In this document: piece by piece, positions 1 through 64,000 of the stretch | How positions within the stretch are numbered: position 1 is the stretch's first letter | Layout: each line of letters starts with the position of its first letter | From: Candidatus Moraniibacteriota bacterium | Lineage (GTDB): Bacteria; Patescibacteriota; Minisyncoccia; Moranbacterales; UBA2206 | Reading direction: 5' to 3' | Length of the DNA stretch: 64,000 nucleotides | Assembly (NCBI GenBank): GCA_963775955.1 | Contig: CAVZKT010000002.1 | Span: 292,944 to 356,943 of the forward strand | Translations under genes and position numbers: made by a program | The notes under the pieces: model-generated | The model's input: the letters and a program-made list of their open reading frames with translations, nothing else | What the model was told of the DNA's origin: nothing | Database searches by the model: none

Positions 1-27
1 ACGGAGTTTATATATAGTGGATAATTT

Positions 28-120
28 TGTTTGTGAATTCGCCTCGCCTCGATTCGACGAAATATCTTATCGAGTCAAAGCGGGCTGCGGCTAAGTTTAG
101 ATAAAAGATTAAATTTTAAA
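28..120. repeat. dispersed repeat copy A (TTTGTGAATTCGCC...CTGCGGCTAAGTTTAGATAAAAGATTAAATTTTAAA) carrying a 42-nt internal insert
   Basis: Same sequence recurs at 63953-64000 without the insert at 44-85 (tcgcctcgattcgacgaaatatcttatcgagtcaaagcgggc). Confidence 0.7.
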
Positions 121-178
121 TAGCGAATTGGCGCGGGATGCTCATTTTTGTTCCTGCTCGCTTCGCTCGCAGACAAAA

Positions 179-1282
179 ATGGCACATATAGCCAGCATCG
201 AAACAATTCCAATAGTTGTAAATATTTTGAAAATACTTTTTATCGCGCTGATCGCGTTCATGGTGGCGTTTTTGGCGACGCCGCTTCTGACAAACTTTTT
301 ATACAAGAAAAAGCTGGGCATAAAAATAAAAGAAAAATCGGTTGACGGCAAGCCGCTGCAATATGTGAACGTGCTTCATAAAGACAAAAGCGGAACGCCG
401 ACCATGGGCGGGATTCTGGTGTGGGCGACAGTGTTGATCTTGATTTTTGCCTCGCATTATCTTTTTCCGGTTATTGCCAGATGGACGAATACGAATTTTA
501 TCGCCCGGCTGGATTTTTTGAGCCGGGCGCAAACCTGGCTGCCCCTTTTCGCGCTGGTTACGGCTGGGGTTCTCGGGCTATGCGATGACTGGATGAGCGT
601 CCGCCGCGTCGGATCAAACAAGGGAGGCGGAATGCGTTTTGCCAAGCGTTTCGGCTGGCTGATTATTATTGCCGTTTTAGGCGCGTATTGGTTTTATTTC
701 AAGCTGGACTGGCATTCTATCCATGTTCCGGCAGTGGGCGCGTTTGATATCGGCTGGTGGTATATCCCGCTTTTTATTTTTGTTATTCTTTTTACCGCCA
801 TTTCTTCCAATGAAACCGATGGGCTGGACGGGCTTAACGGAGGAATACTTTTGACGGCCTTTGCCTCTTTCGCAATCATCGCGTTTGCGCAGAATAAAAT
901 GGATCTAGCCGCTTTTTGCGCGGCCGTTGCGGGGGCGCTGCTGGCCTTTCTCTGGTTCAATATTTATCCAGCGCGGTTTTTTATGGGAGACACGGGAGCG
1001 ATGTCGCTCGGCACGACCTTGGGCGTAGTGGCCCTGCTCACTAATTCCGTCCTGGTTTTGTTCATTATTGTTTTCATTTATTTTCTGGAATCAGGCAGCG
1101 TGGTTATTCAGCTCGCAAGCAAGAAGTTTTTGCATCGTAAAGTATTTTTAGCCGCGCCACTGCACCACCATTTTGAGGCCAAAGGCTGGCCGGAAACCAA
1201 AGTCACGATGCGCGCCTGGATTTTCACTTTCGTCACCGCCGGCATCGGCCTCATCATCGGGATTTTGGGGATGGGAAAGTAA
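179..1282 (+). CDS. mraY: phospho-N-acetylmuramoyl-pentapeptide transferase
   Basis: ORF 128..1282; polytopic membrane protein with MraY motifs NETDGLDGL, FMGDTGAMSLG, APLHHHFE; ATG at 179 taken as start. Confidence 0.9.
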   Translation: MAHIASIETIPIVVNILKILFIALIAFMVAFLATPLLTNFLYKKKLGIKIKEKSVDGKPLQYVNVLHKDKSGTPTMGGILVWATVLILIFASHYLFPVIARWTNTNFIARLDFLSRAQTWLPLFALVTAGVLGLCDDWMSVRRVGSNKGGGMRFAKRFGWLIIIAVLGAYWFYFKLDWHSIHVPAVGAFDIGWWYIPLFIFVILFTAISSNETDGLDGLNGGILLTAFASFAIIAFAQNKMDLAAFCAAVAGALLAFLWFNIYPARFFMGDTGAMSLGTTLGVVALLTNSVLVLFIIVFIYFLESGSVVIQLASKKFLHRKVFLAAPLHHHFEAKGWPETKVTMRAWIFTFVTAGIGLIIGILGMGK

Positions 1283-1546
1283 AAAGCATAAATAATTATT
1301 CTCCTAATAAAATCATCCTTAAATACTCCAGTTTTTAAGGATGATAATATATTCAAAATTACATAATTATTTACCATTAAACTTGCATCAATGAAAAATT
1401 ATTTTGCGTTTATTTCCGCCGGATTTTTCGGTTTTTGGCGGAGGCGGGCGGAGATGAAGGCGGGGATAAATGCAATCTATAAAAACGACCAAAAAACGCC
1501 TAAAATAACCAACCGCAGGGATAAATAAAATCAGTGTAAGGCAGAC

Positions 1547-1576
1547 TTGACACTAAATGCGTAAAGGGTGTAATCT
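1547..1576 (+). promoter_or_regulatory. sigma70-like promoter candidate
   Basis: TTGACA 1547-1552, 18-nt spacer, TAATCT 1571-1576, upstream of the ATG at 1604. Confidence 0.35.
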
Positions 1577-1603
1577 GTAATTAGCGCTAAAAGTTTAAAG
1601 AAA

Positions 1604-3043
1604 ATGACCGTAAATAAAGAAAAGATAAGGGAATATATAAACGATCAAATTTCCCAAGCGGATTTTCGCGCGAGGGCGTATGTTTTTGACGCGCAAAATA
1701 ATAAGCGTCCCAATAGAAATATTTTCATCAGAATACAGTCGCATCTCGATCAATTTCTCGCCGGAAATAAATCTTATCGCTGGGTTGCGCTTACCGGCTT
1801 GCGCGGAGCGGGCAAAACGACCATTATGTACCAGCTATATCACGCCAAAAAAAATATTGACGGGTATTTTTTAATTCTTTCAGTAGATGAAATAACGCAA
1901 ACCCTGGAAAGCAATATCAATGAGGTAATAAATGTTTTTGAGGAAATTATCGGCCGTCCGATTACAAATTTGGACAAACCCCTGTTTTTATTTTTAGATG
2001 AGGTGCAATATGATGAAAAATGGGGAGTGACTTTAAAAACTGTCTATGATCGGGCAAATAATGCCTTTATATTTTCAACCGGATCAGCGGCCGCGCTTAT
2101 AAACAGCAATTCTGACATTGCTCGTCGCGCCCTGTATGAAAAAATATACCCGCTTTCATTTACTGAATTTATTAAGATTAAGCGGGATAAATATGAAATA
2201 AAGGGATTATCGCAGGAATTAAGAGAAATTATTTTTGGCGGACATGGCGCCGCGGAAGTGTTTAGCGCGCTGAAAAAACAAGAGCAGAAAATAAATGAAT
2301 ATTATCACGGCATCAGCCGCCTGGATTTTGAAAATTATCTTTATTACGGATCACTGCCATTTATGATTGCGTTGGAAAACGAAGCGTTGGTGTATGATCA
2401 AATAAGTAAATCGCTTGAGCGGGTAATCAACAAGGATATCCCTCAGATGCGCGGGCTTTCTTCTGAAATTATCAATAGAATTCCGGCAATTTTATATTCA
2501 GTGGCGGATATGGATGCCTTGAATTTTACAACTTTAGCGGAAAAATTTGGCATTTCCCGCCCAAAGATATCTGAAATTTTTTCGGTGCTTGAGCAAACTG
2601 AAATTTTGCACCGCATATATCCGCACGGATCTCATTTTAAACAGGTGACGCAAAAGCCGTCAAAATATCTTTTTTCTTCGCCGGCATTTCGCGCGATGTA
2701 TTATAAAACCATCGGTAATATTATTACGGATCAAAACGCGCGAGGAAAGCTACTGGAAGATTTGGCTGGAATGTATCTCTATCGTTTATGCGATAAAAAA
2801 CCAACATTTTCCTTGACTTATGACAGTGCGAAAGGAGGAGCCGATTTTATAGTGAGCGCGGGGGAAAATAAAATAGTGGTTGAAATCGGTGTGAATAAAA
2901 AAGAATATAAGCAAGTGATGCAAACGGCGGAAAAAGTAAAAGCGGTTTACAGTATTATTATTTCAGAAGGCGCTAATGTTTTAGAGTATAATCCGGAGGC
3001 TAACGCGCTAAAAATACCGCTAAAATATTTTCTTTTGATGTAA
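1604..3043 (+). CDS. AAA+ ATPase (COG1373/DUF4143-like ATP-binding protein)
   Basis: Walker A GLRGAGKTT, Walker B LFLDEVQ; 479 aa. Confidence 0.7.
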   Translation: MTVNKEKIREYINDQISQADFRARAYVFDAQNNKRPNRNIFIRIQSHLDQFLAGNKSYRWVALTGLRGAGKTTIMYQLYHAKKNIDGYFLILSVDEITQTLESNINEVINVFEEIIGRPITNLDKPLFLFLDEVQYDEKWGVTLKTVYDRANNAFIFSTGSAAALINSNSDIARRALYEKIYPLSFTEFIKIKRDKYEIKGLSQELREIIFGGHGAAEVFSALKKQEQKINEYYHGISRLDFENYLYYGSLPFMIALENEALVYDQISKSLERVINKDIPQMRGLSSEIINRIPAILYSVADMDALNFTTLAEKFGISRPKISEIFSVLEQTEILHRIYPHGSHFKQVTQKPSKYLFSSPAFRAMYYKTIGNIITDQNARGKLLEDLAGMYLYRLCDKKPTFSLTYDSAKGGADFIVSAGENKIVVEIGVNKKEYKQVMQTAEKVKAVYSIIISEGANVLEYNPEANALKIPLKYFLLM

Positions 3044-3045
3044 TT

Positions 3046-4158
3046 ATGAAAATTTATAATTTTATGAATCTAAAAAAGATCCAGGACGCGGATGTGGAAA
3101 ATAAAAAAGTTTTGTTGAGGATTGATTTTAATGTGGCATTGAAAAATCAAAACGCCAAGGAGAAATACAAAATATTTTCCAGCAAAGAAACGATAGATTA
3201 TATTTTATCCCAAAAGGGGGCGAAACTGGCCTTGGTGGGGCATCTCGGACGGCCGACAGCGCTCAAAAATTGCCTGATTTCCGGAGAAACATTGTCTCAT
3301 CGCGCGGCGGAGCAAATTGACCCGCAGTTTTCCTTAAAACAATTGGCCGACGATGTCGAGCGCATTTTGGAAATTAAAGTTAAATTTGTGCCGGATTGCG
3401 TCGGTGAAAAAGTGAAAGAATCCATTGAAAATCAAAAACCGGGCGAAGTCTTGCTCTTGGAGAATGTTCGCTTTTATTGCAACGATGAAAAAAATGATCC
3501 AGAATTTTCCGAAAGGCTGGCGGAAAATTTTGATATTTTTATCAACGACGCTTTTAGCGTCTGCCATAGGAATCAGGCATCAGTGACCGGACTGGCGAAA
3601 AATTTACCAAGCTACGCCGGTTTTTGGCTGCAAAAAGAAATTGAAAATCTGGACAAGGTGAAAAATAATCCGGAACATCCGGCGGTGGCGATCATCGGCG
3701 GAGCCAAAATTGAAACCAAGCTTCCTTTGATAAAAAAACTTGAGGACGAATACGACCATATTTTAGTGGGCGGCAAAATTGCCAATGAAGCGCTGGATCA
3801 GGGATTGAAATTTAGCGAAAAAGTGCTTTTCCCCGTTGACTTTTTAGGCGACCGGCTGGACATCGGACCAGAGACAATAGAAAAGTTTAAAAACATCATA
3901 TCCAGCGCCAAAACTATCGTGTGGAACGGCCCGATGGGAAAATTTGAGGAAAAGCCGTATGACATGGGAACAAATAAAATTCTTGAAGCCGTCGTGAGGA
4001 GTGGAGCTTTCATTTTAATGGGAGGCGGAGAATCAGTGGAAATCTTGGAAGGACAAAAGGCGATGGATAAAATTTCCTTCGTTTCCACCGGCGGCGGCGC
4101 CATGCTGGAATATTTAAGCGGCAACATCCTGCCGGGCATAGAAGCTCTAAAAACATGA
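3046..4158 (+). CDS. pgk: phosphoglycerate kinase
   Basis: LLRIDFNV, GHLGRP, LLENVRF, NDAFSVCHR, GGAKIETKL, WNGPMGKFE, STGGGAMLEYL. Confidence 0.95.
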   Translation: MKIYNFMNLKKIQDADVENKKVLLRIDFNVALKNQNAKEKYKIFSSKETIDYILSQKGAKLALVGHLGRPTALKNCLISGETLSHRAAEQIDPQFSLKQLADDVERILEIKVKFVPDCVGEKVKESIENQKPGEVLLLENVRFYCNDEKNDPEFSERLAENFDIFINDAFSVCHRNQASVTGLAKNLPSYAGFWLQKEIENLDKVKNNPEHPAVAIIGGAKIETKLPLIKKLEDEYDHILVGGKIANEALDQGLKFSEKVLFPVDFLGDRLDIGPETIEKFKNIISSAKTIVWNGPMGKFEEKPYDMGTNKILEAVVRSGAFILMGGGESVEILEGQKAMDKISFVSTGGGAMLEYLSGNILPGIEALKT

Positions 4159-4245
4159 TATTCTTTAGAATAATAGTGAAAATGGGGACAAAAACCTCAT
4201 TTTTTGTTTTGTCTTTATGTGATATAATATAATCATAAAGCATGA

Positions 4246-5536
<1,291 letters not shown>

Positions 5537-5547
<11 letters not shown>

Positions 5548-7092
5548 AATTCCTACAATTTTAGTTATTCTGGATGGTTACGGCATTGCCCCGCCGGGAA
5601 AAGGCAACGCTGTCACTCTGGCCAAAACACCGGTTCTGGATCGGCTGTTTAAAATTTATCCTTCCACGACTTTATGCGCGACCGGAACTTGCGTAGGGCT
5701 TCCTGACCGCAAGATGAGCGGATCGGAAGCCGGGCATATGAATATCGGCGCCGGCAGGATTGTTCCTCAGGACTCAAAATACATATCAGACAGCATTAAA
5801 GATGGAAGTTTTTTTATGAATCCGGCGCTGGTGGGCGCGGTTGAACATGCTAAAACTTTTAATAGCGATTTTCACGTAATGGGGCTAATGGGTAATATGG
5901 ATAGTCCGCATAGCAATCCGGAGCATTTTCGCGCTATTCTGAAACTAGCCAAAAGCAATAACGTCAAAGAGGTTTACTGCCATTTGTTTACCGATGGCAG
6001 GGATTCGTATCCCAAAAGCGCTCTGGAGCACTTAAAATATTTCCGGCAAATTATGTCCGAAGAAGGAATTGGAAAAATCGCGACGCTTTCCGGCACGATT
6101 TTACGCCATGGATCGCGCCAAAAATTGGAAAAGGCTGACGCAGGCTTATGATGCAATGGTATTCGCCCGCGGCGAAAAAGCAGGTTCTGCCGAGGAGGCG
6201 ATTGAAAAAGCTTACAAAGACGATTTGACGGATGAGTATCTTCCGCCGACATTTATTGAGCAAGACGGAAAGCCTGTGGTGCAGATAAAAAAAGACGATG
6301 CAGTCATATTTTTTAATTGCCGATCCGACCGGGCGCGCCAATTCAGCAAACTCTTTATTGCAATCGATGAAAAAAGCATTTTGAGCGATGATATGCCAGT
6401 AATCGATAAAATAAAAAATTTATATTTCGTAACACTGACCGAATTCGGGCCGGGCCTCGATGAACACACGGCTTTTCCCGGGACATACTATTTCCGCGAC
6501 ATTGCCGATGGCAGCCGGAAAGTTGAAACAGCTTTATATCGCCGAATCGGAAAAATTCGCGCATGTCACCTACTTTTTAAACGGCGGTTATGCCGATCCG
6601 GTTGATGGCGAAGAAAGAATGATGATCAAATCTCCGGTCGTTGATTCTTACGCTAAAGCCCCGGAAATGTCGGCGCAAGAAATAACGGATGTGGTTGTGC
6701 GGAATATCCAAAATGATGTCTATGATTTTATAACCATCAATTATGCCAACGCGGATATGGTAGGGCACACCGGCGATTTGCCGGCCACAATCAAAGCCGT
6801 GGAAACATTGGACAGGCAAATAGAAATTTTAGAAAAAATTATTTCAGAAAAGGGCGGAAATCTGATTATAACGGCCGATCATGGCAACGCGGACGATATG
6901 GTGGATTTTGAATCCGATCAGCCAAACACATTCCATACCAAAAACCCAGTGCCGTTTCTGCTGGTGGGCGAGAAATTCAAGGATAAAAAATTACGCGACA
7001 AGGGGGTTCTGGGCAACATCGCGCCGACGATACTTGATATAATGGGAATAGAAAAGCCAAAGGCGATGAAGGGAAAATCATTATTGAGCTAA
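5537..7092 (+). pseudogene. gpmI: 2,3-bisphosphoglycerate-independent phosphoglycerate mutase with two +1 frameshifts
   Basis: ORFs 5537..6151, 6069..6605 and 6460..7092 (frames 2,3,1) together give a full iPGM (ILDGYGIAP, RFYAMDRAKNW, AESEKFAHVTYFLNGG, ITADHGNAD); shifts near 6093 (ggc-a-cga) and 6478 (cccggga). Confidence 0.85.
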
Positions 7093-7103
7093 TAAATATA
7101 ATA

Positions 7104-7162
7104 AACTCGGGAAGCTTCCTAGAACTCGGTTCTAGGAAATTCCTAGAGCCGAGTTCTAGGAG
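7104..7162 (+). promoter_or_regulatory. nested perfect palindromes overlapping the SD of the downstream kinase gene
   Basis: TCCTAGAACTCGG (7117-7129) pairs with CCGAGTTCTAGGA (7149-7161); inner palindrome CTAGGAAATTCCTAG (7132-7146); AGGAG at 7158-7162 lies inside the 3' arm, ATG at 7166. Confidence 0.5.
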
Positions 7163-7165
7163 CAT

Positions 7166-8149
7166 ATGAATAAAATAATTTGCATTGGAAGCGGGGCGAA
7201 GGACGTTTTTTTCCCTTTGTCTGAAGCGGAAATAAAAATAATTGATAATCCTTCCGATATTACGGCGCAAAAGCTCATGGCCTTTGAATACGGGGCTAAG
7301 TATCATATAAAGGATCGTTACGAAGCTCCCGGGGGTTGCGCGGCCAATGCCTCGCAAGGGCTGTCGCGGTTGGGTCTGGATGCCTTTTGTTATTGCCGGG
7401 TTGGAGAAGACGCGGATGGCAAATGGGTGGTGGAAGCGCTGAAAAAAGAAAACGTTAATACGGATTTAATTCAACATGACTGCGATTTTCGCACGGATTT
7501 GTCCTGTATTCTCGTAAATGAAAAAGAAGGGGACAGAACAATTTTTTATAATCGCGATGCGAATGAAAAATTAATAGTCAACGCTGAAGATCTCAACGCC
7601 GATTGGATATTTGTCAGCGCGCTAAACGGCAATTGGGAAAAAAACCTGGATACGATTTTGCGGGCAGCAAAAGAAAAGGGAATAAAAGTAGCCTTCAATC
7701 CAGGACAGGAAAATATTAAAGACAATCCGGGAAAAATTAAAGAGGCCATCGCGCAAACGGAAGTTCTGTTCGTGAATCGCGACGAAGCAACAGAGATTGT
7801 GAATAAAAATGACAATGAGATAAATATGTTATTTCACGATCTGTTTGGGCTGGGGGCAAAAGTGGTGGCGATTACAGATGGAAAAGACGGGGCTTATGTT
7901 TTGGATGGTGAAAAAATATTGTTTACCGACGCACTGGTCAAAAAAGCGGTGGACATGACCGGCGCCGGGGATGCTTTTTCCAGCGGATTTCTGGCGGCGC
8001 ATATTAAAGGTAAAAGTTTAGAAGAATGTTTGAAATGGGGAACGGCCAATGGCGGAAATGTGGTGAATTTTTACGGAGGCGTGGAGGGATTGCTTCGCGA
8101 AAGCGAGATTGAGGACAAAATTAAGGATATTGAGGTCAAAATCGTTTAA
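7166..8149 (+). CDS. PfkB-family carbohydrate kinase
   Basis: Ribokinase-like fold; C-terminal DMTGAGDAFSSGFLAA motif; 327 aa. Confidence 0.8.
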   Translation: MNKIICIGSGAKDVFFPLSEAEIKIIDNPSDITAQKLMAFEYGAKYHIKDRYEAPGGCAANASQGLSRLGLDAFCYCRVGEDADGKWVVEALKKENVNTDLIQHDCDFRTDLSCILVNEKEGDRTIFYNRDANEKLIVNAEDLNADWIFVSALNGNWEKNLDTILRAAKEKGIKVAFNPGQENIKDNPGKIKEAIAQTEVLFVNRDEATEIVNKNDNEINMLFHDLFGLGAKVVAITDGKDGAYVLDGEKILFTDALVKKAVDMTGAGDAFSSGFLAAHIKGKSLEECLKWGTANGGNVVNFYGGVEGLLRESEIEDKIKDIEVKIV

Positions 8150-8205
8150 TATGGCTTATATAAGCCTCTCAAAAAGCGGGAGAAATGTAAATAAAAACAA
8201 AAAAA

Positions 8206-10263
8206 ATGAAATTAGACAATTTTTTTAATCCACCATCTATTGCTATTGTTGGAGCCTCCGAGGAGGAAGGCAAAGTCGGCAATGTGGTAGCCAAAAATAT
8301 CTTGCAGCTTGGCTATGCGGGTAAAGTATTTTTGGTAAATCCAAAACACGAAACGCTTTTTGGCCGGAAATGCTATAAAAGTCTAAATGAAATTGAAAGC
8401 CAGGTTGATCTGGCGATCGTTGTCATTCCCGCCAAGTTTGTGAACGATATGATTAAAGAATCGGCTGGTAGGATTAAAAATTACATTGTGATATCCGCTG
8501 GCTTCGGAGAAATAAATATTGAAGGCAAAAAAAGGGAAAAGGAACTCTTAAAAATTGCTGAAAAATACAAACTGAATATTTTAGGGCCGAATTGTCTCGG
8601 CTTCATTATCCCGTCTTTAAAACTCAACGCGTCATTTGCCGGCGGGATGCCGGAAAATGGAAACATCGCGTTTGTGACGCAATCGGGAGCGCTGGCGGTG
8701 GCCATAATGGATGCGGCGAAAAATTATGATTTTAAATTTTCGCAGATCATTTCCATCGGCAATAAAATGCAGATTGACGAGGCGGAGCTTTTAGAATATC
8801 TGGAAAAAGACGAAAAAACAAAAGTAATCGGATTGTATCTGGAAGGCATAAAAAACGGGGAAAAATTTATCACAGCGATGCAGAATTTATCCAAGCCCGT
8901 GGTTGTTCTCAAAGCCGGAAAAACCGAGCGCGCGCAAAAAGCGATTGCGTCGCACACCGGGGCGCTGGCCGGAAGCTCTGAAATAATAAACGCTGTTTTT
9001 AAAAATGCGGGAATAATCCAGGCGGAAACCCTGGAAGAATTTTTTAATTTGTTGCATTTGATTTCTTTTTGCGACGCGCCGTTTTCGCGGGAAGTCGCGG
9101 TGGTTACCAATGCCGGCGGAGCCGGAGTGCTCACAACGGACGCTTTTTTGGGAAAATCTCTGAAATTGGGTGAATTAGACGAAGAGGCTAAAAAATATTT
9201 GCGCAAATTTCTGCCGGAAGAATCTTCGGTGGAAAATCCAATTGACCTTTTGGGCGATGCCAGAGAAGACCGGTATGAAAAAACACTGGATATAGTTAAC
9301 TGGCAAAAAGATATCGGGTCGGTAATTTGCGTTCTCACGCCGCAGGACCAGACGCCAACGGGAAGAATTGCCGGAAAAATTATTGATTTCAAAAAAAAGA
9401 CAAAGAAAGTTATCGCGGCCTCGTTTATCGGCGGGGAGCGGGTGGAAATTCCGGTCACCAAGCTCAGATATCACAACGTGCCCTGCTTTTCTTTTCCGGA
9501 GCAGGCGGTCAGCGCTTTAGATAAATATTATCAGTGGAATAATTCTCAAGTCGAGGCTTCGCCTCGGTTCAGTCGAGGCGAAGCCTCAATTGAAATAAAT
9601 ATTGAACGGAAAAACAAGGTTTTGGAAATTATTCAGAAGGCCAAAGCGGAAAAGCGCGGCGCTTTATTGTTCAGCGAAGCCAAAGAAGTGATGGAAATGT
9701 ATGGCGTAAAAACAGCGGATTTCTGGACGGAAATTTCGGAAGATATTATATACCCTGCGGTTGTTAAAGTTGACAGCGATAAAGTTTTGCACAAAACCGA
9801 TAAGCAGGGATTAATACTTAATATAAAAAATCGAGACGAACTTCGTGAAGCGATTAAAGAAATAGAAAATAATTTTCCAGGCGAGAAATTCATCATCCAG
9901 CCGATGCAAAAAATACAAACGGAATTGATAATCGGCGCGAAAAAGGACGCTGCCTTCGGGCCGGTGGTTATTTACGGCTTGGGAGGGATTTATACCGAAA
10001 TTTTCAAAATGGTGGATTTTTTAATCTTTCCGCGCGACCGGGCGGAAATAGAAAAATCTGTGCGCGAGAGCAAGATAAAATTTCTTTTTGAGCCGACGCG
10101 CGGCCAAAAGCCATATAATCTCGAAGAAACGGCCGGAATTTTGTGGGGGATAAGCGCACTTTTGCGGGAAATAAGCGAAATTAGCGAACTTGATATTAAT
10201 CCACTTTTTGTTTATAATGATGGCAAGGAGGCAGTGGCGGTGGATGTTAAAATAATCATATAA
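8206..10263 (+). CDS. ADP-forming acetyl-CoA synthetase (fused alpha/beta, CoA-binding + ATP-grasp)
   Basis: N-terminal CoA-binding IAIVGAS...VNPK, succinyl-CoA-ligase-like middle region, C-terminal ATP-grasp; 685 aa. Confidence 0.85.
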   Translation: MKLDNFFNPPSIAIVGASEEEGKVGNVVAKNILQLGYAGKVFLVNPKHETLFGRKCYKSLNEIESQVDLAIVVIPAKFVNDMIKESAGRIKNYIVISAGFGEINIEGKKREKELLKIAEKYKLNILGPNCLGFIIPSLKLNASFAGGMPENGNIAFVTQSGALAVAIMDAAKNYDFKFSQIISIGNKMQIDEAELLEYLEKDEKTKVIGLYLEGIKNGEKFITAMQNLSKPVVVLKAGKTERAQKAIASHTGALAGSSEIINAVFKNAGIIQAETLEEFFNLLHLISFCDAPFSREVAVVTNAGGAGVLTTDAFLGKSLKLGELDEEAKKYLRKFLPEESSVENPIDLLGDAREDRYEKTLDIVNWQKDIGSVICVLTPQDQTPTGRIAGKIIDFKKKTKKVIAASFIGGERVEIPVTKLRYHNVPCFSFPEQAVSALDKYYQWNNSQVEASPRFSRGEASIEINIERKNKVLEIIQKAKAEKRGALLFSEAKEVMEMYGVKTADFWTEISEDIIYPAVVKVDSDKVLHKTDKQGLILNIKNRDELREAIKEIENNFPGEKFIIQPMQKIQTELIIGAKKDAAFGPVVIYGLGGIYTEIFKMVDFLIFPRDRAEIEKSVRESKIKFLFEPTRGQKPYNLEETAGILWGISALLREISEISELDINPLFVYNDGKEAVAVDVKIII
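9551..9587 (+). repeat. GC-rich twin-hairpin insert inside the acd coding sequence
   Basis: CGAGGC-TTC-GCCTCG gttcagt CGAGGC-GAA-GCCTC; the two halves are also mutual inverted repeats (GAGGCTTCGCCTCG / CGAGGCGAAGCCTC); encodes VEASPRFSRGEAS in the inter-domain linker. Confidence 0.7.
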
Positions 10264-10287
10264 CATATAATATTTAACATAAAATAT

Positions 10288-10860
10288 ATGAATAAAGAGA
10301 GAATTAAAATCTTAATCGTGGACGATGATGAGGCGACGCGGACAATGTATGCCGAAGTTTTTAGGAAGCACGATTTTGAAGTAGAGGAGGCCGTGGACGG
10401 AGTAGACGGGCTGGACAAAGTCACAAAAGGCGTTCCGGATGTAATTTTTACCGGAATTATTATGCCGCGTATGGATGGCTTTGCGCTTATTGAGGCGCTC
10501 AAAAAAAATGTGGCCACGAGCCATGTGCCAGTAGTGATTTCCTCCCATATGGGGCGGGAAGAAGATAAAAACAGGGCAAAGGAAATGGGCGCCAAGGATT
10601 TCATAACCCGCGATTTTGTTACGCCTAATCAGGCAGTTGAGAGAATAATGGCGATTTTTAAAGCTGAAGAATATAGGCTGAAATTTTCTCCCGGCGAACT
10701 GGATGCTGCAAAACTGGCCAAAGACATGAACTTCAGGGAAAATTTCCAATGCGCCAATTGCGGCGGCCAGCTGGTTTTGGTGGTCAAGTTAAAAGATATT
10801 AAAACAAAGGAATACTCCGCCAAGTTTATCTGTCCGCAGTGCAATCAGGCGCAAAACTAA
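10288..10860 (+). CDS. response regulator receiver protein with C-terminal Cys4 zinc-ribbon
   Basis: REC domain (ILIVDDD...MPRMDG...) plus CANCGG...CPQCNQ. Confidence 0.8.
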   Translation: MNKERIKILIVDDDEATRTMYAEVFRKHDFEVEEAVDGVDGLDKVTKGVPDVIFTGIIMPRMDGFALIEALKKNVATSHVPVVISSHMGREEDKNRAKEMGAKDFITRDFVTPNQAVERIMAIFKAEEYRLKFSPGELDAAKLAKDMNFRENFQCANCGGQLVLVVKLKDIKTKEYSAKFICPQCNQAQN

Positions 10861-10924
10861 AAATCAAAAACTTAAAAATATTTAAGCGGGGTTGCAAAGC
10901 CTCGCTTTGATTTAAGGAATAAAG

Positions 10925-12640
10925 ATGCTTTGGAGCATAAAAGAAAAAAGTAAAACAGAAAATATCAGAGAACTGGCCGGGAAAATCCATCCGGTAGTTT
11001 TGCAGCTGCTTTTTAGCCGTGGAATCAATCAAAAAGCGGATATCGAAAAATATTTTAACACTGATTATGCAGCAGATGTTTTTGATCCATTTCTTTTTTC
11101 CGATATGGAAAAGGCGGTAGAAGGAATTGCGCAGGCCAAGGAAAAGAAAGAAAAGATCGCGATTTATGGTGATTATGACGCGGACGGAGTTACGGCAACC
11201 GCCCTGCTTTTTGAAACATTGGAGAAATTGGGCTTTAAAAATGTAATTGTCTACATTCCCGACCGCCAGCTGGAAGGATATGGCATGAATATGGAAGCGG
11301 TTGAATATTTGCACAAGGAAAAAGTTGGTTTGATAATTACGGTTGATTGCGGCATAACCAGCCAGGAAGAAATCGAAAAAGCCAGAGAGCTGAAAATGGA
11401 TGTCATTATTACCGATCATCATCATGTTCCGCAAATGCTTCCTCGGGCGCTCGCGATTATAAATCCAAATATAAAAGGCTGCCAGTATCCGGAAAAAAAT
11501 TTAGCCGGCGTGGGCGTGGCGTTTAAGCTGGCGCAGGCTTTATACAAGAAAATTAAACCTGAAGAGGCCGAACAGCTTAAATGGTCGCTGGATCTGGTGG
11601 CGATTGGAACAATAGCGGATTGCGTACCGCTTTTGGGGGAAAATCGGGTACTGGCGAAATACGGGCTGATTGTGCTTTCTAAAACAAAAAGAAGAGGGCT
11701 TTTAGAGATGTTTAAGGTCGGCCGGATTTTAATTTCAGAAGACGACCTGCCGAACACGCACAAAATTTCTTTTCAAGTCGCGCCCAGGATTAATGCCGCC
11801 GGACGCATGGATCATGCCAGTTTTTCCTTTAAACTGATGATTGAAAAAGATTCGGCGAAAGCGCGCGGTATGGCGCTGGAAGTGGAAAATAAAAACCAGA
11901 ACCGGCAAAAAATTACCAGCGAAATCACGCGGGAAGCGCGCGCGATTGCCGAAAATTTGTTTAAAAACAAAAAATTTATTTTTGCCGAAAATGAGCACTG
12001 GCCAGTGGGGCTCCTGGGACTGGTGGCCGGAAAAATAGCGGACGAATTCAATAAGCCGACGCTGATTTTGCAAAAACAAGAAAAAGAATTTGTCGGATCG
12101 CTCCGCAGCATTCCACAAGTGAATATTATTGAAACACTGGAAAAATGTTCGGAACTCTTGATAAAATTTGGCGGGCACGCGCAGGCAGCCGGCGTGCGGG
12201 TGGCGCACGAAAAAATTGAAAAGTTTTACGCGAAATTCGGGCAACTGATTAAAGATCAGCTCAAGGGAAAAGATATATCGCCGCAGATTGAAATAGATAT
12301 GGAAATAGGCGCTGAAGATATAAGCTGGGAACTGGTAAGCCAAATAAAAAAAATGGAACCATTTGGAGAAGGCAATAAGGAGCCGGTATTTTTGGCAAAA
12401 AATATAATAGTTGAAGATTTAAGAATTGTGGGCAACGGCAGCAAACACTTAAAATTGGCGCTTAGAGCCGGAAACGCGAGCCCGAAAATATTTGACGCTA
12501 TCGGCTTCGGCCTGGGAGAAAAATTTCCCAACCTTAAAAACGGAGATAGCCTGGACATTGTTTTTAATCTGCAGGAAGACGAATGGAATGGAAACAAAAA
12601 AATTCAGTTGAAGCTGATTGATTTGAGAGTAAAAAAGTGA
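10925..12640 (+). CDS. recJ: single-stranded-DNA-specific exonuclease RecJ
   Basis: DHH/DHHA1 motifs DYDADGVTA, ITDHHHVP, GGHAQAAG; 571 aa. Confidence 0.9.
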   Translation: MLWSIKEKSKTENIRELAGKIHPVVLQLLFSRGINQKADIEKYFNTDYAADVFDPFLFSDMEKAVEGIAQAKEKKEKIAIYGDYDADGVTATALLFETLEKLGFKNVIVYIPDRQLEGYGMNMEAVEYLHKEKVGLIITVDCGITSQEEIEKARELKMDVIITDHHHVPQMLPRALAIINPNIKGCQYPEKNLAGVGVAFKLAQALYKKIKPEEAEQLKWSLDLVAIGTIADCVPLLGENRVLAKYGLIVLSKTKRRGLLEMFKVGRILISEDDLPNTHKISFQVAPRINAAGRMDHASFSFKLMIEKDSAKARGMALEVENKNQNRQKITSEITREARAIAENLFKNKKFIFAENEHWPVGLLGLVAGKIADEFNKPTLILQKQEKEFVGSLRSIPQVNIIETLEKCSELLIKFGGHAQAAGVRVAHEKIEKFYAKFGQLIKDQLKGKDISPQIEIDMEIGAEDISWELVSQIKKMEPFGEGNKEPVFLAKNIIVEDLRIVGNGSKHLKLALRAGNASPKIFDAIGFGLGEKFPNLKNGDSLDIVFNLQEDEWNGNKKIQLKLIDLRVKK

Positions 12641-12700
12641 ATTGATAAAGTCCGTGAAATATGGTAATATTTGAACAATAATAAGTAATTTTTAAAATTC

Positions 12701-12835
12701 ACCCTGTTAAATAAATTTTGCTTTGGCAAAATTAAGATTTGAAAAAAATAGGGGAATTAAAAGATGAATTGTAACTATTAATAAAAATAAGTTGTTTCTA
12801 TAAAAAGTATAGACTCAAATCTTATTTAACAGGGT
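12701..12835 (+). repeat. palindromic GTTAAAT-class element (ACCCTGTTAAATAA ... TTATTTAACAGGGT)
   Basis: 14-bp perfect terminal inverted repeat at 12701-12714 / 12822-12835; inner hairpins AATTTTGCtttgGCAAAATT and TCTATAaaaagTATAGA; ends 2 nt before the ATG at 12838. Confidence 0.7.
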
Positions 12836-12837
12836 AA

Positions 12838-13134
12838 ATGGAACAGCAAACACAACCGCAGCCGCCGGCCGGCCAAACTCCGCCAAGCGCTCCGGCTAAA
12901 AAATCCAATGTTTGGGTTTGGATTTTGGGCGGGTGCCTGATAATTATTCTCATAATTGGAATTGTAATGGCAGGACTTGCCTGGTGGGGAGCCAGAAAAG
13001 TCAAAAACGTCATTAAAGAGAACCAGCCGAAACTGGAAGAAATGCAGAAGGGAACTGAAGATATGCAAAAAGCCGCCGAAGAGTGGCAGAAGCAAATGGA
13101 AAAATTGAAGGACCAGGTGCCGGCAGCCGAGTAG
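12838..13134 (+). CDS. small single-pass membrane protein (hypothetical)
   Basis: 98-aa ORF; Pro/Gln-rich N-terminus, one hydrophobic helix, charged coiled C-terminus. Confidence 0.6.
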   Translation: MEQQTQPQPPAGQTPPSAPAKKSNVWVWILGGCLIIILIIGIVMAGLAWWGARKVKNVIKENQPKLEEMQKGTEDMQKAAEEWQKQMEKLKDQVPAAE

Positions 13135-13195
13135 TAAAAAATAGCGCAAATTTGTTGGAATTGCCTGGAGTTTTTATCCGTGTTACTATGTGTCT

Positions 13196-13624
13196 ATGGA
13201 GAAAATCGTGATGTATACGGACGGCGGATCAAGGAATAACCCCGGGCCGGCGGCGGTCGGTGTTTTTATCGAGACGCTTCATAAGCAATATGGGCATTAT
13301 ATCGGTGAAAAGACCAACAACGAAGCCGAATATGAGGCGGTAATCCTGGGACTTAAAAAAATCAAACAGATAATTGGGAAAGATAAGGCGAAAAACGCCG
13401 AAATCGAAATATTTCTTGACAGTGAGTTTGTGGAAAGGCAGATGAACCACCAATATAAAGTCAAGGAGCCGGAACTGCAGAAATTGTTTTTGGAAGTCTG
13501 GAACAGAACGCTGGATTTTGGAAGAGTGACTTTTAACCATATCCCCCGCGAAAAAAATAAAATAGCGGACAAAATGGTCAATGAAGCGCTGGACGAAAAA
13601 GAAAGACAAGGAAGCTTGCTATAA
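13196..13624 (+). CDS. rnhA: ribonuclease HI
   Basis: YTDGGSRNNPGPAAVG, NNEAEYEAVILGL, LDSEFV; ATG at 13196 preferred over GTG at 13190. Confidence 0.85.
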   Translation: MEKIVMYTDGGSRNNPGPAAVGVFIETLHKQYGHYIGEKTNNEAEYEAVILGLKKIKQIIGKDKAKNAEIEIFLDSEFVERQMNHQYKVKEPELQKLFLEVWNRTLDFGRVTFNHIPREKNKIADKMVNEALDEKERQGSLL

Positions 13625-13650
13625 TAAATACCGAATTAATAATATTTTTT

Positions 13651-14655
13651 ATGTCTCGGCGCAAAAAATATACAATCTGGATAATAATCTTGCTTGTCGT
13701 TGGCGCGGGTGTTTATTATTTCATCCAATCCCGAAAACCGGTGACGACTTACACTACGGAAAATGCGGTGCGCGGTGATTTGGCGCAGACAGTTTCGGAA
13801 ACGGGCAATATCAGCCCGGATTTAAGCGTGGATTTGTCTTTCAAAACTTCCGGCCGTCTGCTTTATGTAAATTTTGATGTTGGGGACTATGTAAAAAAAG
13901 GCGATCGTGTTGCCGCCGTTGATTCAGGCTTGCTTTCAGCGCAGCTTCGGGAGGCGGAGCAAAATGTAAAAGTCCAAAAAGAACTGCTGAATAACATGAA
14001 AGAAAGAGACGATACTTATAACAGCGAACAGCGGGATTCCCAGCGGGCGACAATTAAATCGGCTGAAGCGGCAGTGGACGCGGTGCGTGCCCAGATTTAC
14101 GACACGGTAATGTATGCGCCCATAGACGGGATCGTTACCAAAAGATATGCTGACACCGGAGAAACAACGGCTTTAAATTCCACCGTTTTGACTATTGTTA
14201 AGGAAGGTGATCTGGAACTGGATGTTGATGTGGCTGAGTCGGACATAACTAAAGTAAAAATCGGCCAAAACGCAACCTTTACGTTGGACGCCTATTCTTC
14301 GGATGCTGTTTTTCACGCTCAAGTGACAGAAGTTGAGCCGGCCTCCACTGTTATTCAGGATGTAGTTTATTATAAAATTAAACTCAAAATGGCTGACCCG
14401 GATTCTGGTTTCAAGCCCGGGATGAGCGCGGACGTGGACATACGAACCGCGGAAAAAAATAATGTGATTATGATACCTCTGCGCGCTATCCAGGAAGAAA
14501 ACGGCGGAAAGTTTGTTGAAATTCTCAACCCGGACGGCCTGTCAACTTCCAAAGTAACGGTCCAAACCGGTCTCCAGGGCGATGAAGGCATGGTGGAAAT
14601 TACCTCCGGATTATCTGAAGGGCAGAAAGTGGTGACGCTGACGAAGACGCAGTAG
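13651..14655 (+). CDS. efflux transporter periplasmic adaptor (HlyD/MacA-like)
   Basis: N-terminal TM anchor, coiled-coil hairpin, beta-barrel regions; upstream of the ABC ATPase and permeases. Confidence 0.8.
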   Translation: MSRRKKYTIWIIILLVVGAGVYYFIQSRKPVTTYTTENAVRGDLAQTVSETGNISPDLSVDLSFKTSGRLLYVNFDVGDYVKKGDRVAAVDSGLLSAQLREAEQNVKVQKELLNNMKERDDTYNSEQRDSQRATIKSAEAAVDAVRAQIYDTVMYAPIDGIVTKRYADTGETTALNSTVLTIVKEGDLELDVDVAESDITKVKIGQNATFTLDAYSSDAVFHAQVTEVEPASTVIQDVVYYKIKLKMADPDSGFKPGMSADVDIRTAEKNNVIMIPLRAIQEENGGKFVEILNPDGLSTSKVTVQTGLQGDEGMVEITSGLSEGQKVVTLTKTQ

Positions 14656-14702
14656 TTGCTTGTACTTTTTTGTAGGACAAAAAAAGTAAGAATAAGAAAA
14701 AT

Positions 14703-15434
14703 ATGTCAAGTGCGTTAATTTCTGTCCAAAATCTTTGCAAGACTTATGAAAACGAGGGCGTGGCGACCAAGGCGGTCTGCGGGGTGTCTTTTGAAATTGA
14801 AAAAGGAGAATTCGTTTCTATTATGGGTCCGTCGGGTTCCGGCAAATCCACGCTGATGCAGCTTCTGGGATTTTTAGATCGGCCTACGGAGGGAAAATAT
14901 TTCTTAGAAGGCAAAGACACTATTGATTTTTCCGATGATAAGCTGGCCGACATTCGCAATCGCAAGATTGGGTTTGTTTTTCAAACCTTCAATTTGCTTC
15001 CGCGAACCTCCGTTTTTGAAAACGTGGAATTGCCGCTTCTTTATGACCACGCGCTATTATCGCGAAAAGACAATTCGGAAAAAATTATGCGGGCGCTTAG
15101 GGCGGTGGGCATGGAGCACCGGGCTAATTATTTATCCAACCAATTGTCCGGCGGGGAAAAACAAAGAGTGGCGATCGCGCGAGCGCTGGTTTTGGATCCG
15201 GAAATTATTTTTGCCGACGAGCCGACGGGAAACCTCGATTCCAAAAACGGCATCGCGATTATGGAAATTTTCCAGGAACTCAACAATCACGGCCACACCA
15301 TAATTTTAGTTACCCATGAAATGATTACAGCCGAACACGCCAAGAGAATATTACAGATGAAAGACGGAAATGTTATCGCGGATGAAAAAGTAAAAGACAG
15401 AAGAATCGCGCAGGATGGCGAGATGTTGAAATAA
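14703..15434 (+). CDS. ABC transporter ATP-binding protein (MacB/LolD-type)
   Basis: Walker [10 protein letters not shown], signature [15 protein letters not shown], Walker B IIFADEPT. Confidence 0.9.
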
Positions 15435-15466
15435 AAAGGCCACCCGATAAACTCAGTGGGGCGACC

Positions 15467-15739
15467 TCATGGAAAAAGAGATTTTTTTGGTGGTGGAGGA
15501 AATATTTCTACAATAGGTTCATTGTCTTTAAAAAATACTAAATTGCCATTTCCGTTAAATTTAGCATTTTTGATAATTAGAGCGCCATTCACGTTTTCTG
15601 TCACATTTTTTATTTTCGTGAAGCAATGCGTAATATTTTTGCAGGCGTTAATTATGTCTTGAGGACTATTTATAGCACCAGCGGGAAGAAAGTCTTTATC
15701 ATGATGCAACTCTTCAAAGAACAAATTATTATTTTTCAT
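15467..15739 (-). CDS. hypothetical 90-aa protein, antisense to the ABC operon
   Basis: ATG at 15739 preceded by AGGAGG (15750-15745) with 5-nt spacing; fills the gap between the ATPase and permease genes. Confidence 0.55.
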   Translation of the reverse strand: MKNNNLFFEELHHDKDFLPAGAINSPQDIINACKNITHCFTKIKNVTENVNGALIIKNAKFNGNGNLVFFKDNEPIVEIFPPPPKKSLFP

Positions 15740-15786
15740 TTTTACCTCCTGTTTCTGGATAATAACACTAGACTGAAAAAAAATCA

Positions 15787-17034
15787 ATGCTCCTCATAAA
15801 TCCTATAAAAATATCATACAAAAATCTCATTTCCGCCAAGTGGCGGTCGTTTTTAACGATGCTGGGGATTATCATCGGCGTGGCGTCGGTAATTCTTATT
15901 ATGGACATCGGAAAGTCGGCGCAAGTGTTGATTTTAGACCAAATCAGCGGAGTGGGATCGAATCTCATCGGTATTCTCCCGGGGGCTTCAGACGAAAACG
16001 GCCCGCCAGCGGCAGTATTGGGAATTTCAGTAGCAACTCTTACTTATGACGATCTGCAATCTTTGAGAAAAACTTCTAACGTCCCGGAAATCGAAGCGGC
16101 AGCCGGCTATGTCATGGGAACGGCCACAGCTGAACACGAAGGAGAAAACGTCAACGCGTCATTTACTGGAACAACGGCAAGTTATATCAATGTGGAAAAC
16201 GCGAAACTTACCGAAGGACGTTTTTTCAATTCAGATGAAGAAGTAAATCTTTCCCGGGTGGCGGTTCTTGGGAGCATGATTGCCAAAGATTTATTTCCCA
16301 ATGCTGATCCGCTTAATAAAAATTTCAAGCTCAAGGATCAAAACTTCACTATTATTGGAATTTTTGAAGAGAGGGGAGCTACCGGTTTTGGCGTGGGCAG
16401 CCAGGATGATACGGTTTTCGTTCCGCTTAAGACCGCGCAAAAACTCCTTCTGGGTATCAATCATTTAGGCTACATCCGAGCCAAAGCCAAAAGCCAGGAT
16501 GCCATACCTTACGCCATCGCGGAAATAAAATCTTCTTTGCGCGAGCAGCACAAAATCGCTAATCCAGCCGACGACGATTTTTCGGTGCGCGATCAGGCTT
16601 CGGCGCTTAGCATTATAACCAGCGTCACTAATGTCTTGCGTTATTTTCTTCTGGCTATCGGGTCTATTTCACTTATTGTCGGAGGCGTGGGAATAATGAA
16701 TATAATGCTTATTGCGGTTTCACAAAGAATCCGCGAGGTGGGGCTGCGAAAAGCAGTCGGAGCAAAAACCTCTGACGTAATGGCGCAATTTCTGGTAGAA
16801 TCGGCGTCTGTTTCGCTTTTGGGCGGAATTATCGGAATTTTTATTGGATTAACGCTGTCTTTTATTATTTCCATCATTATCCGGCAGTTGGGATATAATT
16901 GGCCTTTTCTGGTTTCCGGCCAGTCTATAATCATTGCGGCCGGAGTTTCAATTTTAATAGGAATAGTTTTTGGGATTTATCCTGCCCGCAAGGCTTCGCG
17001 AATTTCGCCCATGGAGGCGTTGAGATACGAATAA
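15787..17034 (+). CDS. ABC transporter permease (MacB/FtsX-like)
   Basis: N-terminal TM, large periplasmic domain, C-terminal FtsX 3-TM bundle; ...GIYPARKASRISPMEALRYE. Confidence 0.85.
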   Translation: MLLINPIKISYKNLISAKWRSFLTMLGIIIGVASVILIMDIGKSAQVLILDQISGVGSNLIGILPGASDENGPPAAVLGISVATLTYDDLQSLRKTSNVPEIEAAAGYVMGTATAEHEGENVNASFTGTTASYINVENAKLTEGRFFNSDEEVNLSRVAVLGSMIAKDLFPNADPLNKNFKLKDQNFTIIGIFEERGATGFGVGSQDDTVFVPLKTAQKLLLGINHLGYIRAKAKSQDAIPYAIAEIKSSLREQHKIANPADDDFSVRDQASALSIITSVTNVLRYFLLAIGSISLIVGGVGIMNIMLIAVSQRIREVGLRKAVGAKTSDVMAQFLVESASVSLLGGIIGIFIGLTLSFIISIIIRQLGYNWPFLVSGQSIIIAAGVSILIGIVFGIYPARKASRISPMEALRYE

Positions 17035-17035
17035 T

Positions 17036-18289
17036 ATGCACGAAATTTTTTTATCAATCAAGCTGGCTTTTAAAAATCTCCGCCAAAATGCCGGGCGGAC
17101 AACTTTTTCGCTTTTAGGAATCGTAATTGGGGTAACCTCCGTTATTTTGGTTCTGTCGTTCGGATCGGGGCTTAAAAATTTCGTGCTGGATCAGCTTTCA
17201 TCTTTCGGAACCGACATATTTGAGGTGGAAATAAAGGTTCCAAAAACAAAACAAACCTCCTCACAAAATATCGGCGGCCTGGTGGGAGGGACGCAAGTCA
17301 CGACACTCAAGCTTCAGGATGCTGAAGAGGTAGCCAAACTTTCCAATGTCAAAGCCTGGTATGCGGGCGTAATGAGCCAGCAGATAACAGCCTATGAAGA
17401 TAAGAAAAAGCAAGCCTTTCTGATGGGAGTTACTGCGGGCGTGTCCCAAGCTGACGAGCAGACAAAAATTGCCGAGGGCGCCATGTTTACGGAAGAGGAC
17501 GACAAAGCGCTGCGCCAGGTGGCTGTGCTGGGATCTAATATTAAAGATTATTATTTCGGTGAACAGGAGGCTATTGGCAAACCCATAAAAATTAAAGGTA
17601 AAACTTATCAGGTGGCCGGTGTTCTGGCCAAACGCGGCCTCACCGGGTTTTTTAATTTTGATGATGTGATTTATGTGCCGTTGGAAACTTTGCAGAAAAA
17701 AATTATGGGCATTGATTATGTAAGCTTTGCCATTTTCAAAGTGAAAAACCTTGCTCAAATTGATTATACCGTTCTGCAGGCCACTGATATTATGCGCGAA
17801 AGGCATGATATTAAAAAAGCCGAAGACGAAGATTTCGCGGTACTGGCCATATCTGAAGCGCTGTCAATCCTGGAACAGGTTTTTTTCGTGATCAACGCCT
17901 TGCTTTTGGCGCTCACTTCCATTTCGCTGGTCGTCGGAGGCGTGGGAATAATGAATGTGATGTATGTGGCGGTTATAGAGCGGACTTATGAAATAGGGCT
18001 GCGAAAATCGGTAGGAGCCAGAAATTCGGCAATTCTTCTGCAGTTTCTTTTTGAAGCCGTTTTTCTCACGCTACTCGGCGGAATTGCCGGAATTCTGATT
18101 GGTTTTGGAATTTCTAAAATCGCTGAATTTGTGGCAGCCAGCCAGGGCTACTTTATTTCTCTCAGCACAACTTGGTGGGCTATTCTCATTGGCTTTGGCT
18201 TTTCGGCCGCCACTGGAATAATTTTTGGATATTATCCGGCCCGCAAGGCTTCGCATCTTTCGCCTATGGAAGCGTTGAGAAAAGAATGA
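17036..18289 (+). CDS. ABC transporter permease (MacB/FtsX-like), paralog
   Basis: Same architecture; ...GYYPARKASHLSPMEALRKE. Confidence 0.85.
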   Translation: MHEIFLSIKLAFKNLRQNAGRTTFSLLGIVIGVTSVILVLSFGSGLKNFVLDQLSSFGTDIFEVEIKVPKTKQTSSQNIGGLVGGTQVTTLKLQDAEEVAKLSNVKAWYAGVMSQQITAYEDKKKQAFLMGVTAGVSQADEQTKIAEGAMFTEEDDKALRQVAVLGSNIKDYYFGEQEAIGKPIKIKGKTYQVAGVLAKRGLTGFFNFDDVIYVPLETLQKKIMGIDYVSFAIFKVKNLAQIDYTVLQATDIMRERHDIKKAEDEDFAVLAISEALSILEQVFFVINALLLALTSISLVVGGVGIMNVMYVAVIERTYEIGLRKSVGARNSAILLQFLFEAVFLTLLGGIAGILIGFGISKIAEFVAASQGYFISLSTTWWAILIGFGFSAATGIIFGYYPARKASHLSPMEALRKE

Positions 18290-18353
18290 TAACAACACAA
18301 ATTTAGTGCTGGGTCAAGTTGATAACGAAAGCGGAAAGTGCTAAAATTTGGCT

Positions 18354-18674
18354 ATGAGTGAGCCAGTAAAAGATAATCAATTAAAATTACTTGCGCCGCC
18401 GGCAGAGAATGATGGCGAAAATGAAAAAGGTAGAGCGGATTTTTATATTGAAATCGCGTTGATTTTTGTTTTGGGAATTCTTATCGGCATTGCGGTAAAA
18501 ACCGAAGCGGTGAAAAGAATTACCATGGGATATAATGATTATCAAATTAAAATTGAAGACGATCGTTACAGCATCAGCCAGCTGGAAAAAGATTTGATTA
18601 GCAAGCAAAGCAAGGAAACGGAAAGCCAGCCGGTAATTCCGGAAAGTTCAAGCAACAACGATAATAATCAGTAA
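18354..18674 (+). CDS. small membrane protein (hypothetical)
   Basis: ORF 18348..18674; one TM helix; ATG at 18354. Confidence 0.5.
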   Translation: MSEPVKDNQLKLLAPPAENDGENEKGRADFYIEIALIFVLGILIGIAVKTEAVKRITMGYNDYQIKIEDDRYSISQLEKDLISKQSKETESQPVIPESSSNNDNNQ

Positions 18675-18724
18675 AGATATTTTTTCTGACAATTTAGTAA
18701 TTTAACCATTTAACAATAAAGCAT

Positions 18725-19774
18725 ATGGCGGAAGATAAAAAAGTCGAAAAAGCGGAAGGAAAAGATGAAAATAGCAGAAAAATAAAAAATTTGGTTTCTA
18801 CTGTGATAATTTTATCCGGGCTTTTTGTCGGCAGTCTTTTTGTGGATGTGGTGCAATTGGTAAAAGGCAACGGTTTTTCCGAGAAAAATTTGCAGAAGGG
18901 CGAAATTTTTGAAGCGGGAGGAAAAACCTGGGTGGCTTTTGATGAGCCGATTGTCAATGTGAAAGTTATCTCGGATGAAACCTGCGAAAAATGCGATCCG
19001 TCAGAAGCACTGGTATGGCTCCGCCGGATGGTTCCAACTATCAGCGCGCAAAAAGTTGATTATGCGTCCGCGGAGGGCGAGGCTCTCAAAGATCAATTTG
19101 CGTTTAAAACTCTGCCGGCCTTCGTTTTTTCCGATTCGATTTCCCGAACGAACTTTTACGGCCAGGCGCAGATTTTGTTTGATAAAAAGGGAAATTTATT
19201 TTCTCTAAAAACACAGGAATTAGGATTGGTTCCCGGAAAGTATCTTGATTTGCCGGAGCTTAAGGAAGGCGACGCAGTTTTGGGCAAGAGCGATGCCAAG
19301 GCAAAAGTTTATGTTTTTTCCGATTTTCAATGTCCGTATTGCAAACTGTTTTGGAAGACGCTTCGCGATACAATGAATCAGTATTCCGAACAGGCGCTGC
19401 TTGTTTATAAGCATCTGCCCCTTTCTTTTCACGCTCAGGCTGAAAATGCGGCACTAGCTTCCGCATGCGCGCTGAAGCAGGACAAGTTTTGGGAATACGC
19501 CGACAAGCTTTACGCCAGCCAAGCAGATTGGAGCAATTCTACGGGGACGCAGAAATTCAAGGATTATGCCAGGGATTTAAAGGTGAATACAGTGCAATTT
19601 AATAAGTGTCTGGATGACAAAAAGTATCAAGATAAAATTGAAGCTGATAAAAATGAGGCCAACAACTTTGGTATTTCCGGAACACCGGCTATCTTTATAA
19701 ACAGCCAATTCAAAAACGGCGTCATTAGCGCGGAAGATTTAAAAGCGGCGATAGAGGAGGAAATTAAGAAATAG
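18725..19774 (+). CDS. DsbA-family thiol:disulfide oxidoreductase, membrane anchored
   Basis: Thioredoxin-fold active site FSDFQCPYCKLF; N-terminal TM helix. Confidence 0.8.
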   Translation: MAEDKKVEKAEGKDENSRKIKNLVSTVIILSGLFVGSLFVDVVQLVKGNGFSEKNLQKGEIFEAGGKTWVAFDEPIVNVKVISDETCEKCDPSEALVWLRRMVPTISAQKVDYASAEGEALKDQFAFKTLPAFVFSDSISRTNFYGQAQILFDKKGNLFSLKTQELGLVPGKYLDLPELKEGDAVLGKSDAKAKVYVFSDFQCPYCKLFWKTLRDTMNQYSEQALLVYKHLPLSFHAQAENAALASACALKQDKFWEYADKLYASQADWSNSTGTQKFKDYARDLKVNTVQFNKCLDDKKYQDKIEADKNEANNFGISGTPAIFINSQFKNGVISAEDLKAAIEEEIKK

Positions 19775-19817
19775 TTCTTACTTTTTCTTTCCGCAAGAAA
19801 AAGTAACAAAAAGAACT

Positions 19818-19961
19818 CTCAGCCGGACAAAATTTCCAAACAAATTCTGCGTTCGCGAGCTAAAAGTTCACGGCTGCTTCCGCCAGGGGCGGAATCAAGG
19901 AACTTTTTTAACGCTCGCTCGCTTGAATTTTGGGGAAATTTTGTAGGCTGAAGGTTTTTTT
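19818..19961 (+). other. long imperfect hairpin (about 55-nt arms) ending in a T7 run
   Basis: Left arm CTCAGCCGGACAAAATTTCC...GCGAGCTAAAAGTTC pairs with GAACTTTTTTAACGCTCGC...GGAAATTTTGTAGGCTGAAG; apex TTCCGCCaggGGCGGAA; TTTTTTT at 19955-19961. Confidence 0.6.
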
Positions 19962-19992
19962 ATTTTCTTGTTTTTTGTGCTATAATACTTAA

Positions 19993-20565
19993 ATGAAATT
20001 CAATAAAGAAACTTTTGAAATGATATTTTTTGCCCGGGCTGGCCAGGGAGCGAAGACTGCGGCGGAAATTATCGCCCAGGCGGCCATGAGTGAAGGTAAA
20101 TATATCCAGGCTTTTCCCTATTACGGGCCGGAACGAAGCGGGGCGCCGACAAAAGCCTATGTTAGGATTTCAGACAAACCTATCCGGATCCATGAACCGA
20201 TAACCGATCCGGATCTTGTTGTCGTGCTGGATGAAACGTTGCTAGCCAGCCAAAATGTGGGTAATAATTTAGATAAAAATGAATCACTCATAATCGCTAC
20301 CAATAAAGGGCCTGAAGAAATCAGAAATTTAATTAAGAATTTCGAGGGAAAAATTAATCCTGTTGACGCGCTGGGCATAGCTCTGAAAACAACCGGCCAG
20401 CCCAGCATAAATTCCGTGATTATGGGGAAAATTATTAAAGTCTCGGAGGTAACCCGGCTGGAAAGCGTAATTGGAGAATTTCGAAAAATATTTGAGCGAA
20501 AAATCGGTAAAGAATTGACGGAAAAAAATATCCAAGCTATTCAGGCTGGCTATGACTCATTGTAA
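19993..20565 (+). CDS. porG: pyruvate/2-oxoacid:ferredoxin oxidoreductase gamma subunit
   Basis: ARAGQGAKTAAEIIAQAA, FPYYGPERSGAP; first gene of porGDAB. Confidence 0.85.
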   Translation: MKFNKETFEMIFFARAGQGAKTAAEIIAQAAMSEGKYIQAFPYYGPERSGAPTKAYVRISDKPIRIHEPITDPDLVVVLDETLLASQNVGNNLDKNESLIIATNKGPEEIRNLIKNFEGKINPVDALGIALKTTGQPSINSVIMGKIIKVSEVTRLESVIGEFRKIFERKIGKELTEKNIQAIQAGYDSL

Positions 20566-20576
20566 ATAATAAATTT

Positions 20577-20855
20577 ATGGCAGAGGAAGGCGCGGTTATC
20601 AAACATAATTTAAAAAAAGCTCCCATCACCGGTTACTGGCGCTATGCGCGGCCGGCGGTGGATAAAAAAAAGTGCATCGGCTGCGGCACTTGTGTTAAAT
20701 ATTGTCCGGAAGCTGTCATTGAGCTGGATAAAAACAAAAAAGCGGATGTTGATTATTGCTTCTGCAAAGGTTGTGGCGTCTGCGCGGCAGTCTGCCCCCA
20801 AAAGGCGATTGTAATGGAAAAAGAATCAAGCAGTATTAAGTATCAAGTTGAATAA
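20577..20855 (+). CDS. porD: pyruvate:ferredoxin oxidoreductase delta subunit (2x[4Fe-4S])
   Basis: CIGCGTCVKYCP and CKGCGVCAAVCP clusters. Confidence 0.85.
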   Translation: MAEEGAVIKHNLKKAPITGYWRYARPAVDKKKCIGCGTCVKYCPEAVIELDKNKKADVDYCFCKGCGVCAAVCPQKAIVMEKESSSIKYQVE

Positions 20856-20858
20856 TTT

Positions 20859-22034
20859 ATGGATAAGGCGGAGCAAAAAAGAATAGCCCTCACTGGCGGA
20901 GCGGCGGCGGCCGAGGCTTTGCGCCAGATTAATCCGGATGTAATGCCAATATATCCAATCACGCCCCAGACGCCGATTATTGAAACCTACGCCAAATTTC
21001 AGGCGGATCGCCGGGTGGACACCGAATTAATCACAGTGGAATCAGAGCATTCCATGATGAGCGCTTGCGTGGGAGCTTCGGCGGCGGGAGCGCGCACTGT
21101 GACCGCTTCCAGTTCGCAGGGCATAGCGCTCATGAATGAAATTTTGCCGATTGCTAGCGGCATAAGATTGCCAATCATGATGGTGGTTTCATCGCGCGCC
21201 CTTTCCGCGCCAATTAATATCCACTGCGATCATGGCGATATGATGAGCGCAAAAGATGCCGGCTGGATACAAATATTTTCCGAAAATGCCCAGGAAGCCT
21301 ATGACAACACTCTGATTGGAATGAAACTGGCGGAAAAAATAAGAATGCCCGTAATGGTGGCGATGGATGGGTTTATCACCTCGCACAGCGTCGAAACTTT
21401 GGAGCTTATCCCAGATGAAGCGGCGAAAAAATTTATCGGCGAATTCAAGCCAGCTCAATCACTTTTGGATTTTGATGACCCCGTGGCCTATGGGCCGGTG
21501 GGTCTGCCGGACTCATACTTTGAATTCAAAATTGACCAGGCGGAAGCGATGAAAAATGTTTTTCCGGAGTTCGCCCGCATCTCGTCTGAATTCCATTTGA
21601 TTTCTGGCAAAGCCTACGATCTCTTTGAAAGCTATGAAATGGAAGATGCGGAGCAGGTGGTGGTCGTGATGGGTTCAACTGCCGGAACGGCAAAAGAAGT
21701 CGTGGATAAGCTTCGGGTTGAAGGCCGGAAAGTCGGGCTCCTTAAAGTTAAATTTTTTCGCCCATTTCCCTATGAGGAAGTTGCCAGGGTTTTAGAGAAG
21801 GTAAAAAACATCGCGGTTATGGACCGGGTGATGCCCTTCGGCGCCTATCCGCCGCTTTACACTGAAATCGTAAACAGTCTATTCGAAATTCGAAATTCGA
21901 AATTCGAAATTCAATCATATGTCTATGGCCTGGGCGGCCGGGATATTTTTCAAAAAGATATCGAAAAAATTTTTGAGGACTTGATTGAAAATAAAATTTC
22001 CAAGGAGATAAAATATATCGGTAATAAAAAATGA
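20859..22034 (+). CDS. porA: pyruvate:ferredoxin oxidoreductase alpha subunit
   Basis: YPITPQTPIIE, ESEHSMMSAC; 391 aa; carries an in-frame heptamer repeat at 21881-21915. Confidence 0.9.
   Translation: MDKAEQKRIALTGGAAAAEALRQINPDVMPIYPITPQTPIIETYAKFQADRRVDTELITVESEHSMMSACVGASAAGARTVTASSSQGIALMNEILPIASGIRLPIMMVVSSRALSAPINIHCDHGDMMSAKDAGWIQIFSENAQEAYDNTLIGMKLAEKIRMPVMVAMDGFITSHSVETLELIPDEAAKKFIGEFKPAQSLLDFDDPVAYGPVGLPDSYFEFKIDQAEAMKNVFPEFARISSEFHLISGKAYDLFESYEMEDAEQVVVVMGSTAGTAKEVVDKLRVEGRKVGLLKVKFFRPFPYEEVARVLEKVKNIAVMDRVMPFGAYPPLYTEIVNSLFEIRNSKFEIQSYVYGLGGRDIFQKDIEKIFEDLIENKISKEIKYIGNKK
21881..21915 (+). repeat. tandem heptanucleotide repeat (ATTCGAA x4 plus one degenerate unit) in frame in porA
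   Basis: attcgaa attcgaa attcgaa attcgaa attcaat; translated FEIRNSKFEIQ. Confidence 0.9.
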
Positions 22035-22035
22035 A

Positions 22036-22138
22036 CCCTGTTAGAGATTTTTCTGACCTGACTGGGTTAAAATAAAATTATTAATAAATTTTCGGGTATT
22101 ATTTTTAAAATAATAAACTTGTAAAATCTCTAACAGGG
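22036..22138 (+). mobile_element. 103-bp palindromic MITE-like element (CCCTGTTAGAGATTTT ... AAAATCTCTAACAGGG) splitting the porB start codon
   Basis: 16-bp perfect TIR; 4-bp direct repeat TGAA at 22032-22035 and 22139-22142; old ATG at 22031 overlaps the porA stop (ATGA); new GTG at 22138. Confidence 0.75.
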
Positions 22139-23043
22139 TGAACAAAAAATTAACTGAAAAATTAGCTCCAGGGCATTCTACCTGCGCCGGCTGCGGGATC
22201 CCGGCAATATTCCGGACAGTTTTAGGCGCGACAGATGAACCGGTGATTGTGGTGAACGCTACCGGCTGTGGAGAGGTGACCACGACCCTTTACCCTTATA
22301 CTGCCTGGAAAGTGCCTTATATCCACAATGCTTTTGAAAACGCGGCCGCCACGGCTTCCGGAGTGGATGCGGCGCAAAAAGTATTGGAAAGAAAAGGGAA
22401 GATAAGAAAAAAAGCCAAAATTGTTGTTTTTGGCGGTGACGGGGGAACTTATGACATCGGACTGCAAAGTTTGTCCGGGGCGCTTGAACGGGGCCATGAT
22501 TTTCTCTACGTCTGCTATGACAATCAGGGCTATATGAACACTGGCGGCCAAAGGTCAGGGGCTACACCCTATGGAGCATCAACGGAAACAACCCCGGCGG
22601 GAAAAAGTGATATCGGAAATGAAATGATTCGCAAGGACATCATTCAAATTGTGGGAGGACATGGATTGAAATATATTGCCCAAGCGAATGTGGCGTTTAT
22701 TGATGATCTGGCGTTGAAGGCCAAGAAAGCGCTGGCCATGGACGGACCGCGATTTTTGCTGGTGCTTCAGCCTTGCACCAATCTTTGGAAATATCCGACG
22801 TCGCAATATGTCAATATCGGAAAGCTGGCTACTGAAACTAATTTCTGGCCGCTCTATGAAATCGAAGACGGGAATTACGTAATTAATTACGTACCTAAAA
22901 ATCCGAAGCCGGTGGAAGAATTTTTGAAAGGACAGGGGAGATTTAAACATTTATTTAAACCCGAAAATAAAGAAGTGATTGAAAAAATCCAGGGAATGGT
23001 GGATAAAAATTGGGCGGAGCTTAAGAAAGTATCTGGCATGTAG
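22138..23043 (+). CDS. porB: pyruvate:ferredoxin oxidoreductase beta subunit (TPP-binding)
   Basis: GHSTCAGCG, GGDGGTYDIG; begins at the GTG formed by the element end G plus the duplicated TGAA. Confidence 0.9.
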   Translation: MNKKLTEKLAPGHSTCAGCGIPAIFRTVLGATDEPVIVVNATGCGEVTTTLYPYTAWKVPYIHNAFENAAATASGVDAAQKVLERKGKIRKKAKIVVFGGDGGTYDIGLQSLSGALERGHDFLYVCYDNQGYMNTGGQRSGATPYGASTETTPAGKSDIGNEMIRKDIIQIVGGHGLKYIAQANVAFIDDLALKAKKALAMDGPRFLLVLQPCTNLWKYPTSQYVNIGKLATETNFWPLYEIEDGNYVINYVPKNPKPVEEFLKGQGRFKHLFKPENKEVIEKIQGMVDKNWAELKKVSGM

Positions 23044-23068
23044 TATTTTGTATAAAGTATATTTAGTG

Positions 23069-23254
23069 AGCCATCTGCCGGGATTGAACCGGCGGCCTGC
23101 GCGTGGAGTTTATCCGCCTTTGGCGGGAGTGCGCCGCCCCGCCAATATTTGAGCCCACGGTCGGGATCGAACCGACGACCTATGCGTTACGAATGCATTG
23201 CTCTACCAGCTAAGCTACGTGGGCGGGTAAATCTACCAACTGAGCTAAGATGGC
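23069..23254 (-). ncRNA. split tRNA-like gene (outer) hosting tRNA-Thr
   Basis: 5' GCCATCT-TA-GCTC-AGTTGGTAGA (23254 downwards) and 3' GCCGG-TTCAATC-CCGGC-AGATGGC-T (to 23069); the acceptor strands are perfectly complementary (7/7) but about 150 nt apart; no canonical anticodon arm found. Confidence 0.5.
23152..23224 (-). tRNA. tRNA-Thr (anticodon CGU)
   Basis: Manual cloverleaf: GCCCACG/CGTGGGC acceptor, GCTT..GAGC D-arm, anticodon loop TTCGTAA, T-arm GTCGG-TTCGATC-CCGAC; no encoded CCA. Confidence 0.85.
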
Positions 23255-23267
23255 AAATACAATAAGC

Positions 23268-23296
23268 AGTATAATTAAAAACCATTAAAAAATCAA
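23268..23296 (-). promoter_or_regulatory. promoter of the nested-tRNA locus
   Basis: Minus strand TTGATT (23296-23291), 17-nt spacer, TATACT (23273-23268); 13 nt upstream of the outer 5' end. Confidence 0.55.
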
Positions 23297-23381
23297 CTAA
23301 GAATAACATTCTGACATTCTGCAGAATATAAGAATGTCCGTAATTTGTAAATTTGTAATTAATTTGTATTTTTGTAAAATT

Positions 23382-23903
23382 ATGAAAACATTTATCTGCG
23401 AAATTTGCGGGGATGCGTATGTGGGCCTTGAAAAGCCCAAAAATTGCCCGTTCTGCGGGGCACGGGAAAATTATATCAAGCCGGGAGCGGAAGCCCAGCC
23501 GATTGTGAACGAAAAAATAGAGTTGAGCGAACAGACGACAAAAAATCTGAAAGCGACTTATGATCTGGAAGTCAATGCCTCAGCGCTTTATGTTTGCATG
23601 GCAAGCAAAGCCAAGACTTATGAAGTAAAAGCGATGTATAAAAGGTTGGCCAAGGTGGAACTTGAGCACGCAGTTATAGTTACAAAATTATTAGGAATTG
23701 ATCGTCCTGCGGTTGGAACCGAAACTTGCGGCGATGAGGATCGGGAAAATTTCCAGAAAACCATTGCGCTTGAAACTCACGCGGCTGATATCTATAATAA
23801 ATTTATGCAGGAAGCAGAAGAAAAAAATATAAAAATATTATTTACCGCGCTGGCTCAAGCCGAAAGCGATCATATAGAATTGATTAAAAATTATCTGGCG
23901 TAA
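23382..23903 (+). CDS. rubrerythrin-family protein (N-terminal rubredoxin-like knuckles + ferritin-like domain)
   Basis: CEICG...CPFCG then ELEHA / ESDHIE diiron-type helices; ATG at 23382 (the track start 23334 runs through an AATTTGTA repeat region). Confidence 0.75.
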   Translation: MKTFICEICGDAYVGLEKPKNCPFCGARENYIKPGAEAQPIVNEKIELSEQTTKNLKATYDLEVNASALYVCMASKAKTYEVKAMYKRLAKVELEHAVIVTKLLGIDRPAVGTETCGDEDRENFQKTIALETHAADIYNKFMQEAEEKNIKILFTALAQAESDHIELIKNYLA

Positions 23904-23951
23904 ATAAAATAATACAGAGAACGGTTCTTTGTATAACTGATATTTTAACTC

Positions 23952-23974
23952 TTTTGGAAGTTGAACTTCCAAAA
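23952..23974 (+). promoter_or_regulatory. perfect palindrome upstream of the ZIP transporter (candidate metal-repressor operator or hairpin)
   Basis: TTTTGGAAGTT-G-AACTTCCAAAA, 8 nt before the ATG at 23982. Confidence 0.4.
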
Positions 23975-23981
23975 TTCATAA

Positions 23982-24728
23982 ATGGCTATCTGGCTTTACA
24001 CCCTAATTTCCGTAATTATTGTCAGCTTGATATCTCTTGTCGGCGTTTTTACGTTTGCTATTTCGGCTGAAAAGCTTAAAAAAATCCTCATTTATTTTGT
24101 GAGTTTTGCTGCCGGCTCGCTTTTAGGAGACGCCTTTATTCACTTGATTCCGGAAGCATTCCAGAAAATTGAAAACACAATTTTTTTGTCTCTTAGTGTC
24201 CTGGCTGGAATTTTAGCATTTTTTGTGATGGAAAAATTTTTGCATTGGCGGCACTGCCATAAAGTGGCCTGCGAAGATCACCCGCATCCATTTTCCTATA
24301 TCTTGCTTGTTGGAGATGCTCTGCATAATTTCATTGACGGGCTGATTATAGCGGCTAGTTACCTGATAAGCATTCCAGTGGGAATTGCCACGACGCTGGC
24401 AGTGATTTTTCATGAAATACCCCAGGAAATAGGCGATTTTGGCTCACTTATTTATGCCGGGTTCAAAAAAACAAAAGCGCTTTTATTTAATTTTTTCACC
24501 GCCCTAACCGCGGTCGCGGGAGCGCTGTTCGTGCTTATTTTAAATATAAACGACGGAGAGTTTACGAGATTTTTGATCCCATTTGCGGCGGGGGGATTTA
24601 TCTATATTGCCAGCTCCGATCTGATTCCGGAGCTGCACAAAAATACTGAACCCAAAAAATCTTTCTGGCAGCTTTTCTCCTTTATTTTGGGAATCGGATT
24701 AATGCTACTATTAGTAATGTTTGAATAA
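23982..24728 (+). CDS. ZIP-family divalent metal transporter (ZupT-like)
   Basis: HNFIDGLIIA and HEIPQEIGDF motifs; 8 predicted TM segments. Confidence 0.85.
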   Translation: MAIWLYTLISVIIVSLISLVGVFTFAISAEKLKKILIYFVSFAAGSLLGDAFIHLIPEAFQKIENTIFLSLSVLAGILAFFVMEKFLHWRHCHKVACEDHPHPFSYILLVGDALHNFIDGLIIAASYLISIPVGIATTLAVIFHEIPQEIGDFGSLIYAGFKKTKALLFNFFTALTAVAGALFVLILNINDGEFTRFLIPFAAGGFIYIASSDLIPELHKNTEPKKSFWQLFSFILGIGLMLLLVMFE

Positions 24729-24729
24729 A

Positions 24730-25838
24730 ATGAAAGAGCTTCAAGAAAAAATTCAAAAACTAAAAGATAAACACGCTCTTTTGAGCGACTATCTTTGACT
24801 TGGCCGGGAAACAAAAAAGAATAGCCGAGTTGGAAAATAAATCGAACCAACCTGATTTTTGGAGCGACTCGCAAGGAGCTTCCGGGAGTATGCAAGAACT
24901 GGAAGAATTGCGCGGCACGATAAAAATGCTAAGCGACATTGAAACAGACTTGGGCGAAATCAAGGAATTGTCGGAAATTATTTCCGAAGCGGAAGTCGGC
25001 GCGGAAAAAGAGAAAGCGGATCTCGAAAACAAGCTTTCTGAAATTGAAGAAAAAATAAACCAGCTGGAATTCAAAACTCTCCTTGGCGGGGAATATGACC
25101 GCAACGGTGCGATCATGAGCATTCATAGCGGAGCGGGAGGAGTGGACGCGCAGGACTGGGCGGAGATGCTGCTGCGCATGTATCTTCGATTTTGTGAAAA
25201 AAATAAATTCAAAGCAAAAATTATTGATGAATCCCGCGGATCTGAAGCGGGGATTAAGAACGCGACTCTGGAAATATCCGGGCCGTATGCTTACGGTAAT
25301 TTGAAAAGCGAAGGCGGTGTGCACCGTTTGGTGCGGCTTTCGCCGTTCAATGCCGATAATTTGCGCCAGACATCGTTCGCGCTGGTGGAGGTAATGCCGG
25401 TCATCGAAGATATAAAAGAAGTTGTAATCAATCCGGCGGATATCCGCGTGGATGTTTATCGCTCATCCGGCGCCGGCGGGCAAAGCGTGAATACGACTGA
25501 CAGCGCGGTGCGCATTACGCATGTTCCCACGGGAATAGTGGTGACTTGCCAGAATGAACGCAGCCAAATGCAGAATAAAGAGCAGGCGATGAAAATTTTG
25601 CGCGCCAAAATCCACCAAAAATATCTGGAAGAAAAAGAGAAAGAAAAAGCCAGGTCTGCGCGGAGTTGCGGTTTCGGCCGAATGGGGGAGCCAGATCCGT
25701 TCCTATGTCCTGCATCCGTATAAATTGGTAAAAGACCACCGGACAAAGCATGAAACAACTGATACTGAAGGAGTTCTGGAAGGCAATATTGGTGATTTTA
25801 TTGAAGCATATTTGCGCTTTACCCGAATTAAAAAATAG
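24730..25838 (+). CDS. prfB: peptide chain release factor 2 (programmed +1 frameshift; a second, unexpected +1 shift near 25650)
   Basis: ATG 24730...TAT CTT TGA C at 24790-24799, then frame +1 (ORF 24800..); GGQ motif [19 protein letters not shown]; the C-terminal [21 protein letters not shown] is in a third frame, ending at TAG 25836-25838. Confidence 0.85.
24793..24799 (+). promoter_or_regulatory. RF2 autoregulatory +1 frameshift site CTT TGA C
   Basis: Matches the canonical slippery CUU-UGA-C context. Confidence 0.9.
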
Positions 25839-25846
25839 GTTATAAT

Positions 25847-26626
25847 ATGGGCATGATGGCTAAAATAAAAAATACAACTGACATTTCCAAAAAAGAGGAA
25901 AATGAAGAAAAGGAAATCGCGGATTCCAAGGATGGCAGCGGAGTGATTATTGAGTTTGATAATGTTTCTAAAATTTTCAAGGATAATTCTTTGGCGCTCA
26001 CTGACGTCAGTTTCAAGATCAAAGAAGGCGAGTTTGTTTCTTTTGTCGGGCCCAGCGGGGCTGGAAAATCAACAATCCTGAAGCTTATTTCCGCGGAAGA
26101 AATACCAACTACAGGTACTGTCTTTTTTGATGGCAATCCGCTGGATAAAATAAAAAGAAGCAGTATCCCGCTTCATCGCAGAAATATCGGAACTGTTTTT
26201 CAGGACTTTAAATTGCTTGGTAAAAAAACTGTTTTTGAAAATGTGGCTTATGCCCTGGAAGTTTGTGGAGCTCCAGCCTTGGAAATTAAAGAAAGCGTTC
26301 CGCAGATTCTGGATATTGTGGGGCTTGGCGAAAAAATGGAAAAATTTCCCAAACAATTGAGCGGCGGCGAGCAGCAAAAAGTGGCGCTGGCGCGGGCGCT
26401 TATCCACAAGCCGATTGTAATTTTGGCCGATGAGCCGACAGGAAATCTGGATTCCGCGTCTTCGGTGGAAATTGTGGAACTTCTGCTTAAAATAAATGAA
26501 CTGGGAACTACGGTTCTTTTGGCGAGCCACGATAAAGAAATTGTCAACAAGGCCTCCCGGCGGGTGATTTTTTTGGACAAAGGGAAAATTGTCGGAGATT
26601 TGGCTAAGAGCAAATATAAAATGTAA
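25847..26626 (+). CDS. ftsE: cell division ATP-binding protein FtsE
   Basis: GPSGAGKST, LSGGEQQKVALARAL, ILADEPT; followed by ftsX. Confidence 0.85.
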   Translation: MGMMAKIKNTTDISKKEENEEKEIADSKDGSGVIIEFDNVSKIFKDNSLALTDVSFKIKEGEFVSFVGPSGAGKSTILKLISAEEIPTTGTVFFDGNPLDKIKRSSIPLHRRNIGTVFQDFKLLGKKTVFENVAYALEVCGAPALEIKESVPQILDIVGLGEKMEKFPKQLSGGEQQKVALARALIHKPIVILADEPTGNLDSASSVEIVELLLKINELGTTVLLASHDKEIVNKASRRVIFLDKGKIVGDLAKSKYKM

Positions 26627-26647
26627 TTTTTTTAATCTTTTTTCACT

Positions 26648-27556
26648 ATGTTTTTGACAATAAAAAGAACATTTAAAGAAGCGCTGACGAACTTTTTGCG
26701 GAACGGCTGGCTAAGCCTGGCGACAGTGAGCATTCTTATTCTTTCTCTTTACGTGGTCAGCGTGATTTATGTGGTGACGCTTACGGTAGACGGCGTTCTT
26801 AAAAATGTCCAGGAAAAAGTCAATATCAGCATTTATTTCAAGCCGGACGTGGCGGAAGGAAAAATCACGGAAATGGAAAAATATCTCAAAAATTATACGG
26901 CGGTGAAGTCTGTGGATTATGTTTCCAAAGAACAGGCGCTTGAGGATTTTAAAAGGAACAACGCCAACGAGCCGGTTATTATGCAGTCGCTTCAGGAAAT
27001 TGGAGAAAACCCCCTGCAGGCCTCGCTGGTGGTCAAGGCGAATAATGCCGACCAGTATCAGGGTGTCGTTGATTACATAAATAAATCCGATTTTAAGGAA
27101 GATATCGGCCGGATAAATTACGGAAAAAATAAGGAGATAATTGAAAAACTCAACAGCATCATTGCGGCCATCCGCAAAACCGGAATCATTCTAAGCTTGA
27201 TTTTCGCGGCCATTGCCATTCTGGTAATTTTCAATACCATCCGGATTACCATTTATACCCACCGCCATGAAATTGAAATTATGCGGCTGGTGGGAGCGTC
27301 AAATTCCTATATCCGCCTGCCCTTTGCTTTTGAGGGAATTATCTACGGCCTGGCGGCGTCGTTGGTTTCTATGGCGATCCTTTTTGCTACGCTCAAATTT
27401 ATAACTCCCTACGTTTCTTCGGTGATACCCTCGGAAAATCTGGTCGCTTTCTATCTGGCGCATTTTTGGAAGATTTTCGGCATTCAGGTTGCTGTCGGAT
27501 CGTTTTTGGGAATAGCCGGAAGCTGGATCGCTATGCGCAAGCACCTTAAAATATAA
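26648..27556 (+). CDS. ftsX: cell division permease FtsX
   Basis: N-terminal TM, extracellular domain, C-terminal 3 TM with MRLVGAS motif. Confidence 0.85.
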   Translation: MFLTIKRTFKEALTNFLRNGWLSLATVSILILSLYVVSVIYVVTLTVDGVLKNVQEKVNISIYFKPDVAEGKITEMEKYLKNYTAVKSVDYVSKEQALEDFKRNNANEPVIMQSLQEIGENPLQASLVVKANNADQYQGVVDYINKSDFKEDIGRINYGKNKEIIEKLNSIIAAIRKTGIILSLIFAAIAILVIFNTIRITIYTHRHEIEIMRLVGASNSYIRLPFAFEGIIYGLAASLVSMAILFATLKFITPYVSSVIPSENLVAFYLAHFWKIFGIQVAVGSFLGIAGSWIAMRKHLKI

Positions 27557-27573
27557 ATTCTTTCCGCACAATA

Positions 27574-27664
27574 AAAACCCCTCCTTTTGCAATGGAGCAA
27601 AGAACCTATAGATTATCGATAAAATCGATTAATTATAGGCGAAGCTTCAATCAAGGAGGGTTTT
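27574..27664 (+). other. structured intergenic region (candidate 3' UTR element or sRNA)
   Basis: AAAACCCCTCCTT (27574-) pairs with AAGGAGGGTTTT (-27664), enclosing TTTGCaatggaGCAAA and CCTATA..ATCGATaaaATCGAT..TATAGG. Confidence 0.35.
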
Positions 27665-27706
27665 CTTGTTCAGTAACTGGTTAAGTAATAGTTTAAGCAA
27701 TAAAAA

Positions 27707-27730
27707 ACAGCGTGCTAGGCACTGTTTTTT
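27707..27730 (+). terminator. intrinsic terminator candidate
   Basis: ACAGCGTGC-tag-GCACTGT followed by TTTTTT. Confidence 0.55.
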
Positions 27731-27737
27731 ACATCCA

Positions 27738-27766
27738 TTGATTTTATACCGGTTTTACGGTAAGAT
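27738..27766 (+). promoter_or_regulatory. promoter of the nested-tRNA locus
   Basis: TTGATT 27738-27743, 17-nt spacer, TAAGAT 27761-27766; 21 nt upstream of the outer 5' end. Confidence 0.55.
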
Positions 27767-27787
27767 GAAGGACAGCTTCAAAAGTAT

Positions 27788-27993
27788 TGGGGAGTAGCCA
27801 AGCGGCCCCGCACCAAAGCGAAGTTTGGTGTGGGGTAAATAAGGCACGAGGTGGCGCCTGTCCCGCCTAAAGTTCCGAGATCGTCTAACGGTAGGACGGC
27901 AGGTTCTGGTCCTGCTAATCTTGGTTCGAATCCAAGTCTCGGAACTTTATGCGGGAGTCCATGCATGCGGGGGTTCGAATCCCTCCTCCCCAA
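27788..27993 (+). ncRNA. split tRNA-Gln-like gene (outer) hosting tRNA-Gln(CUG)
   Basis: 5' TGGGGAG-TA-GCC-AAGCGG and 3' GGGGG-TTCGAAT-CCCTC-CTCCCCA-A; acceptor 7/7 with U1-A72; 12-bp hairpin CCCCGCACCAAA/TTTGGTGTGGGG in the D-loop; no canonical anticodon arm found. Confidence 0.5.
27874..27944 (+). tRNA. tRNA-Gln (anticodon CUG)
   Basis: Manual cloverleaf: TCCGAGA/TCTCGGA acceptor (U1-A72), D-arm GTCT..GGAC, anticodon arm GCAGG-TTCTGGT-CCTGC, T-arm CTTGG-TTCGAAT-CCAAG. Confidence 0.85.
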
Positions 27994-27994
27994 C

Positions 27995-28726
27995 ATGGAA
28001 AAAATAACTTACCCCATCCGCATTAATCGCTATTTGGCGATGAATAATTATTGCAGCCGCCGGGAAGCGGATGATTTGATTATGAAAAAAATTGTTAAAA
28101 TAAATGGCAAGATTGCAAAACTCGGCGAGAAAGTCAATGAGGGCGACAAGGTGGATGTGGATACCGAGACGAAAAATAAACTGAAAAAATATTTATATTT
28201 CGCTTACAACAAGCCGATCGGTATTGTAACGCATACGCCGGAAGCGGGGCAGACGGAAATTAAAAAAATCGCCGGGCTTCCCGAGGATGTTTTTCCGGTC
28301 GGGCGCTTGGACAAAAAATCCCATGGCTTGATTATTCTGACGAATGACGGGAGAATAACCGACAAACTTTTGAATCCCGCTTTTGAACATGAAAAAGAAT
28401 ATATCGTAAAAGCCAACAAGCTGGTCACCAATATTTTTTTGAAAATTGCTGGTGGCGGAATACAGCTTGAAGATTTTAAAACCAAACCTTGCCAAATTAA
28501 AAAAACCAGTGAAAAAACTTTCCGGATAATTCTGACTGAAGGCAAAAAACACCAAATCCGGCGCATGTGCACGAATTTCGGTTTTGAAGCGGTAGATCTG
28601 AAAAGGACGCGGATTATGAATGTGGAGTTGGGCTCACTGCCGGCCGGGCAAAAAAGAGAAATGAAGGGGGAGGAATTGAAAGATTTTTTAAATAATTTGG
28701 GAATTAAACATGGCGCTGACCGATGA
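27995..28726 (+). CDS. pseudouridine synthase, RsuA/RluB family
   Basis: S4 domain (RINRYLA...) plus catalytic GRLDKKSHGLIILTNDG; ATG at 27995, 1 nt after the outer tRNA-like 3' end. Confidence 0.85.
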   Translation: MEKITYPIRINRYLAMNNYCSRREADDLIMKKIVKINGKIAKLGEKVNEGDKVDVDTETKNKLKKYLYFAYNKPIGIVTHTPEAGQTEIKKIAGLPEDVFPVGRLDKKSHGLIILTNDGRITDKLLNPAFEHEKEYIVKANKLVTNIFLKIAGGGIQLEDFKTKPCQIKKTSEKTFRIILTEGKKHQIRRMCTNFGFEAVDLKRTRIMNVELGSLPAGQKREMKGEELKDFLNNLGIKHGADR

Positions 28727-29666
28727 AGTAAAAATTAAAATCCACGCGGGGAAAGGCGGCGATGGCGTCGTGGCTTTTGATAAAATCATGATGAGTCTCG
28801 GACCGACCGGGGGCCGCGGCGGAAACGGCGGAAACGTTTATTTTGAAGGCGTCTCCGATTTAACCGCGCTCAATAAATACAAACACAAAAAGGATTACTA
28901 TGCCGGCGACGGCAAAAATGGAAAAAAAGACAAATCCTCCGGGCATGCCGGCAGGGATTTGCTGCTCACGATCCCGATCGGTTCCGTGCTGCATAATCTG
29001 GATACCGGAAAAGATATTGATATTACCAAAGTCGGACAAAAAGTTATGGTAGGGGAAGGTGGAATCGGCGGCCGGGGCAATTTTTATTTCCGCTCGGCCA
29101 AAAATACCAGTCCGGAAGAATATGAAGAGGGCAAGCTGGGAGAAGAATTCGCGTTTTTTTTGGAATTGCGCCTGATCGCAGACATCGGCCTCATCGGGCT
29201 GCCCAACGCGGGAAAGTCAAGCCTTTTGAATGAACTGACTAATGCCAACGCGAAAGTGGCTAATTATTCTTTCACGACTTTGGAACCCAATCTGGGGGTA
29301 ATGGATAATTTGATTATCGCGGATATTCCCGGGCTGATTGAAGGGGCATCGCGAGGCAAAGGATTGGGCATAAAATTTTTGAAGCATATTCAGCGGACAA
29401 GTGTTTTAGTGCATTGTCTTTCCTGTGAATCAGAGAATCTTGAAAAGGATTATGAAATTATCCGCCGGGAATTGGGAAATTACAATCCGGAACTTTCCGC
29501 CAAAAAGGAAATTTTACTGCTCACAAAAAGTGATCTTCTGAATCAGGATTTGATTAAAGAGAAACTCAAAGAATTGAAAAAAATAAACAGAGACGCGCTG
29601 GCTGTTTCCGTGCATGACTGGGAAAGGCTGGAAGTTTTTAAAGAGGCCATAAGAAAGGCTCTCTAG
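28710..29666 (+). CDS. obg: GTPase Obg
   Basis: Obg fold GKGGDGVVAF, GGRGGNGG; G motifs GLPNAGKSS, DIPGLIEGA, TKSD. Confidence 0.9.
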   Translation: MALTDEVKIKIHAGKGGDGVVAFDKIMMSLGPTGGRGGNGGNVYFEGVSDLTALNKYKHKKDYYAGDGKNGKKDKSSGHAGRDLLLTIPIGSVLHNLDTGKDIDITKVGQKVMVGEGGIGGRGNFYFRSAKNTSPEEYEEGKLGEEFAFFLELRLIADIGLIGLPNAGKSSLLNELTNANAKVANYSFTTLEPNLGVMDNLIIADIPGLIEGASRGKGLGIKFLKHIQRTSVLVHCLSCESENLEKDYEIIRRELGNYNPELSAKKEILLLTKSDLLNQDLIKEKLKELKKINRDALAVSVHDWERLEVFKEAIRKAL

Positions 29667-29718
29667 AGGTCATTTTTGAAATATGTTATAATAGAGACAA
29701 TATAATAATTTTGTAAAA

Positions 29719-29801
29719 CACCCCTGTTAAATATTTCGAAACGGAATTTCACCCCTGTTAAATAGGTTCCACTCCGTGGAAATTTAACGGGGTTAACGGG
29801 G
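29719..29801 (+). repeat. compound GTTAAAT-class hairpin element (two left ends, two right ends)
   Basis: CACCCCTGTTAAATA at 29719 and 29750; ATTTAACGGGG at 29782-29792 and TTAACGGGG at 29793-29801; ends 9 nt before the ATG at 29811. Confidence 0.65.
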
Positions 29802-29810
29802 CAAGAAAAA

Positions 29811-30008
29811 ATGGAAAAAAATCTGGCACTGCCGCTCATTTTAGCTGTGATCTGGACAATTCCCTGGAAGGGTGCGGCGCTTTGGAAAGCGGCCCGCAGG
29901 GGACAAAAAGTGTGGTTTATATTAATGCTCGTTTTAAATACGCTGGCAATTTTGGAAATACTTTACATTTTTATTTTCTCAAAAAGAGACGACGGACAAC
30001 GGGGATAA
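29811..30008 (+). CDS. small two-TM membrane protein (DUF5652-like)
   Basis: 65 aa; WKGAALWKAARRGQKVWFILMLVLNTLAILEILYIF. Confidence 0.6.
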   Translation: MEKNLALPLILAVIWTIPWKGAALWKAARRGQKVWFILMLVLNTLAILEILYIFIFSKRDDGQRG

Positions 30009-30023
30009 TTTCTAGAGAAAAAT

Positions 30024-30731
30024 ATGTATTGGTTTTATTTGATTATTTTTATCCTGGCAGTTCTAGTTCCGGATGTAGTCCGCACGAATTTGTATTTTTT
30101 GACGGAAACCCGCCTGGAAGAACTCTTGATTTTTCTGCTTGGAATGGCCGGCTTTTTAATTTTTATTTTTAAAGAACACCAGCTTTTTATCCAAAAAGAA
30201 GAAAAGGTAAAAAGCCAAAAACGGCTCAGGCAAACAGCCAAAGACTTGGTTGATTCGTACAGTTATATCGGGGAAGTCAATCGCAAGATGGATATCCTGA
30301 TGCAGGTCGGACTGGGACTTTCCGACCGGTCGGCCATTAATAAAAATAAAGAAAAAGAAATTTACCATACGATTATTGACGCGGCCAATTCGCTGATGAG
30401 GGCAAAATTTTCCCATTTACGGTTCGTGGATATGAAAAGCCGGCGAACGAGAAAAGAAATAATCACCGGCGATGGTTGCAATAAAATAAAAAATTCGGAA
30501 CTCGCAGAAATGGGGGATAATGTCAATATAAGAAAGAAAAATGGCTATCTGGTGGCCGCTTCATTTAAGCAGATTGATAATGTTAAGGGATATCTTATTG
30601 TTGAAGAATACAATGAACTGGAAGCGGAAAACGTCAATAATCAGGAAATTTTGAAATTTTTGGCCACCCAAGCTCTTTTTCTCTTTATTTATATTTCCAG
30701 GGGTGAACAGGCAAGTTTACCGAATAAATAA
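30024..30731 (+). CDS. membrane-anchored hypothetical protein
   Basis: 235-aa ORF; two N-terminal TM helices then a soluble domain. Confidence 0.5.
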   Translation: MYWFYLIIFILAVLVPDVVRTNLYFLTETRLEELLIFLLGMAGFLIFIFKEHQLFIQKEEKVKSQKRLRQTAKDLVDSYSYIGEVNRKMDILMQVGLGLSDRSAINKNKEKEIYHTIIDAANSLMRAKFSHLRFVDMKSRRTRKEIITGDGCNKIKNSELAEMGDNVNIRKKNGYLVAASFKQIDNVKGYLIVEEYNELEAENVNNQEILKFLATQALFLFIYISRGEQASLPNK

Positions 30732-30749
30732 ATATCTTCGGCGGTATTT

Positions 30750-31565
30750 TTATTTTATCACCTCAAATCCCTTTTGCGTCCAGGCATTGAAGCCGTCGGA
30801 AAGGGCGTAGACATTCAGAACGTTCATATCAAAAAGTCTCACCGCTCCTTGAAAAGCCCAAAGTCCGTCCGTATCGTAAATTATAATTTTTTTGCCCAGC
30901 GGAATTTCCCGCCTTCTTTTTTCCAGATCATCAAGAAAAATATTAACCGCGCTTTTCAGATGTCCTTGGGCGTAAGCGTCGCTTTTACGGACATCAATAA
31001 TATATAAATTATTTTCGGTCTGTGTCATTTCTTTCAGCTGGTCGCTCGCAAGATAATTAACCTTAGATTGATCAGTGAATGAATTAGGATCGCCGGCAGA
31101 AATTGTCGGGCTGAGCTTGTTTTTCCAACTCAAAAAACCGCCGGTTAAATAATAGACATTTTTAAATTCTTTCTGCGCCAAATTGGTGGCCAGAATTGCG
31201 CTGATGTTTTCATTGCCGTCGTCAACAATCACATAATTCTTATTTTTATCTAAGCCCTCAAGATTGGCCAAAAAATTATCCGCCGGAATATTTTGGGAAT
31301 CAAGAATGTGTTCTTTTTGGAATTCGTCGCTGCTTCTGACATCGATTATATTTACAGGCTCTTTGGCTTGGATTTTTTTGAACAGATCTTCGCTGGAAAT
31401 TTGTTTGGCAGAAGATGAATCTGATTGTAATTGAGAAGAATTATTTTGCTGGTTATTCGCCGTATTGGAAAAAGGCTTAAATATGGTAAATACTGCAATT
31501 AAAATTATCAGCCCAAAACCGACAATCAGGGCGATGGCGTTTTGTTTGTTTTCTTGTTGCCGCAT
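30750..31565 (-). CDS. tandem rhodanese-domain protein, membrane anchored
   Basis: Two rhodanese-like repeats (IIDVRSSDEFQKEHI..; IIDVRKSDAYAQGHL..). Confidence 0.75.
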   Translation of the reverse strand: MRQQENKQNAIALIVGFGLIILIAVFTIFKPFSNTANNQQNNSSQLQSDSSSAKQISSEDLFKKIQAKEPVNIIDVRSSDEFQKEHILDSQNIPADNFLANLEGLDKNKNYVIVDDGNENISAILATNLAQKEFKNVYYLTGGFLSWKNKLSPTISAGDPNSFTDQSKVNYLASDQLKEMTQTENNLYIIDVRKSDAYAQGHLKSAVNIFLDDLEKRRREIPLGKKIIIYDTDGLWAFQGAVRLFDMNVLNVYALSDGFNAWTQKGFEVIK

Positions 31566-31586
31566 AAATTTTTTTCAAATTCTATT

Positions 31587-32573
31587 TTAAAACGATCCGA
31601 TAAAGTCAGGGTGGCCATTAAGAAAGGCTGCAATTTTTGTTTCTGGTTTGCCCTCCAACTGGACTGTCTCCAGTATAACAAAACCGCGAGAAGTTGCCAC
31701 GCCGATTTTTTCTCCGATTCTAATAACTTCTCCTTTTGTAGCCTTATTTTTTTCTTTAGGCACACCCGCCTGCAATGCCTCGCGTAGCGATGCGGGCAGG
31801 CTTATTTTATTAAGTTTAATTCGGATTGATTTTCCACTGCGCTCCCAAGCGGAAAAAATGCCCGGCCAGGGATAAAGAGCGCGAAAACGGTTGTAAATAT
31901 TAAGCGCGGAATCATTCCAATCAATTTTTCCGTCTTCCCTGTTTATTATTTGGCAGAAACTGGCCTTAAATCCGCTCTGTTTTTGCGGTGTGATTTTTTT
32001 TTCAACCCAAAGCGGAATTGTTTTCAGAAGCAAATCGGCCGAAATTTCTGCCAATCTTTCAGATAATTCAAAACCTGTTTCATCTTTCCCGATTTGAACC
32101 GGGCGCTGGCTCAAAATATCGCCCGTATCAATTCCTTCATCCATCAACATGATAGTTGATCCTGTTTCCATTTCTCCGTTTAGAATGGCGTTTTGAATAG
32201 GGGAAGCGCCCCGGTATTTAGGAAGAAGCGAAGCGTGAACATTAATGGCGCCAAAGACGGGCAGCTTCAGAACAGCCTCGGGCAGAATTTTGCCGTAAGC
32301 GGCGACAACAATGATATCCGGTTTTTGTTTTTTTATTTCCGAAATAGCGGCAGAATCAAGACGGCTGGGCGTGAAAACAGCGATGCCATTTTTTTCAGCG
32401 CTAATTCTGACAGGACTTTTTTCACTTGCTTGTTTTCGTCCGACTTTTTTATCCGGCTGGGTATAGACGGAAATAATATTATATTTTTCGCTGATAAGCG
32501 CGGATAAAATTCTTTCGGCGAATTCCGGAGTTCCCATAAAAATCGTTTTCAATTTTGACGGATCATTTGCCAT
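31587..32573 (-). CDS. fmt: methionyl-tRNA formyltransferase
   Basis: FMGTPEFA, HASLLPKYRGASPIQ. Confidence 0.9.
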   Translation of the reverse strand: MANDPSKLKTIFMGTPEFAERILSALISEKYNIISVYTQPDKKVGRKQASEKSPVRISAEKNGIAVFTPSRLDSAAISEIKKQKPDIIVVAAYGKILPEAVLKLPVFGAINVHASLLPKYRGASPIQNAILNGEMETGSTIMLMDEGIDTGDILSQRPVQIGKDETGFELSERLAEISADLLLKTIPLWVEKKITPQKQSGFKASFCQIINREDGKIDWNDSALNIYNRFRALYPWPGIFSAWERSGKSIRIKLNKISLPASLREALQAGVPKEKNKATKGEVIRIGEKIGVATSRGFVILETVQLEGKPETKIAAFLNGHPDFIGSF

Positions 32574-33029
32574 TTTTTTTCAATCTTAGCTTTGCGCGAG
32601 GTGAAAAGAATGCCGTCCAGATGATCAATTTCGTGCTGCAGCACCCGGGAAAGCAATCCATCCGCTTTTATAATAATTTTATTTCCTTTGCGATCTTGCG
32701 CCTTGGCGGTTACTTTCGCGTGTCTTTTGACCGGAAAAAACAATCCCGGGAAAGAAAGACAGCCTTCTTCAAAGATGACTTTTTTCCAGGACTTCGATTT
32801 ATATTTCAGGGTTGATTAAAATGTATGTTTTGCCTTCGAATTTTATGACGCATAAGCGCAAAGACTTTCCTACCTGGTTGGCCGCCAGTCCCAGGCCTTT
32901 GTTAGCTTCCAAGATTTCCAGCATATTAAAAACAAGCTCCTTAATTTCCGGGCTTTTTATATCCTTAATTTTAGATGTTTTCTTTTCTAAAATAGGATTT
33001 GGGTATGTTATTATGGGCAAAATAGGCAT
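32549..33029 (-). pseudogene. def: peptide deformylase with one +1 frameshift (near 32795)
   Basis: ORF 32799..33029 (GLGLAANQVG..ILINPEI*) then EGCLSFPG and QHEIDHLDG in the next frame (ORF 32549..32743 and upstream). Confidence 0.85.
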
Positions 33030-34054
33030 AATTATAAAATTGTTATCGGATCCACATCAATAATCCAGCCGTTTGGCAAGGATTTCAATATTTCTTTAAA
33101 ATTTTCGGGGATATTCCCTGTTATTTTCAGAAGGATTTGCTTTCGGAAGCGGCCTCTTATTTTTGAAATAAAAGCATCCTGGGGTTCTGACAGCGTTATA
33201 TTTTTTATGGCAGTTTCCTTTAAGAGTTTGTAAATTCTTTTTGTTTCAATATCTGTTTTTTTAAGGTTGAAATTCTGAAAAATCAGTTTAATTAATTTTC
33301 CAAACGGCGGGAGGCAGAGGTTTTTTCTTTCTTCAATTTCTTTCGCGTAAAATTCTTCCAGATTTTTTTCCGCAACTAATTTGAAAAATTTTTGTTCCGG
33401 CGCAAAAGTTTGAATAAGAACAATCCCTGGAAATTTGGCGCCTGGGCGGCTCGTTCTTCCGGCAACCTGTAAAATTAGCTGAAAAGCCCGTTCGGCAGTT
33501 GAAAAGTCTGGCAAAGACAGCATATTGTCTCCATCTATAATACCAATGAGCGCCAAGCTTGGCAAATCCCAGCCTTTGGAAATCATCTGGGTGCCAATTA
33601 AAATATCAATCTCTTGATTCATAAATTTCCGGTATAAGTTTTCCTGCGCATCTTTGCCTTGCATGGACTGGCTGTCGGCGCGGGCAAGTTCTGGCTTCCG
33701 GAAACAAGCCGGCAATTTCTCTTTCAATTTTTTGAGTTCCAAGGCCGATATTTTGGAAACTAATGCCTTTGCAATTCGGGCACTGCGGAGTGATGGATGT
33801 TTTGTAGGTGCAATGAACGCAACGATAAATTCCGGAGTTTTCATAAACCAGCGCGCGGTCGCAGCGCGGGCATTTTAAAACTGTCTTGCAATCGGCGCAA
33901 ACGGAAAAAGCGCTCATTCCCTGGCGGTTTACGAATAAGATCGTCTGCAGTTTATTTTTGAGCGCGTAGGCGATTTCCGACTGCAGTTTTTTACTAATTG
34001 TGGAATAGTTTCTGAATCCAGCGTTCTTTTTTCATATCAACCAACTCAATAATA

Positions 34055-34088
34055 GAATTTGAAATTTGAAATTTGAAATTTGAAATTT
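34055..34088 (-). repeat. tandem heptanucleotide repeat (plus strand GAAATTT x4 plus a degenerate unit) in frame in priA
   Basis: gaattt gaaattt gaaattt gaaattt gaaattt; translated ..SNFKFQISNS.. Confidence 0.9.
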
Positions 34089-34605
34089 GTTTGGAGTTTG
34101 TTATTTGCTGATTTAATTCAGGTAATTTTAAAAGTTGATATTTATTTTTTTGGGCATTATAATAAGCATTCAATGCTTGGCGTGGCTGACCCGCGTATAA
34201 TTTTGGCCTTGTGGATTTCAGCCAGTTTTTCCGCCACTTTCCGCGCGTCATAACGCGGATTCATATCCCATTGTTTGAAAGAGGCATCCTGCTCTTCGTC
34301 AATAACTATCAGTTTAAGATTCTGAAAAGGCGCGAAAACAGCCATGCGGGTACCGATGATTATTTTTGCCTCGCCGGATTTTATCTTTCGCCAGTTTTCG
34401 CAAAGCTCGCCTTTGGATATTTTACTGTGGATTACTGCAATTTCTTCCGGCTTAAAATGCGCGCCGTATCTTTCAATTGCCTGCGGGGTCAATGTCAATT
34501 CTGGCAGAAGTATTAAAAACTGTGCGTCCTTGTTTTTTTCTTTCAGTTTTTTGATCGCGTGTATATAAACCTCAGTTTTGCCGGATCCGGAAGGACCATA
34601 AAGCA

Positions 34606-34640
34606 GAAATTTTGAATTTTGAATTTTGAATTTTAAATTT
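34606..34640 (-). repeat. tandem heptanucleotide repeat (plus strand GAATTTT x3 plus degenerate flanks) in frame in priA
   Basis: gaaatttt gaatttt gaatttt gaatttt aaattt; encodes LKFKIQNSKF immediately before the Walker A. Confidence 0.9.
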
Positions 34641-35169
34641 ATTTTTTTTGCAATTATATCAACTGCACTAGTTTGTTCTTTAGTTAGTTTGATATTTTTT
34701 GTGTTTTGTTTGTGAATATTTGTGTTTTGTATTTTGTGTTTTTGTTTAACTCTCTTTGGAAGAAAGGATTTTAGGACAACTCCAAGAGGGGAGAGATAGT
34801 AATCTGAAATAAATTGGGCGAGTTCCAGTTGCTTTTTGTCTAAAAAATTTTCTTCCAAAACTTTTTCTATTTTTTTAAGCTGGATATTTCCAAAACGGCG
34901 GAAATCATTTCTATTGTCCAGCACTATGCCCTCAACATTTCTTTTAAAAAGGGGAATGGAAACCAGTGTTCCCGGAGAAAGTTTTTGGTCATGCAAATAC
35001 GAAAACGACTGGCTTCCGGAAAGAGGAAGGCGGGTTATGGGGGCGACATTGATGATAATTTTTGAGAGAAATTTTCGCATGGCTTTAGTTTAACAAAGTT
35101 TTGCCATACATAACAGGGATTACTTTTCACCGCCTTGAAAATATGCCAAAAATGGGCTAATCTAGGGAT

Positions 35170-35712
35170 ATGAAACGCAAAATTTTTATCAGTATAAATT
35201 TAGCCGACAGGGACAAAAAAAGGCTTATCCGGGCCACCGAAAAATGGCAAGATTTGCCGGTAAAGTGGATTAAAGAGGCAAATCTGCATATTACCCTGGT
35301 TTTTTTGGGGCACGTTGCGGATGAAATTATGATTGAAATTTGCGAAAAAGTCCGCGGGGCGGTAGAAAATGTTGAAATTTTTGATTTGGAATTTGAGACG
35401 ATCGGGCTTGGCCCAGACGCGAAGAGTCCAAAAATAATCTGGCTTAGCGGCCGAGCCGATGAAAATTTAAGAAGTTTGCATGAAAAAATAGAAAAAGCCC
35501 TAGGAATGTATATTTCCAGCAAAAAGTCTTTTCGACCGCACATCACCTTGGGCAGGATTCGCGGGCGCAAGTGGGAAGCGCTCGCGCCAAAGCCGGAGAT
35601 TTTGGAGAATTATAATTTGATTGTTTCCGTTGAATCGGCGGACATTATGGCCAGTAAATTTGAAAATAAGGGGCAGGAATATACAATTATTGAGTCATGT
35701 CCGCTCAAATAA
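35170..35712 (+). CDS. thpR: 2H phosphoesterase / RNA 2',3'-cyclic phosphodiesterase (LigT/ThpR)
   Basis: Two HxTx motifs: HITLVFLG and HITLGR. Confidence 0.85.
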   Translation: MKRKIFISINLADRDKKRLIRATEKWQDLPVKWIKEANLHITLVFLGHVADEIMIEICEKVRGAVENVEIFDLEFETIGLGPDAKSPKIIWLSGRADENLRSLHEKIEKALGMYISSKKSFRPHITLGRIRGRKWEALAPKPEILENYNLIVSVESADIMASKFENKGQEYTIIESCPLK

Positions 35713-35762
35713 AATCAAGATAAAACCACTACCGTAATACTTATTACGGTAGCAGGCATAAC

Positions 35763-36479
35763 ATGAAAATTTTAGACGTCAGGGTTGATAATTTTGAAAA
35801 AAAAGAAATTCTTGAAAAAATAGAAAGTTTTTTGGCTAGCGATAAAATGTGCCAAATCGCGACCATAAACCCGGAGTTTATTTTGGAGGCGCAAAAAGAT
35901 GATGAGTTTAAAAATATTTTAAACAACTGTGATTTAAATATTGCAGACGGCGTTGGAATAAAGTTCGCTTTTTGGCGATATGGAAAGAATTTAAAATACC
36001 GGATAGCCGGCGCTGATTTGATGGAAGAAATTTTGAAAGGAGCGGGTAATAGGGGATTGGGGGTATATTTAGTAGCCGATAAAAACGGCCTAAGCGCTTG
36101 GGAAGAAACAGCGGAAGCAGTAAAGAAGAAATATCAAAACATAAAAATAGACGGCATTAACTTGGAAACTTTGTTTCCAATTGGAAACAAAGTTTCCAAG
36201 TTAGCAATTAATCACGAGATTGTTTTTTGTTCTCTCGGCGCGCCTTTTCAGGAGAAATTCCTGCATTCGCTAAAAAGTCAGGAAAATGGTAAAATAAGAC
36301 TGATCATGGGTGTGGGCGGAAGTTTTGATTATCTTACCGGAAAAATAAAAAGAGCGCCCCGATGGATGCGCCAACTCGGACTTGAATGGCTTTTTCGGCT
36401 TATTTTAGAGCCCAGATACAGGATAAAAAGAATTTTCAACGCCGTTGTGATTTTTCCAATAAAAATAATTTTGAGTTAA
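35763..36479 (+). CDS. WecB/TagA/CpsF-family glycosyltransferase (GT26)
   Basis: 238 aa; C-terminal APRWMRQLGLEWLFRL signature. Confidence 0.8.
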   Translation: MKILDVRVDNFEKKEILEKIESFLASDKMCQIATINPEFILEAQKDDEFKNILNNCDLNIADGVGIKFAFWRYGKNLKYRIAGADLMEEILKGAGNRGLGVYLVADKNGLSAWEETAEAVKKKYQNIKIDGINLETLFPIGNKVSKLAINHEIVFCSLGAPFQEKFLHSLKSQENGKIRLIMGVGGSFDYLTGKIKRAPRWMRQLGLEWLFRLILEPRYRIKRIFNAVVIFPIKIILS

Positions 36480-36486
36480 ACATATG

Positions 36487-36620
36487 CCCGGTAGTGAAAT
36501 TTCGACTGACTTTTCTAAAAAGTCCAAAAGCATAGCGTCATTTATTTTAGTAAATATTTAAATATTAATTAAATTTCTACGTATGTAAATTATTACAAAT
36601 GTCGAAATTCTACTACCGGG
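36487..36620 (+). mobile_element. 134-bp palindromic MITE-like element (CCCGGTAGTGAAATTTCGAC ... GTCGAAATTCTACTACCGGG) splitting a start codon
   Basis: 20-bp TIR (18/20); 4-bp direct repeat TATG at 36483-36486 and 36621-36624; ATG present on both sides. Confidence 0.7.
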
Positions 36621-36621
36621 T

Positions 36622-46899: not shown

Positions 46900-47343
46900 T
46901 TATTTTTCTTTTTCAATGGCCAGCATAAGAGATGTTTCTACGCCTTGATCCAGCCTGATTTTAATCTCATACTCCCCTGTTTCCTTGAGCGGGCTTTCCA
47001 AAATTATGGATTTTTCCGGAATTTCAATGTTTTCTTTTTTGAGTTCCCGCGCGATATTTTTAGCGGTAATCGAGCCGAACAACTTACCCTTTTTCTCTTT
47101 GGCCTTGATCACAATTTTTTTGCTGGCGATAATTTTGGCCAGCTCTTTTATTTTTTCCTGGTTAATTTTTTCCGCTTCAAGCTGTTTGGATTTTACGGCG
47201 AGAGCAAGCTTCACTGCCGATTCAGTCGCCGGCGTGGCTAGTTTTTTTGGCAAAAGAAAATTCCGCGCGTAACCATCAGAGACTTCCTTGATGTCCCCTT
47301 TTACGCCGATATTTTTAATGTCTTGGATGAGGACGACTTGCAT
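46900..47343 (-). CDS. rplI: 50S ribosomal protein L9
   Basis: MQVVLIQDIKNIGVKGDIKEVSDGYARNFLLP. Confidence 0.9.
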   Translation of the reverse strand: MQVVLIQDIKNIGVKGDIKEVSDGYARNFLLPKKLATPATESAVKLALAVKSKQLEAEKINQEKIKELAKIIASKKIVIKAKEKKGKLFGSITAKNIARELKKENIEIPEKSIILESPLKETGEYEIKIRLDQGVETSLMLAIEKEK

Positions 47344-47386
47344 GGTTTTAATTATAATAGAAAAATATTATATGGCAAATTATTTT

Positions 47387-48670
47387 TTACCCTTGATTTT
47401 TAGAAGAAATTTCCTGTTGGATAACTTCCAGCGCTTTGTCCAGCTGCGGGTCGCGGTTGTTGTCAAAATCTTCCTGGGTTAAATCCACTTCAATATTGGG
47501 AGTTATGCCCTCATCCATTATGTAGTCGCCATTAGGCGTCATCCATTTGTCCACAGTGATTTTTACGCTGGAATTTCCCGGCAAATCAATAAGTTCCTGG
47601 ACAGAGCCTTTGCCGAATGATTTCTTGCCGATGAGCTGGACGGCGCGGTTGTCCCGCAGGGCTCCGGCCAAAATTTCCGAGGCGCTGGCGCTTCCCTCAT
47701 TAATCAGGACTACCACCGGCAAAGAGCTAAGCCTGTCCCCGCCCGATGTATATAAGTTGTCTTTTTTGCCGGTGTTGTCTTCCTCGCTGACAACCAGCTC
47801 GCCCTTGGGGATCATCCGACTGGCTACGCTTACGGCCTTATCCAAAAATCCGCCCGGATTGTTGCGCAAATCTAAAACAATTCCTTTGGCGCTTTGGGAA
47901 ATTATTTGATTTGCAGCTGCGTCAAACTCCTTGGCAGTATCGTCGCCGAATTTGGTTATTTTCAGATAGGCGATGCCATCAGGCTTGAATTCCAGCTCCA
48001 CGCTTTTTATGGAAATAGTGTCACGGACAATGGAAATTTCCCTGACTCCATCCTCGCCCAGGCGCAAAACTGTCAATTTAACCTCTGTTCCTTTTTTTCC
48101 GCGGATCAGATCCACTGCTTCATCAATGGTGGTGTCAGCGGTTGTTTTGTCGCCGACTTTGAGGATTTTATCGCCGGCCCGCAAACCCGCTTTGGCGGCC
48201 GGAGAATCGGCCAGCGGAGCAATTACGGTCAAGATATTATCTTTGATTCCCAGTTCGGCGCCAATTCCTTCAAAGCTGCCTTCCAAATCTTGGGAAAAAG
48301 ATTTTGTTTCCGCCGGATCAAAAAAAGTTGAATACGGGTCATTGGTGGCGCGCAGCATTCCTCTGATGGCGCCATAAACCAATTTTTGGGCGTCCAGGGA
48401 ATTTTTATCCACATATTTTTCTTTTAGCAGATCCCAAACTTTCCAGAAAAGCGAAAAATCAACCGAATTTTGCGGAGAATTTTTATTGGTAATTTGCGTT
48501 TGAGCGAGCGGGAAGGACCGATTATCAGCGGGGGAATTTTTTCCTCTGGAATAACCCAGCCAAAAACTCCCGACTAAGAGAAAAACAAAAAAGAAAATAA
48601 ACAAATACTTATGCAGTAATTTGCGATTATTATCCAAAGACCGTGTCTGTTTTAGAGTTTCTTCGTCCAC
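47387..48670 (-). CDS. ctpA: S41 C-terminal processing peptidase (PDZ-containing)
   Basis: PDZ (AGLRAGDKILKVG) plus S41 core (GSASASEI..GKKSFGKGSVQ); start taken as GTG 48670-48668, regenerated by the element insertion (the track TTG start at 48688 lies inside the element). Confidence 0.85.
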   Translation of the reverse strand: MDEETLKQTRSLDNNRKLLHKYLFIFFFVFLLVGSFWLGYSRGKNSPADNRSFPLAQTQITNKNSPQNSVDFSLFWKVWDLLKEKYVDKNSLDAQKLVYGAIRGMLRATNDPYSTFFDPAETKSFSQDLEGSFEGIGAELGIKDNILTVIAPLADSPAAKAGLRAGDKILKVGDKTTADTTIDEAVDLIRGKKGTEVKLTVLRLGEDGVREISIVRDTISIKSVELEFKPDGIAYLKITKFGDDTAKEFDAAANQIISQSAKGIVLDLRNNPGGFLDKAVSVASRMIPKGELVVSEEDNTGKKDNLYTSGGDRLSSLPVVVLINEGSASASEILAGALRDNRAVQLIGKKSFGKGSVQELIDLPGNSSVKITVDKWMTPNGDYIMDEGITPNIEVDLTQEDFDNNRDPQLDKALEVIQQEISSKNQG

Positions 48671-48769
48671 CCCGTTAGAGTTTTCCAAAATTACAGGAAA
48701 TAATATTGGAATTGTAAAAAAATAATTAAGCGTAATCCCGTTTCAAATTTAATAAAAACTCTAACGGGG
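48670..48769 (-). mobile_element. 100-bp palindromic MITE-like element (CCCCGTTAGAGTTTT ... AAAACTCTAACGGGG) splitting the ctpA start codon
   Basis: 15-bp perfect TIR; 4-bp direct repeat (minus strand TGGA; plus strand TCCA at 48666-48669 and 48770-48773); old ATG at 48774-48772 directly follows the upstream TAG. Confidence 0.75.
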
Positions 48770-48774
48770 TCCAT

Positions 48775-49589
48775 CTAATTATGCGCGGGCAAATCTTTTC
48801 CCGCGTATTTTAGAAAATATTTAATCGCGCTTTGAATATGCAGGCGGGTTAATCTGTTAAAAAGTATCAGATTCAACATCCCCTTGCCGGCCGATCCCCG
48901 GCGATGGTAATGATACATTTTAGCTTCCGGATAATAAATTACTTTATATCCGTTTTCCCAAAATCTTCGGCACCAGTCCGTGTCTTCCATATACATTTGA
49001 AATCGTTGGTCAACCAGGCCGACTTTTTCAATGGCTGATTTTTTAATCATCATGGCTGAACCCATCAGCCAGTCAACCTCGCGGACTTTCCTGATGGTCA
49101 AAATCTTTCATTAAAAACCGGTCCAGATGTTCTTTGGCGAAAGGGCAATTTTCCCAGAATCGTCCGGCGGTACAAAATAGTAAACGGGAGAAAGAAAGCG
49201 AAAGCAGGACGGCTGGAATGTTTCATTGAAATTCAGAAGTTGCGGACCGATAATTCCCGCTTCCGGATGATTTTGGCTGTAATTCAAAAGACTTCCAATC
49301 GAATCTTTTTTGACAATAATATCGTCATTTAAAATTAAAATATATTCTCCCTGGCTCTTTTCAATTCCGGCATTAACCTCGCCTCCGAAGTGTAAATTTT
49401 TAGCGGAAGGCAGAAATATAATTTCCGGATAATCCTCTTCCATCATTAAGCGCTACTTTTTCTTCAGTTTCACTGTCAGCCACGATTATTTCATAATCCG
49501 AAAGACGTGATATTTTTTTTGATCGAATCAATGCAAACTCTGAGAAGCTCCGGATTCTTATAGCTGGTGATTATGATCGAAAGCTCCAT
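48775..49589 (-). pseudogene. GT2 glycosyltransferase with multiple indels
   Basis: MELSIIITSYKNPELL.. / DYEIIVADSETEEK / ..ILNDDIIV.. / ..FLMKDFDHQ / KVREVDWLMGSAMMI..EDTDWCRR spread over several frames; one shift lies in an 8-nt homopolymer (about 49515-49522, read 5'->3' on +: tttttttt). Confidence 0.75.
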
Positions 49590-50790
49590 TTATTTGGGTT
49601 GAATGTCCGATTGTTTGGGAAGAGTAAAAATATTTTTGGCCATCTCGCGGATTTTATCGTAATTGTCGCCGATTGGAAGCAGAATGTATCCGGTTTCCTT
49701 GGTTTGCGGCGGGTTATAAAGCAATCCTTCCTCGGAATTTTCCAAAACTCGCTGAAAAGTCTGCGGGTTTTGCATGCCGGTATAAAGCTCATAAAATCTT
49801 TTCATTTCCCATGGCTGCAGGTCGCTTCGGACATTGTCGCCCAGGCTGTTAAGAATGCCGTTTAATTTTCCAAAATCCGTCAGGGTTCCGGCGCTCAGTA
49901 ATTTTTCTTTAACCAGCTGGATAATTTGCTGCTGCCTCTTGGCGCGTTCAAAGTCATTGGAAGTTGCCCGCGAACGCGCGTAGCAAAGCGCCTGCTCGCC
50001 GGTAAGCGTTTGTTTTCCGGCCGGCAATTTAAAATCACCTCCGCATTCATTGTTGGGATTAGTGCAGAGCGGATAATTGGGCGGTAATTTTCCCCCGCTT
50101 GTTTTTTTTAATTTCAAATGTTCCGGTCGGCACCGTAAAAACATTTGGATCGCAAACATGCGGTTCATTGAATTGCATTGCTTCTTCAAAGGGCTGGTCT
50201 AAAGTTATTTCAATTCCGCCAATGGCGTCGATGAGTTGCTTAAAGCCCTCAAAGTTTATGCTTATGCCATATTCAATGGGAATTCCAGTGACATCGCTCA
50301 AAACTTTTTCCATTTCCGCAAATCCTTGTTTTTTGCCGTTTTCTTCGCCAGCCGCATAGACCGCGTTGATTTTTGTTTTATTTCCCCAGACCGGATTATC
50401 AATATACAAATCGCGCGGAACCGAAATCATGGAAATTTTATTTTCTTTGGGAACGATGCTTAAAATCATAATAGTATCAGCCAGTGTTCCGCCACCCGGG
50501 ATATTTTCTCCGCGCATGCCTAAAAGCACCAGATTTATCCGGCCGTCTTTTTCCCCTTTCAGCTCGTCGTTTACTCCCGGGAGAGAATGAATCAAGCTAT
50601 TAAATAGTCCGCCGCCGGAAATTTTATTAAGAATTCCGCCAGTTTTCCAGGCGAAAACTCCGCCGACAATTAGAATGATGCTGGCAATCACCGCAAAAAG
50701 TCGAAACCATTTTCGCTTAAAAAGTTTAACTTTCTTTTTTTCCGGTTTTTTTTGGTTACCGGAACAATCCTCACGTTCTAAGTAGGCCAT
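49590..50790 (-). pseudogene. LytR-CpsA-Psr (LCP) family protein with one +1 frameshift
   Basis: ORF 50059..50790 (INLVLLGMRG..TLADTIMILS..SVPRDL) continues in ORF 49590..50189. Confidence 0.75.
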
Positions 50791-50849
50791 GTTGTTGCTA
50801 TTATTTATTTTTTAATTAAAACGCGTTTTATTTAAAAACACATAGTTAC

Positions 50850-50878
50850 ATTTTACTTTTATTTGACAATGATGTCAA
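50850..50878 (-). promoter_or_regulatory. consensus-like promoter for the LCP gene
   Basis: Minus strand TTGACA (50878-50873), 17-nt spacer, TAAAAT (50855-50850); the -35 is part of the palindrome TTGACAtcatTGTCAA and abuts the element's duplicated TTGA. Confidence 0.6.
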
Positions 50879-50989
50879 CCCCGTTAGAAGTTTTGGAAAG
50901 TTCTTTTTAATATCTAAAATATAAAGGTGAAGCCGCTTCGCTTAAATGCTTTTCTTAGGCATTATCTTTAAAATGAACTTCTAACGGGG
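50879..50989 (-). mobile_element. 111-bp palindromic MITE-like element (CCCCGTTAGAAGTT ... AACTTCTAACGGGG)
   Basis: 14-bp perfect TIR; 4-bp direct repeat (minus strand TTGA; plus strand TCAA at 50875-50878 and 50990-50993); one copy supplies the TGA stop of the GT4 gene, the other the -35 TTGACA. Confidence 0.7.
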
Positions 50990-52141
50990 TCAACTAAGAG
51001 AGTTAAAAATACAAATCACACCCCAGGCCGCTTTTTCCCAGGAAAATTTTTGCGCTTGCGATTGTCCCTTTTGTGCCAAAATCCCGCCTAAATTAGGATT
51101 GTCAAATATTTTCTGGATTTTACCGGCCAGATTCTCGGGGCTTTTTGGCTCGAAAAAAAGCGCGCTTTCACCGGCTATTTCCCGGTGCGGAGGAATATCC
51201 GAAGCAATAACCGGCGTGCCGGCCGCCATGGCTTCCAGAATCGGAATGCCGAAGCCTTCATAGAGCGAGGGAAAACAAAAAACACGCGCCCCCTTCATAA
51301 CGGCGGCCTTGTCATTCTCATCGATGAACCCCGGAAAAAAAACATTATTTTTCAAATTAAGTTTGGAAACAGTTTCGTCAATGCGCGGGTCAAAATTATG
51401 TCCCCGGCCGCCGGCAATGACAAGTTTCGCGTCAATTTTATGTTTTATTTTTGCGTAAGCTTCAATAAGGATTGGAATATTTTTTCTGGGCTGGAGCGTG
51501 CCGACGTATAAAATATATTCGTCCGGCAAAGCATATTTCTTTTTTACCGAGAGAATTTTTTCCGGCGAAACATCCTGGCGCAGAAAATCTTCTGAAACAG
51601 CGTTGTGGATCCAGGCGACTTTATCTCGGCTTGCCGGATAATATTTTTTTAATTCCTCAGCGGTAAACCGGGAAACCCCAATAATTTTATCCGCTCTTTT
51701 GAGAGACATCGGAATTAAAATTTTCAGGAAAAACAAGTCAGAAAACTTAATAAACTGCGAATAGACTTTAAAAGAAATATCGTGGATAATCGTTGCTATT
51801 TTTATGCTTTTTGGCACAAAAAACGGCGTGATATATTGAGTGAGGTATATATCCGCCGGATTTTTTCTTAAATATCGTGGCAACGTCCAAATATTCCATC
51901 CGAATTTGTTCCGCAGCAGCCTGGCCGCCGCAAGCGGAATAATTTCAAAATTGATTTTATTTTCAATTTTTAATTTTACTGCAATACTCTGTAGTATTGC
52001 AGTATCTGCTGTGTCGGTGAATAATAAATATTTATTTCGACTGTCGATTTTGGCGAGATTTTTAACCAAATTAAAAAACACCGCCTCATCACCGGTTCTC
52101 TTTTTTCCGATTAATCGAATGTCAATGCCGATTTTTACCAC
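50990..52141 (-). CDS. GT4-family glycosyltransferase
   Basis: C-terminal EGFGIPILEAMAAGTPVIAS motif; 383 aa. Confidence 0.8.
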   Translation of the reverse strand: MVKIGIDIRLIGKKRTGDEAVFFNLVKNLAKIDSRNKYLLFTDTADTAILQSIAVKLKIENKINFEIIPLAAARLLRNKFGWNIWTLPRYLRKNPADIYLTQYITPFFVPKSIKIATIIHDISFKVYSQFIKFSDLFFLKILIPMSLKRADKIIGVSRFTAEELKKYYPASRDKVAWIHNAVSEDFLRQDVSPEKILSVKKKYALPDEYILYVGTLQPRKNIPILIEAYAKIKHKIDAKLVIAGGRGHNFDPRIDETVSKLNLKNNVFFPGFIDENDKAAVMKGARVFCFPSLYEGFGIPILEAMAAGTPVIASDIPPHREIAGESALFFEPKSPENLAGKIQKIFDNPNLGGILAQKGQSQAQKFSWEKAAWGVICIFNSLS

Positions 52142-52142
52142 A

Positions 52143-53725
52143 TTATTCTTCTTTGTAATTTAACAATGATATGGATATTCCTGAAAAAACCCAGAATAGT
52201 CCAAGAAAAACTCCAGCGTTAAACAAATTTGGAACAATTAGCGCAATCCAGGCAAGAAACAGAAACAATGAGTAAGCCGCAAAATCCTGCTGTTTCCTGC
52301 AAAAAGCCTTAACAGACGCTACTAATATATACGACCAAAAGAGCAAAAAGGATGCTAGGCCTAAAAACCCGCTGCCCAGCCAGATTTCCAGGAAAATATT
52401 GCTGGAATTTAAATTTGTTCCCCGCTCGTCTTTTCCTAAAATGTTTCCGATACTTCCCCACCCGATTCCCAAAACGGGATGATTTTTAATTTCCTGCCAT
52501 GATTTTTGGTATATTTCGCTGCGGATGCTTACATTAGGATCTTGCCGAAAAATTTCTTTTATATAATATCCGCGGACTTGCTCAAGCTTGATTTCCTCGA
52601 GATTAATATGCCGGCAGCCGTAGCGGATTAATTCCTCGCTATAAGCAACTTTTTCGGGCAGAGCAATGTTCTCTTTGCAAGAGACAGTAATTTTTTGCAA
52701 GCCCGTCCCCGTGCTCTGCGCGCGGTTAAACAATTGAAAACTAGTGAGATTGAAAAAATAAACAATCGCGACAGCGATTATAAGAGAGGAAATAACCTCT
52801 AATTTTCTGCGAATTGCAAATTTCCATTGCCAATTTTTAGAACTGATTTTTAAATTTGTCCAAATAATAAATAAATAAGCAAAAGTTACGACAAGCGCGC
52901 CCAGCCAGGCGGAACGGGAAACTGTTAAAATAAGTATTGTGTATGATGAAGTTAGTATAATGTATAAGAATATTTTAAAAATTTGAACATCTTTTAAAAG
53001 GGTGTTGCTTTTCGAAAAATAATAAATCATAGAATATAAAATAGCTATCAGAAAAATGACGAATATTCCCAACCAGACTGGCTCGGTGAAAGTTGCGTTG
53101 GGACGCCCCGGCATAACTTCAAAGCTGCTGAAACTTTGTGCAAATCTTACATTCTGCCAAATACCGTATAAAACCACGATTACCGAAGAGCTAAGAAAAA
53201 ATGGAATAATTTTTTTGAAATCCTCTGCATTTTGGACGAAAATTCTTGCAAAAAATAAATCACCACAAAAGAAGCGGCAACAATTGATTGTTTGAAAGAA
53301 CTTAAAGATCTGTTTGCTGAAAACAAAGCGCTTGTGAACCCGGAAACCGCAAAAATTACCGGGACCAGTCAATCCATTTCCATTTTGGCAATTCAAAGTT
53401 TAATCTCTTTATCAATAATCTTGCTAAAATTGCGATAATAATCAGCGCCGCGAGAAACTGATACGGCCGGGCATTAAATCCGATTTCCACCGGCGCGATG
53501 CTGATGTTTTCCAAGCGCTATCGTTCCGGCGAAAAACAAAAACGTCCAGCCGGGCCGGTATAGCGCAAGGGCTAAAAACAAGCCTGTTAAAAAAATAAAA
53601 TCACCCATGCTTCCAAGCGGCAAAACCTTGAGGTTAGAAAGCAAAATCAAAAAGAAAACCAAAAAAATATTGGCGAGCAATAAATACCCGCGGGCATTAT
53701 TGATTTTTTCCAAGAGGTATTTCAT
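52143..53725 (-). pseudogene. O-antigen ligase/polymerase-like polytopic membrane protein with two +1 frameshifts
   Basis: ORF 53474..53725, an intermediate frame (ENISIAPVEIGFNARPYQFLAALIII..), then ORF 52143..53396. Confidence 0.5.
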
Positions 53726-54877
53726 TGGCGATATTTAAAACTTTTTTTACAAACTTGTTCCAGGAAAAAATTTGAGATCGATCTTTGGCGCGGCGGGAAA
53801 GAGTCGCGCGCAGATCTTTATTTAATAAAACATTTTTTATGACCATAGCAATGTCTTTGGTGTCCTGGGGATCGCAATACAACACAGAGTCGCCGCCCAC
53901 TTCCGGAAGAGAGGTTGTTTTAGCGGTTACAACCGGCACGCCTTGATTCATAGCTTCCAGAACCGGCATGCCGAAACCTTCATAAAACGACGGATAAGCA
54001 AACATCAGAGAATTTCTGAAGATTGCCGGCATATCTTTTCCCGGCACATGGTCCAAAAGCCGCACATAGCGCGTAAGGTTCAGTTCCTTTACCAGTTTTT
54101 CCGCGTCGGTAATAAGCGGAGCCAGGCGCGGAATCAGCTTGCCATAAACCACCAGCTTGGGAAAGCTGTTTGTAAATTTTCTTTTTTTATTTTCATCCAG
54201 AAGAATTTTGTAAGCGCGGATGACGCCCTCTACATTTTTTCTGACTTCCAGTCCCCCGCCAGCCAAAATATAACCCGGTTTCAATCTATAGCTCTTGAGA
54301 ATTTTCTGGCTTTGGCTAAATGGGACCGCTTGTTTGTAATTTTCACCGGCGTCAATATAGTTTACTGTTATTTTTTTTGGGCTGATGCCCAGGTGTTTAA
54401 TGAGGTCTTTTTCCGAGTGATGGGAAACTGCCAGAAGCTTATCGGAATTTTTAATAGCTTCTTCGATCAGGTTCCAATGATATTTTTTACGGGCATTGCC
54501 CAGATAATCCGGAAAAAGCTTGGGGACAATGTCATGCACAACCATGATATGTTTTATGTCTTTTGGTAAAACAGTGGCGGATTGGTAAAGACTCAAAAAA
54601 ACATCGCATTTATCTTTTTGAACTTTGTTTGGCAAAAGCCTTTTTTCCCACCAGATTTTTCGCACCAAATCATCGCGCTTCCAAATCGGCAAAAAAACCC
54701 GCGTATGAAAACCTCGGGGCAATTTAAAATCTTTCGGCAGATCTTCTTCTAAATACAAAAAAAACTCATGGCCTTTGGATATTTTGCCTGGCCAAGTTCT
54801 TTCAAAAAATTAACCGTCACCTGACCGATGCCGGTATCCGGTTTGCGGGCAAACGAAGCGTTGATTCCAATTCTCAT
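53697..54877 (-). pseudogene. GT4-family glycosyltransferase with an N-terminal frameshift
   Basis: MRIGINASFARKPDTGIGQVTVNFLKEL.. (ATG at 54877) is out of frame with ORF 53697..54758 (..EGFGMPVLEAMNQGVPVV..). Confidence 0.75.
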
Positions 54878-54953
54878 ATGTTTAAGTATACCCTAAAAAA
54901 GACAAATAAAAAAGCTTTGAAAAATCTCAGCTTTTTTAAAACAGCTTTATATT

Positions 54954-55085
54954 TTATATCTGGAAAACCTGGAAAAGTGTCAATGCCAGAACGGCAGTGT
55001 AGTAACCGGCCACGGCGACAAGAGTTATGACGGAGATCATAATTCCCATGTGGAAATAGACTTCTCCCTTGTTTAATTCTTCCAT
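54954..55085 (-). CDS. 43-aa small membrane protein (hypothetical)
   Basis: Not in the ORF track; MEELNKGEVYFHMGIMISVITLVAVAGYYTAVLALTLFQVFQI*; preceded by a GTTAAAT-class hairpin. Confidence 0.4.
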   Translation of the reverse strand: MEELNKGEVYFHMGIMISVITLVAVAGYYTAVLALTLFQVFQI

Positions 55086-55092
55086 AAATTTT

Positions 55093-55150
55093 TACCCTAT
55101 TAAATTCCTGTGAAGCAGGACCGCTTTTTGCGGATTTATTTAATAGGGTA
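55093..55150 (-). repeat. GTTAAAT-class hairpin element (TACCCTATTAAAT ... ATTTAATAGGGTA)
   Basis: 13-bp perfect inverted repeat; inner hairpins TCCTGtgaagCAGGA and CCGCtttttGCGG; ends 7 nt upstream (minus sense) of the ATG at 55085. Confidence 0.7.
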
Positions 55151-55269
55151 GTTTAATTTTTAACCAAAAAGTTTAGCGGATTCGGCTTTTTTTGTCAAGT
55201 CCCGGAGGTTGCTAAATATAGCCTTTTCTGCTATACTCCAGAAAGCGGACAATTTTTAAACCACAAAAA

Positions 55270-56550
55270 ATGGCTAAAAATAAGCAAAAAGTTTGTGTTA
55301 TCGGGCTGGGCTATGTGGGTCTGCCTTTGGCGATTCGGGCGGCCGAACGAGGTTTTGACGTGTATGGCCTGGATACCGACCGGAAAAAGGTAAAAATAAT
55401 AAACAGCGGGAAGAGCCCTTTTGCGGATGAATATGTCAGCGAAAGAATTACTAAGTTCAAATTAAAGGCTACGGCGGATAAAAAAATCATAAAAAAAGCT
55501 GACATTATTTTAATTTGCGTTCCCACGCCGGTGGATGAAAAATTTTATCCAATTTTGAATTTAGTGATCAGCGCTTCAAAAGCCGCAGCCCAAAATCTGA
55601 AAAAAGGCGCGCTGGTTGTTTTGGAATCAACAGTGAATCCCGGGGTGAGCGAAGAAATTGTCAGGCCGATTTTTGAAAAGGAAGGACTGAAAGTCGGCCG
55701 GGATGTTTTTATCGCCCACTGTCCGGAAAGAATAAATCCCGGCAGACTCCAGGTGGAATGTGACGAATATTCCCAGAGTGATCGGATCATTTGATAAAAA
55801 GGGACTTTCTAAGGCTAAAAAGTTTTATGAAAAAATCATTGATGCCCAAATTATGCCTATGGATTCCATTCGCGAAGCGGAGGCTGTTAAAATTATGGAA
55901 AATTCCTTCCGCGACATAAATATCGCCTTTGTGAACGAGTTGGCGAAATCTTTTGATAAAATGGATATTGATATCACTAATGTTATCCGGGGCGCTTCAA
56001 CCAAGCCCTATGCTTTTATGGCGCACTGGCCAAGCCGCGGCGTTGGCGGACATTGCATTCCAGTTGATCCGTATTATCTGATTGAAAAAGCCAAGGAAAA
56101 TGACTTTGACCACAAATTTTTGCGCACGGCGCGCAATATCAATAACAGCATGCCTCAATACACAGTCGATCTTTTGCAGGCCAAAATGAATGAAATAAGA
56201 AAGTCCCTGAAGGGCGCGAATATCGGAATACTGGGCCTTTCCTATAAGGCCGATGTGGGAGATTTGCGCGAAAGTCCGGCTTTTAAAATAATTGAAAAAT
56301 TAAAAGAACGAGGGGCGCTTCTCATATTTTTGATCCTTATATTCCGGAAATGTCCACCGTAAAAAATATTCAGGAACTATTGAAAAAATCAGAAGCCATC
56401 GTTTTAGTGACAAATCACAAAGAATTTGAACAGATTTCTCCCGAAGAATTTAAGCGCAGGGGCATCAAGGTTATTATTGACGGAATGAACGCGCTGGACA
56501 AGGAAGCGATTAAAAAATGTGGTATAATTTATAAAGGGATTGGGCGATGA
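55270..56550 (+). pseudogene. UDP-glucose/GDP-mannose 6-dehydrogenase-family protein with two frameshifts
   Basis: VCVIGLGYVGLPLA; ..NIPRVIGS..; GGHCIPVDP; ..IFDPYIPE..; ORFs 55270..55794, 55760..56362 and 56350..56550 (+1 then -1). Confidence 0.8.
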
Positions 56551-56654
56551 TTTTAAATTGTTAAATTGTTGCATTGTTAAATTATTATTAGCTCAAAAAA
56601 TCTGAGATAATAAAAAAAACAATTTAGCCTTATAGCAATTTAGCCACTAAAAAA

Positions 56655-56885
56655 ATGTTTAGTATTATTAAATCTATCATTTGGATCGCGGGTATTTTGG
56701 TGGTTGCCTGGTTCGTGCTGGGCTATTTCGGTTATGAAATAAACAAAAATTATTTTGACAGCAGCAAAGCCAAGTGCCAGGAAAGGATTAAGGATTGCAC
56801 GGACAATTTAATCCATCAAGGCATTGATAATGCCAAGTGCGATATCAACTGCGCCAGCACTGGCATAATCATTAAGAAAAAATAG
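56655..56885 (+). CDS. small membrane-anchored Cys-containing protein (hypothetical)
   Basis: 76-aa ORF; N-terminal TM; 4 Cys in the C-terminal part. Confidence 0.5.
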   Translation: MFSIIKSIIWIAGILVVAWFVLGYFGYEINKNYFDSSKAKCQERIKDCTDNLIHQGIDNAKCDINCASTGIIIKKK

Positions 56886-56930
56886 CATGCGAATAGCGCA
56901 CTACAAATGCGCTCATGCGAATAAAGCATT

Positions 56931-57881
56931 ATGAAATTAGTTGTTAATATCCCCGCTTTTAACGAAGAAGAAAAACTGGCTGATACTATTAAAAGCATCC
57001 CCCGGCAATTTAACGGAATTGATGAGGTTTTTGTGCAAGTTATTGATGACGGTTCACAAGACAAAACCGCGCAGATTGCCCGGGAATCCGGAGCTAGTTT
57101 TATTCATTCTCATCGCGCCAACCGCGGAATCGGAATTACTTTCCGAACGGCGGTGGAAAAAGCGCTGCGCAACGGCGCGGACATTATGGTCAATATTGAC
57201 GCAGACGGCCAATTTGACTGCGCGGATATTGAGAAGCTGGTGCGGCCGATTTTCAGGGGCGAAGCTGATATGGTGAGCGCCGATCGGTTTAGTGAAAAAA
57301 CCGCTCAAAATATTCCATGGATAAAGAGCTTTCTTAATCGTATTGCCGCCTGGGTTATCGGACGGTTTATGAATACCAAAATTCATGATTTAACTTGCGG
57401 ATTTCGGGCTTATAGCCGCGAAGCGCTGCTGCGCCTGAACTTGCCGGGAGATTTCACCTACACCCAGGAGGTAATCATTGATCTTCTTGGAAAAAATCTC
57501 AAAATAAAATGGATTCCGGTTGACGTTAAATATTTTTCCGAAAGAAAGTCCCGGGTTGTGCGCAGCGTTTATCATTATGTGAACAACAGTTTTAAAATAA
57601 TTTTGAAAGCCATCCGCGATGTGCGCCCGATGAAATTTTTTGGAATTCCGGGGTTATTCTTGATTTTCTTATCGCTTATTTCTTTTGGCATCTTTCTCTA
57701 TAATTACTTCCTGGATTTTAAAATAACGCCGCATCGCAATTATCTGATTTTCGGCATCGCGCTGTTTCTGGTCGGTCTCCAGTTTGTCGTTTTCGCGCTG
57801 ATAGCGGACATGATCAAATCCAACCGCAAATTGACGGAAGACCAGATGTATTTGTTTAAAAAGGAAAAATATAAAAAATAG
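56931..57881 (+). CDS. GT2 glycosyltransferase (polyprenol-phosphate sugar transferase-like) with C-terminal TM helices
   Basis: NIPAFNEE, VIDDGSQD, DADGQ; 316 aa. Confidence 0.8.
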   Translation: MKLVVNIPAFNEEEKLADTIKSIPRQFNGIDEVFVQVIDDGSQDKTAQIARESGASFIHSHRANRGIGITFRTAVEKALRNGADIMVNIDADGQFDCADIEKLVRPIFRGEADMVSADRFSEKTAQNIPWIKSFLNRIAAWVIGRFMNTKIHDLTCGFRAYSREALLRLNLPGDFTYTQEVIIDLLGKNLKIKWIPVDVKYFSERKSRVVRSVYHYVNNSFKIILKAIRDVRPMKFFGIPGLFLIFLSLISFGIFLYNYFLDFKITPHRNYLIFGIALFLVGLQFVVFALIADMIKSNRKLTEDQMYLFKKEKYKK

Positions 57882-57886
57882 TTTTT

Positions 57887-59001
57887 ATGAAAATTTTATA
57901 TCTTTCTCATACTTTTCCGCCGACATTTGGCGGACTGGAAAGGCAGAATTATTACCTGTCGGAAGGCTTAAAAAAATACGCGGAGGTTAAAGTTATTGCC
58001 AATACGAAAGGGAAAAAATGGCTGCCGATTTTTTTGCCTCTAGCGTTTTTAAAGTCTCTTTTTTTAATGCCGTCGTTTGACATTTGTCTTGCGGGAAGCG
58101 GAGTGCTCTCCCCATCGGAGCGGTCCTTAAAATAATTTATCCGCGAAAAAAAATTTTCAGCACCGTGCATGGCCTGGACATAACCTTCATTCATAATGCC
58201 GGAATTCTTTCCAAAATATACAAACATATAAACGTTCCCGCCATGAAAAAAATTGATAAACTCTTTATGGTTGGCAATCACACGATTGATGAAGCGGAAA
58301 AAATTGGCATTAGCCGAAATCATTGCGTTTTTATTCCCAATGGTATTATTTTGGAAGAACTAAAAGCAACCGGCTCGCGTGAAGATATGGCTAAGATTTT
58401 AGGAATTGATATTACGGACAAGAAAATTATTTTGCGGATTGCGCGGTTTGTTCCCCACAAAGGTGTTGAATGGTTTTTACGAAACGTTTTGCCAAAACTT
58501 CCGGAAAATTATTTTTTTACAGCTGTGGGCGGGAGAATTTCGGCGAGAGCCGCTGGCAACAAGGATATTTATCCTGCTTGCGAGCAAGCCATTAAAGAAC
58601 TGGGTCTCGAAAATCGGGCCAAGTTGATCACGGACATTCCTGAAAGCGACAAGCTGGTTCTTCTTAATTGCGCGGATCTCTATATTTCGCCCAATGTTAA
58701 GGTTGTTGGCTATATGGAGGGGTTCGGCATCACAGCTATTGAAGGCGCGGCTTGCGGAAGAGTTGTTTTAGCGTCGGATATTGAGGGGCTCAAAGACGCT
58801 ATCATCAACGGCGCGAACGGATTTTTAGTTGAGCATGAAAACGCTCCGGCGTGGATTTCAAAAATCAATGAAGTTTTGGCGGACGACAAGTTTCGCGAAG
58901 AATTCGGCCAAAAAGCCCGGCAGTATGTTTTGGATAATTTTACCTGGGATAAAATTGCTTTAAAATATTTAGAAGAGATAAAATCGGTAATTTCAAATTA
59001 A
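57887..59001 (+). pseudogene. GT4-family glycosyltransferase with one -1 frameshift near 58110
   Basis: ORF 57887..58135 (MKILYLSHTFPPTFGGLE..) continues in ORF 58084..59001 (..EGFGITAIEGAACGRVV..). Confidence 0.75.
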
Positions 59002-59015
59002 AGGTGACATAAATA

Positions 59016-60957
59016 ATGCTTGAATTTATATATAACCAAATATTGTTTTATATCTCACTGGCCATAGTATTGTTTTTGCCCGGTTATTTTTTGTTGCTGG
59101 CTATTTTCGGCAAAAGCGGAAAACTTTCAAGCCTGGAAAAGTTTGTTTTGTCTTTCGGGCTAAGTATAATAATCACAGACATCCTGCTTATTTTTCTGAA
59201 TAAGTTTGGCATAATCATTAATAGAATTTCCCTGCTGGCGTCTCTAGGACTGTTTTTTCTTATTTGTTATTTAATTTACTATTTGCGTCGGAAAAAATAT
59301 GAGGTTGAAGAAACTGAATCAAGGCATAGCGGATATTCACGATTTCAGATATTGGCGATTGTTCTGATTATTCTTACTAGTATTTTTTTCCGCACCGCGC
59401 ATCTGGCGAAAAATATAACACCGAGCGCGACCGATCTGGGGCACCATATGTTCTGGGTGGAAAAGATCATCCAAACCGGAAAAATTTCCGACTTTCAAAA
59501 AGTTGACATTATTCAAAACGATGGGCATTACAGCATCAGCGAACCGGTGAAGATTGATGATTTTATCATTGGTGAGCATTTAATTTTTGCCGCGGTCGGA
59601 CTGATTTCCGGGGCAAGCGTTATCTCCACATTCCCGGTTATTGTTTTGTTTTTGATAAACATCATAGGTCTCCTGGCCGTCTTTATCCTGGCCAAAGTTT
59701 TTTTTAATTATCTTCCTTATGGAAAAACTATTCCAATACTTTCAATTTTATTCTTGGGCGTCCTTTACGCCCTTTCGGCTCCCCAGGCGAATTACATAAG
59801 CGGCGGGGTAATCGGAAACTTGATTGGAAATCTTTTTGCGCCAATGGCGTTCTATCTGCTATTCCGCGCTATCAAAGAAAATAACCCGCCATTTTTCGCA
59901 CTTGGCCTCTTGACTATTTTTGGCCTGGCTTATACCCATCACTTGAGCGCTTTTATTTTCGGCTTCGCGCTTGCTTTTTCTTTGCTTTTTCTGGCAGCGA
60001 TAAAAAGAAAAGAAATAATCGGAGAATTAAAAGAAAATATCCTCGCTTATTTTTTCGGCTCCAGTCGTTTCAATTCTGCTTTTTTGCGGACTGTTTTTCT
60101 TTTTTATCCACATGCCGGCTTATATAGAAAACCAGGCCGTCAAAAGCGTAATTGGCGATCCGTCAAGGACAACCAAAGAAGGACTGGCTTTCAGCCAGTT
60201 GCAATCCGTGGCCGGCGAGAGCCGCCTAATTCTGGGAATTGTCGGCATTGTTTTGCTGTTAGCCGGCGCTAAAAAATATCCTTATCAGAGCGCGATAATT
60301 TCCGGCTGGTTTTTTTCCATTTTTATTCTGTCGTGGAAGCCAACCCTTTTTCATATTGACATCCCCTCTTCCCGGATCGGAAATTATTTGATTTTTCCGG
60401 CGGTTCTGGCCGGCGCTTTTGCTGTCAGCTGGTTTTTTGCGAAATATATTTATGATCATCAAGCGGGCAAGATATATTTAGGCAAAAAATTATTTCTGAC
60501 TGTTGTGGCCCTTGTCTTTTTATATGTGCTAACCAGCGGACTTTTTGATGCTAATCAGTCGCTCGGAACCCCGCCATCCGGCAAAAAAGCCGTAGAAACA
60601 TTCGCGCTTTCGCGCTATCTGTCCGAGCGGATAAATTCCAAAGACGTGATTCTCAAGGATCATAACTATGTCCCGGCTGATTCCTGGATGAAAGTGTTTT
60701 TTTTGCGCGATTACAATTTCCCTTTTACCCGCGGACTTTTTTTCCGCTATTCCGGATCACAGAAGCGGGAAATGTGCACGCTTTGGATGATTTCGACGCC
60801 CAACTCGCCGGACGCTAAAAAGTGCTTTGCCGAAACCGGCGTGGATTTTATCGTCGTCAATCCTAATTATGACAGCGCCCAATTCAAAGATACAAAGAGG
60901 TTTTGGAGGGTTTACGCTTCGGACGCGGTGGATGCCTATTATTATCCCAATAATTAA
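59016..60957 (+). pseudogene. polytopic membrane protein, putative ArnT/PMT-like glycosyltransferase, one +1 frameshift
   Basis: ORFs 59016..60272 and 60112..60957 overlap in adjacent frames; more than 10 TM helices plus a C-terminal soluble domain. Confidence 0.45.
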
Positions 60958-60967
60958 ATTTTATGAA

Positions 60968-61070
60968 CCCCGTTAGAGTTTTTACAAAGCTGACTGGGTA
61001 AAATAAATAAGTAATATATTTTTCAAGTTTTATTATTTAAAGTAATAAGCTTGTAAAAACTCTAACGGGG
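60968..61070 (+). mobile_element. 103-bp palindromic MITE-like element (CCCCGTTAGAGTTTTTACAA ... TTGTAAAAACTCTAACGGGG) splitting a start codon
   Basis: 20-bp perfect TIR; 4-bp direct repeat TGAA at 60964-60967 and 61071-61074; shares the internal CTGACTGGGT(T)AAAATAAA with the porB copy. Confidence 0.75.
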
Positions 61071-61432
61071 TGAACAGCAATAAAACAATAGTCATTTTTA
61101 CGGTTATTTTTTTTCTGGCTAGCGCTTTGTTTCTGGCCTATACTGAAAATCGGCAATCAAACGAAAATCTGCAAAAAGATTGGTGGGTTTTATCCTTTAA
61201 TGATCCTAAAAGCGAAGATTTGAAATTTACCGTTGAAAATCATAGCAATGAAAACAATTTCCATTGGGAAATTTTAGTTGGCAAAAAAAAGACGCAGGAA
61301 GGTGATATAAAAATATTAAAAGGCTCCTCTTGGACATCCAATGTCCAATTAGATAACTTATCGGGAAAAATCATCATCAGAGTTTCCAGCGGATCAGACA
61401 AAAAAGAGATATATAAGAGTTTTAACAAATAG
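61070..61432 (+). CDS. membrane-anchored hypothetical protein
   Basis: 120-aa ORF; GTG start regenerated by the element; N-terminal TM helix. Confidence 0.55.
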   Translation: MNSNKTIVIFTVIFFLASALFLAYTENRQSNENLQKDWWVLSFNDPKSEDLKFTVENHSNENNFHWEILVGKKKTQEGDIKILKGSSWTSNVQLDNLSGKIIIRVSSGSDKKEIYKSFNK

Positions 61433-61447
61433 CTTAAATAAGCCACG

Positions 61448-62590
61448 ATGAATGAGCTAAAAACCGAAGGAAATGTAAAAAAGAAGATTTTACTGGTCAC
61501 CCGCCCCATTGCTCCGCCGTGGGATGAGGCTTCCAAAAACTTCGCTTATAACTTGGCGATGAATCTGCCGGACTTTGAATTCGGTCTGCTTACAAACGGA
61601 ATTTTGCGAAATTTGCCGAAAAATATTATTCAACATCCGATTTATACTTCCAATAAGAACAATTTTATTCAAAAGCTGGGACTAATTATAAATCTGAGAA
61701 AAATAAGCCGCCAGTTTGAAATAGTCCACTGTTTGTTTACGCCGGCTAAAGTCAATTCTTTTTTGTTAAATAACTTGTTAAGCAATAAAAAATCGAAAAC
61801 TATTCAAACCATTGCCACTCTTCGCGAAGATTTGTATTCTGATAATGAATTAAGAAAACTGGTGTTTGCCGATAAAATTGTTACTTATTCAAAATATGCC
61901 AAAGAAAAATTAAATAATCTCGGCCTGAATAATATTGAGCAAATTTATCCGGGAATTGATCTGGCTTATTACTCTCCTGCTCCCAAAGATGCGGAACTGC
62001 TCAGAAAGTATGAATTAAAAATCACGGACTTTATCGTTACTTTTCCTGGCGAATACACCCGCTTGGGCGCAGCTGATGATATTGCCAACATGATTTTGAA
62101 GTATTTAGATGTATTTAAACAAAACAGCATCAAGTTTATTCTGGCCTGCCGGCTGAAAAATACCGGAGATATTCTGAAAAAAGAAGAAATAATGGAAAAA
62201 ATAAAAAACAAGGGAATTTCTGACATAGTTGTTTTTATTAATACTTTTTCGGATATGGCCAAGCTTTATAATCTAAGCGACGCGATTATTTTTCCGGTGC
62301 GCGAGATGTATGGAAAATTTGATGTGCCGTTGGCCGCCATTGAACCGATGGCCTGCGAAAAACCGGTCATTATTTCCAATCTGCCGATACTTTCGGAATT
62401 CGCAAGGCCGGAACATTCTGTTATCATTGAAAAAGGCAATATTGAACAGTTGAAAAACGCGATTTTAGATTTACATGATAATCCTGATAAGAGAGCGGCC
62501 ATTGGAAAAAATGCCAGAAAATTTGCGGCCGAAAATTTTGACATAAAAAAGGCGGCTCAAAATTATAGGGAAATTTACAATGGATTATAA
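61448..62590 (+). CDS. GT4-family glycosyltransferase
   Basis: 380-aa ORF; GT-B fold features; ..AAIEPMACEKPVII.. Confidence 0.7.
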   Translation: MNELKTEGNVKKKILLVTRPIAPPWDEASKNFAYNLAMNLPDFEFGLLTNGILRNLPKNIIQHPIYTSNKNNFIQKLGLIINLRKISRQFEIVHCLFTPAKVNSFLLNNLLSNKKSKTIQTIATLREDLYSDNELRKLVFADKIVTYSKYAKEKLNNLGLNNIEQIYPGIDLAYYSPAPKDAELLRKYELKITDFIVTFPGEYTRLGAADDIANMILKYLDVFKQNSIKFILACRLKNTGDILKKEEIMEKIKNKGISDIVVFINTFSDMAKLYNLSDAIIFPVREMYGKFDVPLAAIEPMACEKPVIISNLPILSEFARPEHSVIIEKGNIEQLKNAILDLHDNPDKRAAIGKNARKFAAENFDIKKAAQNYREIYNGL

Positions 62591-63903
62591 CTTTGAAAAT
62601 TTATCTCCATTCAGAAAAGAAATAAAAACCGGAATTATGAAAGTGCCGGCAATTTTATTTTCCTCTGAAAATACCTTGTTGCGCGGAGAAACATTGAAAC
62701 AAATTGAAAAAATAGCCGAAAACCAAAAACTTTTCCATCACATCGCCGTTTTGAGCGACGCGCATCCAAAGCCGAATATCATCAATCCCACCGGGTCGGT
62801 AATTGCTTCGGAAAAAGATATTATTCCGGAAGCCATTGACGCTGCTCCCAACTGCGGCATGCGCGTAATTTTAACAGATCTTTCCGGGCAGGAGCTGACA
62901 AAAGAAAAAATATCGAAACTATTTACCGACCTCCGCTTGGCTATTCCTTCTAAAAAACTCATAGGCGCTCGCATATCTTTCCAAAAAGTATTGGAAATAT
63001 TCAGAAATGGAAGCTTGGCGCTGAAAGATACCTTCAATTTCCGCACCGTGAATGAAATTGAAAATACTTACAAAAATGGCAATTTTTTCGGAGCTGACAA
63101 TTTGCCGTTGGAAAAAGACATTTTGGATTCACTGCCTAAATCAATTATTCGCATCGGCAAATACCGTCTGGGGCTTCTGGGCGCGACTAAAAGCCATTTT
63201 CTTTGTTTGATGCGCGTCGCTTTAATCAAGGACGACCAAATGGCAAAAATGCTTGGCATCAAGCAGGGGCAATATGTTTTTTTTATGCATACGGGTTCCA
63301 GTATTGTCGGACGCTATGCCGCTTCACTTTTTACTTCGCGCAAGATAAAAAGTTTGTCGCAAAGAATAATTCTGTCAGTGTTAAAATTGACAACGTCAAA
63401 AGTTAAGCCGAATAATCTCGAAGCCGTTTTTCGCGCCGTCAGCAATTATGGTTTTGCCAACCGGACGCTTATAACGCACAAACTTGATAAGGCTCTGGAA
63501 AAAGTTTTTGGGCGCCAGGATAATCTAGAACTTCTCTATGATGCTCCGCATGTTTATTTTGACCGGGAAAACCACTTTGAAAAGGAAGTTGTTGATCCAT
63601 CGAAACGGCGCGAACCGCGCCTATGGGCCGCAAAAAATGAGCGGGCATGGCGTATTTCAAAAAACCGGCGAGCCGGTGCTGATTGCGCCTTTTGCCGGCG
63701 GATTCGGCTATATCGGTGTGGGCACGGATGAGAACACGGAAACTTTTTTTTCCGCCAACCATGAAGTTGGAAAAATTAAAGATTTAGATATTCAGCCTGG
63801 CCAATATGAAAGTTATGCGGCCGGTGTTATCAAAGAAATGGAGGAAAATAAAATTATCAAACTTGTCGCCAAATTAGAAACAATTAAAACGCTAACTTAC
63901 TAA
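62580..63903 (+). pseudogene. divergent RtcB-family RNA ligase homolog with one +1 frameshift near 63590
   Basis: AVLSDAHPKP, APNCGMRVI, FFMHTGSSIVG, NYGFANR, LLYDAPHVYFDRENH, then IHRNGANRA, GEPVLIAPFAGGFGY, SANHEVGK in the frame of ORF 63538..63903. Confidence 0.65.
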
Positions 63904-63952
63904 CTGTCCCGCAGCCAATTCCAATAAAGTTCCGATGTGAGGGAGAATTTTA

Positions 63953-64000
63953 TTTGCGAATTCGCCTGCGGCTAAATTTAGATAAAAGATTAAATTTAAA
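63953..64000. repeat. dispersed repeat copy B (TTTGCGAATTCGCCTGCGGCTAAATTTAGATAAAAGATTAAATTTAAA)
   Basis: Matches 28-43 plus 85-120 at the other window edge. Confidence 0.7.

Follow-up and report, generated by a model that had tools for sequence, protein, structure and literature searches.

A copy of a new MITE family inserted in the stop/start overlap of porA and porB, with further copies at gene edges in several phyla

The por locus lies in a 64-kb window, i.e. the whole stretch of DNA analysed, and contains porG, porD and porA, all intact, followed by porB. On the plus strand, porA (20859-22034) was called as an open reading frame, and porB (22138-23043), coding for the 301-aa beta subunit of pyruvate:ferredoxin oxidoreductase, was assigned by its Pfam TPP_enzyme_C domain. 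Between them is a 103-bp element on the same strand (22036-22138, copy c1), which was recognised from its sequence, its fold and the empty site in orthologues. The element splits the hexamer ATGAAC, and both flanks carry TGAA (22032-22035 on the left and 22139-22142 on the right). Its ends are terminal inverted repeats (TIRs), CCCTGTTAGAGATTTT at 22036-22051 and AAAATCTCTAACAGGG at 22123-22138, perfect over 16-17 nt; the arms at 22035-22051 and 22123-22139 are 17 nt long and 100% complementary. The left TGAA retains the porA stop codon TGA (22032-22034) and, together with A22031, the original ATG of porB (22031-22033), which overlaps that stop. This ATG now opens a uORF of 14 codons, MNPVRDFSDLTGLK* (22031-22075, plus strand), whose stop lies within the hairpin, 62 nt upstream of the predicted new start codon of porB. 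The latter is GTG 22138-22140, the sole canonical in-frame start of the gene, made of the last G of the element and the TG of the right TGAA. The junction thereby reads GTG-AAC and the PorB sequence is therefore unchanged, its N-terminus (MNKKLTEKLA) being in agreement with orthologues. The flanks and reading frames show that c1 landed in the ATGA in which the porA stop and the porB start overlap, that it took TGAA as its target, and that, as far as sequence can tell, both genes stayed formally intact. The earlier note, made from the letters alone, had described an insertion with a 4-bp duplication, a regenerated start codon and a uORF opened by the old ATG, and all of this was borne out.

Comparison with relatives led to the same reading. 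Among porB orthologues, those whose match began at residue 1 (n = 59; 51-79% identity) all start directly at ATGAAY, ATGGAC or GTGAAC (59/59) and carry no element; as these starts are uninterrupted, c1 is an insertion. The element was also sought in 369 kb of orthologous por loci and was absent from all but L120, a second assembly with the same porB insertion. Exact-protein look-up for unoccupied alleles retrieved only occupied contigs for PorB and for the gene at copy c4 (below), and no records for the genes at copies c2 and c3. Relatives sharing the upstream sequence had been named at the outset as a possible refutation; with orthologues free of it, the insertion reading stands.

Three further copies were found in the window, all from sequence. 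Copy c4 (103 bp, 60968-61070, plus strand) is of the same subfamily and orientation as c1 and is flanked by TGAA at 60964-60967 and 61071-61074; the old ATG at 60963 opens the uORF MNPVRVFTKLTG*, and a new GTG at 61070 heads a 120-aa ORF. Copy c2 (100 bp, 48670-48769, minus strand) is bordered by TCCA, or TGGA on the minus strand, at 48666-48669 and 48770-48773; here the old minus-strand ATG (48774-48772) opens a 27-codon uORF and the S41 peptidase gene starts at GTG 48670-48668 (or TTG 48688). Copy c3 (111 bp, 50879-50989, strand not assigned) has TCAA at 50875-50878 and 50990-50993, and its right duplication copy contains the TGA stop (50990-50992, minus strand) of a glycosyltransferase gene (50990-52141). 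The end motif CCCYGTTAGAG, with one mismatch allowed, occurs eight times in the window, as four pairs, against 0.62 expected; the perfect TIRs measure 15-21 nt and exact 4-bp flanking repeats accompany 4/4 copies. Four copies had been counted before, three of them on ATG-RAC start codons, and both figures hold: the targets were ATGAAC for c1 and c4 and ATGGAC for c2, while c3 sits on a stop codon. It should be added that a possible degenerate relative, with ends CCCTGTTAAATAA and TTATTTAACAGGG, is located at 12701-12833 (strand not assigned); its flanks, TTCA and TAAA, form no exact duplication, and an ATG lies 2 nt downstream.

Beyond the window, scanning of the sequence collection revealed at least 119 further loci in many phyla, with hosts among Patescibacteria lineages, Omnitrophota, deltaproteobacterial lineages, Planctomycetota, Nitrospirota, KSB1 and Gammaproteobacteria. 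The copies have no more than about 13 bp of their ends in common, CCCCGTTAGARNN, and 13 bp is also the modal length of the perfect TIR (131 copies); the interiors (77-111 bp) are unrelated, even within the window. Identical 4-bp flanks were present in 90/127 scored copies, so that direct repeats, named beforehand as a point on which the reading could fail, do occur in other genomes. The family is thus defined by TIRs of about 13 bp and a 4-bp TNNA duplication, usually preceded by a purine. The collection-scan pattern demanded an A ahead of CCCC and a T behind GGGG, so that part of the T..A signal in the duplication comes from the search itself; the four window copies and an unforced copy with the duplication CGAG/CGAG (L063:4154) show that the 4-bp length is real and that T..A is a preference. 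Among the 90 copies with exact duplications, 88 have R at -1 or Y at +1, the oriented target consensus is R|T-V-A-A, and the commonest 5-bp targets are GTAAA, ATAAA and GTCAA, none of which is a start codon. A target preference, suggested earlier as RTKRAC, is supported in combination with survivorship, but that exact motif is not: the family-wide consensus differs from it, and many copies lack a C behind the duplication. About nine copies share a recurrent non-matching flank pair, TTTA...TGAA, outside the simple duplication pattern. The elements of one subfamily apparently insert in a single orientation relative to their asymmetric target; such behaviour is unusual for a DDE element with symmetric TIRs.

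Small size (77-111 bp), short incidental ORFs only, TIRs, a duplication of fixed length (4 bp), dispersed copies (4 in 64 kb and at least 119 loci elsewhere) and an empty site in relatives, seen at the c1 locus in the 59 porB orthologues, are the features of a MITE, a non-autonomous DNA transposon. In the literature on MITEs in Patescibacteria a description of a family with CCCCGTTAGAR ends was not found, and searches for the end sequence as text returned unrelated oligonucleotides only, the match from Porphyromonas gingivalis being an engineered bulge oligo. The element is a copy of a new, previously undescribed MITE family spanning several phyla; it is a known kind of element and involves no new mechanism.

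The copies are distributed unevenly with respect to genes. By crude ORF calls, the 90 copies with exact duplications fall 20 in genes, 45 in intergenic sequence, 15 at starts and 10 at stops; for randomly chosen sites of identical 4-mer the expectation is 70.9, 15.8, 1.4 and 0.9, correspondingly. Copies with RTGRA targets are at start codons in 14 of 21 cases, the expectation being 1.6 when every such site is counted and 8.2 in an own-locus control limited to non-coding and boundary sites (P about 0.006). Start-codon copies number 18 and come from 16 genomes, and the genes concerned have long intact ORFs; GTG is regenerated in 18/18, and all of them begin M-(N/D)-P-V-R or V-N-P-V-R. Six copies that likewise leave the gene intact lie exactly at the G|FTLIE prepilin motif, where Gly(-1) is rebuilt from the terminal GGG. 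The combination of target motif and survivorship accounts for most of this gene-edge distribution, with copies rare inside genes and enriched at starts, stops and prepilin leaders. Both factors had been offered previously as possible explanations, and the enrichment at start codons recurs in other genomes.

What is left after motif and survivorship, as modelled, is a 1.7-fold excess at start codons (P about 0.006). This excess would follow if the transposition machinery actively targeted translation-start regions, i.e. ATG-RA lying in an A/T-rich, unstructured or transcriptionally special context, and a pooled control points the same way, ATGAA at start codons being occupied in 12/207 cases and intergenic ATGAA in 2/432; moreover, in the window every TG-initial target (3/3) is a start codon. 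However, no sequence preference is visible past the 5-bp R-TNNA motif, the commonest targets listed above are not start codons, enrichment is also seen at stops and prepilin leaders, which is what selection predicts, and the intergenic control class is not neutral sequence. We regard active targeting as rather doubtful, and selection among insertions at a short motif as the preferred account.

The RNA of c1 is predicted to fold at -33 kcal/mol (z = -5.5), with the G and U of the porB GUG paired in the stem, and upstream of this GTG there is no properly spaced Shine-Dalgarno sequence. An outward promoter toward porB was ruled out, no plus-strand promoter-like site having been found within c1, and so was a curated Rfam RNA family, as covariance models (Rfam 15) returned only two tRNAs for the window at the gathering threshold and nothing credible for 21950-22250 at E <= 1. 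From the position of the uORF relative to the stem we infer that porB translation may be coupled through it.

It is a different matter whether the uORF and hairpin have been recruited as a leader-peptide or translational control unit for porB and other genes, which was a further suggestion of the earlier note. The GUG is sequestered in a 17-bp stem whose left arm is overlapped by the uORF, and c1 and c4 are alike in subfamily, orientation and the beginning of the uORF, their two stem differences each being compensated in the opposite arm. Against such recruitment, the uORFs of the 18 start-codon copies range from 6 to 34 codons, with stops placed between an overlap with the GTG and a distance of 87 nt upstream of it, four copies simply read through in frame, the interiors bear no relation to one another even within the window, the genes concerned have unrelated functions, and porB orthologues do without such a leader. 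The suggestion found no support here and we consider it unlikely.

Even less probable, in our opinion, is a mildly deleterious or inactivating effect of the insertion on porB translation, with fixation by drift, the GTG being incidental and PorB scarce or absent. The lack of a properly spaced Shine-Dalgarno sequence at the start, and the position of this start in a strong stem and 62 nt past the uORF stop, would agree with this, and the same insertion in L120 is consistent with fixation. Nevertheless, porB is full length, 51-79% identical to its orthologues and conserved at the N-terminus, its neighbours porG, porD and porA are intact, and 16 genomes repeat this arrangement at genes whose ORFs are long and intact.

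As regards mobility, an autonomous partner was sought among end pairs 0.3-5 kb apart in the 119 loci and the window, and no enclosed transposase-like ORF was detected; ORFs between or beside lone ends (L080, L107, L021, L006, L092, L097, L093, L070, L111 and L002) were ordinary genes, none of them transposase-like. Viral contigs gave single chance-level matches only with a 14-mer end, and one viral locus with the paired-end pattern. The ISEcp1 transposase had no tblastn match in any of the collected loci, and in the protein database it retrieved only ISEcp1-like proteins of at least 83% identity. As the search yielded neither an autonomous copy nor a transposase bounded by these ends, movement in trans and a link to piggyBac/IS1380 are to be taken as putative. 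The 4-bp T/A-rich duplication and the CC(C)-initial ends agree with what is seen in IS1380 and piggyBac: ISfinder gives 4-5-bp repeats and CC ends for IS1380 elements, the terminal repeats of piggyBac are 13 bp long (CCCTAGAAAGATA), and the left end of ISEcp1 reads CCTAGATTCTAC. The link of the family to this group is only a resemblance.

Movement as single-stranded DNA by a Y1/HUH enzyme, either as an IS200/IS605 derivative or as a REPIN moved by RAYT, might explain orientation-specific insertion at an asymmetric short target, the recurrent class with non-matching flanks and the overall hairpin shape. It appears very improbable to us, for 90 copies have exact 4-bp duplications of many sequences, and IS200/IS605 and REPIN systems are not known to make such duplications; furthermore, the element has true TIRs and not separate subterminal hairpins, and the empty site of c1 matches a simple duplication model. 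The duplications and the 13-bp TIR unit, which is not itself palindromic, speak against an IS200/IS605-derived palindromic element or REPIN, where subterminal hairpins or REP palindromes are recognised by a Y1 enzyme. A native, conserved leader or attenuator belonging to the por operon has nothing but the position of the element between porA and porB to recommend it, and this reading is practically refuted: the element is lacking from 59 orthologous junctions and 369 kb of related por loci, and its ends also flank unrelated genes, both within the window and in over 100 other genomes.

The explanation that we favour, and hold to be probable as a whole, is a MITE insertion at the ATGA overlap, mobilised in trans and kept by survivorship, with porB probably coupled. 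Copy c1 would have been mobilised by a DDE transposase making 4-bp staggered cuts, for which the piggyBac/IS1380 superfamily is the best guess. Survivorship would act on a short target motif in gene-dense genomes, and copies would be retained for the most part at sites where genes come through the duplication and the G-rich terminus intact, i.e. at starts, stops and prepilin leaders. Translation of porB probably depends on ribosomes reading from porA into the uORF, which would melt the left arm of the stem otherwise sequestering the GTG.

A bolder version, which we put forward only tentatively and do not expect to hold, is that of a cross-phylum MITE superfamily with coding-compatible termini, moved by a prokaryotic piggyBac/IS1380-like transposase in fixed orientation at R-TNNA. 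Its terminal G(GG) and T-initial duplication would rebuild GTG starts and the prepilin Gly(-1), the duplication would preserve stop codons, and the two non-fused frames would receive TAA or an overlapping GTGA from the right end. An element landing precisely on a gene start would in that case cost its host next to nothing, and might colonise streamlined genomes with almost no intergenic space.

The c1 locus leaves the understanding of pyruvate:ferredoxin oxidoreductase itself unchanged, and offers a single-base view of how a selfish element persists in a gene-dense genome with little intergenic space. For annotation, genes in MAGs with a GTG start after a spacer of about 100 bp may be interrupted ATG genes, and short N-terminal extensions of the form NPVR.../...SNGV may be element-derived. 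The family is spread over many uncultivated phyla and keeps only 13 bp constant, a pattern that points to a widespread transposase still unconnected to it. Should this enzyme prove to be a prokaryotic relative of piggyBac, it might be attractive as a tool, since piggyBac-type enzymes can excise precisely.

Among known systems, two can be set aside. Integron attC sites are imperfect palindromes that begin with RYYYAAC (5') and finish with GTTRRRY (3'), whereas here the order is reversed (GTTAGAR 5', YTCTAAC 3') and flanking duplications are present. The Correia element, with its TA duplication, TIR of about 26 bp and length of 100-155 bp, is ruled out by the 4-bp TNNA duplication and the TIR of about 13 bp, a distinction made by description. 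Rickettsia palindromic elements (RPE) are, similarly to this family, palindromic, selfish and tolerated in coding sequence, and several copies here are translated in frame as NPVR...SNGV (e.g. L037, L061, L075, L119 and L111); in contrast to RPE, and again by description, the family is located mostly at gene edges or in intergenic sequence and has clear duplications and conserved ends. With the plant Tourist and Stowaway MITE superfamilies it shares a short conserved TIR, a characteristic duplication and interiors unrelated across hosts, but the hosts are prokaryotic, and TIR, duplication and presumably transposase superfamily differ.

The duplication of piggyBac is TTAA, with reported variants TAAA, TCAA and GTAA, and IS1380 transposases form the prokaryotic outgroup of piggyBac (PMC10813416). 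The present family is alike in its 4-bp T/A-rich duplication and CCC-initial TIRs, but its target is TNNA after a 5' purine and not TTAA, and insertion is apparently orientation-specific. Bacterial MITEs such as Correia/NEMIS of Neisseria, ERIC and the pneumococcal BOX, RUP and SPRITE are non-coding elements of about 100 bp with TIRs and a target duplication, have many dispersed copies at gene borders, form a hairpin when co-transcribed and are sometimes fused to the 5' or 3' ends of ORFs (PMC3184786). The family described here has the same small non-coding size, TIRs, duplication, gene-border copies, hairpin and occasional ORF fusion; it differs in its CCCCGTTAGAR ends, in the 4-bp TNNA duplication, in the conservation of about 13 bp only with unrelated interiors, in its occurrence in several phyla and not in one genus, and in the terminal G that rebuilds start codons.

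At the porA/porB junction, the TGA stop of porA (20859..22034, plus strand; stop at 22032-22034) overlaps an ATG at 22031-22033, and a 103-bp element (copy c1, 22036-22138) lies between two copies of TGAA, at 22032-22035 and 22139-22142. Its arms of 17 nt are fully complementary when the flanking A and T are counted. The old ATG opens a short upstream ORF (uORF), MNPVRDFSDLTGLK followed by a stop, which ends at 22075 in the A/T-rich interior of the element, 62 nt before GTG 22138-22140. This GTG is composed of the last G of the element and the TG of the right TGAA, and no other canonical start codon lies in frame upstream of the conserved N-terminus of PorB. The porG-porD-porA-porB operon was confirmed with Pfam, and every sequence detail that the earlier note described at this junction was present. 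A perfect 7-bp tandem repeat (ATTCGAA, 4.6 copies, 21881-21912) within the porA 3' end encodes FEIRNSKFEIQ, and similar GAAATTC/GGAAATT repeats are situated between porA and porB in relatives (loci L160, L165, L166, L158 and L170).

A metagenome scan with PorB as query yielded 80 related loci (369 kb). Fifty-nine of them matched from residue 1, with N-termini resembling M-N-K-K-L-T-E-K-L-A, and started directly with ATGAAY (most), ATGGAC or GTGAAC, often one to few bases past the porA stop. The element was absent from the 80 loci with the exception of L120, a second assembly in which an identical insertion is present. Excision of 22036-22138 together with one TGAA produces exactly the orthologous ATGAAC. 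A conserved leader upstream of porB in orthologues, which the earlier note had set against its own proposal of an insertion, is therefore excluded. No match of the element to a curated RNA family was found.

Scanning of one genome per species with the pattern ACCCYGTTAGAR-N55-85-YTCTAACRGGGT revealed at least 119 matching loci. Among the matches listed, the hosts were many Patescibacteria lineages, Omnitrophota, deltaproteobacterial and Desulfobacterota-type MAGs, Planctomycetota, Nitrospirota, KSB1, Gammaproteobacteria and others; elements were 77-111 bp long, and the modal perfect inverted repeat was 13 bp, with positions 12-13 varying yet staying complementary. Interiors were unrelated between elements, the window copies included, where only c1 and c4 were alike. 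The family was nearly missing from viral contigs in the scan, and no description of it was found in the literature. In one locus, two inverted copies (L006:2166-2259 and 4941-5034) with inverted immediate flanks bracket a 2.7-kb segment with a 686-aa protein; these flanks recur in L015 and L031, an arrangement suggestive of a larger repeat unit that is composite or invertible.

Identical 4-bp flanks were found in 90 of the 127 copies away from a locus edge among the matches listed, distributed as TTTA/TAAA (47), TGAA/TTCA (18), TCAA/TTGA (16), TCCA/TGGA (4), TAGA/TCTA (3), TTAA (1) and CGAG (1), with the T..A partly imposed by a scan pattern that fixed the A and T adjoining the element. Since the window copies were found without forced A/T neighbours and an unconstrained copy (L063:4154) has the duplication CGAG/CGAG, the 4-bp duplication is real and T..A is a preference. 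A purine precedes the duplication, or a pyrimidine follows it, at 88/90 sites (among the matches listed). The oriented target consensus is R|T-V-A-A with nothing visible further out, and the previously proposed RTKRAC is therefore too specific.

In the window, the family end motif occurs eight times versus 0.62 expected, forming four elements, all with an exact 4-bp flanking repeat. Copies c1 (22036) and c4 (60968), both with gene strand plus, split ATGAA|C at the porB start and porA stop and at the start of a 120-aa ORF, correspondingly; with gene strand minus, c2 (48670) splits ATGGA|C at the start of an S41 peptidase gene and c3 (50879) is positioned at the TGA stop of a glycosyltransferase gene. 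All four copies therefore occupy gene boundaries with codon precision.

Other features of the window were also recorded. A 133-bp palindromic element (12701-12833) with related but different ends (CCCTGTTAAATAA / TTATTTAACAGGG) and flanks TTCA / TAAA, without exact duplication, terminates 2 nt upstream of an ATG (12836) and could represent a sister family or a relative that has decayed. An inverted-repeat pair of approximately 105 bp (34755-34859; arms TTTGGAAGAAAGGATTTTAG / CTAAAAAATTTTCTTCCAAA, 85% complementary) has ends unrelated to the family. Overlapping ORFs 59016..60272 and 60112..60957 form a single 646-aa DUF1616/DUF6541 gene in L322, another assembly of the same organism; a frameshift or assembly error is therefore present in the window at 59016-60957. 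Between c2 and c3, a family-2 glycosyltransferase gene (ORFs 48775..49101 and 49111..49446) and a LytR/CpsA/Psr gene (50059..50790 and 49590..50189) appear split, suggesting frameshifts or pseudogenes at 48775-49446 and 49590-50790.

Where the first two bases of the duplication are the TG of a start codon, the terminal G of the element always yields GTG followed by the original second codon, and the protein is unchanged; where it starts with a stop (TAA-A, TGA-A, TAG-A), the stop is kept in the gene-facing copy. By direct count, 18 copies in 16 genomes split an NTG start ahead of a long ORF, and GTG was regenerated in 18/18. Reading from the old ATG gives M-N/D-P-V-R, after which the frame sets the outcome: in-frame read-through (...S-N-G-V-N...) in 4/18 copies, a stop on the TAA within TCTAAC of the right end, located 4 nt ahead of GTG, in 3/18, a stop at GTGA overlapping GTG in 1/18, and an earlier stop in the A/T-rich interior in the other 10/18. 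Elements or short versions of them were also seen translated in-frame within predicted proteins (NPVR...F-L/S-T/N-G; L111:4925-6463, L107:4820-5995, L080:569-934), much like Rickettsia palindromic elements.

Position classes of the 90 exact-duplication copies were assigned with crude ORF models on element-free reconstructions, against random sites with the same 4-mer: 20 copies were inside genes (70.9 expected), 45 intergenic (15.8), 15 at start codons (1.4) and 10 at stop codons (0.9). Many "inside" copies were within a few codons of an ORF end. Six inside-gene copies from four genomes (L008:3026-3105, L008:6121-6200, L038:6334-6425, L038:6918-7021, L087:641-746, L114:1019-1116) are located exactly on the G|F-T-L-I-E prepilin cleavage motif of pilin-like genes (GG|TTTA|C), where Gly(-1) is rebuilt by the terminal GGG and the insert only lengthens the leader peptide. 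The upstream copy there is read as G-F-T-P-L-E. Were the end of the CCCT variant, TTTA joined to it would code for F-T-L-L-E, which is the pilin consensus; this match may be accidental or may hint at where the element ends came from.

At RTGRA targets, 14 of the 21 copies were at start codons, against 1.6 expected when equal odds are given to every such site and 8.2 over same-locus non-coding and boundary sites (P ~0.006). A short motif including ATG-AA/ATG-GA and the loss of gene-breaking insertions therefore explain most of the start-codon pattern. Thus target preference and survivorship, as suggested initially, hold as the main cause of the link to start codons, though not in the RTKRAC form, and leave an excess of ~1.7-fold unexplained, which could reflect a real context preference or non-neutral "intergenic" DNA.

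The c1 region, computed as RNA, folds at -33 kcal/mol (z = -5.5), with the G and U of the porB start codon base-paired in the stem. The GTG is thus predicted to be locked in the 17-bp stem and has no properly spaced Shine-Dalgarno; no promoter-like site was found on the plus strand within c1, and the old ATG still sits in its native context, where it overlaps porA through ATGA. Judging from the sequence, the most economical model would be reinitiation via the uORF: ribosomes ending porA would reinitiate there and unwind the left arm, which would free the right arm with the GTG, and porB would remain translationally coupled to porA, probably less efficiently. Alternatively, the hairpin may be processed. 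PorB might also be barely made, but continued use of the gene is favoured by its conserved, intact ORF and by partner subunits that are intact as well. Co-option of the uORF and hairpin as a regulator, the leader-peptide control proposed earlier, finds no support in the comparison, where copies differ freely in uORF length, in where the uORF stops and in interior sequence.

Exact 4-bp duplications of many sequences and true terminal inverted repeats indicate that the element is probably moved by a DDE-type transposase acting in trans; no transposase-like ORF was found between or beside the ends in the 119 loci listed or the window. Among exact-duplication members clustered by interior similarity, elements of the same subfamily share one orientation versus the asymmetric target in ~10/11 informative pairings (L012, L023, L053, L082, L088, L112, L118; L019/L035/L104; L014/L056; L107/L108; window c1/c4), for example always R-TAAA, which suggests orientation-specific insertion despite symmetric ends. 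The non-matching flank pair TTTA...TGAA recurs in about nine copies from unrelated genomes (L001:2728, L003:7007, L005:1109, L053:1183, L059:1253, L062:1084, L086:1130; in reverse form L033:1177, L072:7033), and its converse never occurs among the matches listed. Single mutation of one duplication fails to explain this recurrent pair. Neither the one-orientation insertion nor the TTTA...TGAA flanks agree with a simple symmetric model.

The closest likeness is to the piggyBac/IS1380 superfamily, in which IS1380 serves as prokaryotic outgroup of piggyBac and the duplication variants TAAA, TCAA and GTAA were reported for piggyBac (PMC10813416). Common to both are a 4-bp T/A-rich duplication and ends beginning with CCC; the ISEcp1 end is CCTAGATTCTAC. 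This remains a resemblance, since the ISEcp1 transposase as query against the collected loci and the protein database returned nothing relevant. The structural interpretation of the earlier note is supported: the element has all structural features of a MITE (a non-autonomous DNA transposon) save for a recognised autonomous partner, and works like other bacterial MITEs at gene borders, which are co-transcribed as hairpins and in some cases fused to ORF ends (PMC3184786). New here are the family itself, its multi-phylum spread with only ~13 bp conserved, the TNNA duplication, and the codon-exact rebuilding of start codons, stops and the prepilin cleavage site by terminus and duplication.

Follow-up and report, generated by a model that had tools for sequence, protein, structure and literature searches.

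A predicted functional tRNA-Thr(CGU) gene nested within an inactivated older copy of the same gene in a CPR genome

The minus strand of the DNA stretch analysed here (64 kb, referred to as the window) carries, in a 186-nt locus between positions 23254 and 23069, a complete tRNA-Thr(CGU) gene (23224-23152) placed between two tRNA-like halves. As judged from its sequence, the locus is a tRNA-Thr(CGU) expression unit in which a predicted functional tRNA lies within an inactivated older copy of the same gene. Because the pattern recurs across the Candidate Phyla Radiation (CPR), it points to a lineage-wide invasion and replacement of tRNA genes and not to a novel kind of split RNA gene. Our preferred explanation, held with moderate confidence, is that GC-rich palindromic elements, some of them carrying a tRNA, insert into the loops of tRNA genes, with the nested tRNA being transcribed from the old promoter and released by RNase P and RNase Z.

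All coordinates assigned to this locus in the sequence-only reading were borne out when the sequence was re-read, and the nesting of a complete tRNA-Thr(CGU) within two tRNA-like halves was reproduced by ARAGORN and Rfam calls. The outer 5' strand starts at 23254 with GCCATCT-TA-GCTC-AGTTGGTAGA and covers positions 1-23 of a tRNA-Thr(CGU) (23254-23232), comprising the acceptor strand GCCATCT, U8 and A9, the 5' strand of the D stem (GCTC), the D loop AGTTGGTA as well as G22 and A23; its acceptor strand pairs 7/7 with 23076-23070, and the same layout was found in L027, L069 and others. A cassette composed of a GC-rich arm, a complete tRNA and a complementary arm breaks the outer gene in the 3' strand of its D stem, separating position 23 from position 24. 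The 5' end of this insertion (23231-23222) consists of TTTA and the arm CCCGCC, whose last three bases double as the nested tRNA's bases 1-3; canonical relatives have the arm C(C/T)TGCCCGCC, followed by a linker and GCCTAA. The nested tRNA-Thr (23224-23152), which has no encoded CCA, was identified by ARAGORN and by Rfam (RF00005, 64.4 bits at a threshold of 29 bits), with its edge placed at 23151/2 by the two programs. The 3' end of the insertion (23151-23138) is formed by CAAATATT and the arm GGCGGG; it is homologous to the 3' flank of the tRNA-Thr gene in L014 (CAAAGATCTGGCGGG) and has the canonical form CAGGCTTAGGCAGGCGGG in relatives. The outer gene then resumes with positions 24-33 (23137-23128), made up of GC, G26, the 5' strand of the anticodon stem (GCGCA), C32 and U33 and matching GAGC-G-GCGCA-TT in an intact gene of the close relative L013. 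Bases 34-38 of the anticodon loop (CGTAA) are replaced by a 24-nt unit, CCCGCCAAAGGCGGATAAACTCCA (23127-23104), termed E2, which forms a small hairpin, (T/C)CCGCC-AAA-GGCGG(A), with the tail TAAACTCCA. Positions 39-73 (23103-23069; CGCGC, AGGCC, T arm GCCGG-TTCAATC-CCGGC, acceptor strand AGATGGC and discriminator T) were assigned by alignment to the intact gene of L013 together with its 3' flank, with the stems paired. A GC-rich segment of 58 nt separates the nested tRNA from the terminal GCCGG-TTCAATC-CCGGC-AGATGGC-T, which ends at 23069, and the inserted sequence outside the nested tRNA amounts to ~45 nt. The promoter that had been proposed, TTGATT-N17-TATACT, is present 13 nt upstream of the outer 5' end (23296-23268) as a consensus match only (9/12 matches in a consensus scan), which is statistically weak, with 3 sites found and 1.3 expected.

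The outer gene is, by homology along its full length, an ordinary tRNA-Thr(CGU). L013, whose PorB protein is 90% identical, carries an intact tRNA-Thr(CGU) at the same genomic place; it reads ...TGGTAGAGC-G-GCGCA-TTCGTAA-CGCGC-AGGTC-GCCGG-TTCAATC-CCGGC-CGTGGGC-T and is followed by the same 3' flank as in the window. Since the 3' half and the 3' flank of the window's outer gene align to this intact gene at the same place, the two halves represent more than a chance resemblance. As in the acceptor stem, pairing was complete in the D stem (4/4, split by the insertion) and the T stem (5/5), and a T arm with a TTCRANY loop, U8, A14 and G18G19 were all found. The substitution of E2 for bases 34-38 leaves the outer tRNA-Thr unable to decode: anticodon bases C34 and G35 are absent, and no excision points were found by inspection that restore a 7-nt anticodon loop with U33 and NGU. 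The Rfam tRNA model gave no match to the outer genes at this locus or at a second locus described below and recognised the nested tRNAs alone. Three base pairs of the outer acceptor stem differ, on both strands, from those in L013, which could reflect selection on the outer fold. The same genomic place was encountered in four different states in the window, L012, L013 and L014, with L014 containing a plain tRNA as in L013. Other identities were rejected: a tmRNA was not reported by ARAGORN, the acceptor contains C3-G70 and not G3-U70, and there is no tag frame, while a tRNA-Sec or a tRNA with a long variable arm (class II) was ruled out by the homology to plain tRNA-Thr and, at the second locus, tRNA-Gln.

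This second locus, on the plus strand, is built from tRNA-Gln(CUG). Positions 1-19 of the outer gene (27788-27805) are followed by a 34-nt hairpin in the D loop (CCCCGCACCAAAGCGAAGTTTGGTGTGGGG plus TAAA, 27806-27839) and by the 3' strand of the outer D stem and further sequence up to U32 (27840-27852). Bases 33-36 of the anticodon loop are replaced by an insertion (27853-27956) that contains GGCGCCTGT-CCCGCC-TAAAGT, a nested tRNA-Gln(CUG) (27874-27945) and CTTTA-T-GCGGGA, such that the flanks of the nested tRNA form a stalk continuous with its acceptor stem (inverted repeat I8, 20 nt, 95% complementary). Positions 37-73 (27957-27993; GT, CCATG, CATGC, T arm, CTCCCCA and A) were assigned by alignment to the intact genes of L004 and L009, and a counterpart of the promoter-like site lies upstream (TTGATT at 27738-27743, TAAGAT at 27761-27766). 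Intact tRNA-Gln(CUG) genes were found in L004, L009 and L094; those of L004 and L009 are identical to the outer halves in the window, except that bases 33-36 are missing in the latter, so that no excision restores an anticodon. The D loop at this locus thus contains an empty hairpin, whose arms are those of the stalk bearing a live tRNA-Thr in L040; the stalk in the anticodon loop, by contrast, bears a tRNA.

At both loci, the nested tRNA and the outer gene belong to the same isoacceptor. The dedicated split tRNA-like backbone that the sequence-only reading had assigned to both had to be abandoned, as the outer genes are different ordinary tRNAs, Thr(CGU) (intact in L013) and Gln(CUG) (intact in L004, L009 and L094), whose anticodons have been lost and whose halves are often absent or decayed among relatives. 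What the loci have in common is inserted material, namely GC-rich hairpins with arms of the CCCGCC/GGCGGG type; the string GGCGC-N3-4-CCCGCC-(T)AAAG occurs in the window at these two places only, with 0 occurrences expected by chance, and CCGCC-N3-8-GGCGG occurs 4 times compared to 0.43 expected. The homology claimed for the 58-nt segment accordingly held for related inserted sequence but not for its TCCAYGC part, which represents the tRNA-Gln's own positions 37-43 at the second locus and the E2 tail together with the tRNA-Thr's own positions 39-43 at the first. GGYGGCGC is host-derived at the tRNA-Thr locus (positions 24-31) and mostly inserted sequence at the tRNA-Gln locus.

An 18-mer of E2 matched 77 metagenome and 46 genome stretches. 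In public assemblies, 72 matches included the 5' arm of the hairpin; they correspond to 51 distinct contexts containing the exact 23-mer, about two dozen of which are tRNA-Thr composites. Composites of tRNA-Thr(CGU) with E2 were found in Moranbacteria, Parcubacteria and Saccharibacteria. In addition, E2 caps unrelated hairpins and remnants of other tRNAs, including in Microgenomates, and it is borne by REP-like hairpins of the form GTCATTCCCGC[E2]GCGGGAATCC away from tRNAs. E2 or related hairpins were detected in acceptor-stem remnants of tRNA-Leu, tRNA-Pro and tRNA-Ser, each located just upstream of a live gene, and in dead copies of tRNA-Val, tRNA-Arg and tRNA-Gln(UUG). Complementary strands flank E2 more often than expected (mean stem of 3.86 compared to 2.65 bp; stems of at least 5 bp in 35% compared to 7%), and its orientation is often that of the adjacent tRNA genes. 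The 23-nt sequence is invariant across Saccharibacteria, Microgenomates and Parcubacteria, and this letter-perfect identity across distant CPR classes argues against a neutral relic, which would not remain so. A phage origin was rejected because the 18-mer was absent from a viral contig collection. E2 was also rejected as a known small ribozyme or riboswitch (twister, pistol, hammerhead or preQ1-like), with no Rfam match and a best hit, DUF3800-XI, of 11 bits at a threshold of 37.8 bits. Its tail is presumably partly complementary to the 5' end of 16S rRNA, a match that we take to be weak. In the metagenome-assembled genome UBA12141, two E2 hairpins were present (L105, L132).

The recurrence of the architecture in about two dozen distinct loci from many assemblies upholds the earlier view that the arrangement is not a one-off accident. 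The tRNA-Thr composites were gathered via the E2 search and constitute a biased sample, so that the presence of E2 in every composite is true by construction. An intact tRNA-Thr(CGU) was reported by ARAGORN in 27 of the 29 contexts scanned, the exceptions being a cut contig and L066, and both outer halves were kept in only ~10 of ~24 distinct tRNA-Thr loci. The 5' two-thirds of the outer gene are left, fused upstream of a live gene, in L012, L015 and L022; the outer gene is reduced to its 3' part in L038, L127, L088 and L025; and extra hairpins are located at T-loop position 56/57 in L110, L133 and L082. Multi-level nesting was observed in L069/L074/L104, L040 and L066, with some composites reaching three levels and the insertions of L069 lying precisely at 22/23 and 35/36. 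As a sign that cassettes and hosts are uncoupled, tRNA-Thr types of identical sequence are live at some loci and dead at others. Several composites and lineages have a neighbouring tRNA-Gly(CCC) gene in common, which fits an old vertical inheritance and counts against a mobile element. An element (111 nt) is also found in frame within a protein gene, rluF of L003, where it is flanked by a TTTAYCC repeat. Small GIY-YIG genes lie directly upstream of tRNA loci bearing composites or remnants in L027, L034, L058/L114 and L003; this association comprises 6 distinct loci and 7 ORF hits, with proteins of ~80-100 aa that consist of the catalytic domain only.

These data also bear on a selected RNA architecture, in which a tRNA-shaped scaffold would present the live tRNA on a processing stalk and E2 would act as a functional RNA module in pre-tRNA transcripts, such as a signal for processing, a binding site for a protein or a small ribozyme. 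In complete composites, pairing in the outer stems is nearly complete (acceptor 61/63, D stem 35/36, T stem 44/45) and spans many sequences, with 8 different ones in the acceptor; the T stem is paired 5/5 in 14 of the 16 loci with a canonical T arm, and a compensatory variant of the stalk arms was found once (TCCGC/GCGGA in L135 compared to CCCGCC/GGCGGG). The invariance of E2 across three CPR groups, its frequent co-orientation with adjacent tRNA genes, its closing stem and the tRNA-Gly(CCC) neighbour common to several lineages point in the same direction. However, in more than half of the distinct tRNA-Thr loci, one outer half is missing or the T arm is broken, the close relatives L013 and L014 have a plain tRNA at the same locus, and E2 also occurs in REP-like hairpins away from tRNAs. 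Near-identical cassettes are moreover found in sharply differing outer genes: the nested tRNAs of L034 and L071 are identical and their arms nearly so, but the outer genes around them are very different, that of L071 having lost G18G19. Covariation in the outer stems may be older than the inactivation, and no Rfam family matched. A selected scaffold is therefore regarded as rather unlikely.

A second possibility is that the insertions are removed from the RNA in the manner of introns, with hairpins being cut by a double-strand nuclease and the nested tRNA being freed by RNase P and RNase Z and the remainder being ligated or used as a nicked tRNA, such that the outer gene would provide a second working tRNA-Thr. 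Several insertions are indeed exact, with host bases neither lost nor duplicated (D loop of the tRNA-Gln locus, both first-level sites of L069, T loop in L110 and L133), and 35/36 is the site of group I introns in Patescibacteria tRNAs (PMC13011429). Short insertions are also present in CPR 23S rRNA genes at known sites of intervening sequences cleaved by RNase III (PMC11270868). Against this stand the lost anticodon bases at both loci, with no excision giving a 7-nt loop, and an uninterrupted copy that is almost always present and would be needless if the outer gene worked. There was no group I intron signal (RF00028 gave no match, whether the gathering threshold or E<=10 was applied), the inserts are not long enough, and no bulge-helix-bulge (BHB) motif could be drawn at the junctions by inspection. 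Removal from RNA thus appears very unlikely. As identities of the locus, both a group I intron-containing tRNA (no ribozyme core, inserts too short, joined exons without anticodon bases) and an archaeal-type BHB intron or split tRNA (each hairpin has its two arms within the insertion, whose start is unpaired with the downstream exon on inspection) were rejected.

tRNA genes are common integration sites, and the locus differs among close relatives, as would be expected if an integrase-bearing element had targeted the tRNA gene, duplicated its att site and later been lost. The sequence-only reading had named such a duplication, bounded by an integrase, as a case that would overturn it; neither a duplicated segment nor a neighbouring integrase was found. 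Positions 1-23 of one half continue without overlap as 24-73 of the other, the nested tRNA differs in sequence and is complete, the neighbours (por genes, rubrerythrin, ZIP transporter, prfB, ftsEX, rluF and obg) include no integrase, and the architecture recurs with inserts of only 15-110 nt, all of which makes an att-site origin highly improbable. Least probable of all is a chimeric join at a repeated tRNA sequence during assembly or another sequencing artefact: all data stem from metagenome assemblies, in which tRNA genes are repeats, but the architecture appears with lineage-specific differences in independent JGI, ENA, NCBI and Logan assemblies, on contigs of up to hundreds of kilobases.

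According to the invasion of tRNA genes by palindromic elements that we prefer, CPR genomes would harbour a family of small GC-rich elements with arms of the type (T/C)CCGCC-loop-GGCGG(A/G) or CCTGCC...GGCAGG. Their insertion sites would be hairpin tips, among them the D, anticodon and T loops of tRNA genes, and some elements would themselves bear a tRNA at the tip. Insertions that inactivate a tRNA gene would persist only where a live copy of the same isoacceptor is present, and repeated rounds of insertion would give rise to nested 'Russian dolls' and decayed fragments. Transcription at the tRNA-Thr locus would begin at the promoter of the old gene, and the nested tRNA would be freed by RNase P and RNase Z, possibly after cleavage of the stalk by a double-strand nuclease; CCA would be added after release, as none is encoded. 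The outer pieces would be by-products whose retained pairing may prevent them from invading the fold of the nested tRNA. The small GIY-YIG nucleases encoded beside several loci are candidate movers of the elements.

Inverted repeats of the MITE, REP or GC-cluster kind were found in the form of the arms CCCGCC/GGCGGG, of a 10-bp stem in relatives (CCTGCCCGCC/GGCAGGCGGG) and of the E2 hairpin CCGCC-AAA-GGCGG. The 51 distinct contexts of E2 represent many copies in unrelated surroundings, and filled and empty sites are given by the composites in the window and the plain genes in L013 (Thr) or L004 and L009 (Gln). Counting against mobility, no target-site duplication was seen at the tRNA-loop insertions, and no transposase, integrase or other enzyme tied to the elements was identified. 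It is conceivable, though not probable, that one of two further-reaching readings applies: (a) that the cassettes of stalk and tRNA form a novel class of very small mobile elements, protein-less or assisted by GIY-YIG nucleases, that home into the loops of their cognate tRNA gene with a replacement tRNA, or (b) that E2 together with its closing stem is a novel conserved module of CPR bacteria, functional as RNA or DNA and tied to pre-tRNA transcripts, with the outer shell selected as a processing scaffold.

Small palindromic mobile elements rich in GC that invade AT-rich genomes and their genes are known from Allomyces (double-hairpin elements) and Rickettsia (palindromic elements); REP/BIME sequences, in which REP loops are insertion sites of IS1397, are another example. 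The GC clusters of yeast mitochondria (PMC4478555) and the repetitive hairpin-forming elements of sponge mitochondria (PMC2800124) belong to the same kind. The CPR elements resemble them as short GC-rich hairpins in an AT-rich genome that occur in many copies in unrelated contexts, are present or absent among close relatives, reside inside RNA genes and in frame in a protein gene (L003 rluF), and lie within one another. They differ in their preference for the tips of hairpins that already exist, chiefly the three tRNA loops, in that some of them bear a complete tRNA of the disrupted isoacceptor, and in the lack of target duplication at tRNA-loop sites and the invariance of a 23-nt unit across CPR classes. 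Patescibacteria tRNAs with group I introns (PMC13011429) come from the same phylum and are likewise genes that escape standard tRNA finders. Unlike them, the composites contain no group I ribozyme (no Rfam hit; inserts of 15-115 nt), have inserts in the D and T loops as well and provide a replacement tRNA instead of splicing, and the two loci in the window are left without an anticodon and without a functional exon pair. Disrupted archaeal tRNA genes include multiple BHB introns at non-canonical positions as well as split and permuted tRNAs (PMC3978253, PMC4033280). They have in common with the CPR composites insertions in the D arm, anticodon loop and T loop and related inserts across different tRNA genes, whereas the composites are bacterial, show no BHB at their junctions, have an outer gene beyond restoring and contain a whole tRNA as guest. 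SegB, a free-standing GIY-YIG homing endonuclease, is encoded in the tRNA gene cluster of phage T4 (PMC2330249, PMC13096335). There, too, tRNA genes have a GIY-YIG gene as neighbour, and their alleles undergo replacement or amplification; in contrast, the window contains no GIY-YIG nuclease gene, and the CPR proteins, putative nucleases of ~80-100 aa, consist of the catalytic domain only. Some integrative elements insert in a tRNA gene and carry a piece that restores it. As in the composites, the invader makes good its damage to an essential small gene, whereas in CPR a whole tRNA is supplied by an element of ~100 nt without integrase, the old gene stays dead and no att site is duplicated. Literature searches yielded no account of nested tRNA genes, or of the E2 sequence, in CPR.

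The composites suggest that, in bacterial genomes that are among the smallest, tRNA genes turn over rapidly, with live copies repeatedly supplied within or beside copies killed by small palindromic insertions. Since tRNA finders report the nested gene only, dead shells, remnants and E2 units stay unannotated, and misannotation can distort the tRNA counts that serve as a measure of genome completeness. Some dead shells, remnants and E2 units were called 'tRNA-Phe(AAA)' by ARAGORN.

Only two tRNA genes were called in the 64 kb by ARAGORN and Rfam, and both are nested within other tRNA-like sequence: a tRNA-Thr(CGU) on the minus strand (23151/2-23224; 64.4 bits) and a tRNA-Gln(CUG) on the plus strand (27874-27945; 59.5 bits). 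At the Thr locus, the outer 5' strand GCCATCT-TA-GCTC-AGTTGGTAGA starts at 23254 (minus strand) and is followed by TTTACCC, the complete nested tRNA, which lacks an encoded CCA, and 58 GC-rich bases, after which GCCGG-TTCAATC-CCGGC-AGATGGC-T extends to 23069. Re-reading of the sequence bore out this description, which stems from a sequence-only reading. One promoter-like site (TTGATT-17-TATACT, 13 nt upstream of the outer gene), detected by a consensus scan of low statistical weight, is common to the outer and nested genes. Within the window, the string GGCGC-N3-4-CCCGCC-(T)AAAG is confined to the two nested loci. Best protein matches of the neighbouring genes assign the window to Moranbacteria/Parcubacteria, within the Candidate Phyla Radiation (CPR).

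For the identification of the outer genes, the same neighbourhoods, upstream of rluF and downstream of porB, were retrieved from relatives. Downstream of porB in the related contig L013 (PorB 90% identical) there is an intact tRNA-Thr(CGU) (...TGGTAGAGC-G-GCGCA-TTCGTAA-CGCGC-AGGTC-GCCGG-TTCAATC-CCGGC-CGTGGGC-T) with the same 3' flank as in the window (CACTAAATATACTTTATA), which identifies the outer gene as a tRNA-Thr(CGU) gene that has been disabled. Its positions 1-23 correspond to 23254-23232 (all minus strand), followed by a D-arm insertion consisting of TTTACCC, the nested tRNA and CAAATATTGGCGGG (23231-23138), positions 24-33 (23137-23128), the 24-nt unit CCCGCCAAAGGCGGATAAACTCCA, here termed E2, in place of CGTAA (34-38; 23127-23104), and positions 39-73 (23103-23069). 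At the Gln locus, the outer sequence without its two insertions was aligned end to end with the ordinary tRNA-Gln(CUG) found upstream of rluF in L004 and L009 (TGGGGAGTAGCCAAGCGGTAAGGCACAAGGTTCTGGTCCTTGCAC(G)CGGGGGTTCGAATCCCTCCTCCCCA); it matches without difference over 26 aligned bases at the start and 25 at the end, and lacks exactly four bases, 33-36, including the anticodon. The closer relatives L001 and L003 contain only a second type of tRNA-Gln, preceded by the same promoter. Neither outer gene can decode, and at both loci the nested tRNA is of the same isoacceptor as its host. The nesting noted earlier is real and recurrent, whereas the dedicated split-gene backbone proposed with it gives way to ordinary tRNA-Thr and tRNA-Gln genes.

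Four close relatives display four different states at the porB site: a plain tRNA-Thr (L013), a plain but inverted tRNA accompanied by a 3' remnant (L014), a dead 5' part with a live gene (L012) and the nested form (window). In L012, the dead 5' two-thirds of a tRNA-Thr, containing E2, are fused directly upstream of the live tRNA-Thr. A search with the 18-mer shared by the window and L012 (AAAGGCGGATAAACTCCA) matched 77 metagenome and 46 genome stretches, and no match was obtained in the viral contig collection searched. Part of these matches are chance occurrences within genes; the 5' arm of the hairpin, which lies outside the query, is also present in 72 of them, representing 51 distinct contexts. 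The named genomes belong to Moraniibacteriota, Parcubacteria, Microgenomates, Saccharibacteria and Patescibacteria, with a few contigs binned under other phyla. L013 has a diverged copy, CCGCCATTTGGCGGGATAAACTCCG, in the gap separating por delta from porA (492-516, minus strand); variants of E2 therefore exist outside the exact 18-mer.

About two dozen of the E2 contexts are tRNA-Thr loci. When 29 contexts, including several duplicate contigs, were scanned with ARAGORN, 27 yielded an intact tRNA-Thr(CGU); a cut contig and L066 did not. In the canonical form, represented by L027, the outer 5' part GCCACCT-TA-GCTC-AGCTGGTAGA is followed by the insertion arm CTTGCCCGCC-AGA-GCCTAA, the live tRNA-Thr, CAGGCTTAGGCA-GGCGGG, the outer GC-A-ATGCT-TT, TCCGCCAAAGGCGGATAAACTCCA and the outer 3' part AGCAG-AGGTC-CCGAG-TTCGAAT-CTCGG-AGGTGGC-T. 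By comparison, the window composite is a slightly deleted version, whose 5' arm CCCGCC shares three bases with the start of the nested tRNA. In L067, L069 and L074 (context ~298-384), ARAGORN called the dead 3' part with E2 a 'tRNA-Phe(AAA)' of 85-87 nt, because the AAA triloop was read as an anticodon; such sequences probably give rise to spurious tRNA annotations in CPR genomes.

Nesting extends over several levels in L069/L074/L104, L040 and L066. In L069, the outermost tRNA-Thr is interrupted exactly at 22/23 by two small hairpins and exactly at 35/36 (ATCG | ... | TAA-ACCGC) by an insertion that contains another dead tRNA-Thr with E2, whose D arm in turn houses the live gene. Both outer halves are kept in only ~10 of the ~24 distinct Thr loci, while L012, L015 and L022 retain only the 5' part of the shell and L038, L127, L088, L025 and L047 only the 3' part; L110, L133 and L082 have additional GC hairpins exactly at T-loop position 56/57. 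Multi-level nesting, incomplete shells and varying site states appear to be signs of repeated insertion and decay. L034 and L071 share identical nested tRNAs and near-identical arms and upstream tRNA-Gly(CCC) genes, yet their outer genes are quite different, and the sequence types GCCGAGA, GCCGATG and GCCGTCT are live at some loci and dead at others. Cassettes are not coupled to their hosts. The empty D-loop hairpin at the Gln locus of the window (CCCCGCACCAAA...TTTGGTGTGGGG-TAAA) has the same arms as a stalk in L040 that holds a live tRNA-Thr at 35/36 (CCCCGCACCATTT...AAATGGTGCGGGG-TAAAC). Stalks are most regular at the Gln locus, where 5+6 bp extend the acceptor stem of the nested tRNA.

E2 is also found in REP-like hairpins (GTCATTCCCGC-E2-GCGGGAATCC; L048, L054, L070, L080 and others) and in acceptor-stem remnants of other tRNAs directly upstream of the live gene, namely tRNA-Leu(CAA) in L083 (GGACGAGTGGT-E2-CTGGTCC), tRNA-Pro in L058 and tRNA-Ser in L065/L105. 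Complementary strands close E2 more often than expected when the upstream and downstream flanks of the 51 contexts are permuted (200 permutations): best stems average 3.86 bp vs 2.65 bp (highest permuted mean 3.02), and stems of at least 5 bp close E2 in 35% of contexts vs 7%. In L034, a dead tRNA-Gln(UUG) is interrupted precisely at 35/36 by a tail-less family member, TCCGCCAAAGGCGGA plus TCCGCCTCTGGCGGA, which suggests that the TAA of E2 represents positions 36-38 of tRNA-Thr itself and that a tRNA-Thr was the birthplace of E2. In L030, a dead tRNA-Val (GCGCGATTGGC-CCTGCCTGCCGGCAGGCAGG-TCATAGGTTCGATTC) directly upstream of the live tRNA-Val(CAC) (342-414, minus strand) has CCTGCCTGCCGGCAGGCAGG, a perfect 20-nt GC palindrome without the E2 tail, in place of its body. 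In the window, the tail-less mini-hairpin TCCGCCAGGGGCGGA forms the tip of a long imperfect intergenic palindrome (19830-19950), and CCGCC-N3-8-GGCGG occurs in four copies vs 0.43 expected. Apart from Thr(CGU), the loci retrieved contain 47 distinct tRNAs, and 11 of these have a same-strand self-match of at least 11 nt within 400 nt, some involving the T-loop only. Downstream of the live tRNA-Leu(CAA) of L083 (1204-1288, minus strand), further partial copies of this gene were seen; one encodes CCA and another contains a GC hairpin, so the accumulation of dead copies extends beyond tRNA-Thr.

We consider it probable that the shells are relics of tRNA genes hit by mobile insertions. That the shell or E2 is instead retained as a scaffold or functional module seems unlikely to us, even though in the nine complete composites pairing of the outer stems is nearly complete (acceptor 61/63, D stem 35/36, 39/45, T stem 44/45) with eight different acceptor sequences, the window and L013 differ in three acceptor pairs on both strands but are about 95% identical in the flank, E2 is invariant across deep CPR divergences, and several lineages share a tRNA-Gly(CCC) neighbour. 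These observations fit selection; at a minimum, selection may favour mutual pairing of the dead strands over their pairing with the nested tRNA. Allele exchange and recent spread would account for the observations too, and the sample of Thr composites, gathered via E2, cannot decide between these and selection.

Under the relic and insertion reading, GC-rich palindromic elements would have inserted into loops, some of them loaded with a tRNA, and only events leaving a live copy would have survived. A single transcript from the old promoter would be processed by RNase P and RNase Z, freeing the nested tRNA, with the outer fragments as by-products. The stalks may be cut first by a double-strand nuclease, a step that would resemble what happens at the processing stems of rRNA and at short insertions in CPR 23S rRNA (PMC11270868). 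In relatives, four composite or dead-fragment tRNA loci, a small number of cases, have immediately upstream a small ORF consisting only of a GIY-YIG domain (Pfam PF01541; L027 385-684; L034 7404-7700, minus strand; L058 8350-8802, minus strand; L003 2341-2589). The ORF of L034 separates the live gene from the 5' half of the dead tRNA-Gln(UUG); the window contains no GIY-YIG-only gene. This arrangement recalls SegB in the T4 tRNA cluster (PMC2330249).

For the composites, a group I intron (no ribozyme, anticodon lost), a bulge-helix-bulge intron, a tmRNA and an att relic were rejected. Elements that target tRNA genes and repair the damage they cause are among the closest in kind. So are the small palindromic, GC-rich elements that invade AT-rich genomes (PMC4478555, PMC2800124) and the tRNA-gene introns of Patescibacteria (PMC13011429). 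New features are the preference of the inserted elements for tRNA loops and hairpin tips, the transport of a whole tRNA, at the element tip, into a copy of the same isoacceptor, nesting over multiple levels and an invariant 23-nt unit. No description of nested tRNA genes or E2 in the CPR was found in the literature searched.

Other small palindromic elements were observed as well. In L003 (3019-3129), a 111-nt palindromic element with the arms CCCCCACACCCAC / GTGGGTGCGGGGG extends rluF by 37 amino acids, in frame, behind codon 7; flanked by a TTTAYCC direct repeat and absent from rluF of the window, it resembles Rickettsia palindromic elements. A separate MITE-like family in the window (arms ACCCYGTTAGAG...TTTT / AAAA...CTCTAACRGGGT, 63-95 nt apart) has copies at 22035-22139, 48669-48770, 50878-50990, 60967-61071 and perhaps 12697-12839, one of which occupies the porA-porB gap. 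Small palindromic elements are therefore active in these genomes. Finally, the prfB (release factor 2) ORF at 24800-25723 is listed with a TTG start, and the translation of its 3' end is odd, so that the usual programmed +1 frameshift may be present.

Follow-up and report, generated by a model that had tools for sequence, protein, structure and literature searches.

What is a complete tRNA gene doing inside a second, split tRNA gene, and can the outer gene still give rise to a tRNA? This question was raised by a preliminary description of positions 27788-27993 on the plus strand of the window (the whole stretch of DNA analysed, 64,000 nucleotides), in which an intact tRNA-Gln(CUG) had been placed within a split tRNA-Gln-like gene. 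All features of that description were found at their coordinates, the inner tRNA was called by both ARAGORN and Rfam, and the nested arrangement was reproduced by the MFE fold. The region is a classical-type tRNA-Gln gene (hereafter the shell) with two interruptions, and is composed as follows:

27738-27766, plus strand: promoter of the composite tRNA-Gln locus, with a -35 element TTGATT (27738-27743), a 17-nt spacer and a -10 element TAAGAT (27761-27766)
27788-27805, plus strand: 5' part of the shell, with acceptor strand TGGGGAG (27788-27794), TA, and D stem and D loop GCCAAGCGG (27797-27805)
27806-27839, plus strand: empty palindromic element in the D loop of the shell, CCCCGCACCAAA-GCGAAG-TTTGGTGTGGGG plus TAAA, 34 nt
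27840-27852, plus strand: middle part of the shell, with the 3' side of the D loop and stem TAAGGCA, the 5' anticodon-stem strand CGAGG and U32
27853-27958, plus strand: anticodon-loop insert of about 106 nt, consisting of GGCGCCTG, 5' arm, inner tRNA, 3' arm and GT
27861-27873 and 27944-27956, plus strand: arms of the anticodon-loop insert, TCCCGCCTAAAGT and ACTTTATGCGGGA
27874-27944, plus strand: inner intact tRNA-Gln(CUG), Rfam tRNA RF00005 with 59.5 bits (gathering score 29); 27874-27945 according to ARAGORN
27959-27993, plus strand: 3' part of the shell, with CCATG, variable loop CATGC, T arm GGGGGTTCGAATCCCTC, CTCCCCA and discriminator A

Judged by its sequence, the inner tRNA-Gln(CUG) is probably a functional gene under tRNA-type constraint. 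It forms a cloverleaf above the gathering score and was called as tRNA-Gln(ctg) by the tRNA finder; when it was aligned with the tRNAs found at this locus in relatives, 7 of 21 pairs were changed on both sides, and 99% of the cells were paired versus 91% in shuffles, none of 500 shuffles reaching 99%. Its sequence type differs from that of its shell. The two arms pair over 13 bp (12 pairs) and so lengthen the inner acceptor stem, and the extended stem reported previously corresponds to an inverted repeat of 20 nt (27861-27880 and 27937-27956) with 95% complementarity. The MFE fold of 27788-27993 was the nested structure, with -100.1 kcal/mol (z = -6.4) and with none of 200 shuffles being equally stable, and it is far beyond chance. 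A further helix, GGTGG/CCGCC, had been described as having an alternative partner for its CCGCC tract; the helix exists, and the related locus L089 keeps it with a single change, of a G-C to a G-U pair, but no indication of a switch role was obtained. CAA and CAG codons showed equal usage.

The shell, for its part, retains several features of a functional tRNA. Its T arm, GGGGG-TTCGAAT-CCCTC (27969-27985), has a 5-bp stem and the loop GGTTCGAATCC, and it is followed by a 3' acceptor strand (CTCCCCA, 27986-27992) complementary at 7 of 7 positions to TGGGGAG, and by the discriminator A at 27993. The D-loop element sits between G19 and U20, its hairpin CCCCGCACCAAA/TTTGGTGTGGGG occupying 27806-27835, and deletion of 27806-27839 yields a canonical tRNA-Gln D arm, GCCAAGCGGTAAGGCA; the shell segments 27788-27805 and 27840-27846, taken together, are identical at 25 of 25 positions to the 5' end of an uninterrupted tRNA-Gln in L090. 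By inspection, CCATG (27959-27963) is a possible partner of the anticodon-stem strand CGAGG, with 4 of 5 pairs. An anticodon loop, in turn, is lacking. The earlier failure to fold an anticodon arm for the outer RNA was borne out when candidate inserts were removed, as none of 520 single-excision variants yielded a tRNA-Gln, and ARAGORN, with or without its intron mode, did not call the outer gene. An intron-containing or spliced outer tRNA was rejected on these grounds. Likewise, a tmRNA or two-piece tmRNA was rejected, none being found by ARAGORN, and CTG at 27858-27860 was discarded as a surviving outer anticodon because L089 has TTTAT at that place. With Rfam, both at gathering and at E <= 10, the inner tRNA alone was matched, and no family was found for the whole structure; no group I or group II intron family was detected at E <= 10 in 27600-28100, and the inserts measure just 34 and 106 nt. 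A bulge-helix-bulge was absent by inspection from the insert boundaries, which lie at the foot of self-contained perfect hairpins and not in bulges of 3 nt on either side of a 4-bp helix.

Co-transcription of both halves from one promoter had also been proposed, and this structural description was supported by comparison with other genomes. The leader between TAAGAT and the 5' end of the shell is 21 nt long, and TTGATTTT..TAAGATG together with a leader of 19-21 nt is kept in six related loci (L001, L003, L083, L084, L085 and L089). As a consensus promoter, however, TTGATT-N17-TAAGAT is weak, with just 8 of 12 consensus matches, and it was missed by the consensus promoter scan. At the other end, the ATG of an rluF-like gene at 27995 starts 2 nt after the shell, and the junction between the tRNA end and CATGG matches that of relatives with an ordinary tRNA. 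The rluF gene is almost leaderless and has no Shine-Dalgarno sequence in any of the relatives.

The relatives compared are Parcubacteria/Moranbacteria-like CPR bacteria, and the comparison covers about 10 related loci. In L001, L003 and L085, an ordinary, intact tRNA-Gln(CUG) occupies the same position between promoter, leader and CATGG before rluF. In L083 and L084, a hairpin-armed tRNA lies within the T loop (57/58) of an older copy that is decaying and carries an internal deletion common to both loci; its acceptor stem has 5-6 of 7 pairs left, with rluF intact. The arms around this inner tRNA are CCCCGCACCAA/TTGGTGCGGGG plus TAAA, as in the D-loop element of the window (also written CCCCGCACCAAATTAT / CAAATTGGTGCGGGG plus TAAA), and the tRNA itself shares the sequence type of its shell and does not differ from the ordinary gene in L085. 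Between L083 and L084, the relic pieces are identical at 43 of 53 positions and the third codon positions of rluF at 74%, as against 107 of 107 for the inner tRNA with its arms (35 of 35 for the arms with TAAA, 72 of 72 for the tRNA). This conservation of the arms beyond neutral expectation suggests that they do something. A third arrangement was observed in L089, which is similar to that of the window: it shares the D-loop insertion site, with an insert homologous to 27806-27839 at the same position, and the 5' junction of the anticodon-loop insert (..AGGT/GGCG..CCCGCYTAAAGT), in a different tRNA-Gln backbone. The inner tRNA of L089 has a G4.G69 mismatch in its acceptor stem, and this locus may in part be an assembly chimera. 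The 3' arm of the anticodon-loop insert can also be aligned to the L083 arm. Finally, rluF has no upstream tRNA at all in L082 and L086, and a full-length classical tRNA-Gln was looked for near rluF in L095 and not found; the shell of the window is of the classical type, while the relatives carry the other tRNA-Gln type at exactly the same position. Of the three readings offered previously, a disrupted tRNA is the one that fits these comparative data; a tRNA with a tRNA-bearing intervening sequence and a processing scaffold do not. What the preliminary description had named as refuting evidence, an intact ordinary tRNA at this site in relatives and split halves that are not conserved, was largely observed. 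Wider scans added little: those of genome contigs with the RluF protein returned mostly distant homologues lacking the tRNA, and that of metagenomes with the promoter pattern just 3 loci. Viral-contig scans for the inner tRNAs and the element arms gave nothing relevant; one unrelated prophage-flanking tRNA-Gln(CUG) was seen there.

Three observations go beyond the preliminary description, namely that the hairpins belong to a polymorphic palindromic family, that they recur in relatives in different forms, and that a nested tRNA-Thr exists. The family consists of GC-rich hairpins with CCCC[CG]..GGGG or CCCGCC..GCGGG arms, no ORF and a TAAA/TGAA tetranucleotide at one end (TTYA on the other strand), and members were found in the window, L003, L083, L084, L085 and L089. 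As in MITE or REP families, the copies lie at unrelated loci and differ in presence at orthologous sites. One copy downstream of ftsX in L085 (215-315) is absent in L083, and the copies at 3355-3418 in L085, which is related to the D-loop element 27806-27839, and at about 3446-3513 in L083 are absent in the window at 29990-30025. In L003, a copy at 2518-2624 lies in frame in the rluF coding sequence and is a homologue, in opposite orientation, of the L085 copy; a resemblance between this element (ATAAGCACGAAGGTGG) and ATAAGGCACGAGGTGG in the window was dismissed as coincidental because of that homology. No further copy of the CCCC-arm family was present in the 64-kb window. Possible target-site duplications were seen in L003 (TTTA/TTTA) and L085 (TAAA/TGAA and CAAA/TGAA), and none at the tRNA-embedded copies. 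Among the 57 ORFs of the window, Pfam revealed no transposase, integrase or Y1/RAYT-type gene. Clean target-site duplications of 4 bp accompany a second family of the window (CCCCGTTAGAG..).

The only other tRNA gene of the window, a tRNA-Thr on the minus strand, is nested in the same way:

23268-23296, minus strand: promoter-like TTGATT (23296-23291), 17-nt spacer and TATACT (23273-23268), upstream of the Thr composite, by inspection
23069-23254, minus strand: tRNA-Thr(CGU) shell around an intact tRNA-Thr(CGU), from the ARAGORN and Rfam inner gene and the comparison with L088
23254-23232, 23137-23130 and 23103-23069, minus strand: pieces of the Thr shell, 65 of 66 positions identical to the ordinary tRNA-Thr(CGU) of L088 (8801-8874)
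23231-23138, minus strand: Thr cassette at position 23/24, TTTA-CCC-(inner tRNA)-CAAATATT-GGCGGG
23152-23224, minus strand: inner intact tRNA-Thr(CGU), ARAGORN, Rfam 64.4 bits
23127-23109, minus strand: small hairpin in the anticodon loop of the Thr shell, CCCGCCAAAGGCGG plus ATAAA

Inner gene and shell have the same anticodon and different sequences (acceptor GCCCACG versus GCCATCT). The T arm of the Thr shell is intact and its acceptor stem, GCCATCT/AGATGGC, pairs at 7 of 7 positions, whereas its anticodon loop now reads CT..CTCCA, versus TTCGTAA in the ordinary gene. The shell pieces depart from L088 at one position, through a change (GGCAGA to GGTAGA) at the junction that agrees with the cargo. 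The 3' flank of the cargo (CAAATATTGGCGGGG) is similar to the L083 arm CAAATTGGTGCGGGG. No co-oriented gene follows the Thr composite. Four of the five T-loop motifs in the 64 kb fall within the Gln and Thr composites. A similarity between the anticodon-loop junction of the Gln locus and the Thr composite (GGCGC..TCCCGCC.AAAG) was weakly significant (p about 0.02) and is a hint. With this second nested tRNA, overwriting looks recurrent in these tiny-genome bacteria.

The explanation that we favour, with a probability of roughly 0.6, is that cassettes with hairpin arms, each bringing a tRNA of the same anticodon, have overwritten the resident tRNA genes, and that the outer halves are dead shells and not a split tRNA that is spliced. 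Sequence comparison shows the outer split tRNA to be a once-ordinary classical tRNA-Gln gene broken by two members of the palindromic family, one empty and the other bearing a tRNA. The shell would then be a dead remnant and the inner gene the working tRNA, presumably transcribed from the resident promoter within a longer precursor and freed by RNase P and maturation of its 3' end. The arm helix, by which the acceptor stem is extended to about 20 bp, probably separates the fold of the inner tRNA from the shell fragments, or provides a site for double-strand cleavage. The cassettes may be mobile or spread by recombination, ending in the cognate resident tRNA gene, where insertion would do no harm, the cargo making up for the function that is lost. 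As a counterpoint, apart from the insertions and scrambled anticodon loops, both shells of the window are pristine (7 of 7 acceptor pairs, intact T arms), which fits a recent event and equally fits continued selection on the shell. Also weighing against the explanation are the lack of a transposase, integrase or Y1/RAYT-type gene among the 57 ORFs, of a further CCCC-arm copy in the 64-kb window and of target-site duplications at the tRNA-embedded copies, and the exact replacement, at this position, of the tRNA-Gln type seen in relatives by a classical-type shell.

In a rival reading, the shell would be kept as a processing scaffold, its acceptor/T-arm minihelix being cut by RNase P and RNase Z and defining precursor ends; at the Gln locus, the cut would determine where the rluF mRNA, almost leaderless, begins. 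Both shells of the window do keep perfect acceptor stems and T arms despite interrupted D and anticodon regions, and conservation of the arms exceeds what a neutral rate would leave. In addition, rluF lacks a Shine-Dalgarno sequence in every relative, and the shell 3' end abuts the CATG of rluF just as the ordinary tRNA does in relatives. We nevertheless regard this function as unlikely, given that no gene in the same orientation follows the Thr composite, that the shells of L083 and L084 lose acceptor pairs next to an intact rluF, and that rluF is expressed in L082 and L086 without an upstream tRNA. Very improbable, in turn, is a genuine intron-containing or split tRNA, in which the inserts would be excised from the RNA and the halves joined, for example by RtcB, or would act as a two-piece tRNA. 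All tRNA insertion sites are located in or next to loops (D 19/20, anticodon, T 57/58), both the D loop and the T loop become exactly canonical once their inserts are deleted, and the window encodes RtcB (62580-63728) as well as a LigT-like enzyme (35170-35709), while no EndA-type endonuclease was found among its 57 ORFs. RtcB, though, is common in bacteria and proves nothing. Furthermore, the Gln anticodon loop is restored by no excision and that of the Thr shell has been rewritten, bulge-helix-bulge geometry and matches to group I or II intron models are missing, shells decay in L083 and L084, and one Thr insertion and one L089 insertion fall within the D stem.

Another way to arrive at nested genes would be repair in situ, with empty palindromes landing in tRNA genes and breaks at the hairpin tip being repaired by copying a tRNA into the centre, in a templated or microhomology-mediated manner, from the sister chromosome, a paralogue or taken-up DNA. 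This scenario accounts for the always central position of the tRNA in the palindrome, for the inner tRNA of L083 and L084 being of the type of its shell and identical to the L085 gene, for short identities at the boundaries of cargo and resident gene (..AT/tRNA/CA.. in L083, AAAGT/tRNA/AC in the window, slashes marking the boundaries), and for the single Thr-shell difference, which lies at the junction and is as in the cargo. It remains doubtful, since both cargos of the window are strongly unlike their shells, the window and L089 share a junction in different backbones, and the Thr and Gln cargos have similar 3' arms, which suggests the movement of ready-made units; to our knowledge, no such repair mechanism has been documented for tRNA genes. 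An assembly artefact, in which versions of one tRNA gene from several strains would have been joined end to end during metagenome assembly, is hardly credible. The apparent frameshifts in eno, gpmI, priA and ugd do indicate that the base-level quality of the window is imperfect, and the mismatched inner acceptor stem of L089 would fit such an origin. However, nests sharing these arms were recovered in assemblies made independently, from different samples and with different pipelines (the window, L083 and L084 from Logan, and L089 from JGI), the junctions hold unique non-tRNA sequence, and shell and cargo have no common k-mer long enough to mislead an assembler.

Within the favoured reading of overwritten resident genes, a more specific proposal is possible but tentative: a miniature, transposase-less hairpin cassette would specifically overwrite tRNA genes of the same anticodon and be spread among CPR bacteria by transposition or by recombination via tRNA halves. 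The conserved halves would serve as homology arms for the cassette and its tRNA cargo, and repeated rounds would drive turnover of tRNA sequences; both tRNA genes of the window and the tRNA-Gln loci of several relatives would be snapshots of this process. Being self-complementing, the cassette would be hard to lose. That the swap of variants is driven by tRNA-cleaving toxins is speculation.

Known systems share parts of this arrangement. Like REP/BIME and MITE-like repeats, the elements are imperfect palindromes, short, GC-rich and non-coding, with a conserved tetranucleotide (here TTYA/TAAA) at one end; their copies are scattered over unrelated loci, vary in presence between relatives and have no internal transposase. 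Rickettsia palindromic elements insert in frame into genes, and one copy here is likewise in frame in a protein gene (rluF of L003). We know of no report of REPs or MITEs enclosing a tRNA gene, or lying inside tRNA genes with a replacement copy; the tRNA-embedded copies differ, moreover, in having no target-site duplication, and no RAYT or transposase is encoded among the 57 ORFs. Mobile insertion cassettes, described for IS231 in Bacillus cereus, are bounded by inverted repeats, contain passenger genes but no transposase, and are mobilised in trans. Inverted-repeat arms, a passenger and the lack of a transposase are also seen here, but the passenger is a single tRNA of 72 nt, the unit measures about 100 nt, the site is the cognate tRNA gene and mobilisation is putative. 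Phages and ICEs that integrate in tRNA genes span kilobases, encode an integrase, duplicate no more than the 3' part of the tRNA and do not interrupt the gene. As in those cases, the element targets a tRNA gene and brings the means to keep a working tRNA; here, however, the first tRNA contains a second, complete one, what is duplicated is the whole nested gene and not a 3' repeat, no integrase was found in the window, and att-type direct repeats are lacking.

RNA-level systems are comparable to a similar extent. Bacterial rRNA intervening sequences have long flanking helices and are excised by RNase III; a long helix (arm plus acceptor stem, about 20 bp) likewise flanks a functional RNA in a longer transcript here, although cleavage would be a prediction here, and what the helix encloses is a tRNA rather than a spacer to be discarded. 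Archaeal disrupted tRNAs have introns at non-canonical positions or are split or permuted, and their introns are removed through a bulge-helix-bulge and an endonuclease. In Patescibacteria, tRNA genes contain group I introns, self-splicing ribozymes of 184-894 nt (PMC13011429). Both resemble the present loci in their insertions in D, anticodon and T loops, several per gene, and in small genomes, but differ in that here the anticodon is not restorable, neither a ribozyme nor a bulge-helix-bulge is found, and a functional tRNA lies inside the insert. In agreement with the preliminary description, which knew of no bacterial equivalent, none was found in the literature searched, which covered tRNA genes nested in one another, MITE insertions into tRNA genes and RtcB of Patescibacteria.

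If the overwriting of resident genes is correct, tRNA genes in reduced genomes can be replaced in place by tiny tRNA-bearing cassettes, a so far undescribed kind of gene turnover that might also amount to selfish spread. Nested loci would offer a testable system for the effect of long flanking helices on processing by RNases P, Z and III, for the targeting of cognate genes and for swaps between variants of the same anticodon. Since tRNA finders report the inner gene alone, shells go unnoticed, and tRNA counts used as a measure of genome quality can be misread. A protein-database search with a spurious antisense ORF across the composite gave partial generic matches alone. Gene callers also extend ORFs through shells, and the deposited RluF protein has its start inside the shell.

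Two tRNA genes in the window and the tRNA-Gln genes of several relatives hold a complete tRNA of matching identity within a palindromic insert, while the broken older genes that enclose them (shells) carry further small hairpins and have no usable anticodon loop. With regard to the Gln composite (27788–27993), all sequence features of the preliminary description were present as it had given them, i.e., the outer ends, the hairpin, the inner tRNA and the flanking inverted repeat.

Parts of the Gln composite
27788–27805, plus strand: 5′ part of the outer tRNA-Gln, TGGGGAG-TA-GCCAAGCGG
27806–27835, plus strand: D-loop hairpin of 12–13 bp, CCCCGCACCAAA-GCGAAG-TTTGGTGTGGGG
27861–27880 / 27937–27956: inverted repeat (20 nt, 95% complementary) lengthening the inner acceptor stem
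27874–27945 (ARAGORN) or 27874–27944 (Rfam), plus strand: complete inner tRNA-Gln(CUG)
27969–27993, plus strand: 3′ part of the outer tRNA-Gln, GGGGG-TTCGAAT-CCCTC-CTCCCCA-A

Both seven-base ends of the outer gene are fully complementary, and the inner tRNA scored 59.5 bits against an Rfam gathering score of 29; no other Rfam family was matched in this region at E ≤ 10. The minimum-energy fold of 27788–27993 reproduced the proposed nesting exactly (−100.1 kcal/mol, z = −6.4), and none of 200 shuffles folded as stably. Past U32 (27852), the place of the outer anticodon loop is taken by GGCGCCTG and then by the inner tRNA between its two arms, after which the outer gene picks up again as GT-CCATG-CATGC and the T arm.

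Removal of 27806–27839 (the hairpin plus TAAA) gave back GCCAAGCGGTAAGGCA, a standard tRNA-Gln D arm, and the first 25 nt were then identical to the start of the uninterrupted, rluF-adjoining tRNA-Gln of the related locus L090. Because of this restorable D arm and this identity, we conclude that the outer RNA descended from a real, classical tRNA-Gln gene; at exactly that position, relatives hold the other tRNA-Gln type. The suggestion that the outer gene is a tRNA with a tRNA-bearing intervening sequence did not survive, with regard to its present state: in 520 excision variants, from which one contiguous piece between 27848–27867 and 27940–27965 as well as the D-loop hairpin had been taken out, ARAGORN found tRNAs in 397 and a tRNA-Gln in none, and its intron mode did not call the outer gene either. 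In L090 (positions 1–110), a 76%-identity relative, the classical tRNA-Gln lies divergently upstream of rluF behind a similar promoter (TTGATTTTAT..GATAAGAT), and the contig end falls within its anticodon stem. This arrangement, together with the inverted context of tRNA-Thr in the window versus the related locus L088, suggests that promoter–tRNA units have been inverted or shuffled within the clade.

The gene order around the composite is prfB, ftsE, ftsX, Gln composite, an rluF-like pseudouridine synthase gene (ATG at 27995) and obg. The nearest RluF homologues belong to Parcubacteria/Moranbacteria-type candidate-phyla-radiation bacteria, the best match outside the source genome being 88% identical. 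The previously proposed promoter, TTGATT-N17-TAAGAT, matches the consensus at 8 of 12 positions and was missed by the consensus scan, being below its detection, but is kept in six related loci as TTGATTTT...TAAGATG followed by a leader of 19–21 nt. Between ftsX and this promoter lies a conserved, highly structured segment (27578–27665; fold z = −4.8), also present in the related loci L083 (~1150–1290), L001 (~2220–2365), L085 (~380–525) and L089, in which a closing helix CCCTCCTT/AAGGAGGG encloses inner helices and an apical hairpin that varies, with a T-run behind it; it matched no Rfam family, and a small RNA that has escaped annotation or a terminator of elaborate build are possible identities.

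Among the about ten related loci compared, orthology was clear because the upstream ftsX region, promoter, leader and ...A|CATGG junction with rluF match, and the Gln locus occurred in four forms (ordinary gene, no tRNA, T-loop nested and window-like). In line with part of the refuting outcome set out in the preliminary description, an intact, ordinary 72-nt tRNA-Gln(CUG) was found at this site in L001 (GCA_041645535.1), L003 and L085, with the same ends as the outer gene of the window; the tRNA was absent from L082 and L086. In L083 and L084, arms CCCCGCACCAAATTAT and CAAATTGGTGCGGGG+TAAA, identical to those of the 'empty' D-loop hairpin of the window, surround a complete tRNA-Gln(CUG). Arms and tRNA lie between TTCG and AATCC in the T loop of an earlier version of this tRNA gene, which is drifting and whose D/anticodon region has been lost by a deletion common to both genomes. 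Between these two loci, 43 of 53 positions are identical in the relic pieces, compared with 35/35 in the arms plus TAAA, 72/72 in the inner tRNA and 74% at third codon positions of rluF; the live tRNA and arms are thus conserved, and the shell decays where the event is old. Across loci, the live tRNA is evolving as expected of a tRNA, with both-side changes in 7 of 21 pairs and 99% of cells paired.

The window-like form, L089, has a hairpin with a GGGG-TAAA end at the equivalent D-loop position and the same anticodon-loop junction (..AGGT|GGCG..CCCGCYTAAAGT plus tRNA) in a shell built on the other tRNA-Gln type. Towards its 3′ end this locus resembles L083, and the 3′ half may be recombinant or chimeric, since a G.G mismatch interrupts the acceptor stem of the inner tRNA. 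A third kind of hairpin, small and perfect (CCTGCCT-ACCGGC-AGGCAGG), lies in the D stem of its shell (~660–680, minus-strand reading); hairpin insertions appear to accumulate in shells.

The sole other tRNA of the window, a tRNA-Thr(CGU) (23152–23224, minus strand, 64.4 bits in Rfam), is nested too, in an architecture like that of the Gln composite.

Parts of the Thr composite (23069–23254, minus strand), in order
minus strand: shell GCCATCTTAGCTCAGTTGGTAGA
minus strand: TTTA-CCC, then the inner tRNA
minus strand: CAAATATT-GGCGGG
minus strand: shell GCGGCGCA
minus strand: CT, hairpin CCCGCCAAAGGCGG-ATAAA, CTCCA
minus strand: shell CGCGC-AGGCC-GCCGGTTCAATCCCGGC-AGATGGC-T

Together, the three pieces of the shell match L088's ordinary tRNA-Thr(CGU) at 65 of 66 positions, which unambiguously marks the shell as the resident gene. 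It is broken at position 23/24 by a cassette whose cargo has the same anticodon and a different sequence, and its anticodon loop has been rewritten, with four of seven bases altered and a small hairpin added. The 3′ flank of the cargo, CAAATATTGGCGGGG, resembles the L083 arm CAAATTGGTGCGGGG. Both window shells are otherwise pristine. The 64 kb contain five T-loop motifs, four of which fall within the two composites (chance expectation, 0.5).

The inner genes are probably the functional ones, and would be transcribed from the resident promoter and freed by the usual enzymes of tRNA processing. The helix of the arms, about 20 bp long when the acceptor stem is counted in, may help folding or give a cleavage site. 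All three independent loaded inserts (Gln anticodon loop, Gln T loop and Thr D stem) lie in cognate tRNA genes, which random insertion would not give, and we therefore infer that cassettes arrive via some targeted route. Templated repair in situ at palindromes is an unlikely, though conceivable, origin of the nesting, and retention of the shell as a processing scaffold we regard as somewhat less probable again. RNA-level splicing of the outer tRNA is very improbable. The window does encode an RtcB RNA ligase of the tRNA-splicing ligase family (62580–63728, plus strand) and a LigT-like 2′-5′ RNA ligase/phosphoesterase (35170–35709, plus strand), which might have a bearing on the repair of RNA or on how interrupted tRNAs are spliced, but each is widespread in bacteria. 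Mis-assembly of the nested structure is the most implausible of these. Several apparent frameshifts call for caution on single-base details of the window, where frameshifts or stops appear to split conserved genes for enolase, phosphoglycerate mutase, PriA, UDP-glucose dehydrogenase and a family-2 glycosyltransferase into two ORFs (4273–5544, 5537–7089, 33035–35080 (minus), 55270–56359 and 48778–49446 (minus)), as either assembly indel errors or pseudogenes.

The nested cassettes resemble REP/MITE-type palindromic repeats in the elements themselves, mobile insertion cassettes once the element bears a passenger, integrative elements whose tRNA target stays functional in the outcome, and archaeal disrupted tRNAs and the recently catalogued group I introns in Patescibacteria tRNA genes (PMC13011429) in the loop positions of the inserts. 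In contrast to all these systems, a whole replacement tRNA lies inside a disrupted tRNA only here, and full-text literature searches found no account of such nesting, in agreement with the earlier statement that no described bacterial equivalent was known.

The hairpins belong to a family of insertion elements whose CCCC[CG]...GGGG arms run into TAAA or TGAA (on the opposite strand, TTYA precedes the hairpin). Related copies lie at unrelated sites and vary in presence between genomes.

Copies of the hairpin family in related loci
L085 215–315: behind ftsX, missing from L083
L085 3355–3418 and L083 ~3446–3513: between two genes, missing from the window at 29990–30025
L003 2518–2624: palindrome of ~100 nt, in frame after rluF-like codon 7, arms CCCCCACACCCAC/GTGGGTGCGGGGG

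The L003 copy, with TTTA at either flank, lengthens the encoded protein by 32 residues (P0003, 275 aa), like Rickettsia palindromic elements within coding sequences; its interior is homologous to that of the L085 copy in opposite orientation. No further copy of this family was found in the 64-kb window and no transposase among its 57 ORFs, which weighs against a simple transposon reading of the hairpins.

A second, clearly transposon-like family, a MITE of about 100 bp (CCCCGTTAGAG...CTCTAACGGGG) with terminal inverted repeats CCCCGTTAGAG(T/A)TTT.. and clean 4-bp target duplications, was also observed.

Copies of the MITE family
Window: 22036–22138, 48670–48769, 50879–50989 and 60968–61070 (target duplications TGAA, TCCA, TCAA and TGAA)
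L088: 9820–9920 (TTCA)

Longer inverted-repeat pairs at 12697–12839 and 36484–36623 are possibly akin to it. Finally, a long AT-rich palindrome, ACATTCT.ACATTCT..AGAATGT.AGAATGT, possibly a terminator, operator or further repeat, lies just 5′ of tRNA promoters, at the Thr locus in the window (~23300–23337, minus strand) and at the Gln locus in relatives (L003 ~2228–2262, L085 ~1228–1262).

Follow-up and report, generated by a model that had tools for sequence, protein, structure and literature searches.

A MITE-like foldback insertion rebuilds the ctpA start codon and is probably retained as an RNA hairpin/uORF module

Introduction

What becomes of a gene when a mobile-looking element lands in its start codon? 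The question is raised by ctpA – the gene for an S41 C-terminal processing protease – in a window of 64,000 nucleotides (the whole stretch of DNA analysed here) from Candidatus Moraniibacteriota bacterium. An earlier note, made from the letters alone, had proposed that the ctpA start is split by the third copy of a small repeat whose family is defined by its ends. As a whole, the best explanation – to which we give a probability of roughly 0.7 – is a MITE-like foldback insertion that rebuilt the ctpA start and has probably been retained as an RNA hairpin/uORF module.

An insertion in the ctpA start codon

That the element at the ctpA site (element B; Table 1) is an insertion with a TGGA duplication is confirmed. 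Read on the minus strand, its junctions are TAG ATGGA/CCCCGTTAGAGTTTT…AAAACTCTAACGGGG/TGGAC, with slashes marking the ends of the element, followed by GAA GAA ACT; the order is TAG (48777-48775), ATG (48774-48772), TGGA (48773-48770), the element (48769..48670), TGGA (48669-48666) and C GAA GAA ACT, and the 4-bp duplication described in the earlier note is there letter for letter. The 15-nt ends are perfectly complementary, and the folding energy of the region is -33 kcal/mol (z = -3.9). At 100 bp the element falls within the MITE size range (less than about 600 bp); it has no transposase gene and a single ORF, the 27-codon uORF.

This uORF is opened by the old ATG, which abuts the TAG of an upstream GT2 gene remnant; it had been read in the same way before, and the ORF list contains it. 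The old ATG and the new GTG are 104 nt apart, and the uORF is out of frame, with its stop 20 nt before the GTG and 1 nt before an in-frame TTG. The same uORF occurs in two relatives (L003 and L125). A conserved micropeptide was considered and rejected: although most of the changes separating L003, L125 and the window seemed synonymous, a further relative (L268) cuts the uORF to only 10 codons.

Where the protease begins can be judged from its homologues, which at 74-89% identity all begin MDEETL or MDEKTL and map to the junction GTG or ATG. They bear out the earlier view that the old ATG was once the ctpA start. The further claim that the protease ORF resumes at GTG 48670 stands in so far as Met1 of the homologues maps there, but it has a competitor in the in-frame TTG (48688-48686), the codon – inside the element – at which the public gene call P0001 (MENSNGVDEETL) begins and which is conserved in L003, L125 and L268. 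The rebuilt start is GTG in the window and L268, and ATG in L003, L125 and L270. From these alignments we infer that CtpA is initiated at GTG 48670, with TTG 48688 as a rival start. Since the element's terminal purine and the duplicated TG form an in-frame RTG at the original codon 1, the protein is left unchanged. The upstream GT2 gene is frameshifted within the window, so that the coupling of ctpA to it may be weak here.

Table 1. Features of the ctpA locus and family members in the window (slashes mark element junctions)
Feature	Positions	Strand	Description and basis
ctpA, S41 C-terminal processing protease (PDZ + Peptidase_S41)	47387..48670	-	Pfam PF03572, PF00595, PF22694
Rebuilt start GTG	48668..48670	-	Element's terminal G + TG of duplication; matches Met1 of homologues (MDEETL)
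Alternative in-frame TTG start	48686..48688	-	1 nt past uORF stop (TAA T TTG); chosen by public gene call P0001
uORF from old ctpA ATG (48774-48772)	48691..48774	-	27 codons + TAA, MDPVRVFIKFETGLRLIIFLQFQYYFL; ORF list
Element B, MITE-like hairpin	48670..48769	-	100 bp, CCCCGTTAGAG...CTCTAACGGGG; presence/absence in syntenic relatives
Element B 5' terminal inverted repeat	48755..48769	-	CCCCGTTAGAGTTTT; pairs 15/15 with 48670-48684
Element B 3' terminal inverted repeat	48670..48684	-	AAAACTCTAACGGGG; last G is base 1 of rebuilt GTG
Upstream TGGA copy of target-site duplication (TSD), element B	48770..48773	-	Within old ATGGA; once (ATGGAY) in empty sites
Downstream TGGA copy of TSD, element B	48666..48669	-	Sequence
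Element A	22036..22138	+	103 bp, porA stop / porB start overlap: AAATGAA/CCCTG...CAGGG/TGAAC
Element C	50879..50989	-	111 bp; TSD TTGA (minus strand)
Element D	60968..61070	+	103 bp, start codon of 120-aa membrane protein: ATGAA/CCCCG...CGGGG/TGAAC

Empty and filled sites in relatives

The ctpA site was compared in nine syntenic relatives (contigs). Four (L001, L002, L126 and L127) have an empty site with an uninterrupted ATGGAY (...ATGGATGAAGAA / ATGGACGAAGAG / ATGAATGAAGAA), four (L003, L125, L268 and L269) carry an orthologous element, and one (L270) keeps only a right-end remnant. The earlier note had proposed to look for empty-site alleles in relatives, on which its reading of an insertion hung, and in these four they exist.

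Between lineages the element differs by 7-10% and the 4-fold sites of ctpA by 25-50%. The ratio of the two is roughly constant (0.21-0.28 in all pairs among four lineages), the ctpA copy evolving about four times more slowly than the neighbouring synonymous (4-fold) sites. Of the one-sided changes in its predicted stems, five preserve pairing as G-U and two disrupt it, and the outermost pair tracks the wobble base of codon 2 – C:G with GAC, T:A with GAT.

The low divergence might also be a sign of youth, if the ctpA start were a hot spot hit independently or if the filled allele spread laterally. Filled and empty alleles are indeed interspersed on the ctpA tree, and repeated homing of this kind would likewise fit the tracking of the codon-2 wobble base and the family's strong site preference. 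We nonetheless consider it rather unlikely: the element's divergence scales with that of its hosts, as vertical descent under constraint would predict; L270, with its decayed remnant, speaks for an old insertion; the flanks adjoining the element show no unusual similarity; and no other copy of the B-type interior was found among 267 loci. Judged by these comparisons, the element at ctpA appears to be old, conserved well beyond neutrality and precisely lost in some lineages; as such, it is probably a retained RNA hairpin/uORF module, and not just junk.

A family defined by its ends

Searched for with up to three mismatches, the terminal 15-mer matches the window nine times, against 2.3 +/- 1.5 in shuffles, and 0 of 100 shuffles reach nine; all but one of these matches fall into four inverted pairs, with 100-111 bp between partners. 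The ctpA copy, counted as the third by the earlier note, is real, but the window total is four, the fourth being element C. Three of the four sit on start codons (ATG becoming GTG); the remaining copy occupies a stop codon/-35 box. The interior of element B is, as had been stated, unrelated to those of the two 103-bp copies, A and D, which are about 75% identical to each other. Element A has its TGAA duplications at 22032-22035 and 22139-22142; PorB homologues begin MNKKLT, and relatives have an empty ATGA overlap at this site, which is filled in L271. The duplication of element C supplies a GT4 gene with its TGA stop on one side and lytR with its -35 box, TTGACA, on the other; L002 and L003 have this site empty. 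The ORFs at copies A and D offer no possible start before the junction GTG, and the spacing from old to new start is out of frame in the ctpA, porB and D copies (104 and 107 nt).

Copies were also collected in a genome set (n = 126) and an independent metagenome set (n = 103), 229 together. The ends of the family are YCCCGTTAGA...TCTAACGGGR, the duplication is TNNA, the size ranges from 20 to 130 bp and the interiors are unrelated; the proposal that the ends alone define the family holds for the window as well as for more than 200 copies seen in other genomes. Across the family, pairing at positions 1-13 is found in at least 92% of copies, with covariation at positions 11-13. The 4-bp flanking repeat is perfect in 75 of the 126 genome copies, as against 0-1 of 126 in shifted registers, and in 61 of the 103 metagenome copies. 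A 5-bp or 6-bp duplication fits worse, with L1==R6 and L6==R1 each holding in only 40 of 75; some excess of this matching over shuffling remains. All three start copies of the window carry an A at the left side and a G at the right, so that the outermost Y:R pair is best assigned to the element itself. Among the TNNA duplications, the palindromic TTAA and TATA are conspicuously absent. Ten of the 229 copies are read through in frame, as ...[V/M][D/N]PVR...SNG[V/M].... The family, found across Patescibacteria, Omnitrophota, Planctomycetota, Desulfobacterota, other phyla and some viral contigs, is large and apparently undescribed.

Might such repeats be artefacts – assembly chimeras, adaptor-derived palindromes or chance inverted repeats? 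Several genes of the window look frameshifted, and the L271 contig breaks inside a family copy. Against this, orthologous copies come from independent samples and assemblers (Logan, ENA, NCBI, JGI) and carry lineage-specific substitutions, the more than 200 copies have in common features absent from the search pattern, and the shuffles never reached the observed motif count; an artefact can be practically dismissed.

Start codons, orientation and uORFs

Exact placement on a start codon is seen in about 35-43% of copies. Copies at starts amount to 38%, compared with 4.2% of non-intragenic RTNNAY sites (a null for which the gene models are crude), and those with a TGAA/TTCA duplication are at starts in 20 of 25 cases, compared with 13% of available sites. 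An ORF of at least 80 codons runs from the exact junction RTG in 48 of 126 copies, and the other side keeps an ATG or GTG in 38; the start codon is regenerated in every start-site copy. In the window and its relatives, stops and starts are adjacent or overlapping (TAG ATG; ATGA). The design of the family makes insertions in start and stop codons harmless, and copies accumulate there; the enrichment at starts could reflect survival bias rather than design.

In start-codon copies, and in these only, the orientation of the interior is biased (20:1, and 10:2 in the replicate); stop-codon copies show no such bias (6:6). A uORF spanning the full element and stopping at -7 (TAACGGGRTG) or overlapping the start (RTGA) is found in 15 of 35 start-site copies, where 4.7 are expected (P ~3e-5), and in 8 of 15 from the metagenome set, where 1.8 are expected (P ~7e-5). 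Taking both sets together, 23 of 50 start-site copies have a uORF whose end is at RTGA or lies 4 nt ahead of the start, a class that excludes the ctpA copy. As the uORF stops 20 nt before the GTG in element B and 65-71 nt before it in A and D, tight coupling does not hold for all copies. In-frame lengths are depleted among start copies of the genome set (5 of 48, versus 28 of 78 other copies) and not in the metagenome set (8 of 29); being significant in the genome set only, the depletion is treated as weak evidence. An internal ACGGG motif, considered as an alternative hairpin that frees the start, was rejected on the predicted (partition-function) accessibility of the start, in which the true orientation (0.171) and the flipped one (0.156) do not differ (p = 0.25), and no Shine-Dalgarno sequence precedes the old ATGs at the sites looked at.

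The family might, of course, be selfish and merely tolerated, with no role at all: start and stop sites would be the harmless ones in very compact genomes, and other insertions would be purged. Its design alone accounts for the survival of genes after insertion, about 40% of copies lie away from gene ends, precise losses occur and the uORF peptide is not conserved, to which the unbiased stop-codon copies can be added. We give this possibility limited credence, because intergenic RTNNAY sites are about 20 times commoner than start sites and yet hold fewer copies, because the ctpA copy has evolved so much more slowly than adjacent 4-fold sites in four lineages, and because of the orientation bias together with the excess of full-length uORFs.

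The duplication of codons 1-2 around a stable hairpin (ATGGAC ... GTGGAC; ATGAAC ... GTGAAC) also calls to mind translational bypass, with take-off at GAC after the old ATG and landing on the duplicated GAC about 100 nt further on, as in T4 gene 60 or the mitochondrial 'byp' elements, which are themselves thought to derive from mobile hairpins. Bypass is highly improbable here. No stop codon comes after the take-off codon, and a conserved nascent-peptide signal is lacking; in only 40 of 75 copies is the base that follows the duplication identical to the first base of the element, so that matched codons are no family rule; the regeneration of the start codon in all start-site copies would be needless; and uORFs ending at -7/+1 are in excess, which speaks for termination-reinitiation.

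Searches for a mobiliser and for known signals

The roughly 1.7 Mb of fetched loci and the 20 larger window ORFs that were scanned yielded no transposase-bearing partner with the family ends, which leaves the term 'MITE' unproven in its strict sense. Several candidates for a longer or autonomous member were rejected: distant end pairs enclose housekeeping genes (MurG, RF-1, fumarase and similar); copies 2.7 kb apart in L015 belong to inverted repeats of 325 bp that flank the gene of a 686-aa secreted-type protein rather than a transposase; and a 254-aa ORF between porA and porB in L123 and L124 is without family ends.

Promoter-like matches in the element number 2, against 1.1 expected, and no terminator was found inside it. 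In Rfam, only two tRNAs of the window reach threshold and none of the matches to the element does; at E<=10 it gives only generic long-hairpin (plant MIR) matches, far below threshold. In the literature search, the terminal sequence turned up in no relevant context, and no paper dealing with MITEs in CPR was found.

Comparison with known systems

IS1380-family and piggyBac-type DDE transposons have CC(C) ends and a 4-bp duplication (TTAA or variable), and precise excision is typical of piggyBac. CCC ends and a 4-bp duplication are also what the present family has in common with them, although its TNNA duplications do not include TTAA or TATA.

Taken as a class (as described in PMC3184786), bacterial MITEs – Correia/CREE of Neisseria, RUP of S. 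pneumoniae, Nezha of cyanobacteria, MITEAba12 – resemble the family in being small, with terminal inverted repeats (TIRs), a target-site duplication, a long RNA/DNA hairpin, empty/filled polymorphism and no transposase. Element B has the size, the TIRs and the fixed-length TSD, and empty and filled sites are found at B, C and A. Classical MITEs, however, have common interiors and an identifiable parent IS, are restricted to a species or genus and are mostly intergenic, whereas the family has only its ends in common – across phyla – no parent IS was found for it, and 35-43% of its copies sit on start codons.

The closest analogue of the family is the MIRU (mycobacterial interspersed repetitive unit; Supply et al. 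1997). MIRUs are portrayed in published summaries (PMC3184786, PMC12548453) as dispersed elements of 40-100 bp in mycobacterial operons, with tetranucleotide direct repeats at filled sites; they are described as landing in start codons, where the ORF of the element overlaps the host gene by -4 nt (ATGA) and is thereby coupled to it, so that expression is affected as little as possible. The ctpA element similarly sits, in gene orientation, at a start codon in an operon (GT2 TAG / ATG ctpA), and the full-length uORFs at RTGA or 4 nt upstream in 15/35 + 8/15 start-site copies are a further likeness; the uORF of the ctpA copy differs in not overlapping its start by -4 nt. Besides, MIRUs are confined to mycobacteria, GC-rich, often tandem and bounded by imperfect inverted repeats, while the present family has a sharp 10-nt terminal inverted repeat, hypervariable interiors, sizes of 20-130 bp and a cross-phylum range, and uses its own terminal base to restore the start codon. 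By the published MIRU description, composition and ends differ.

Other dispersed repeats are more distant. Rickettsia palindromic elements (RPE) are mobile, palindromic and tolerated in genes, as are the 10 in-frame copies of the family; they typically lie in frame within ORFs, unlike the ctpA, porB and D copies, which are out of frame at a start codon. Neisseria REP2 and the Borrelia upstream repeats give translation-start signals to the downstream gene, yet carry promoter, RBS and ATG without TIR or TSD, whereas the family element contributes no more than base 1 of the start codon and lacks a significant promoter or SD. REP/REPIN sequences (RAYT-mobilised, species-specific, with a conserved GTAG and no target duplication) were rejected, as the family has a clear 4-bp duplication and cross-phylum ends, and so were integron attC sites (RYYYAAC ... 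GTTRRRY), whose order is reversed here (GTTAGAN ... NTCTAAC), with syntenic core genes, ctpA and porB, in the flanks.

Proposed mechanism

The element is MITE-like, and probably tolerated or used through translational coupling. A non-autonomous foldback element inserted in the ctpA start by a 4-bp staggered cut at A/TGGA/C. The duplication left the old ATG upstream of the element, and the terminal purine with the duplicated TG made the new RTG at codon 1 (GTG here, ATG in some relatives), both steps being legible in the junctions. Transcribed within a GT2-ctpA mRNA, the element would be met by ribosomes starting at the old ATG next to the upstream TAG; by translating the out-of-frame uORF through the 5' arm of the hairpin, they would melt the 15-17-bp stem that buries the new start, terminate at TAA and re-initiate either 1 nt on at TTG or 20 nt on at GTG. 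The net effect would be translational coupling by unfolding and/or scanning.

A bolder reading can be offered only tentatively: the undescribed, cross-phylum superfamily may actively home to start and stop codons, where it would be translationally transparent, its terminal purine restoring the start and the old ATG driving a coupling uORF, and the ctpA copy may have been long kept by purifying selection as a cis-acting RNA hairpin/uORF module that sets the output of the protease relative to the upstream glycosyltransferase genes.

Significance

For annotation, the family matters in that gene callers misplace starts at its sites (P0001 begins at the TTG within the element) and contigs break at its copies (L271). 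For the study of mobile elements, a family that keeps only its ends of about 13 bp from phylum to phylum, while its interiors vary freely and no transposase is in sight, raises the question of what moves it and how it spreads between phyla. For translation, nature has set up hundreds of experiments here, with a hairpin of -30 kcal/mol and a uORF placed between a start codon and its gene – insertions that did not kill essential genes such as porB and murG – and with them models of coupling, re-initiation and unfolding can be tested in Patescibacteria such as these, whose affected genes lack a Shine-Dalgarno sequence. The parallel with MIRUs suggests a general strategy, reached convergently by small bacterial repeats, of colonising start codons with coupled mini-ORFs.

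Anatomy of the insertion at the ctpA start

The hairpin element on the ctpA start – copy B, one of four such elements (A to D) in the window – is real, and the interpretation in the earlier note was right. As had been described, TGGA flanks the element on both sides: the minus strand reads aattag ATGGA CCCCGTTAGAGTTTT ... AAAACTCTAACGGGG TGGAC GAA GAA ACT. The 15-nt ends are perfectly complementary. Also present is the proposed 27-codon upstream ORF (uORF; 48691-48774, MDPVRVFIKFETGLRLIIFLQFQYYFL followed by a stop), which opens at the old ATG (48774-48772), a codon that overlaps the upstream TGGA and sits right against the preceding gene's TAG. The protease frame had been said to resume at GTG 48670-48668; this codon, formed by the last G of the element and the downstream TG, is indeed in frame with the 427-codon S41 protease CtpA (Pfam domains found). 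As CtpA homologues (74–89% identity) all begin MDEETL or MDEKTL, the GTG is probably the start used; the public gene call (P0001) starts at a TTG within the element (MENSNGVDEETL...). Copy B is a staggered 4-bp insertion at A/TGGA/C that regenerated an in-frame RTG (ATG or GTG) at codon 1 and kept the old ATG beside the upstream stop.

The window holds nine matches to the terminal 15-mer (up to three mismatches) versus 2.3 ± 1.5 in shuffled sequences, none of 100 shuffles reaching nine, and eight of them form four inverted pairs, 100–111 bp apart. Long hairpins are predicted for all four copies (z = -3.9 to -7.1), the copy B region folding at -33 kcal/mol (z = -3.9). Identity between copies A and D is about 75% over their whole length; B and C have only the ends in common with the others, in agreement with the earlier claim that the ends alone define the family. 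At copy A, the left flank carries the porA stop (TGA) overlapping the old porB start (ATGA), and the GTG at the right junction is the first possible porB start; PorB homologues begin MNKKLT. The left TTGA of copy C provides the stop of the GT4 gene, and the right one restores a promoter-like TTGACA-17-TAAAAT site before lytR.

Copies B, C and D lie beside broken genes, which are either pseudogenes or assembly indel errors, and assembly errors may likewise account for several frameshifted genes in the window.

Hairpin elements and other features in the window and in loci fetched from other genomes and metagenomes
Feature	Locus	Position	Strand	Junctions or sequence	Remark
Copy A	Window	22036-22138		aaaATGAA/CCCTGTTAGAG...CTCTAACAGGG/TGAAC	porA/porB junction
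Copy B	Window	48670-48769	minus		On ctpA start, 100 bp
Copy C	Window	50879-50989	minus	AGT TGA/CCCC...GGGG/TTGACA	Between GT4 gene and lytR
Copy D	Window	60968-61070		ttttATGAA/CCCCG...CGGGG/TGAAC	Before gene for 120-aa membrane protein
GT2 gene	Window	48775-49589			Aligns in three frames to intact 269-aa homologue, with internal stops
lytR-like gene	Window	49590-50790			Split into two overlapping ORFs; relatives 399-411 aa
Two ORFs	Window	59016-60957			Upstream of copy D, 160-nt overlap
Palindrome	Window	36158-36203		TAACTTGGAAACTTTGTTTCCAA/TTGGAAACAAAGTTTCCAAGTTA	Perfect, 46 bp, unrelated to hairpin family
Palindrome	Window	41931-41984			84% complementary, unrelated to hairpin family
Direct repeat	Window	85-119 and 63966-64000			35 nt, 94% identical, near both window ends
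Lys/Glu-rich ORF	L123; L124	2228-2992; 2233-2997			254 aa, between porA and porB, exactly at copy A position
Tyrosine-recombinase (Phage_integrase) gene	L268; L269; L270	2775-3614; 1397-2236; 1514-2377	opposite to ctpA		Directly after ctpA, replacing rplI
Inverted repeats	L015 (bacterium DX4.bin27)	2046-2369 and 4832-5155			About 325 bp, hairpin element inside; flank gene for 686-aa secreted-looking protein
Family copies	L254; L262; L264	3736-3827; 4734-4776 and 9059-9116; 556-609			IMG/VR 'viral' contigs, with target duplications
Read-through copies	L242; L177	about 1249-2449; about 7180			In frame, in genes such as an epimerase and the MurG N-terminus

Empty and filled sites in relatives

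Nine contigs syntenic with the window (GT4-lytR-GT2-ctpA-rplI) were compared at the ctpA site. Four have an empty site – L001 (taaTTCATGGATGAAGAA), L002 (ATGAATGAAGAA), and L126 and L127 (ATGGACGAAGAG) – and these alleles, for which the earlier note had proposed a search, bear out the insertion. Four others carry an orthologous element: in L003 and L125 (ATGGA/TCCCG...CGGGA/TGGAT) the terminal A joined to TGGAT rebuilds the ctpA start as ATG, and L268 and L269 read ATGGA/CCCCG...CGGGG/TGGAC. In the ninth, L270, all that is left of the element is its final 24 nt, before ATGGAT.

The copy C site is empty in L002 and L003. At the copy A site, one relative has a 4-nt porA/porB overlap, two have another gene between porA and porB, and L271 has an A-type copy, its contig broken inside. 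The 254-aa ORF found at this position in L123 and L124 has no Pfam match and no ends of the hairpin family.

The conservation argument at ctpA draws on four filled lineages, which show 7–10 differences over the 100-bp element (almost none in the arms) and 25–51% divergence at 4-fold degenerate ctpA sites, the element/4-fold ratio being 0.21–0.28 in every pair. In the consensus fold the outer stem, with a single compensatory change (C:G to U:A), and two inner hairpins are retained; of the one-sided changes, five leave pairing intact through G-U and two disrupt it. L268 has a truncated uORF, so that the peptide is not conserved; the TAA-T-TTG order that follows the uORF is conserved among the ctpA copies. 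Filled and empty alleles are interspersed in the ctpA tree. The simplest reading of these comparisons is an old insertion under purifying selection that has repeatedly been lost precisely – presumably by slippage between the 4-bp repeats across the hairpin – with repeated homing or lateral spread as the alternative.

A family of hairpin elements across phyla

Scanning 596 Gb of species-representative genomes with the pattern CCCGTTAGA-N65-95-TCTAACGGG returned at least 119 stretches, and hosts among the matches listed include many Patescibacteria classes, Omnitrophota, Planctomycetota, Desulfobacterota, Elusimicrobia, Spirochaetia and others. By our own arithmetic, a few hundred chance matches are possible in a search of this size; the copies found share features absent from the search pattern. 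Among the 126 copies in the matches listed, 78 have C:G as their outermost pair, 38 T:A and 7 T:G; the next four bases form a perfect direct repeat in 75, versus 0–1 in shifted registers; and stem positions 11–13, although variable in sequence, are paired in at least 91%. The duplications in these listed matches are mostly TNNA (TGAA/TTCA 25, TAAA/TTTA 20, TCAA/TTGA 8, TGAG/CTCA 7, TGGA/TCCA 5). Family-wide, the matches listed show an avoidance of palindromic duplications: TTAA, TATA and TCGA, which account for about 17% of the sites available, are found in none of the 75, and TGCA, with which the share of these palindromes rises to about 21% of RTNNAY sites, is found once. Metagenome contigs, scanned independently for single ends, added 103 copies that behave alike (C:G 77, T:A 21, perfect duplication in 61), their sizes continuous from 20 to 130 bp. 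From copy to copy the interiors are unrelated.

Where a copy lacks the duplication, one flank often reads CTTG-Y (or the other R-CAAG) and the opposite flank is a start codon R-TGAA (e.g. L045, L061, L082 4813-4918, L103 and L109); such copies could be a longer-ended variant or recombinants. A few IMG/VR contigs carry copies with duplications, and these contigs are possibly a vehicle of spread between phyla or else misclassified; the three pattern matches in IMGVR_UViG_3300038429_000794 (L248, L263 and L267) all lack a perfect duplication. The L015 repeat also occurs on two other contigs of the same MAG (L010 and L065). No transposase for the family was identified in about 1.7 Mb of fetched loci or among the larger ORFs of the window.

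Position relative to genes

Among the matches listed, the junction codon is itself the start of an ORF 80 codons or longer in 48 of 126 copies (ATG 34, GTG 15), 38 of which retain an ATG or GTG on the other flank. A long ORF coming from upstream has its stop on the first three duplication bases in 18 copies; in 12 the stop is the TAG within GTTAGA. Across all sizes, the 229 copies lie at starts (35%), at stops (19%), inside genes with in-frame read-through (4%) or elsewhere (41%), the read-through copies (10/229, short) encoding the signature ...[V/M/I/L][D/N/H]PVR...SNG[V/M].... Null expectations came from simple ORF models: under this crude gene model, starts make up 4.2% and stops 2.5% of non-intragenic RTNNAY sites, and for the TGAA/TTCA class starts are 13% of available sites versus 20 of 25 elements among the matches listed. 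Because starts are so much commoner among elements than among sites, a target motif combined with avoidance of coding sequence is insufficient as an explanation, and the association calls for genuine targeting or for selective retention.

Signs of a role in translation

Start-site copies are polar to the gene: interior CGGG/GGGA motifs favour the sense strand 20:1 among the genome matches listed and 10:2 in metagenomes, versus 6:6 for stop-only copies. Full-length uORFs – beginning at the old ATG, open through the whole element and ending at the right-arm TAA (TAACGGGRTG) or at an RTGA overlapping the new start – number 15 of 35 among the genome matches listed, where shuffling the interiors predicts 4.7 (P about 3e-5); the metagenome replicate has 8 of 15 versus 1.8 (P about 7e-5). 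In-frame spacing is rarer among start copies in the listed genome matches (5/48 versus 28/78 other copies), a depletion absent from the metagenome set (8/29). Predicted start-codon accessibility does not depend on element orientation.

The affected starts are without Shine–Dalgarno sequences and adjacent to stops (TAG ATG; ATGA), and probably depend on translational coupling. In the mechanism we propose, ribosomes would still start at the old ctpA ATG after insertion, uORF translation through the 5' arm would melt the stem holding the new start, and termination would be followed by re-initiation, 1 nt on at TTG or 20 nt on at GTG. The hairpin may in addition be cleaved by RNase III and may play a part in mRNA stability.

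Comparison with known elements

The family resembles MITEs in its terminal inverted repeats, target-site duplications, hairpin and empty sites, but differs from classical ones in that no parent IS was found, interiors are unrelated and ends are conserved across phyla – ends that presumably resemble those of IS1380/piggyBac. RPEs, REP2, REPINs, attC sites and bypass elements were also weighed. Its closest counterpart is the mycobacterial MIRU, a repeat described as mobile, as inserting on start codons, where its internal ORF is coupled at -4 nt, and as having tetranucleotide-repeat flanks (PMC3184786, PMC12548453).

No Rfam family matches the element, and a search of open-access papers yielded no description of the hairpin family, whose pattern of start-codon hairpins is worth following up.

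Follow-up and report, generated by a model that had tools for sequence, protein, structure and literature searches.

Introduction

The Correia/NEMIS elements of Neisseria, together with ERIC and RUP, measure about 100-150 bp, have terminal inverted repeats and no coding capacity, and are present in multiple copies at gene boundaries, where they are co-transcribed as long hairpins able to alter expression. Rickettsia palindromic elements (RPEs), likewise palindromic and about 100-150 bp long, lie in or at the genes of reduced genomes without destroying them. The plant MITEs Tourist and Stowaway are defined by terminal repeats and duplication alone, their interiors being unrelated, and are moved in trans by a transposase whose requirements hardly go beyond the ends. 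Integron attC sites carry GTTRRR / YYYAAC boxes; their loop and length vary, their inner positions keep pairing rather than sequence, and they are recognised as folded single strands. Patescibacteria have tiny, tightly packed genomes that are thought to be poor in mobile elements.

Here we report copy D, a 103-bp element lying on a start codon in a 64-kb window (the whole stretch of DNA that was analysed). It belongs to a family that is a miniature transposon undescribed before. Taken as a whole, D is best explained, with high probability, as a non-autonomous cut-and-paste DNA transposon (MITE) that inserted recently. The family resembles the Correia/ERIC-type elements in its inverted repeats, its duplication, its abundance (7 copies in the window, about 1 per 9 kb) and its stable predicted hairpin. 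It differs from them in a duplication of 4 bp at T-N-N-A rather than TA, a repeat of only 13 bp, interiors that are unrelated between lineages, a range of about 11 phyla rather than one genus, the lack of any Rfam or sequence match, and a terminal G that rebuilds start codons. RPEs are translated in frame inside ORFs, whereas D is out of frame and full of stops. With Tourist and Stowaway the family shares the combination of common termini and duplication with unrelated interiors, but these are eukaryotic, have TA or TAA duplications and are not known to target start, stop or -35 signals.

Results and discussion

An insertion that rebuilds the start codon it interrupts

The features of copy D and its surroundings are as follows.

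60968..61070, no strand: copy D of the MITE family, 103 bp
60964..60967: TGAA, left copy of the target-site duplication, present as a single TGAA in the empty sites of relatives
61071..61074: TGAA, right copy of the target-site duplication
60968..60987, + strand: left terminal inverted repeat, 20 nt paired in D
60968-60980: family-defining part of the left repeat, CCCCGTTAGA plus the triplet GTT
61051..61070, + strand: right terminal inverted repeat, whose last G is base 1 of the rebuilt start codon
61058-61070: family-defining part of the right repeat, AAC plus TCTAACGGGG
60963..61001, + strand: orphaned original ATG (60963-60965) and uORF of 12 codons, MNPVRVFTKLTG followed by a stop, crossing the left arm
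61070..61432, + strand: 120-aa gene 3' of D, with a GTG start made of the terminal G of D and the TG of the duplication

An earlier note on this DNA had described a 103-bp insert with a TGAA duplication, a uORF at 60963-61001 and a restart of the gene at GTG 61070, and all of these were found exactly there. D entered the TGAA of an ATGAAC at the beginning of a gene for a small membrane protein (120 aa, no Pfam match), and the 4-bp duplication left the orphaned ATG with the upstream TGAA copy. Because the terminal G of D and the downstream TG together make GTG, the reading frame and the N-terminus are preserved; orthologues of the gene in relatives begin ATGAAC(A/G)..., that is, MN(S/N). Judging from this conservation, the downstream gene is probably expressed from the rebuilt GTG. 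Inside D, a search for a Shine-Dalgarno site or a promoter able to drive the gene gave promoter-like matches on the minus strand only (3, versus a shuffle mean of 1.3 with SD 1.0, in AT-rich DNA).

The arms of D are 100% complementary over 20 nt (CCCCGTTAGAGTTTTTACAA / TTGTAAAAACTCTAACGGGG), or 21 nt when the flanking A/T is included. The predicted folding of the hairpin has z = -5.4 as RNA and z = -8.3 as DNA, and none of 200 shuffles was equally stable.

Empty and occupied sites in related lineages

At the orthologous site, D is absent from L124, L125/L126, L129/L130, L131 and L132, and present in L127/L128. The unoccupied sites, where the two genes are 5-12 nt apart, read ATGAAC in L124, L125/L126 and L132 and ATGAAT in L131; L129/L130 read ATGCGG and have no TGAA. 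Since the empty sites hold a single TGAA, the TGAA repeat is a target-site duplication. These sites are equally consistent with never having been occupied and with seamless excision. The earlier note did not recognise a transposon; what it called the TGAA duplication is the target-site duplication.

The window and L127/L128, which are not sister lineages, both read ATGAA[103 bp]TGAAC. The element is identical between them at 103/103 positions on the same start codon, whereas the flanks are only 73-76% identical in coding DNA (p about 5e-13 at 0.76 per site). D in the two lineages could in principle be a single ancient insertion, kept as a conserved cis-regulatory element and precisely excised elsewhere. 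Site, duplication and orientation are indeed the same in both, seamless excision could occur if the chemistry were piggyBac-like, and a scan of the whole metagenome collection with a lineage-specific D-type pattern hit a single contig and gave no other D-type copy. We nevertheless consider this very improbable. Besides the identity of D against its diverged flanks, the interiors of the family are otherwise unrelated (97/127 copies), and at least three independent precise losses would be needed on the tree. A truly ancestral mini copy at the same loci, on the start codon of the GT4 gene, predates the L125/L127 split, and its divergence is close to that of its flanks. Which tetranucleotide is duplicated, and in which orientation, was lineage-specific in 14/14 comparisons.

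Further copies in the window

The window holds the following other copies and related elements.

22036..22138, no strand: copy A, 103 bp with duplicated TGAA, of one lineage with D and oriented like it; site at the ATGA overlap of the porA stop and the porB start, with the PorB N-terminus MNKKLTEKLAPGH restored by GTG 22138
48670..48769, no strand: copy B, 100 bp, TCCA duplication (TGGA on the minus strand); site at the start codon (TAG|ATGGA) of an S41 peptidase gene on the minus strand
50879..50989, no strand: copy C, 111 bp, TCAA duplication (TTGA on the minus strand); the duplication holds the TGA stop of a GT4 gene (50990-52141) and at the same time supplies the initial TTGA of a TTGACA-N17-TAAAAT promoter for a LytR_cpsA_psr gene
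12702..12834, no strand: copy F, variant subfamily with CCCTGTTAAATAA in both arms, positions 4 and 9 mirrored; ends 3 nt 5' of ATG 12838, with differing flanks TTCA / TAAA
29722..29792, no strand: copy G, same GTTAAA variant as F, in the 5' leader of an ORF starting at 29812; a further left arm is nested in it at 29753, and a further right arm reaches about 29801
36487..36620, no strand: element E, arms CCCGGTAGTGAAATTTCGAC, duplicated TATG; site on a DUF5671 gene's start codon

Family-like arm pairs number 6 in the window versus 0-1 per shuffle in 20 shuffles. Copies A and D are sister copies at two start codons, as had been proposed: both are 103 bp long with a TGAA duplication, they are about 78% identical overall, and they share the blocks CTGACTGGGT, AAAATAAA and AATAARCTTGTAAAA. 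The interior of copy B is unrelated to those of A and D. The restored porB start agrees with every PorB homologue, all of which begin MNKKLTEKLAPGH. By its coordinates, the P0007 relative has an empty site here, with a 4-nt overlap between porA and porB. Element E, differing in sequence and similarly built, is possibly a distant relative of the MITE family.

A family of short elements in about 11 phyla

A genome pattern scan found the termini CCCCGTTAGA...TCTAACGGGG in at least 119 stretches from about 11 phyla (about 17 expected by chance). The matches listed include Patescibacteria, Omnitrophota, Planctomycetota, Desulfobacterota and Nitrospirota, as well as Cloacimonadota, Elusimicrobia, Clostridia, Gammaproteobacteria and others, the phyla being mostly uncultivated. 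The presence of the family in Omnitrophota, Planctomycetota, Desulfobacterota, Nitrospirota and others besides Patescibacteria implies that the family is passed horizontally between uncultivated bacteria of the subsurface.

A perfect 4-bp T..A duplication flanks 89/125 copies among the matches listed, against 1 in 16 by chance (p = 2e-77); TAAA, TGAA and TTGA are the commonest duplications there, and TTAA is found in 0/89 of the perfect ones. The family is thus defined by a 13-bp terminal inverted repeat, made of CCCCGTTAGA and three free but matched bases, by a 4-bp staggered target cut at T-N-N-A, and by a short, essentially arbitrary interior. Copies are 88-118 bp and mini copies 29-64 bp long, and the sole ORF is the short uORF that the terminus forces. 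Terminal inverted repeats, a duplication of fixed length, presence/absence polymorphism, and small size and multiple copies without a transposase gene are the characters of a MITE. A literature search with the terminus sequence returned unrelated primers only, and nothing of relevance came up on CPR-bacterial MITEs or on duplications of the T-N-N-A type.

The inner positions of the terminal repeats are matched as pairs

Positions 11-13 take 22 different triplets, yet they are matched between the arms in 78/125 copies among the matches listed (9.7 expected). Among the same matches, the two arms agree in 95%, 84% and 72% of cases at positions 11, 12 and 13, and in about 27-30% from position 14 onward. 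Every one of the four Watson-Crick types is seen at pairs 11, 12 and 13 across 121 distinct copies, with changes on both sides in 46, 29 and 52 cases respectively; pairs 14-17 are random. The check proposed in the earlier note, covariation over all collected copies, supports pairs 11-13 in these 121 copies, with a score of 0.219 versus 0.101 in shuffles, 0/500 of which reach 0.219. Outside these helix pairs the rest of the element has no conserved structure. The covariation of pairs 11-13 fits an RNA helix and a symmetry requirement at the DNA level equally well. The 22 matched triplets are a natural dataset for asking whether terminal repeats must match in sequence or need only pair.

The triplets GAT, GTT, AGT and TAA stand side by side in this one genome. 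Such variety within a single genome indicates that complementarity is maintained, and not one protein-binding sequence. An extra base had been read into both arms of the 50879-50989 copy (copy C); the difference is there, and is more simply the variable triplet, AGT versus GTT at positions 11-13. Positions 1-3 and 5-10 of each arm, like the flanking A/T, were required by the scan pattern, so that the search itself dictates their conservation among the 125 copies. Copies recovered without the pattern, namely the window copies and the mini copies of relatives, also conserve the outer 10 bp, whose conservation as sequence across many phyla means that sequence recognition is involved too. The proposal that pairing, rather than a protein-binding sequence alone, is what is conserved therefore holds for positions 11-13 and has to be qualified for the outer 10 bp.

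The mirrored differences between D and the porB copy, as first pointed out in the earlier note, are borne out: D differs from copy A at positions 4 (C vs T) and 12 (T vs A), each time in the left and right arms alike, with no unmirrored change in arm positions 1-16, and pairing is extended to 20 bp in D, unlike in A. Quasi-palindrome correction is an established mutational process, and templated correction between the arms, by template switching or by hairpin mismatch repair and with no selection involved, would produce just such double-sided changes and could also have lengthened the pairing of D. It seems to us an improbable source of the mirroring, because it does not predict the sharp family-wide limit at position 13, because loops of 60-90 nt are unfavourable for template switching, and because old copies gain unmirrored changes: the ancestral orthologous mini copies in L125 and L127 have C-A at position 4 and G-T at position 5.

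Another possibility is that the arms are kept complementary through host selection, as an RNA stem or an in-situ single-stranded DNA hairpin that controls the downstream gene, for example by keeping the GTG hidden until the stem is melted by translation from upstream, or by offering an RNase cleavage site. The very stable predicted hairpin of D takes in the first two bases of the GTG, and in a genome without Shine-Dalgarno sites local structure should dominate initiation. Among the matches listed, start-codon copies have fewer arm mismatches than other copies with perfect duplications (2/72 versus 40/284, p = 0.007), a difference explained equally well by their youth, since such copies would be purged fast. 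The ancestral mini copy kept at the GT4 start codon shows that initiation behind an element clearly works. However, copies upstream of -35 hexamers and at generic TAAA sites obey the 13-bp matching rule as well, and the ancestral mini copies carry the unmirrored changes just mentioned. Degraded duplications go with more arm mismatches; arms are perfect in 65% of copies with a perfect duplication versus 42% of those with an imperfect one (p = 0.027, among the matches listed). The five mismatches in start-codon copies are 3 A-C, 1 A-G and only 1 G-U, and the excess of G-U over A-C sought in arm mismatches was absent among these five informative cases. We therefore regard control by a host stem as unlikely. 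The pairing of the ends for which selection had been claimed is real and general, and a host RNA stem is not its best reading, given the copies at -35 hexamers and the unmirrored changes in the mini copies.

We think that pairing or symmetry of the arms serves mobility rather than a host RNA stem. The two ends would have to be symmetric, or to pair, over 13 bp when the element moves, and the outer 10 bp would be read as sequence by a transposase (none was found); the mirrored changes would then not be mainly the outcome of host selection for an RNA hairpin.

A structured class other than a transposon, whether an integron attC site, a REP/BIME, a small RNA gene or a riboswitch, is hardly credible as an alternative. 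The GTTAGA / TCTAAC boxes do fit the attC consensus GTTRRR / YYYAAC, and paired variable inner positions around a loop of variable length and sequence recall attC. Their order is reversed on either strand, with GTT 5' and AAC 3', and we rejected an attC identity for this reason. The family further differs from attC in its 4-bp duplication and empty sites and in copies that are dispersed and form no cassette arrays. The GTAG foot of REP is absent, and Rfam at the gathering threshold reported two tRNAs only in the whole window.

Insertion at stop codons, start codons and -35 boxes

Among the matches listed, one unambiguous ORF of at least 80 aa starts at G|TG in 24/125 copies; one copy beyond these 24 (L059) has a G|TG ORF on each side. 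TGAA sites read RTGAA in 21/21 cases, TTGA sites read TTGACA in 12/18, and a -10 hexamer lies 16-18 nt downstream of TTGA sites in 15/20, all among the matches listed. In the window, 3/3 TGRA-type copies are on start codons, and 22/219 non-coding TGRA sites are start codons. A Shine-Dalgarno-like motif precedes only 6/57 ORFs.

These targets suggest how the family might be tolerated. With a TGAA, TGGA or TAAA target the stop codon of the upstream gene would be retained, with a TTGA target the -35 hexamer of the downstream gene, and with an RTGAA target the downstream start codon. Insertions at such punctuation may be the ones least purged by selection in a genome that is about 88% coding and has no Shine-Dalgarno sites. 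That duplication and terminal base regenerate stops, starts and -35 boxes would account for the persistence of a transposon in so dense a genome. A selection filter alone does not obviously explain an identical element at the same 4 bp in two non-sister lineages, nor, in its simple form, the frequent exact TTGACA at TTGA sites, and an intrinsic target preference probably also plays a part. The identical copy at one start codon in two species, together with the lineage-specific duplication, points to an undescribed targeting rule.

Search for a transposase and comparison with piggyBac and IS1380

No autonomous partner with the same termini was found in the window or in about 0.9 Mb of loci. Among 40 window ORFs scanned with Pfam there was no transposase, integrase or recombinase, and the neighbours of solo arms in 25 loci were housekeeping genes, with no transposase among them. 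A tblastn search with the ISEcp1 transposase against the window and the roughly 0.9 Mb of loci (all but L133, the source of ISEcp1 itself) returned chance-level matches (E at least 0.27), and two scans over viral contigs gave no match. Two candidates were examined and set aside: a 254-aa ORF between porA and porB in L002 and L003, which has no terminal repeats and encodes a Lys/Glu-rich protein, and the inverted copy pair of L010, which flanks a gene for a 686-aa secreted protein.

The ends give a tentative lead to piggyBac, a eukaryotic superfamily, and to the related IS1380 family of prokaryotes, to which ISEcp1 belongs. The duplications of ISEcp1 are reported to be 5 bp, a point of difference. 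Its end, CCTAGATTCTACG, adjoins an IS1380-family transposase, and IS1380 transposases serve as the piggyBac outgroup. The piggyBac inverted repeat is 13 bp long and begins CCC (CCCTAGAAAGATA). The piggyBac duplication is 4 bp, usually TTAA and rarely TAAA, TCAA or TATG, and the 5' motifs are CCCTT, CCCTC and CCCAT (PMC10813416). The family repeat, CCCCGTTAGAnnn, is likewise 13 bp long, begins CC(C) and goes with a 4-bp T..A duplication, a likeness of resemblance only; unlike in piggyBac, none of the 89 perfect duplications among the matches listed is TTAA. Being short, the similarity of the ends could be coincidental. The lineage-specific duplications would fit a piggyBac-like carry-over of the 4-nt flank.

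A wider and rather doubtful proposal is that these are cross-phylum seamless mini-elements, moved by piggyBac/IS1380-like chemistry or by a recombinase with a 4-bp core, which carry the flank along, home to punctuation and act as a start-rebuilding module. If so, the lineage-specific duplication and orientation would follow from the element taking its flanking tetranucleotide along when it moves, and homing to RTGAA start codons, TTGACA -35 hexamers and stop codons would account for an identical copy having reached one start codon in two species that are not sisters. Together, the stem of 13 bp and the terminal G would make up a portable module that makes initiation depend on upstream translation in the absence of Shine-Dalgarno sites. 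Should the piggyBac/IS1380 link hold, the family would offer a prokaryotic model for seamless 4-bp transposition.

The uORF and the reading of start-codon copies

The uORF prefix MNPVR is forced, because ATGAA and the conserved terminus CCCCGTTAGA dictate its codons. Its length and stop position are not conserved, ranging from 5 to 39 codons in other copies, and we rejected a conserved peptide, the remainder beyond the forced prefix being variable. An in-frame reading like that of RPEs was also rejected: D and its duplication add 107 nt, out of frame and with many stops, and the lengths of start-codon copies show no in-frame preference modulo 3. Speculatively, the predicted stem may bury the GTG in the transcript, and translation of the upstream ORF or of the uORF through the left arm would open it. 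Read-through in frame occurs in only 1/26 start-codon copies (L048), where the ATG frame meets no stop in the element and runs on into the gene that follows, over 204 codons. Insertion sites of the family will lead gene callers to split genes or to give them wrong starts.

Structure of the copy at the small-gene start codon

The sequence from 60963 to 61074 reads ATGAA/CCCCGTTAGAGTTTTTACAA...TTGTAAAAACTCTAACGGGG/TGAAC and holds a 103-bp copy (D) whose 20-nt arms are perfectly complementary (21 nt if the flanking A/T is counted). An upstream ORF runs from ATG 60963 to TAA 60999-61001, and a 120-aa ORF begins at GTG 61070. All of these features, as well as the likeness to the copy at porB (A), were found as the earlier note had described them: A and D align at ~78% identity, including the blocks named there, and both arms change wherever one does within arm positions 1-16, with differences at positions 4 and 12 and no single-sided ones. 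The predicted RNA fold of D (-39.9 kcal/mol) is far stabler than those of shuffled sequences (z = -5.4), and its predicted DNA fold has a z of -8.3 against shuffles. Independent assemblies confirm D (L127/L128) and A (L001). Further copies were found by a tolerant search that returned 0-1 such pairs in shuffled sequence, and the interiors of two of them (B and C) bear no relation to that of A and D.

Family copies and a differently built hairpin element (E) in the window
60968-61070: D, 103 bp, TGAA on both sides
22036-22138: A, at porB, 103 bp, TGAA duplication
48670-48769: B, 100 bp, TCCA duplication
50879-50989: C, 111 bp, TCAA duplication
12702-12834: F, variant with GTTAAA in both arms
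29722-29792: G, nested, variant with GTTAAA in both arms
36487-36620: E, 134 bp, arms CCCGGTAGTGAAATTTCGAC, unlike the family arms, TATG duplication

Empty sites and an identical copy in another species

The D locus of relatives was collected via GT4 homologues. In L124, L125/L126, L129/L130, L131 and L132 the DUF1616 gene is separated from the small gene by 5-12 nt, and the five unoccupied sites read ATGAACAAC, ATGAACAGC, ATGAATAGC, ATGAACAGC and, in L129/L130, ATGCGG; the window and L127/L128 are occupied and read ATGAA(103 bp)TGAAC. D has thus inserted precisely and duplicated 4 bp of its target. At the A site, porA and porB overlap by 4 nt in a relative found by protein (P0007), and the junction holds an unrelated 254-aa ORF in L002 (9233-9997) and L003 (4592-5356), which is Lys/Glu-rich and had no Pfam match.

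A metagenome scan with the D/A-type left half gave one match, the orthologous locus in a different species (L123, the same as L128), and L127, an independent assembly, has the same sequence. The element is identical at 103/103 positions between the window and L128/L127, and the flanks of the window and L128 share 72-77% identity over 3.3 kb, with mismatches no more than 8-10 nt from the element on both sides. Quartet site patterns favoured grouping the window with L124 and L125 with L127 (260, with 86 and 79 for the other two groupings), and a seven-taxon NJ tree joined L125 and L127 with 100% bootstrap, followed by L132 at 92%, so that both occupied lineages adjoin empty ones. A copy inherited from a shared ancestor is the less simple reading: it would take several exact losses, and all 103 nt would have stayed unchanged (p ~5e-13). 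It is simpler to suppose that one circulating element has recently inserted twice, independently, into these 4 bp, and a T-N-N-A preference alone does not suffice to explain this choice of site.

A family spread across bacterial phyla

One genome per species was scanned with the pattern ACCCNGTTAGA-N(68-98)-TCTAACNGGGT, which matched at least 119 stretches against ~17 estimated by chance. Among the matches listed, hosts included many classes of Patescibacteria, Omnitrophota, Planctomycetota, Desulfobacterota, Nitrospirota, Cloacimonadota, Elusimicrobia, Edwardsbacteria, Stahlbacteria, Clostridia and Gammaproteobacteria; these listed matches yielded a set of 125 unique copies. The scan pattern specified the flanking A/T and all but one of the 10 outer positions, so the conservation of these positions and the T..A frame are conditioned by it; the window copies, found without this condition, agree with both. 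A perfect 4-bp duplication flanks 89/125 copies, where the inner two bases would match in 1/16 by chance, with the spectrum TAAA/TTTA (43), TGAA/TTCA (21), TTGA/TCAA (18), TAGA/TCTA (4) and TGGA/TCCA (3); TATA, TTAA, TACA, TCGA and TGCA do not occur among these 89. Interiors are unrelated in 97/127 copies, and copies of 29-64 bp and 141-204 bp also exist. Some element lineages cross phyla, as in Omnitrophota L014 and Thermodesulfovibrionia L064 (82% identical).

The other 36/125 copies lack a perfect duplication (e.g. L005, L009, L022, L036, L060, L063, L069, L073, L078 and L079). Often the left flank is TTTA or TTCA and the right flank TGAA or TAAA, the purine-type sequence reading outward on both sides as an inverted repeat. 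The Brocadia copies L022 and L063 are each centred in a longer host palindrome. The interiors of L014, L016, L017, L029, L094, L102, L115 and L118 (Desulfobacterota, Omnitrophota and Saccharibacteria) carry a GC-rich hairpin with a conserved loop (CATTAAA or CATTACA) and covarying stems. In L010, inverted repeats of ~330 bp (2046-2369 and 4832-5155) bracket a gene for a 686-aa secreted protein; each holds an identical 94-bp family copy, and a third identical copy (L039) is on a different contig of the same MAG.

Matching of the two arms

Position 4 and positions 11 onward were left free by the scan. At positions 11, 12 and 13, both arms carry the same base in 95%, 84% and 72% of copies, and from position 14 onward agreement is 27-30%. 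There are 22 different matched triplets at positions 11-13, and the triplets match in 78/125 copies, compared with 9.7 expected under random arm pairing. Double-sided changes at the three pairs number 46, 29 and 52. Covariation scores 0.219 in the real set; shuffles give 0.101 (0/500 reach 0.219) and slid controls 0.055-0.110. At position 4 the two arms read C/C in 112 copies, T/T in three, G/G in one and mixed in nine, and F and G have A at position 9 of both arms. The mirrored changes between A and D are therefore borne out and general to the family. The terminal repeat is 13 bp long: ten bases conserved in sequence, and three that need only to match. It is unlikely that one enzyme recognises the triplet by its sequence, since the window genome carries GAT, GTT, AGT and TAA side by side.

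Pairing in host RNA or for movement

The earlier note took the mirrored changes as selection for pairing. This holds in that the arms are kept matched, probably chiefly for propagation; a stem in host RNA is not favoured. One observation speaks for selection on arm pairing in situ, possibly with a translational role at start codons: among copies with perfect duplications, mismatches affect 2/72 free positions at start codons vs 40/284 elsewhere (p = 0.007), although the start-codon copies may be younger. Against it, the matching rule also applies to copies upstream of -35 boxes and at generic TAAA sites; the five mismatches in 24 start-codon copies (three A-C, one A-G, one G-U) show no wobble preference; and the free positions are perfect in 58/89 copies with perfect duplications but in 15/36 with imperfect ones (p = 0.027). 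Old insertions also argue against it. An ancestral mini copy that L125 and L127 share at the start codon of GT4 has unmirrored arm changes and is roughly as diverged as its flanks, and a paralogous one at the tmk start codon of L125 has another unmirrored change. Symmetry or pairing thus appears to be mainly a requirement of propagation.

Mini copies (61-64 bp) at GT4 and thymidylate kinase start codons
L125, 9959-10019
L125, 12446-12507
L127, 2194-2257

Behind these mini copies, the GT4 and thymidylate kinase genes begin at G/TGA, and the duplications of the GT4 site are degraded (TAAG and TGAT; TGAA and TGAG).

Placement on gene signals

A is inserted where the porA stop and the porB start overlap (ATGA), and GTG 22138 encodes the MNKKLTEKLAPGH-type PorB N-terminus that is conserved in 120/120 listed homologues, a few of which have short N-terminal extensions. 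The window comes from a Candidatus Moranbacteria (Patescibacteria) MAG, and the nearest named relatives are Moranbacteria or Parcubacteria. B lies at TAG/ATGGA of an S41 peptidase gene on the minus strand, and D on ATGAAC, with the upstream stop 5 nt before. In these three start-codon cases, the terminal G of the element and the TG of the duplication form GTG, from which the downstream gene would be expressed, judging from conservation. The duplication of C is TTGA on the minus strand, where it includes the TGA stop of a GT4 gene and opens a TTGACA-N17-TAAAAT promoter of the next gene. Shine-Dalgarno-like motifs within 20 nt upstream are scarce (6/57 window ORFs), so that insertion at a start parts no start codon from a ribosome-binding site. 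Window starts typically follow A/T-rich sequence, and many of the genes overlap their neighbours or abut on them.

Across the family, a purine precedes 21/21 TGAA sites (ATGAA or GTGAA), and an ORF of at least 80 aa starts from G/TG behind 16/21 TGAA and 2/3 TGGA sites. TTGACA is found at 12/18 TTGA sites, with a -10 hexamer 16-18 nt downstream in 15/20 TTGA flanks. TAAA sites are less specific, with a neighbouring gene's stop codon inside 6/43 and a Shine-Dalgarno-like motif after 11/43. Start codons make up 22/219 window TGRA sites outside coding interiors, and the TGRA copies lie on them in 3/3 cases (p ~0.001). The conservative explanation is a selection filter that lets an insertion survive only if it restores the signal; so strong a bias suggests a degree of targeting as well.

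In the ribosomal-protein operon of a Patescibacterium (L087), one copy lies between the S19 and L22 genes (3950-4050) and another before the S17 gene (6204-6314), whose ORF begins at G/TG.

Comparison with known elements

A MITE is the best formal class for the family, for which every MITE feature tested was found except an autonomous partner. Its ends and duplication resemble those of piggyBac (13-bp CCCTAGAAAGATA, 4-bp TTAA), and its ends those of the IS1380 family (ISEcp1 CCTAGATTCTACG); unlike in piggyBac, TTAA is absent among its duplications. No piggyBac/IS1380-type transposase was found in the window and loci searched, and the link is a lead rather than a membership. The scanned window ORFs had no transposase by Pfam; 13.2-27.6 kb was judged via the syntenic L002, whose called genes there had no transposase Pfam match. 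None of Correia, ERIC, RPE, REP and attC fits, each differing in one or more of its defining features. Among the papers listed by the literature searches, none paired 'miniature inverted-repeat' with Patescibacteria, CPR or Parcubacteria, and none had the terminus sequence in a relevant context.

With copies oriented by their interiors, 11 lineages had copies at non-homologous sites (flank identity ~0.5), and the duplicated tetranucleotide was the same, on the same strand, in 14/14 independent comparisons (p = 6e-5); A and D share TGAA and orientation. Two readings fit: the 4 nt may travel with the element, via 5' overhangs as in excised piggyBac or a recombination core, or orientation relative to transcription may be under selection.

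Other elements and genes

E lies downstream of a WecG/TagA gene, and its TATG duplication coincides exactly with the start codon of a DUF5671 gene and itself regenerates the ATG. The por operon of L003, a 90%-identical relative, carries other, unrelated inverted-repeat elements (2745-2981 and 3304-3410) exactly at the gamma/delta and delta/alpha subunit gene junctions, and junction-hopping hairpin elements thus seem a general feature of these genomes.

Gene calls were ORF-based. Enolase, iPGM, PriA, a DUF1616/DUF6541 protein and RtcB each fall into two ORFs (4273-5547, 5537-7092, 33032-35080, 59016-60957 and 62580-63900), and the gap in iPGM still looks coding when read in a different frame. 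Either the splits are genuine, as frameshifts or pseudogenes, or they come from indel errors, which the assembly may therefore contain.

A 20-nt inverted repeat (TCCCGCCTAAAGTTCCGAGA / TCTCGGAACTTTATGCGGGA) encloses a tRNA-Gln(CTG) gene (27874-27945) in the region 27861-27985, in which no tmRNA was called by ARAGORN or by Rfam at gathering score. The sequence 3' of the tRNA weakly matches a tmRNA 3' end (T-arm and acceptor; RF00023, 8.8 bits, E 0.15), and the region may be a divergent tmRNA with a nested tRNA gene.
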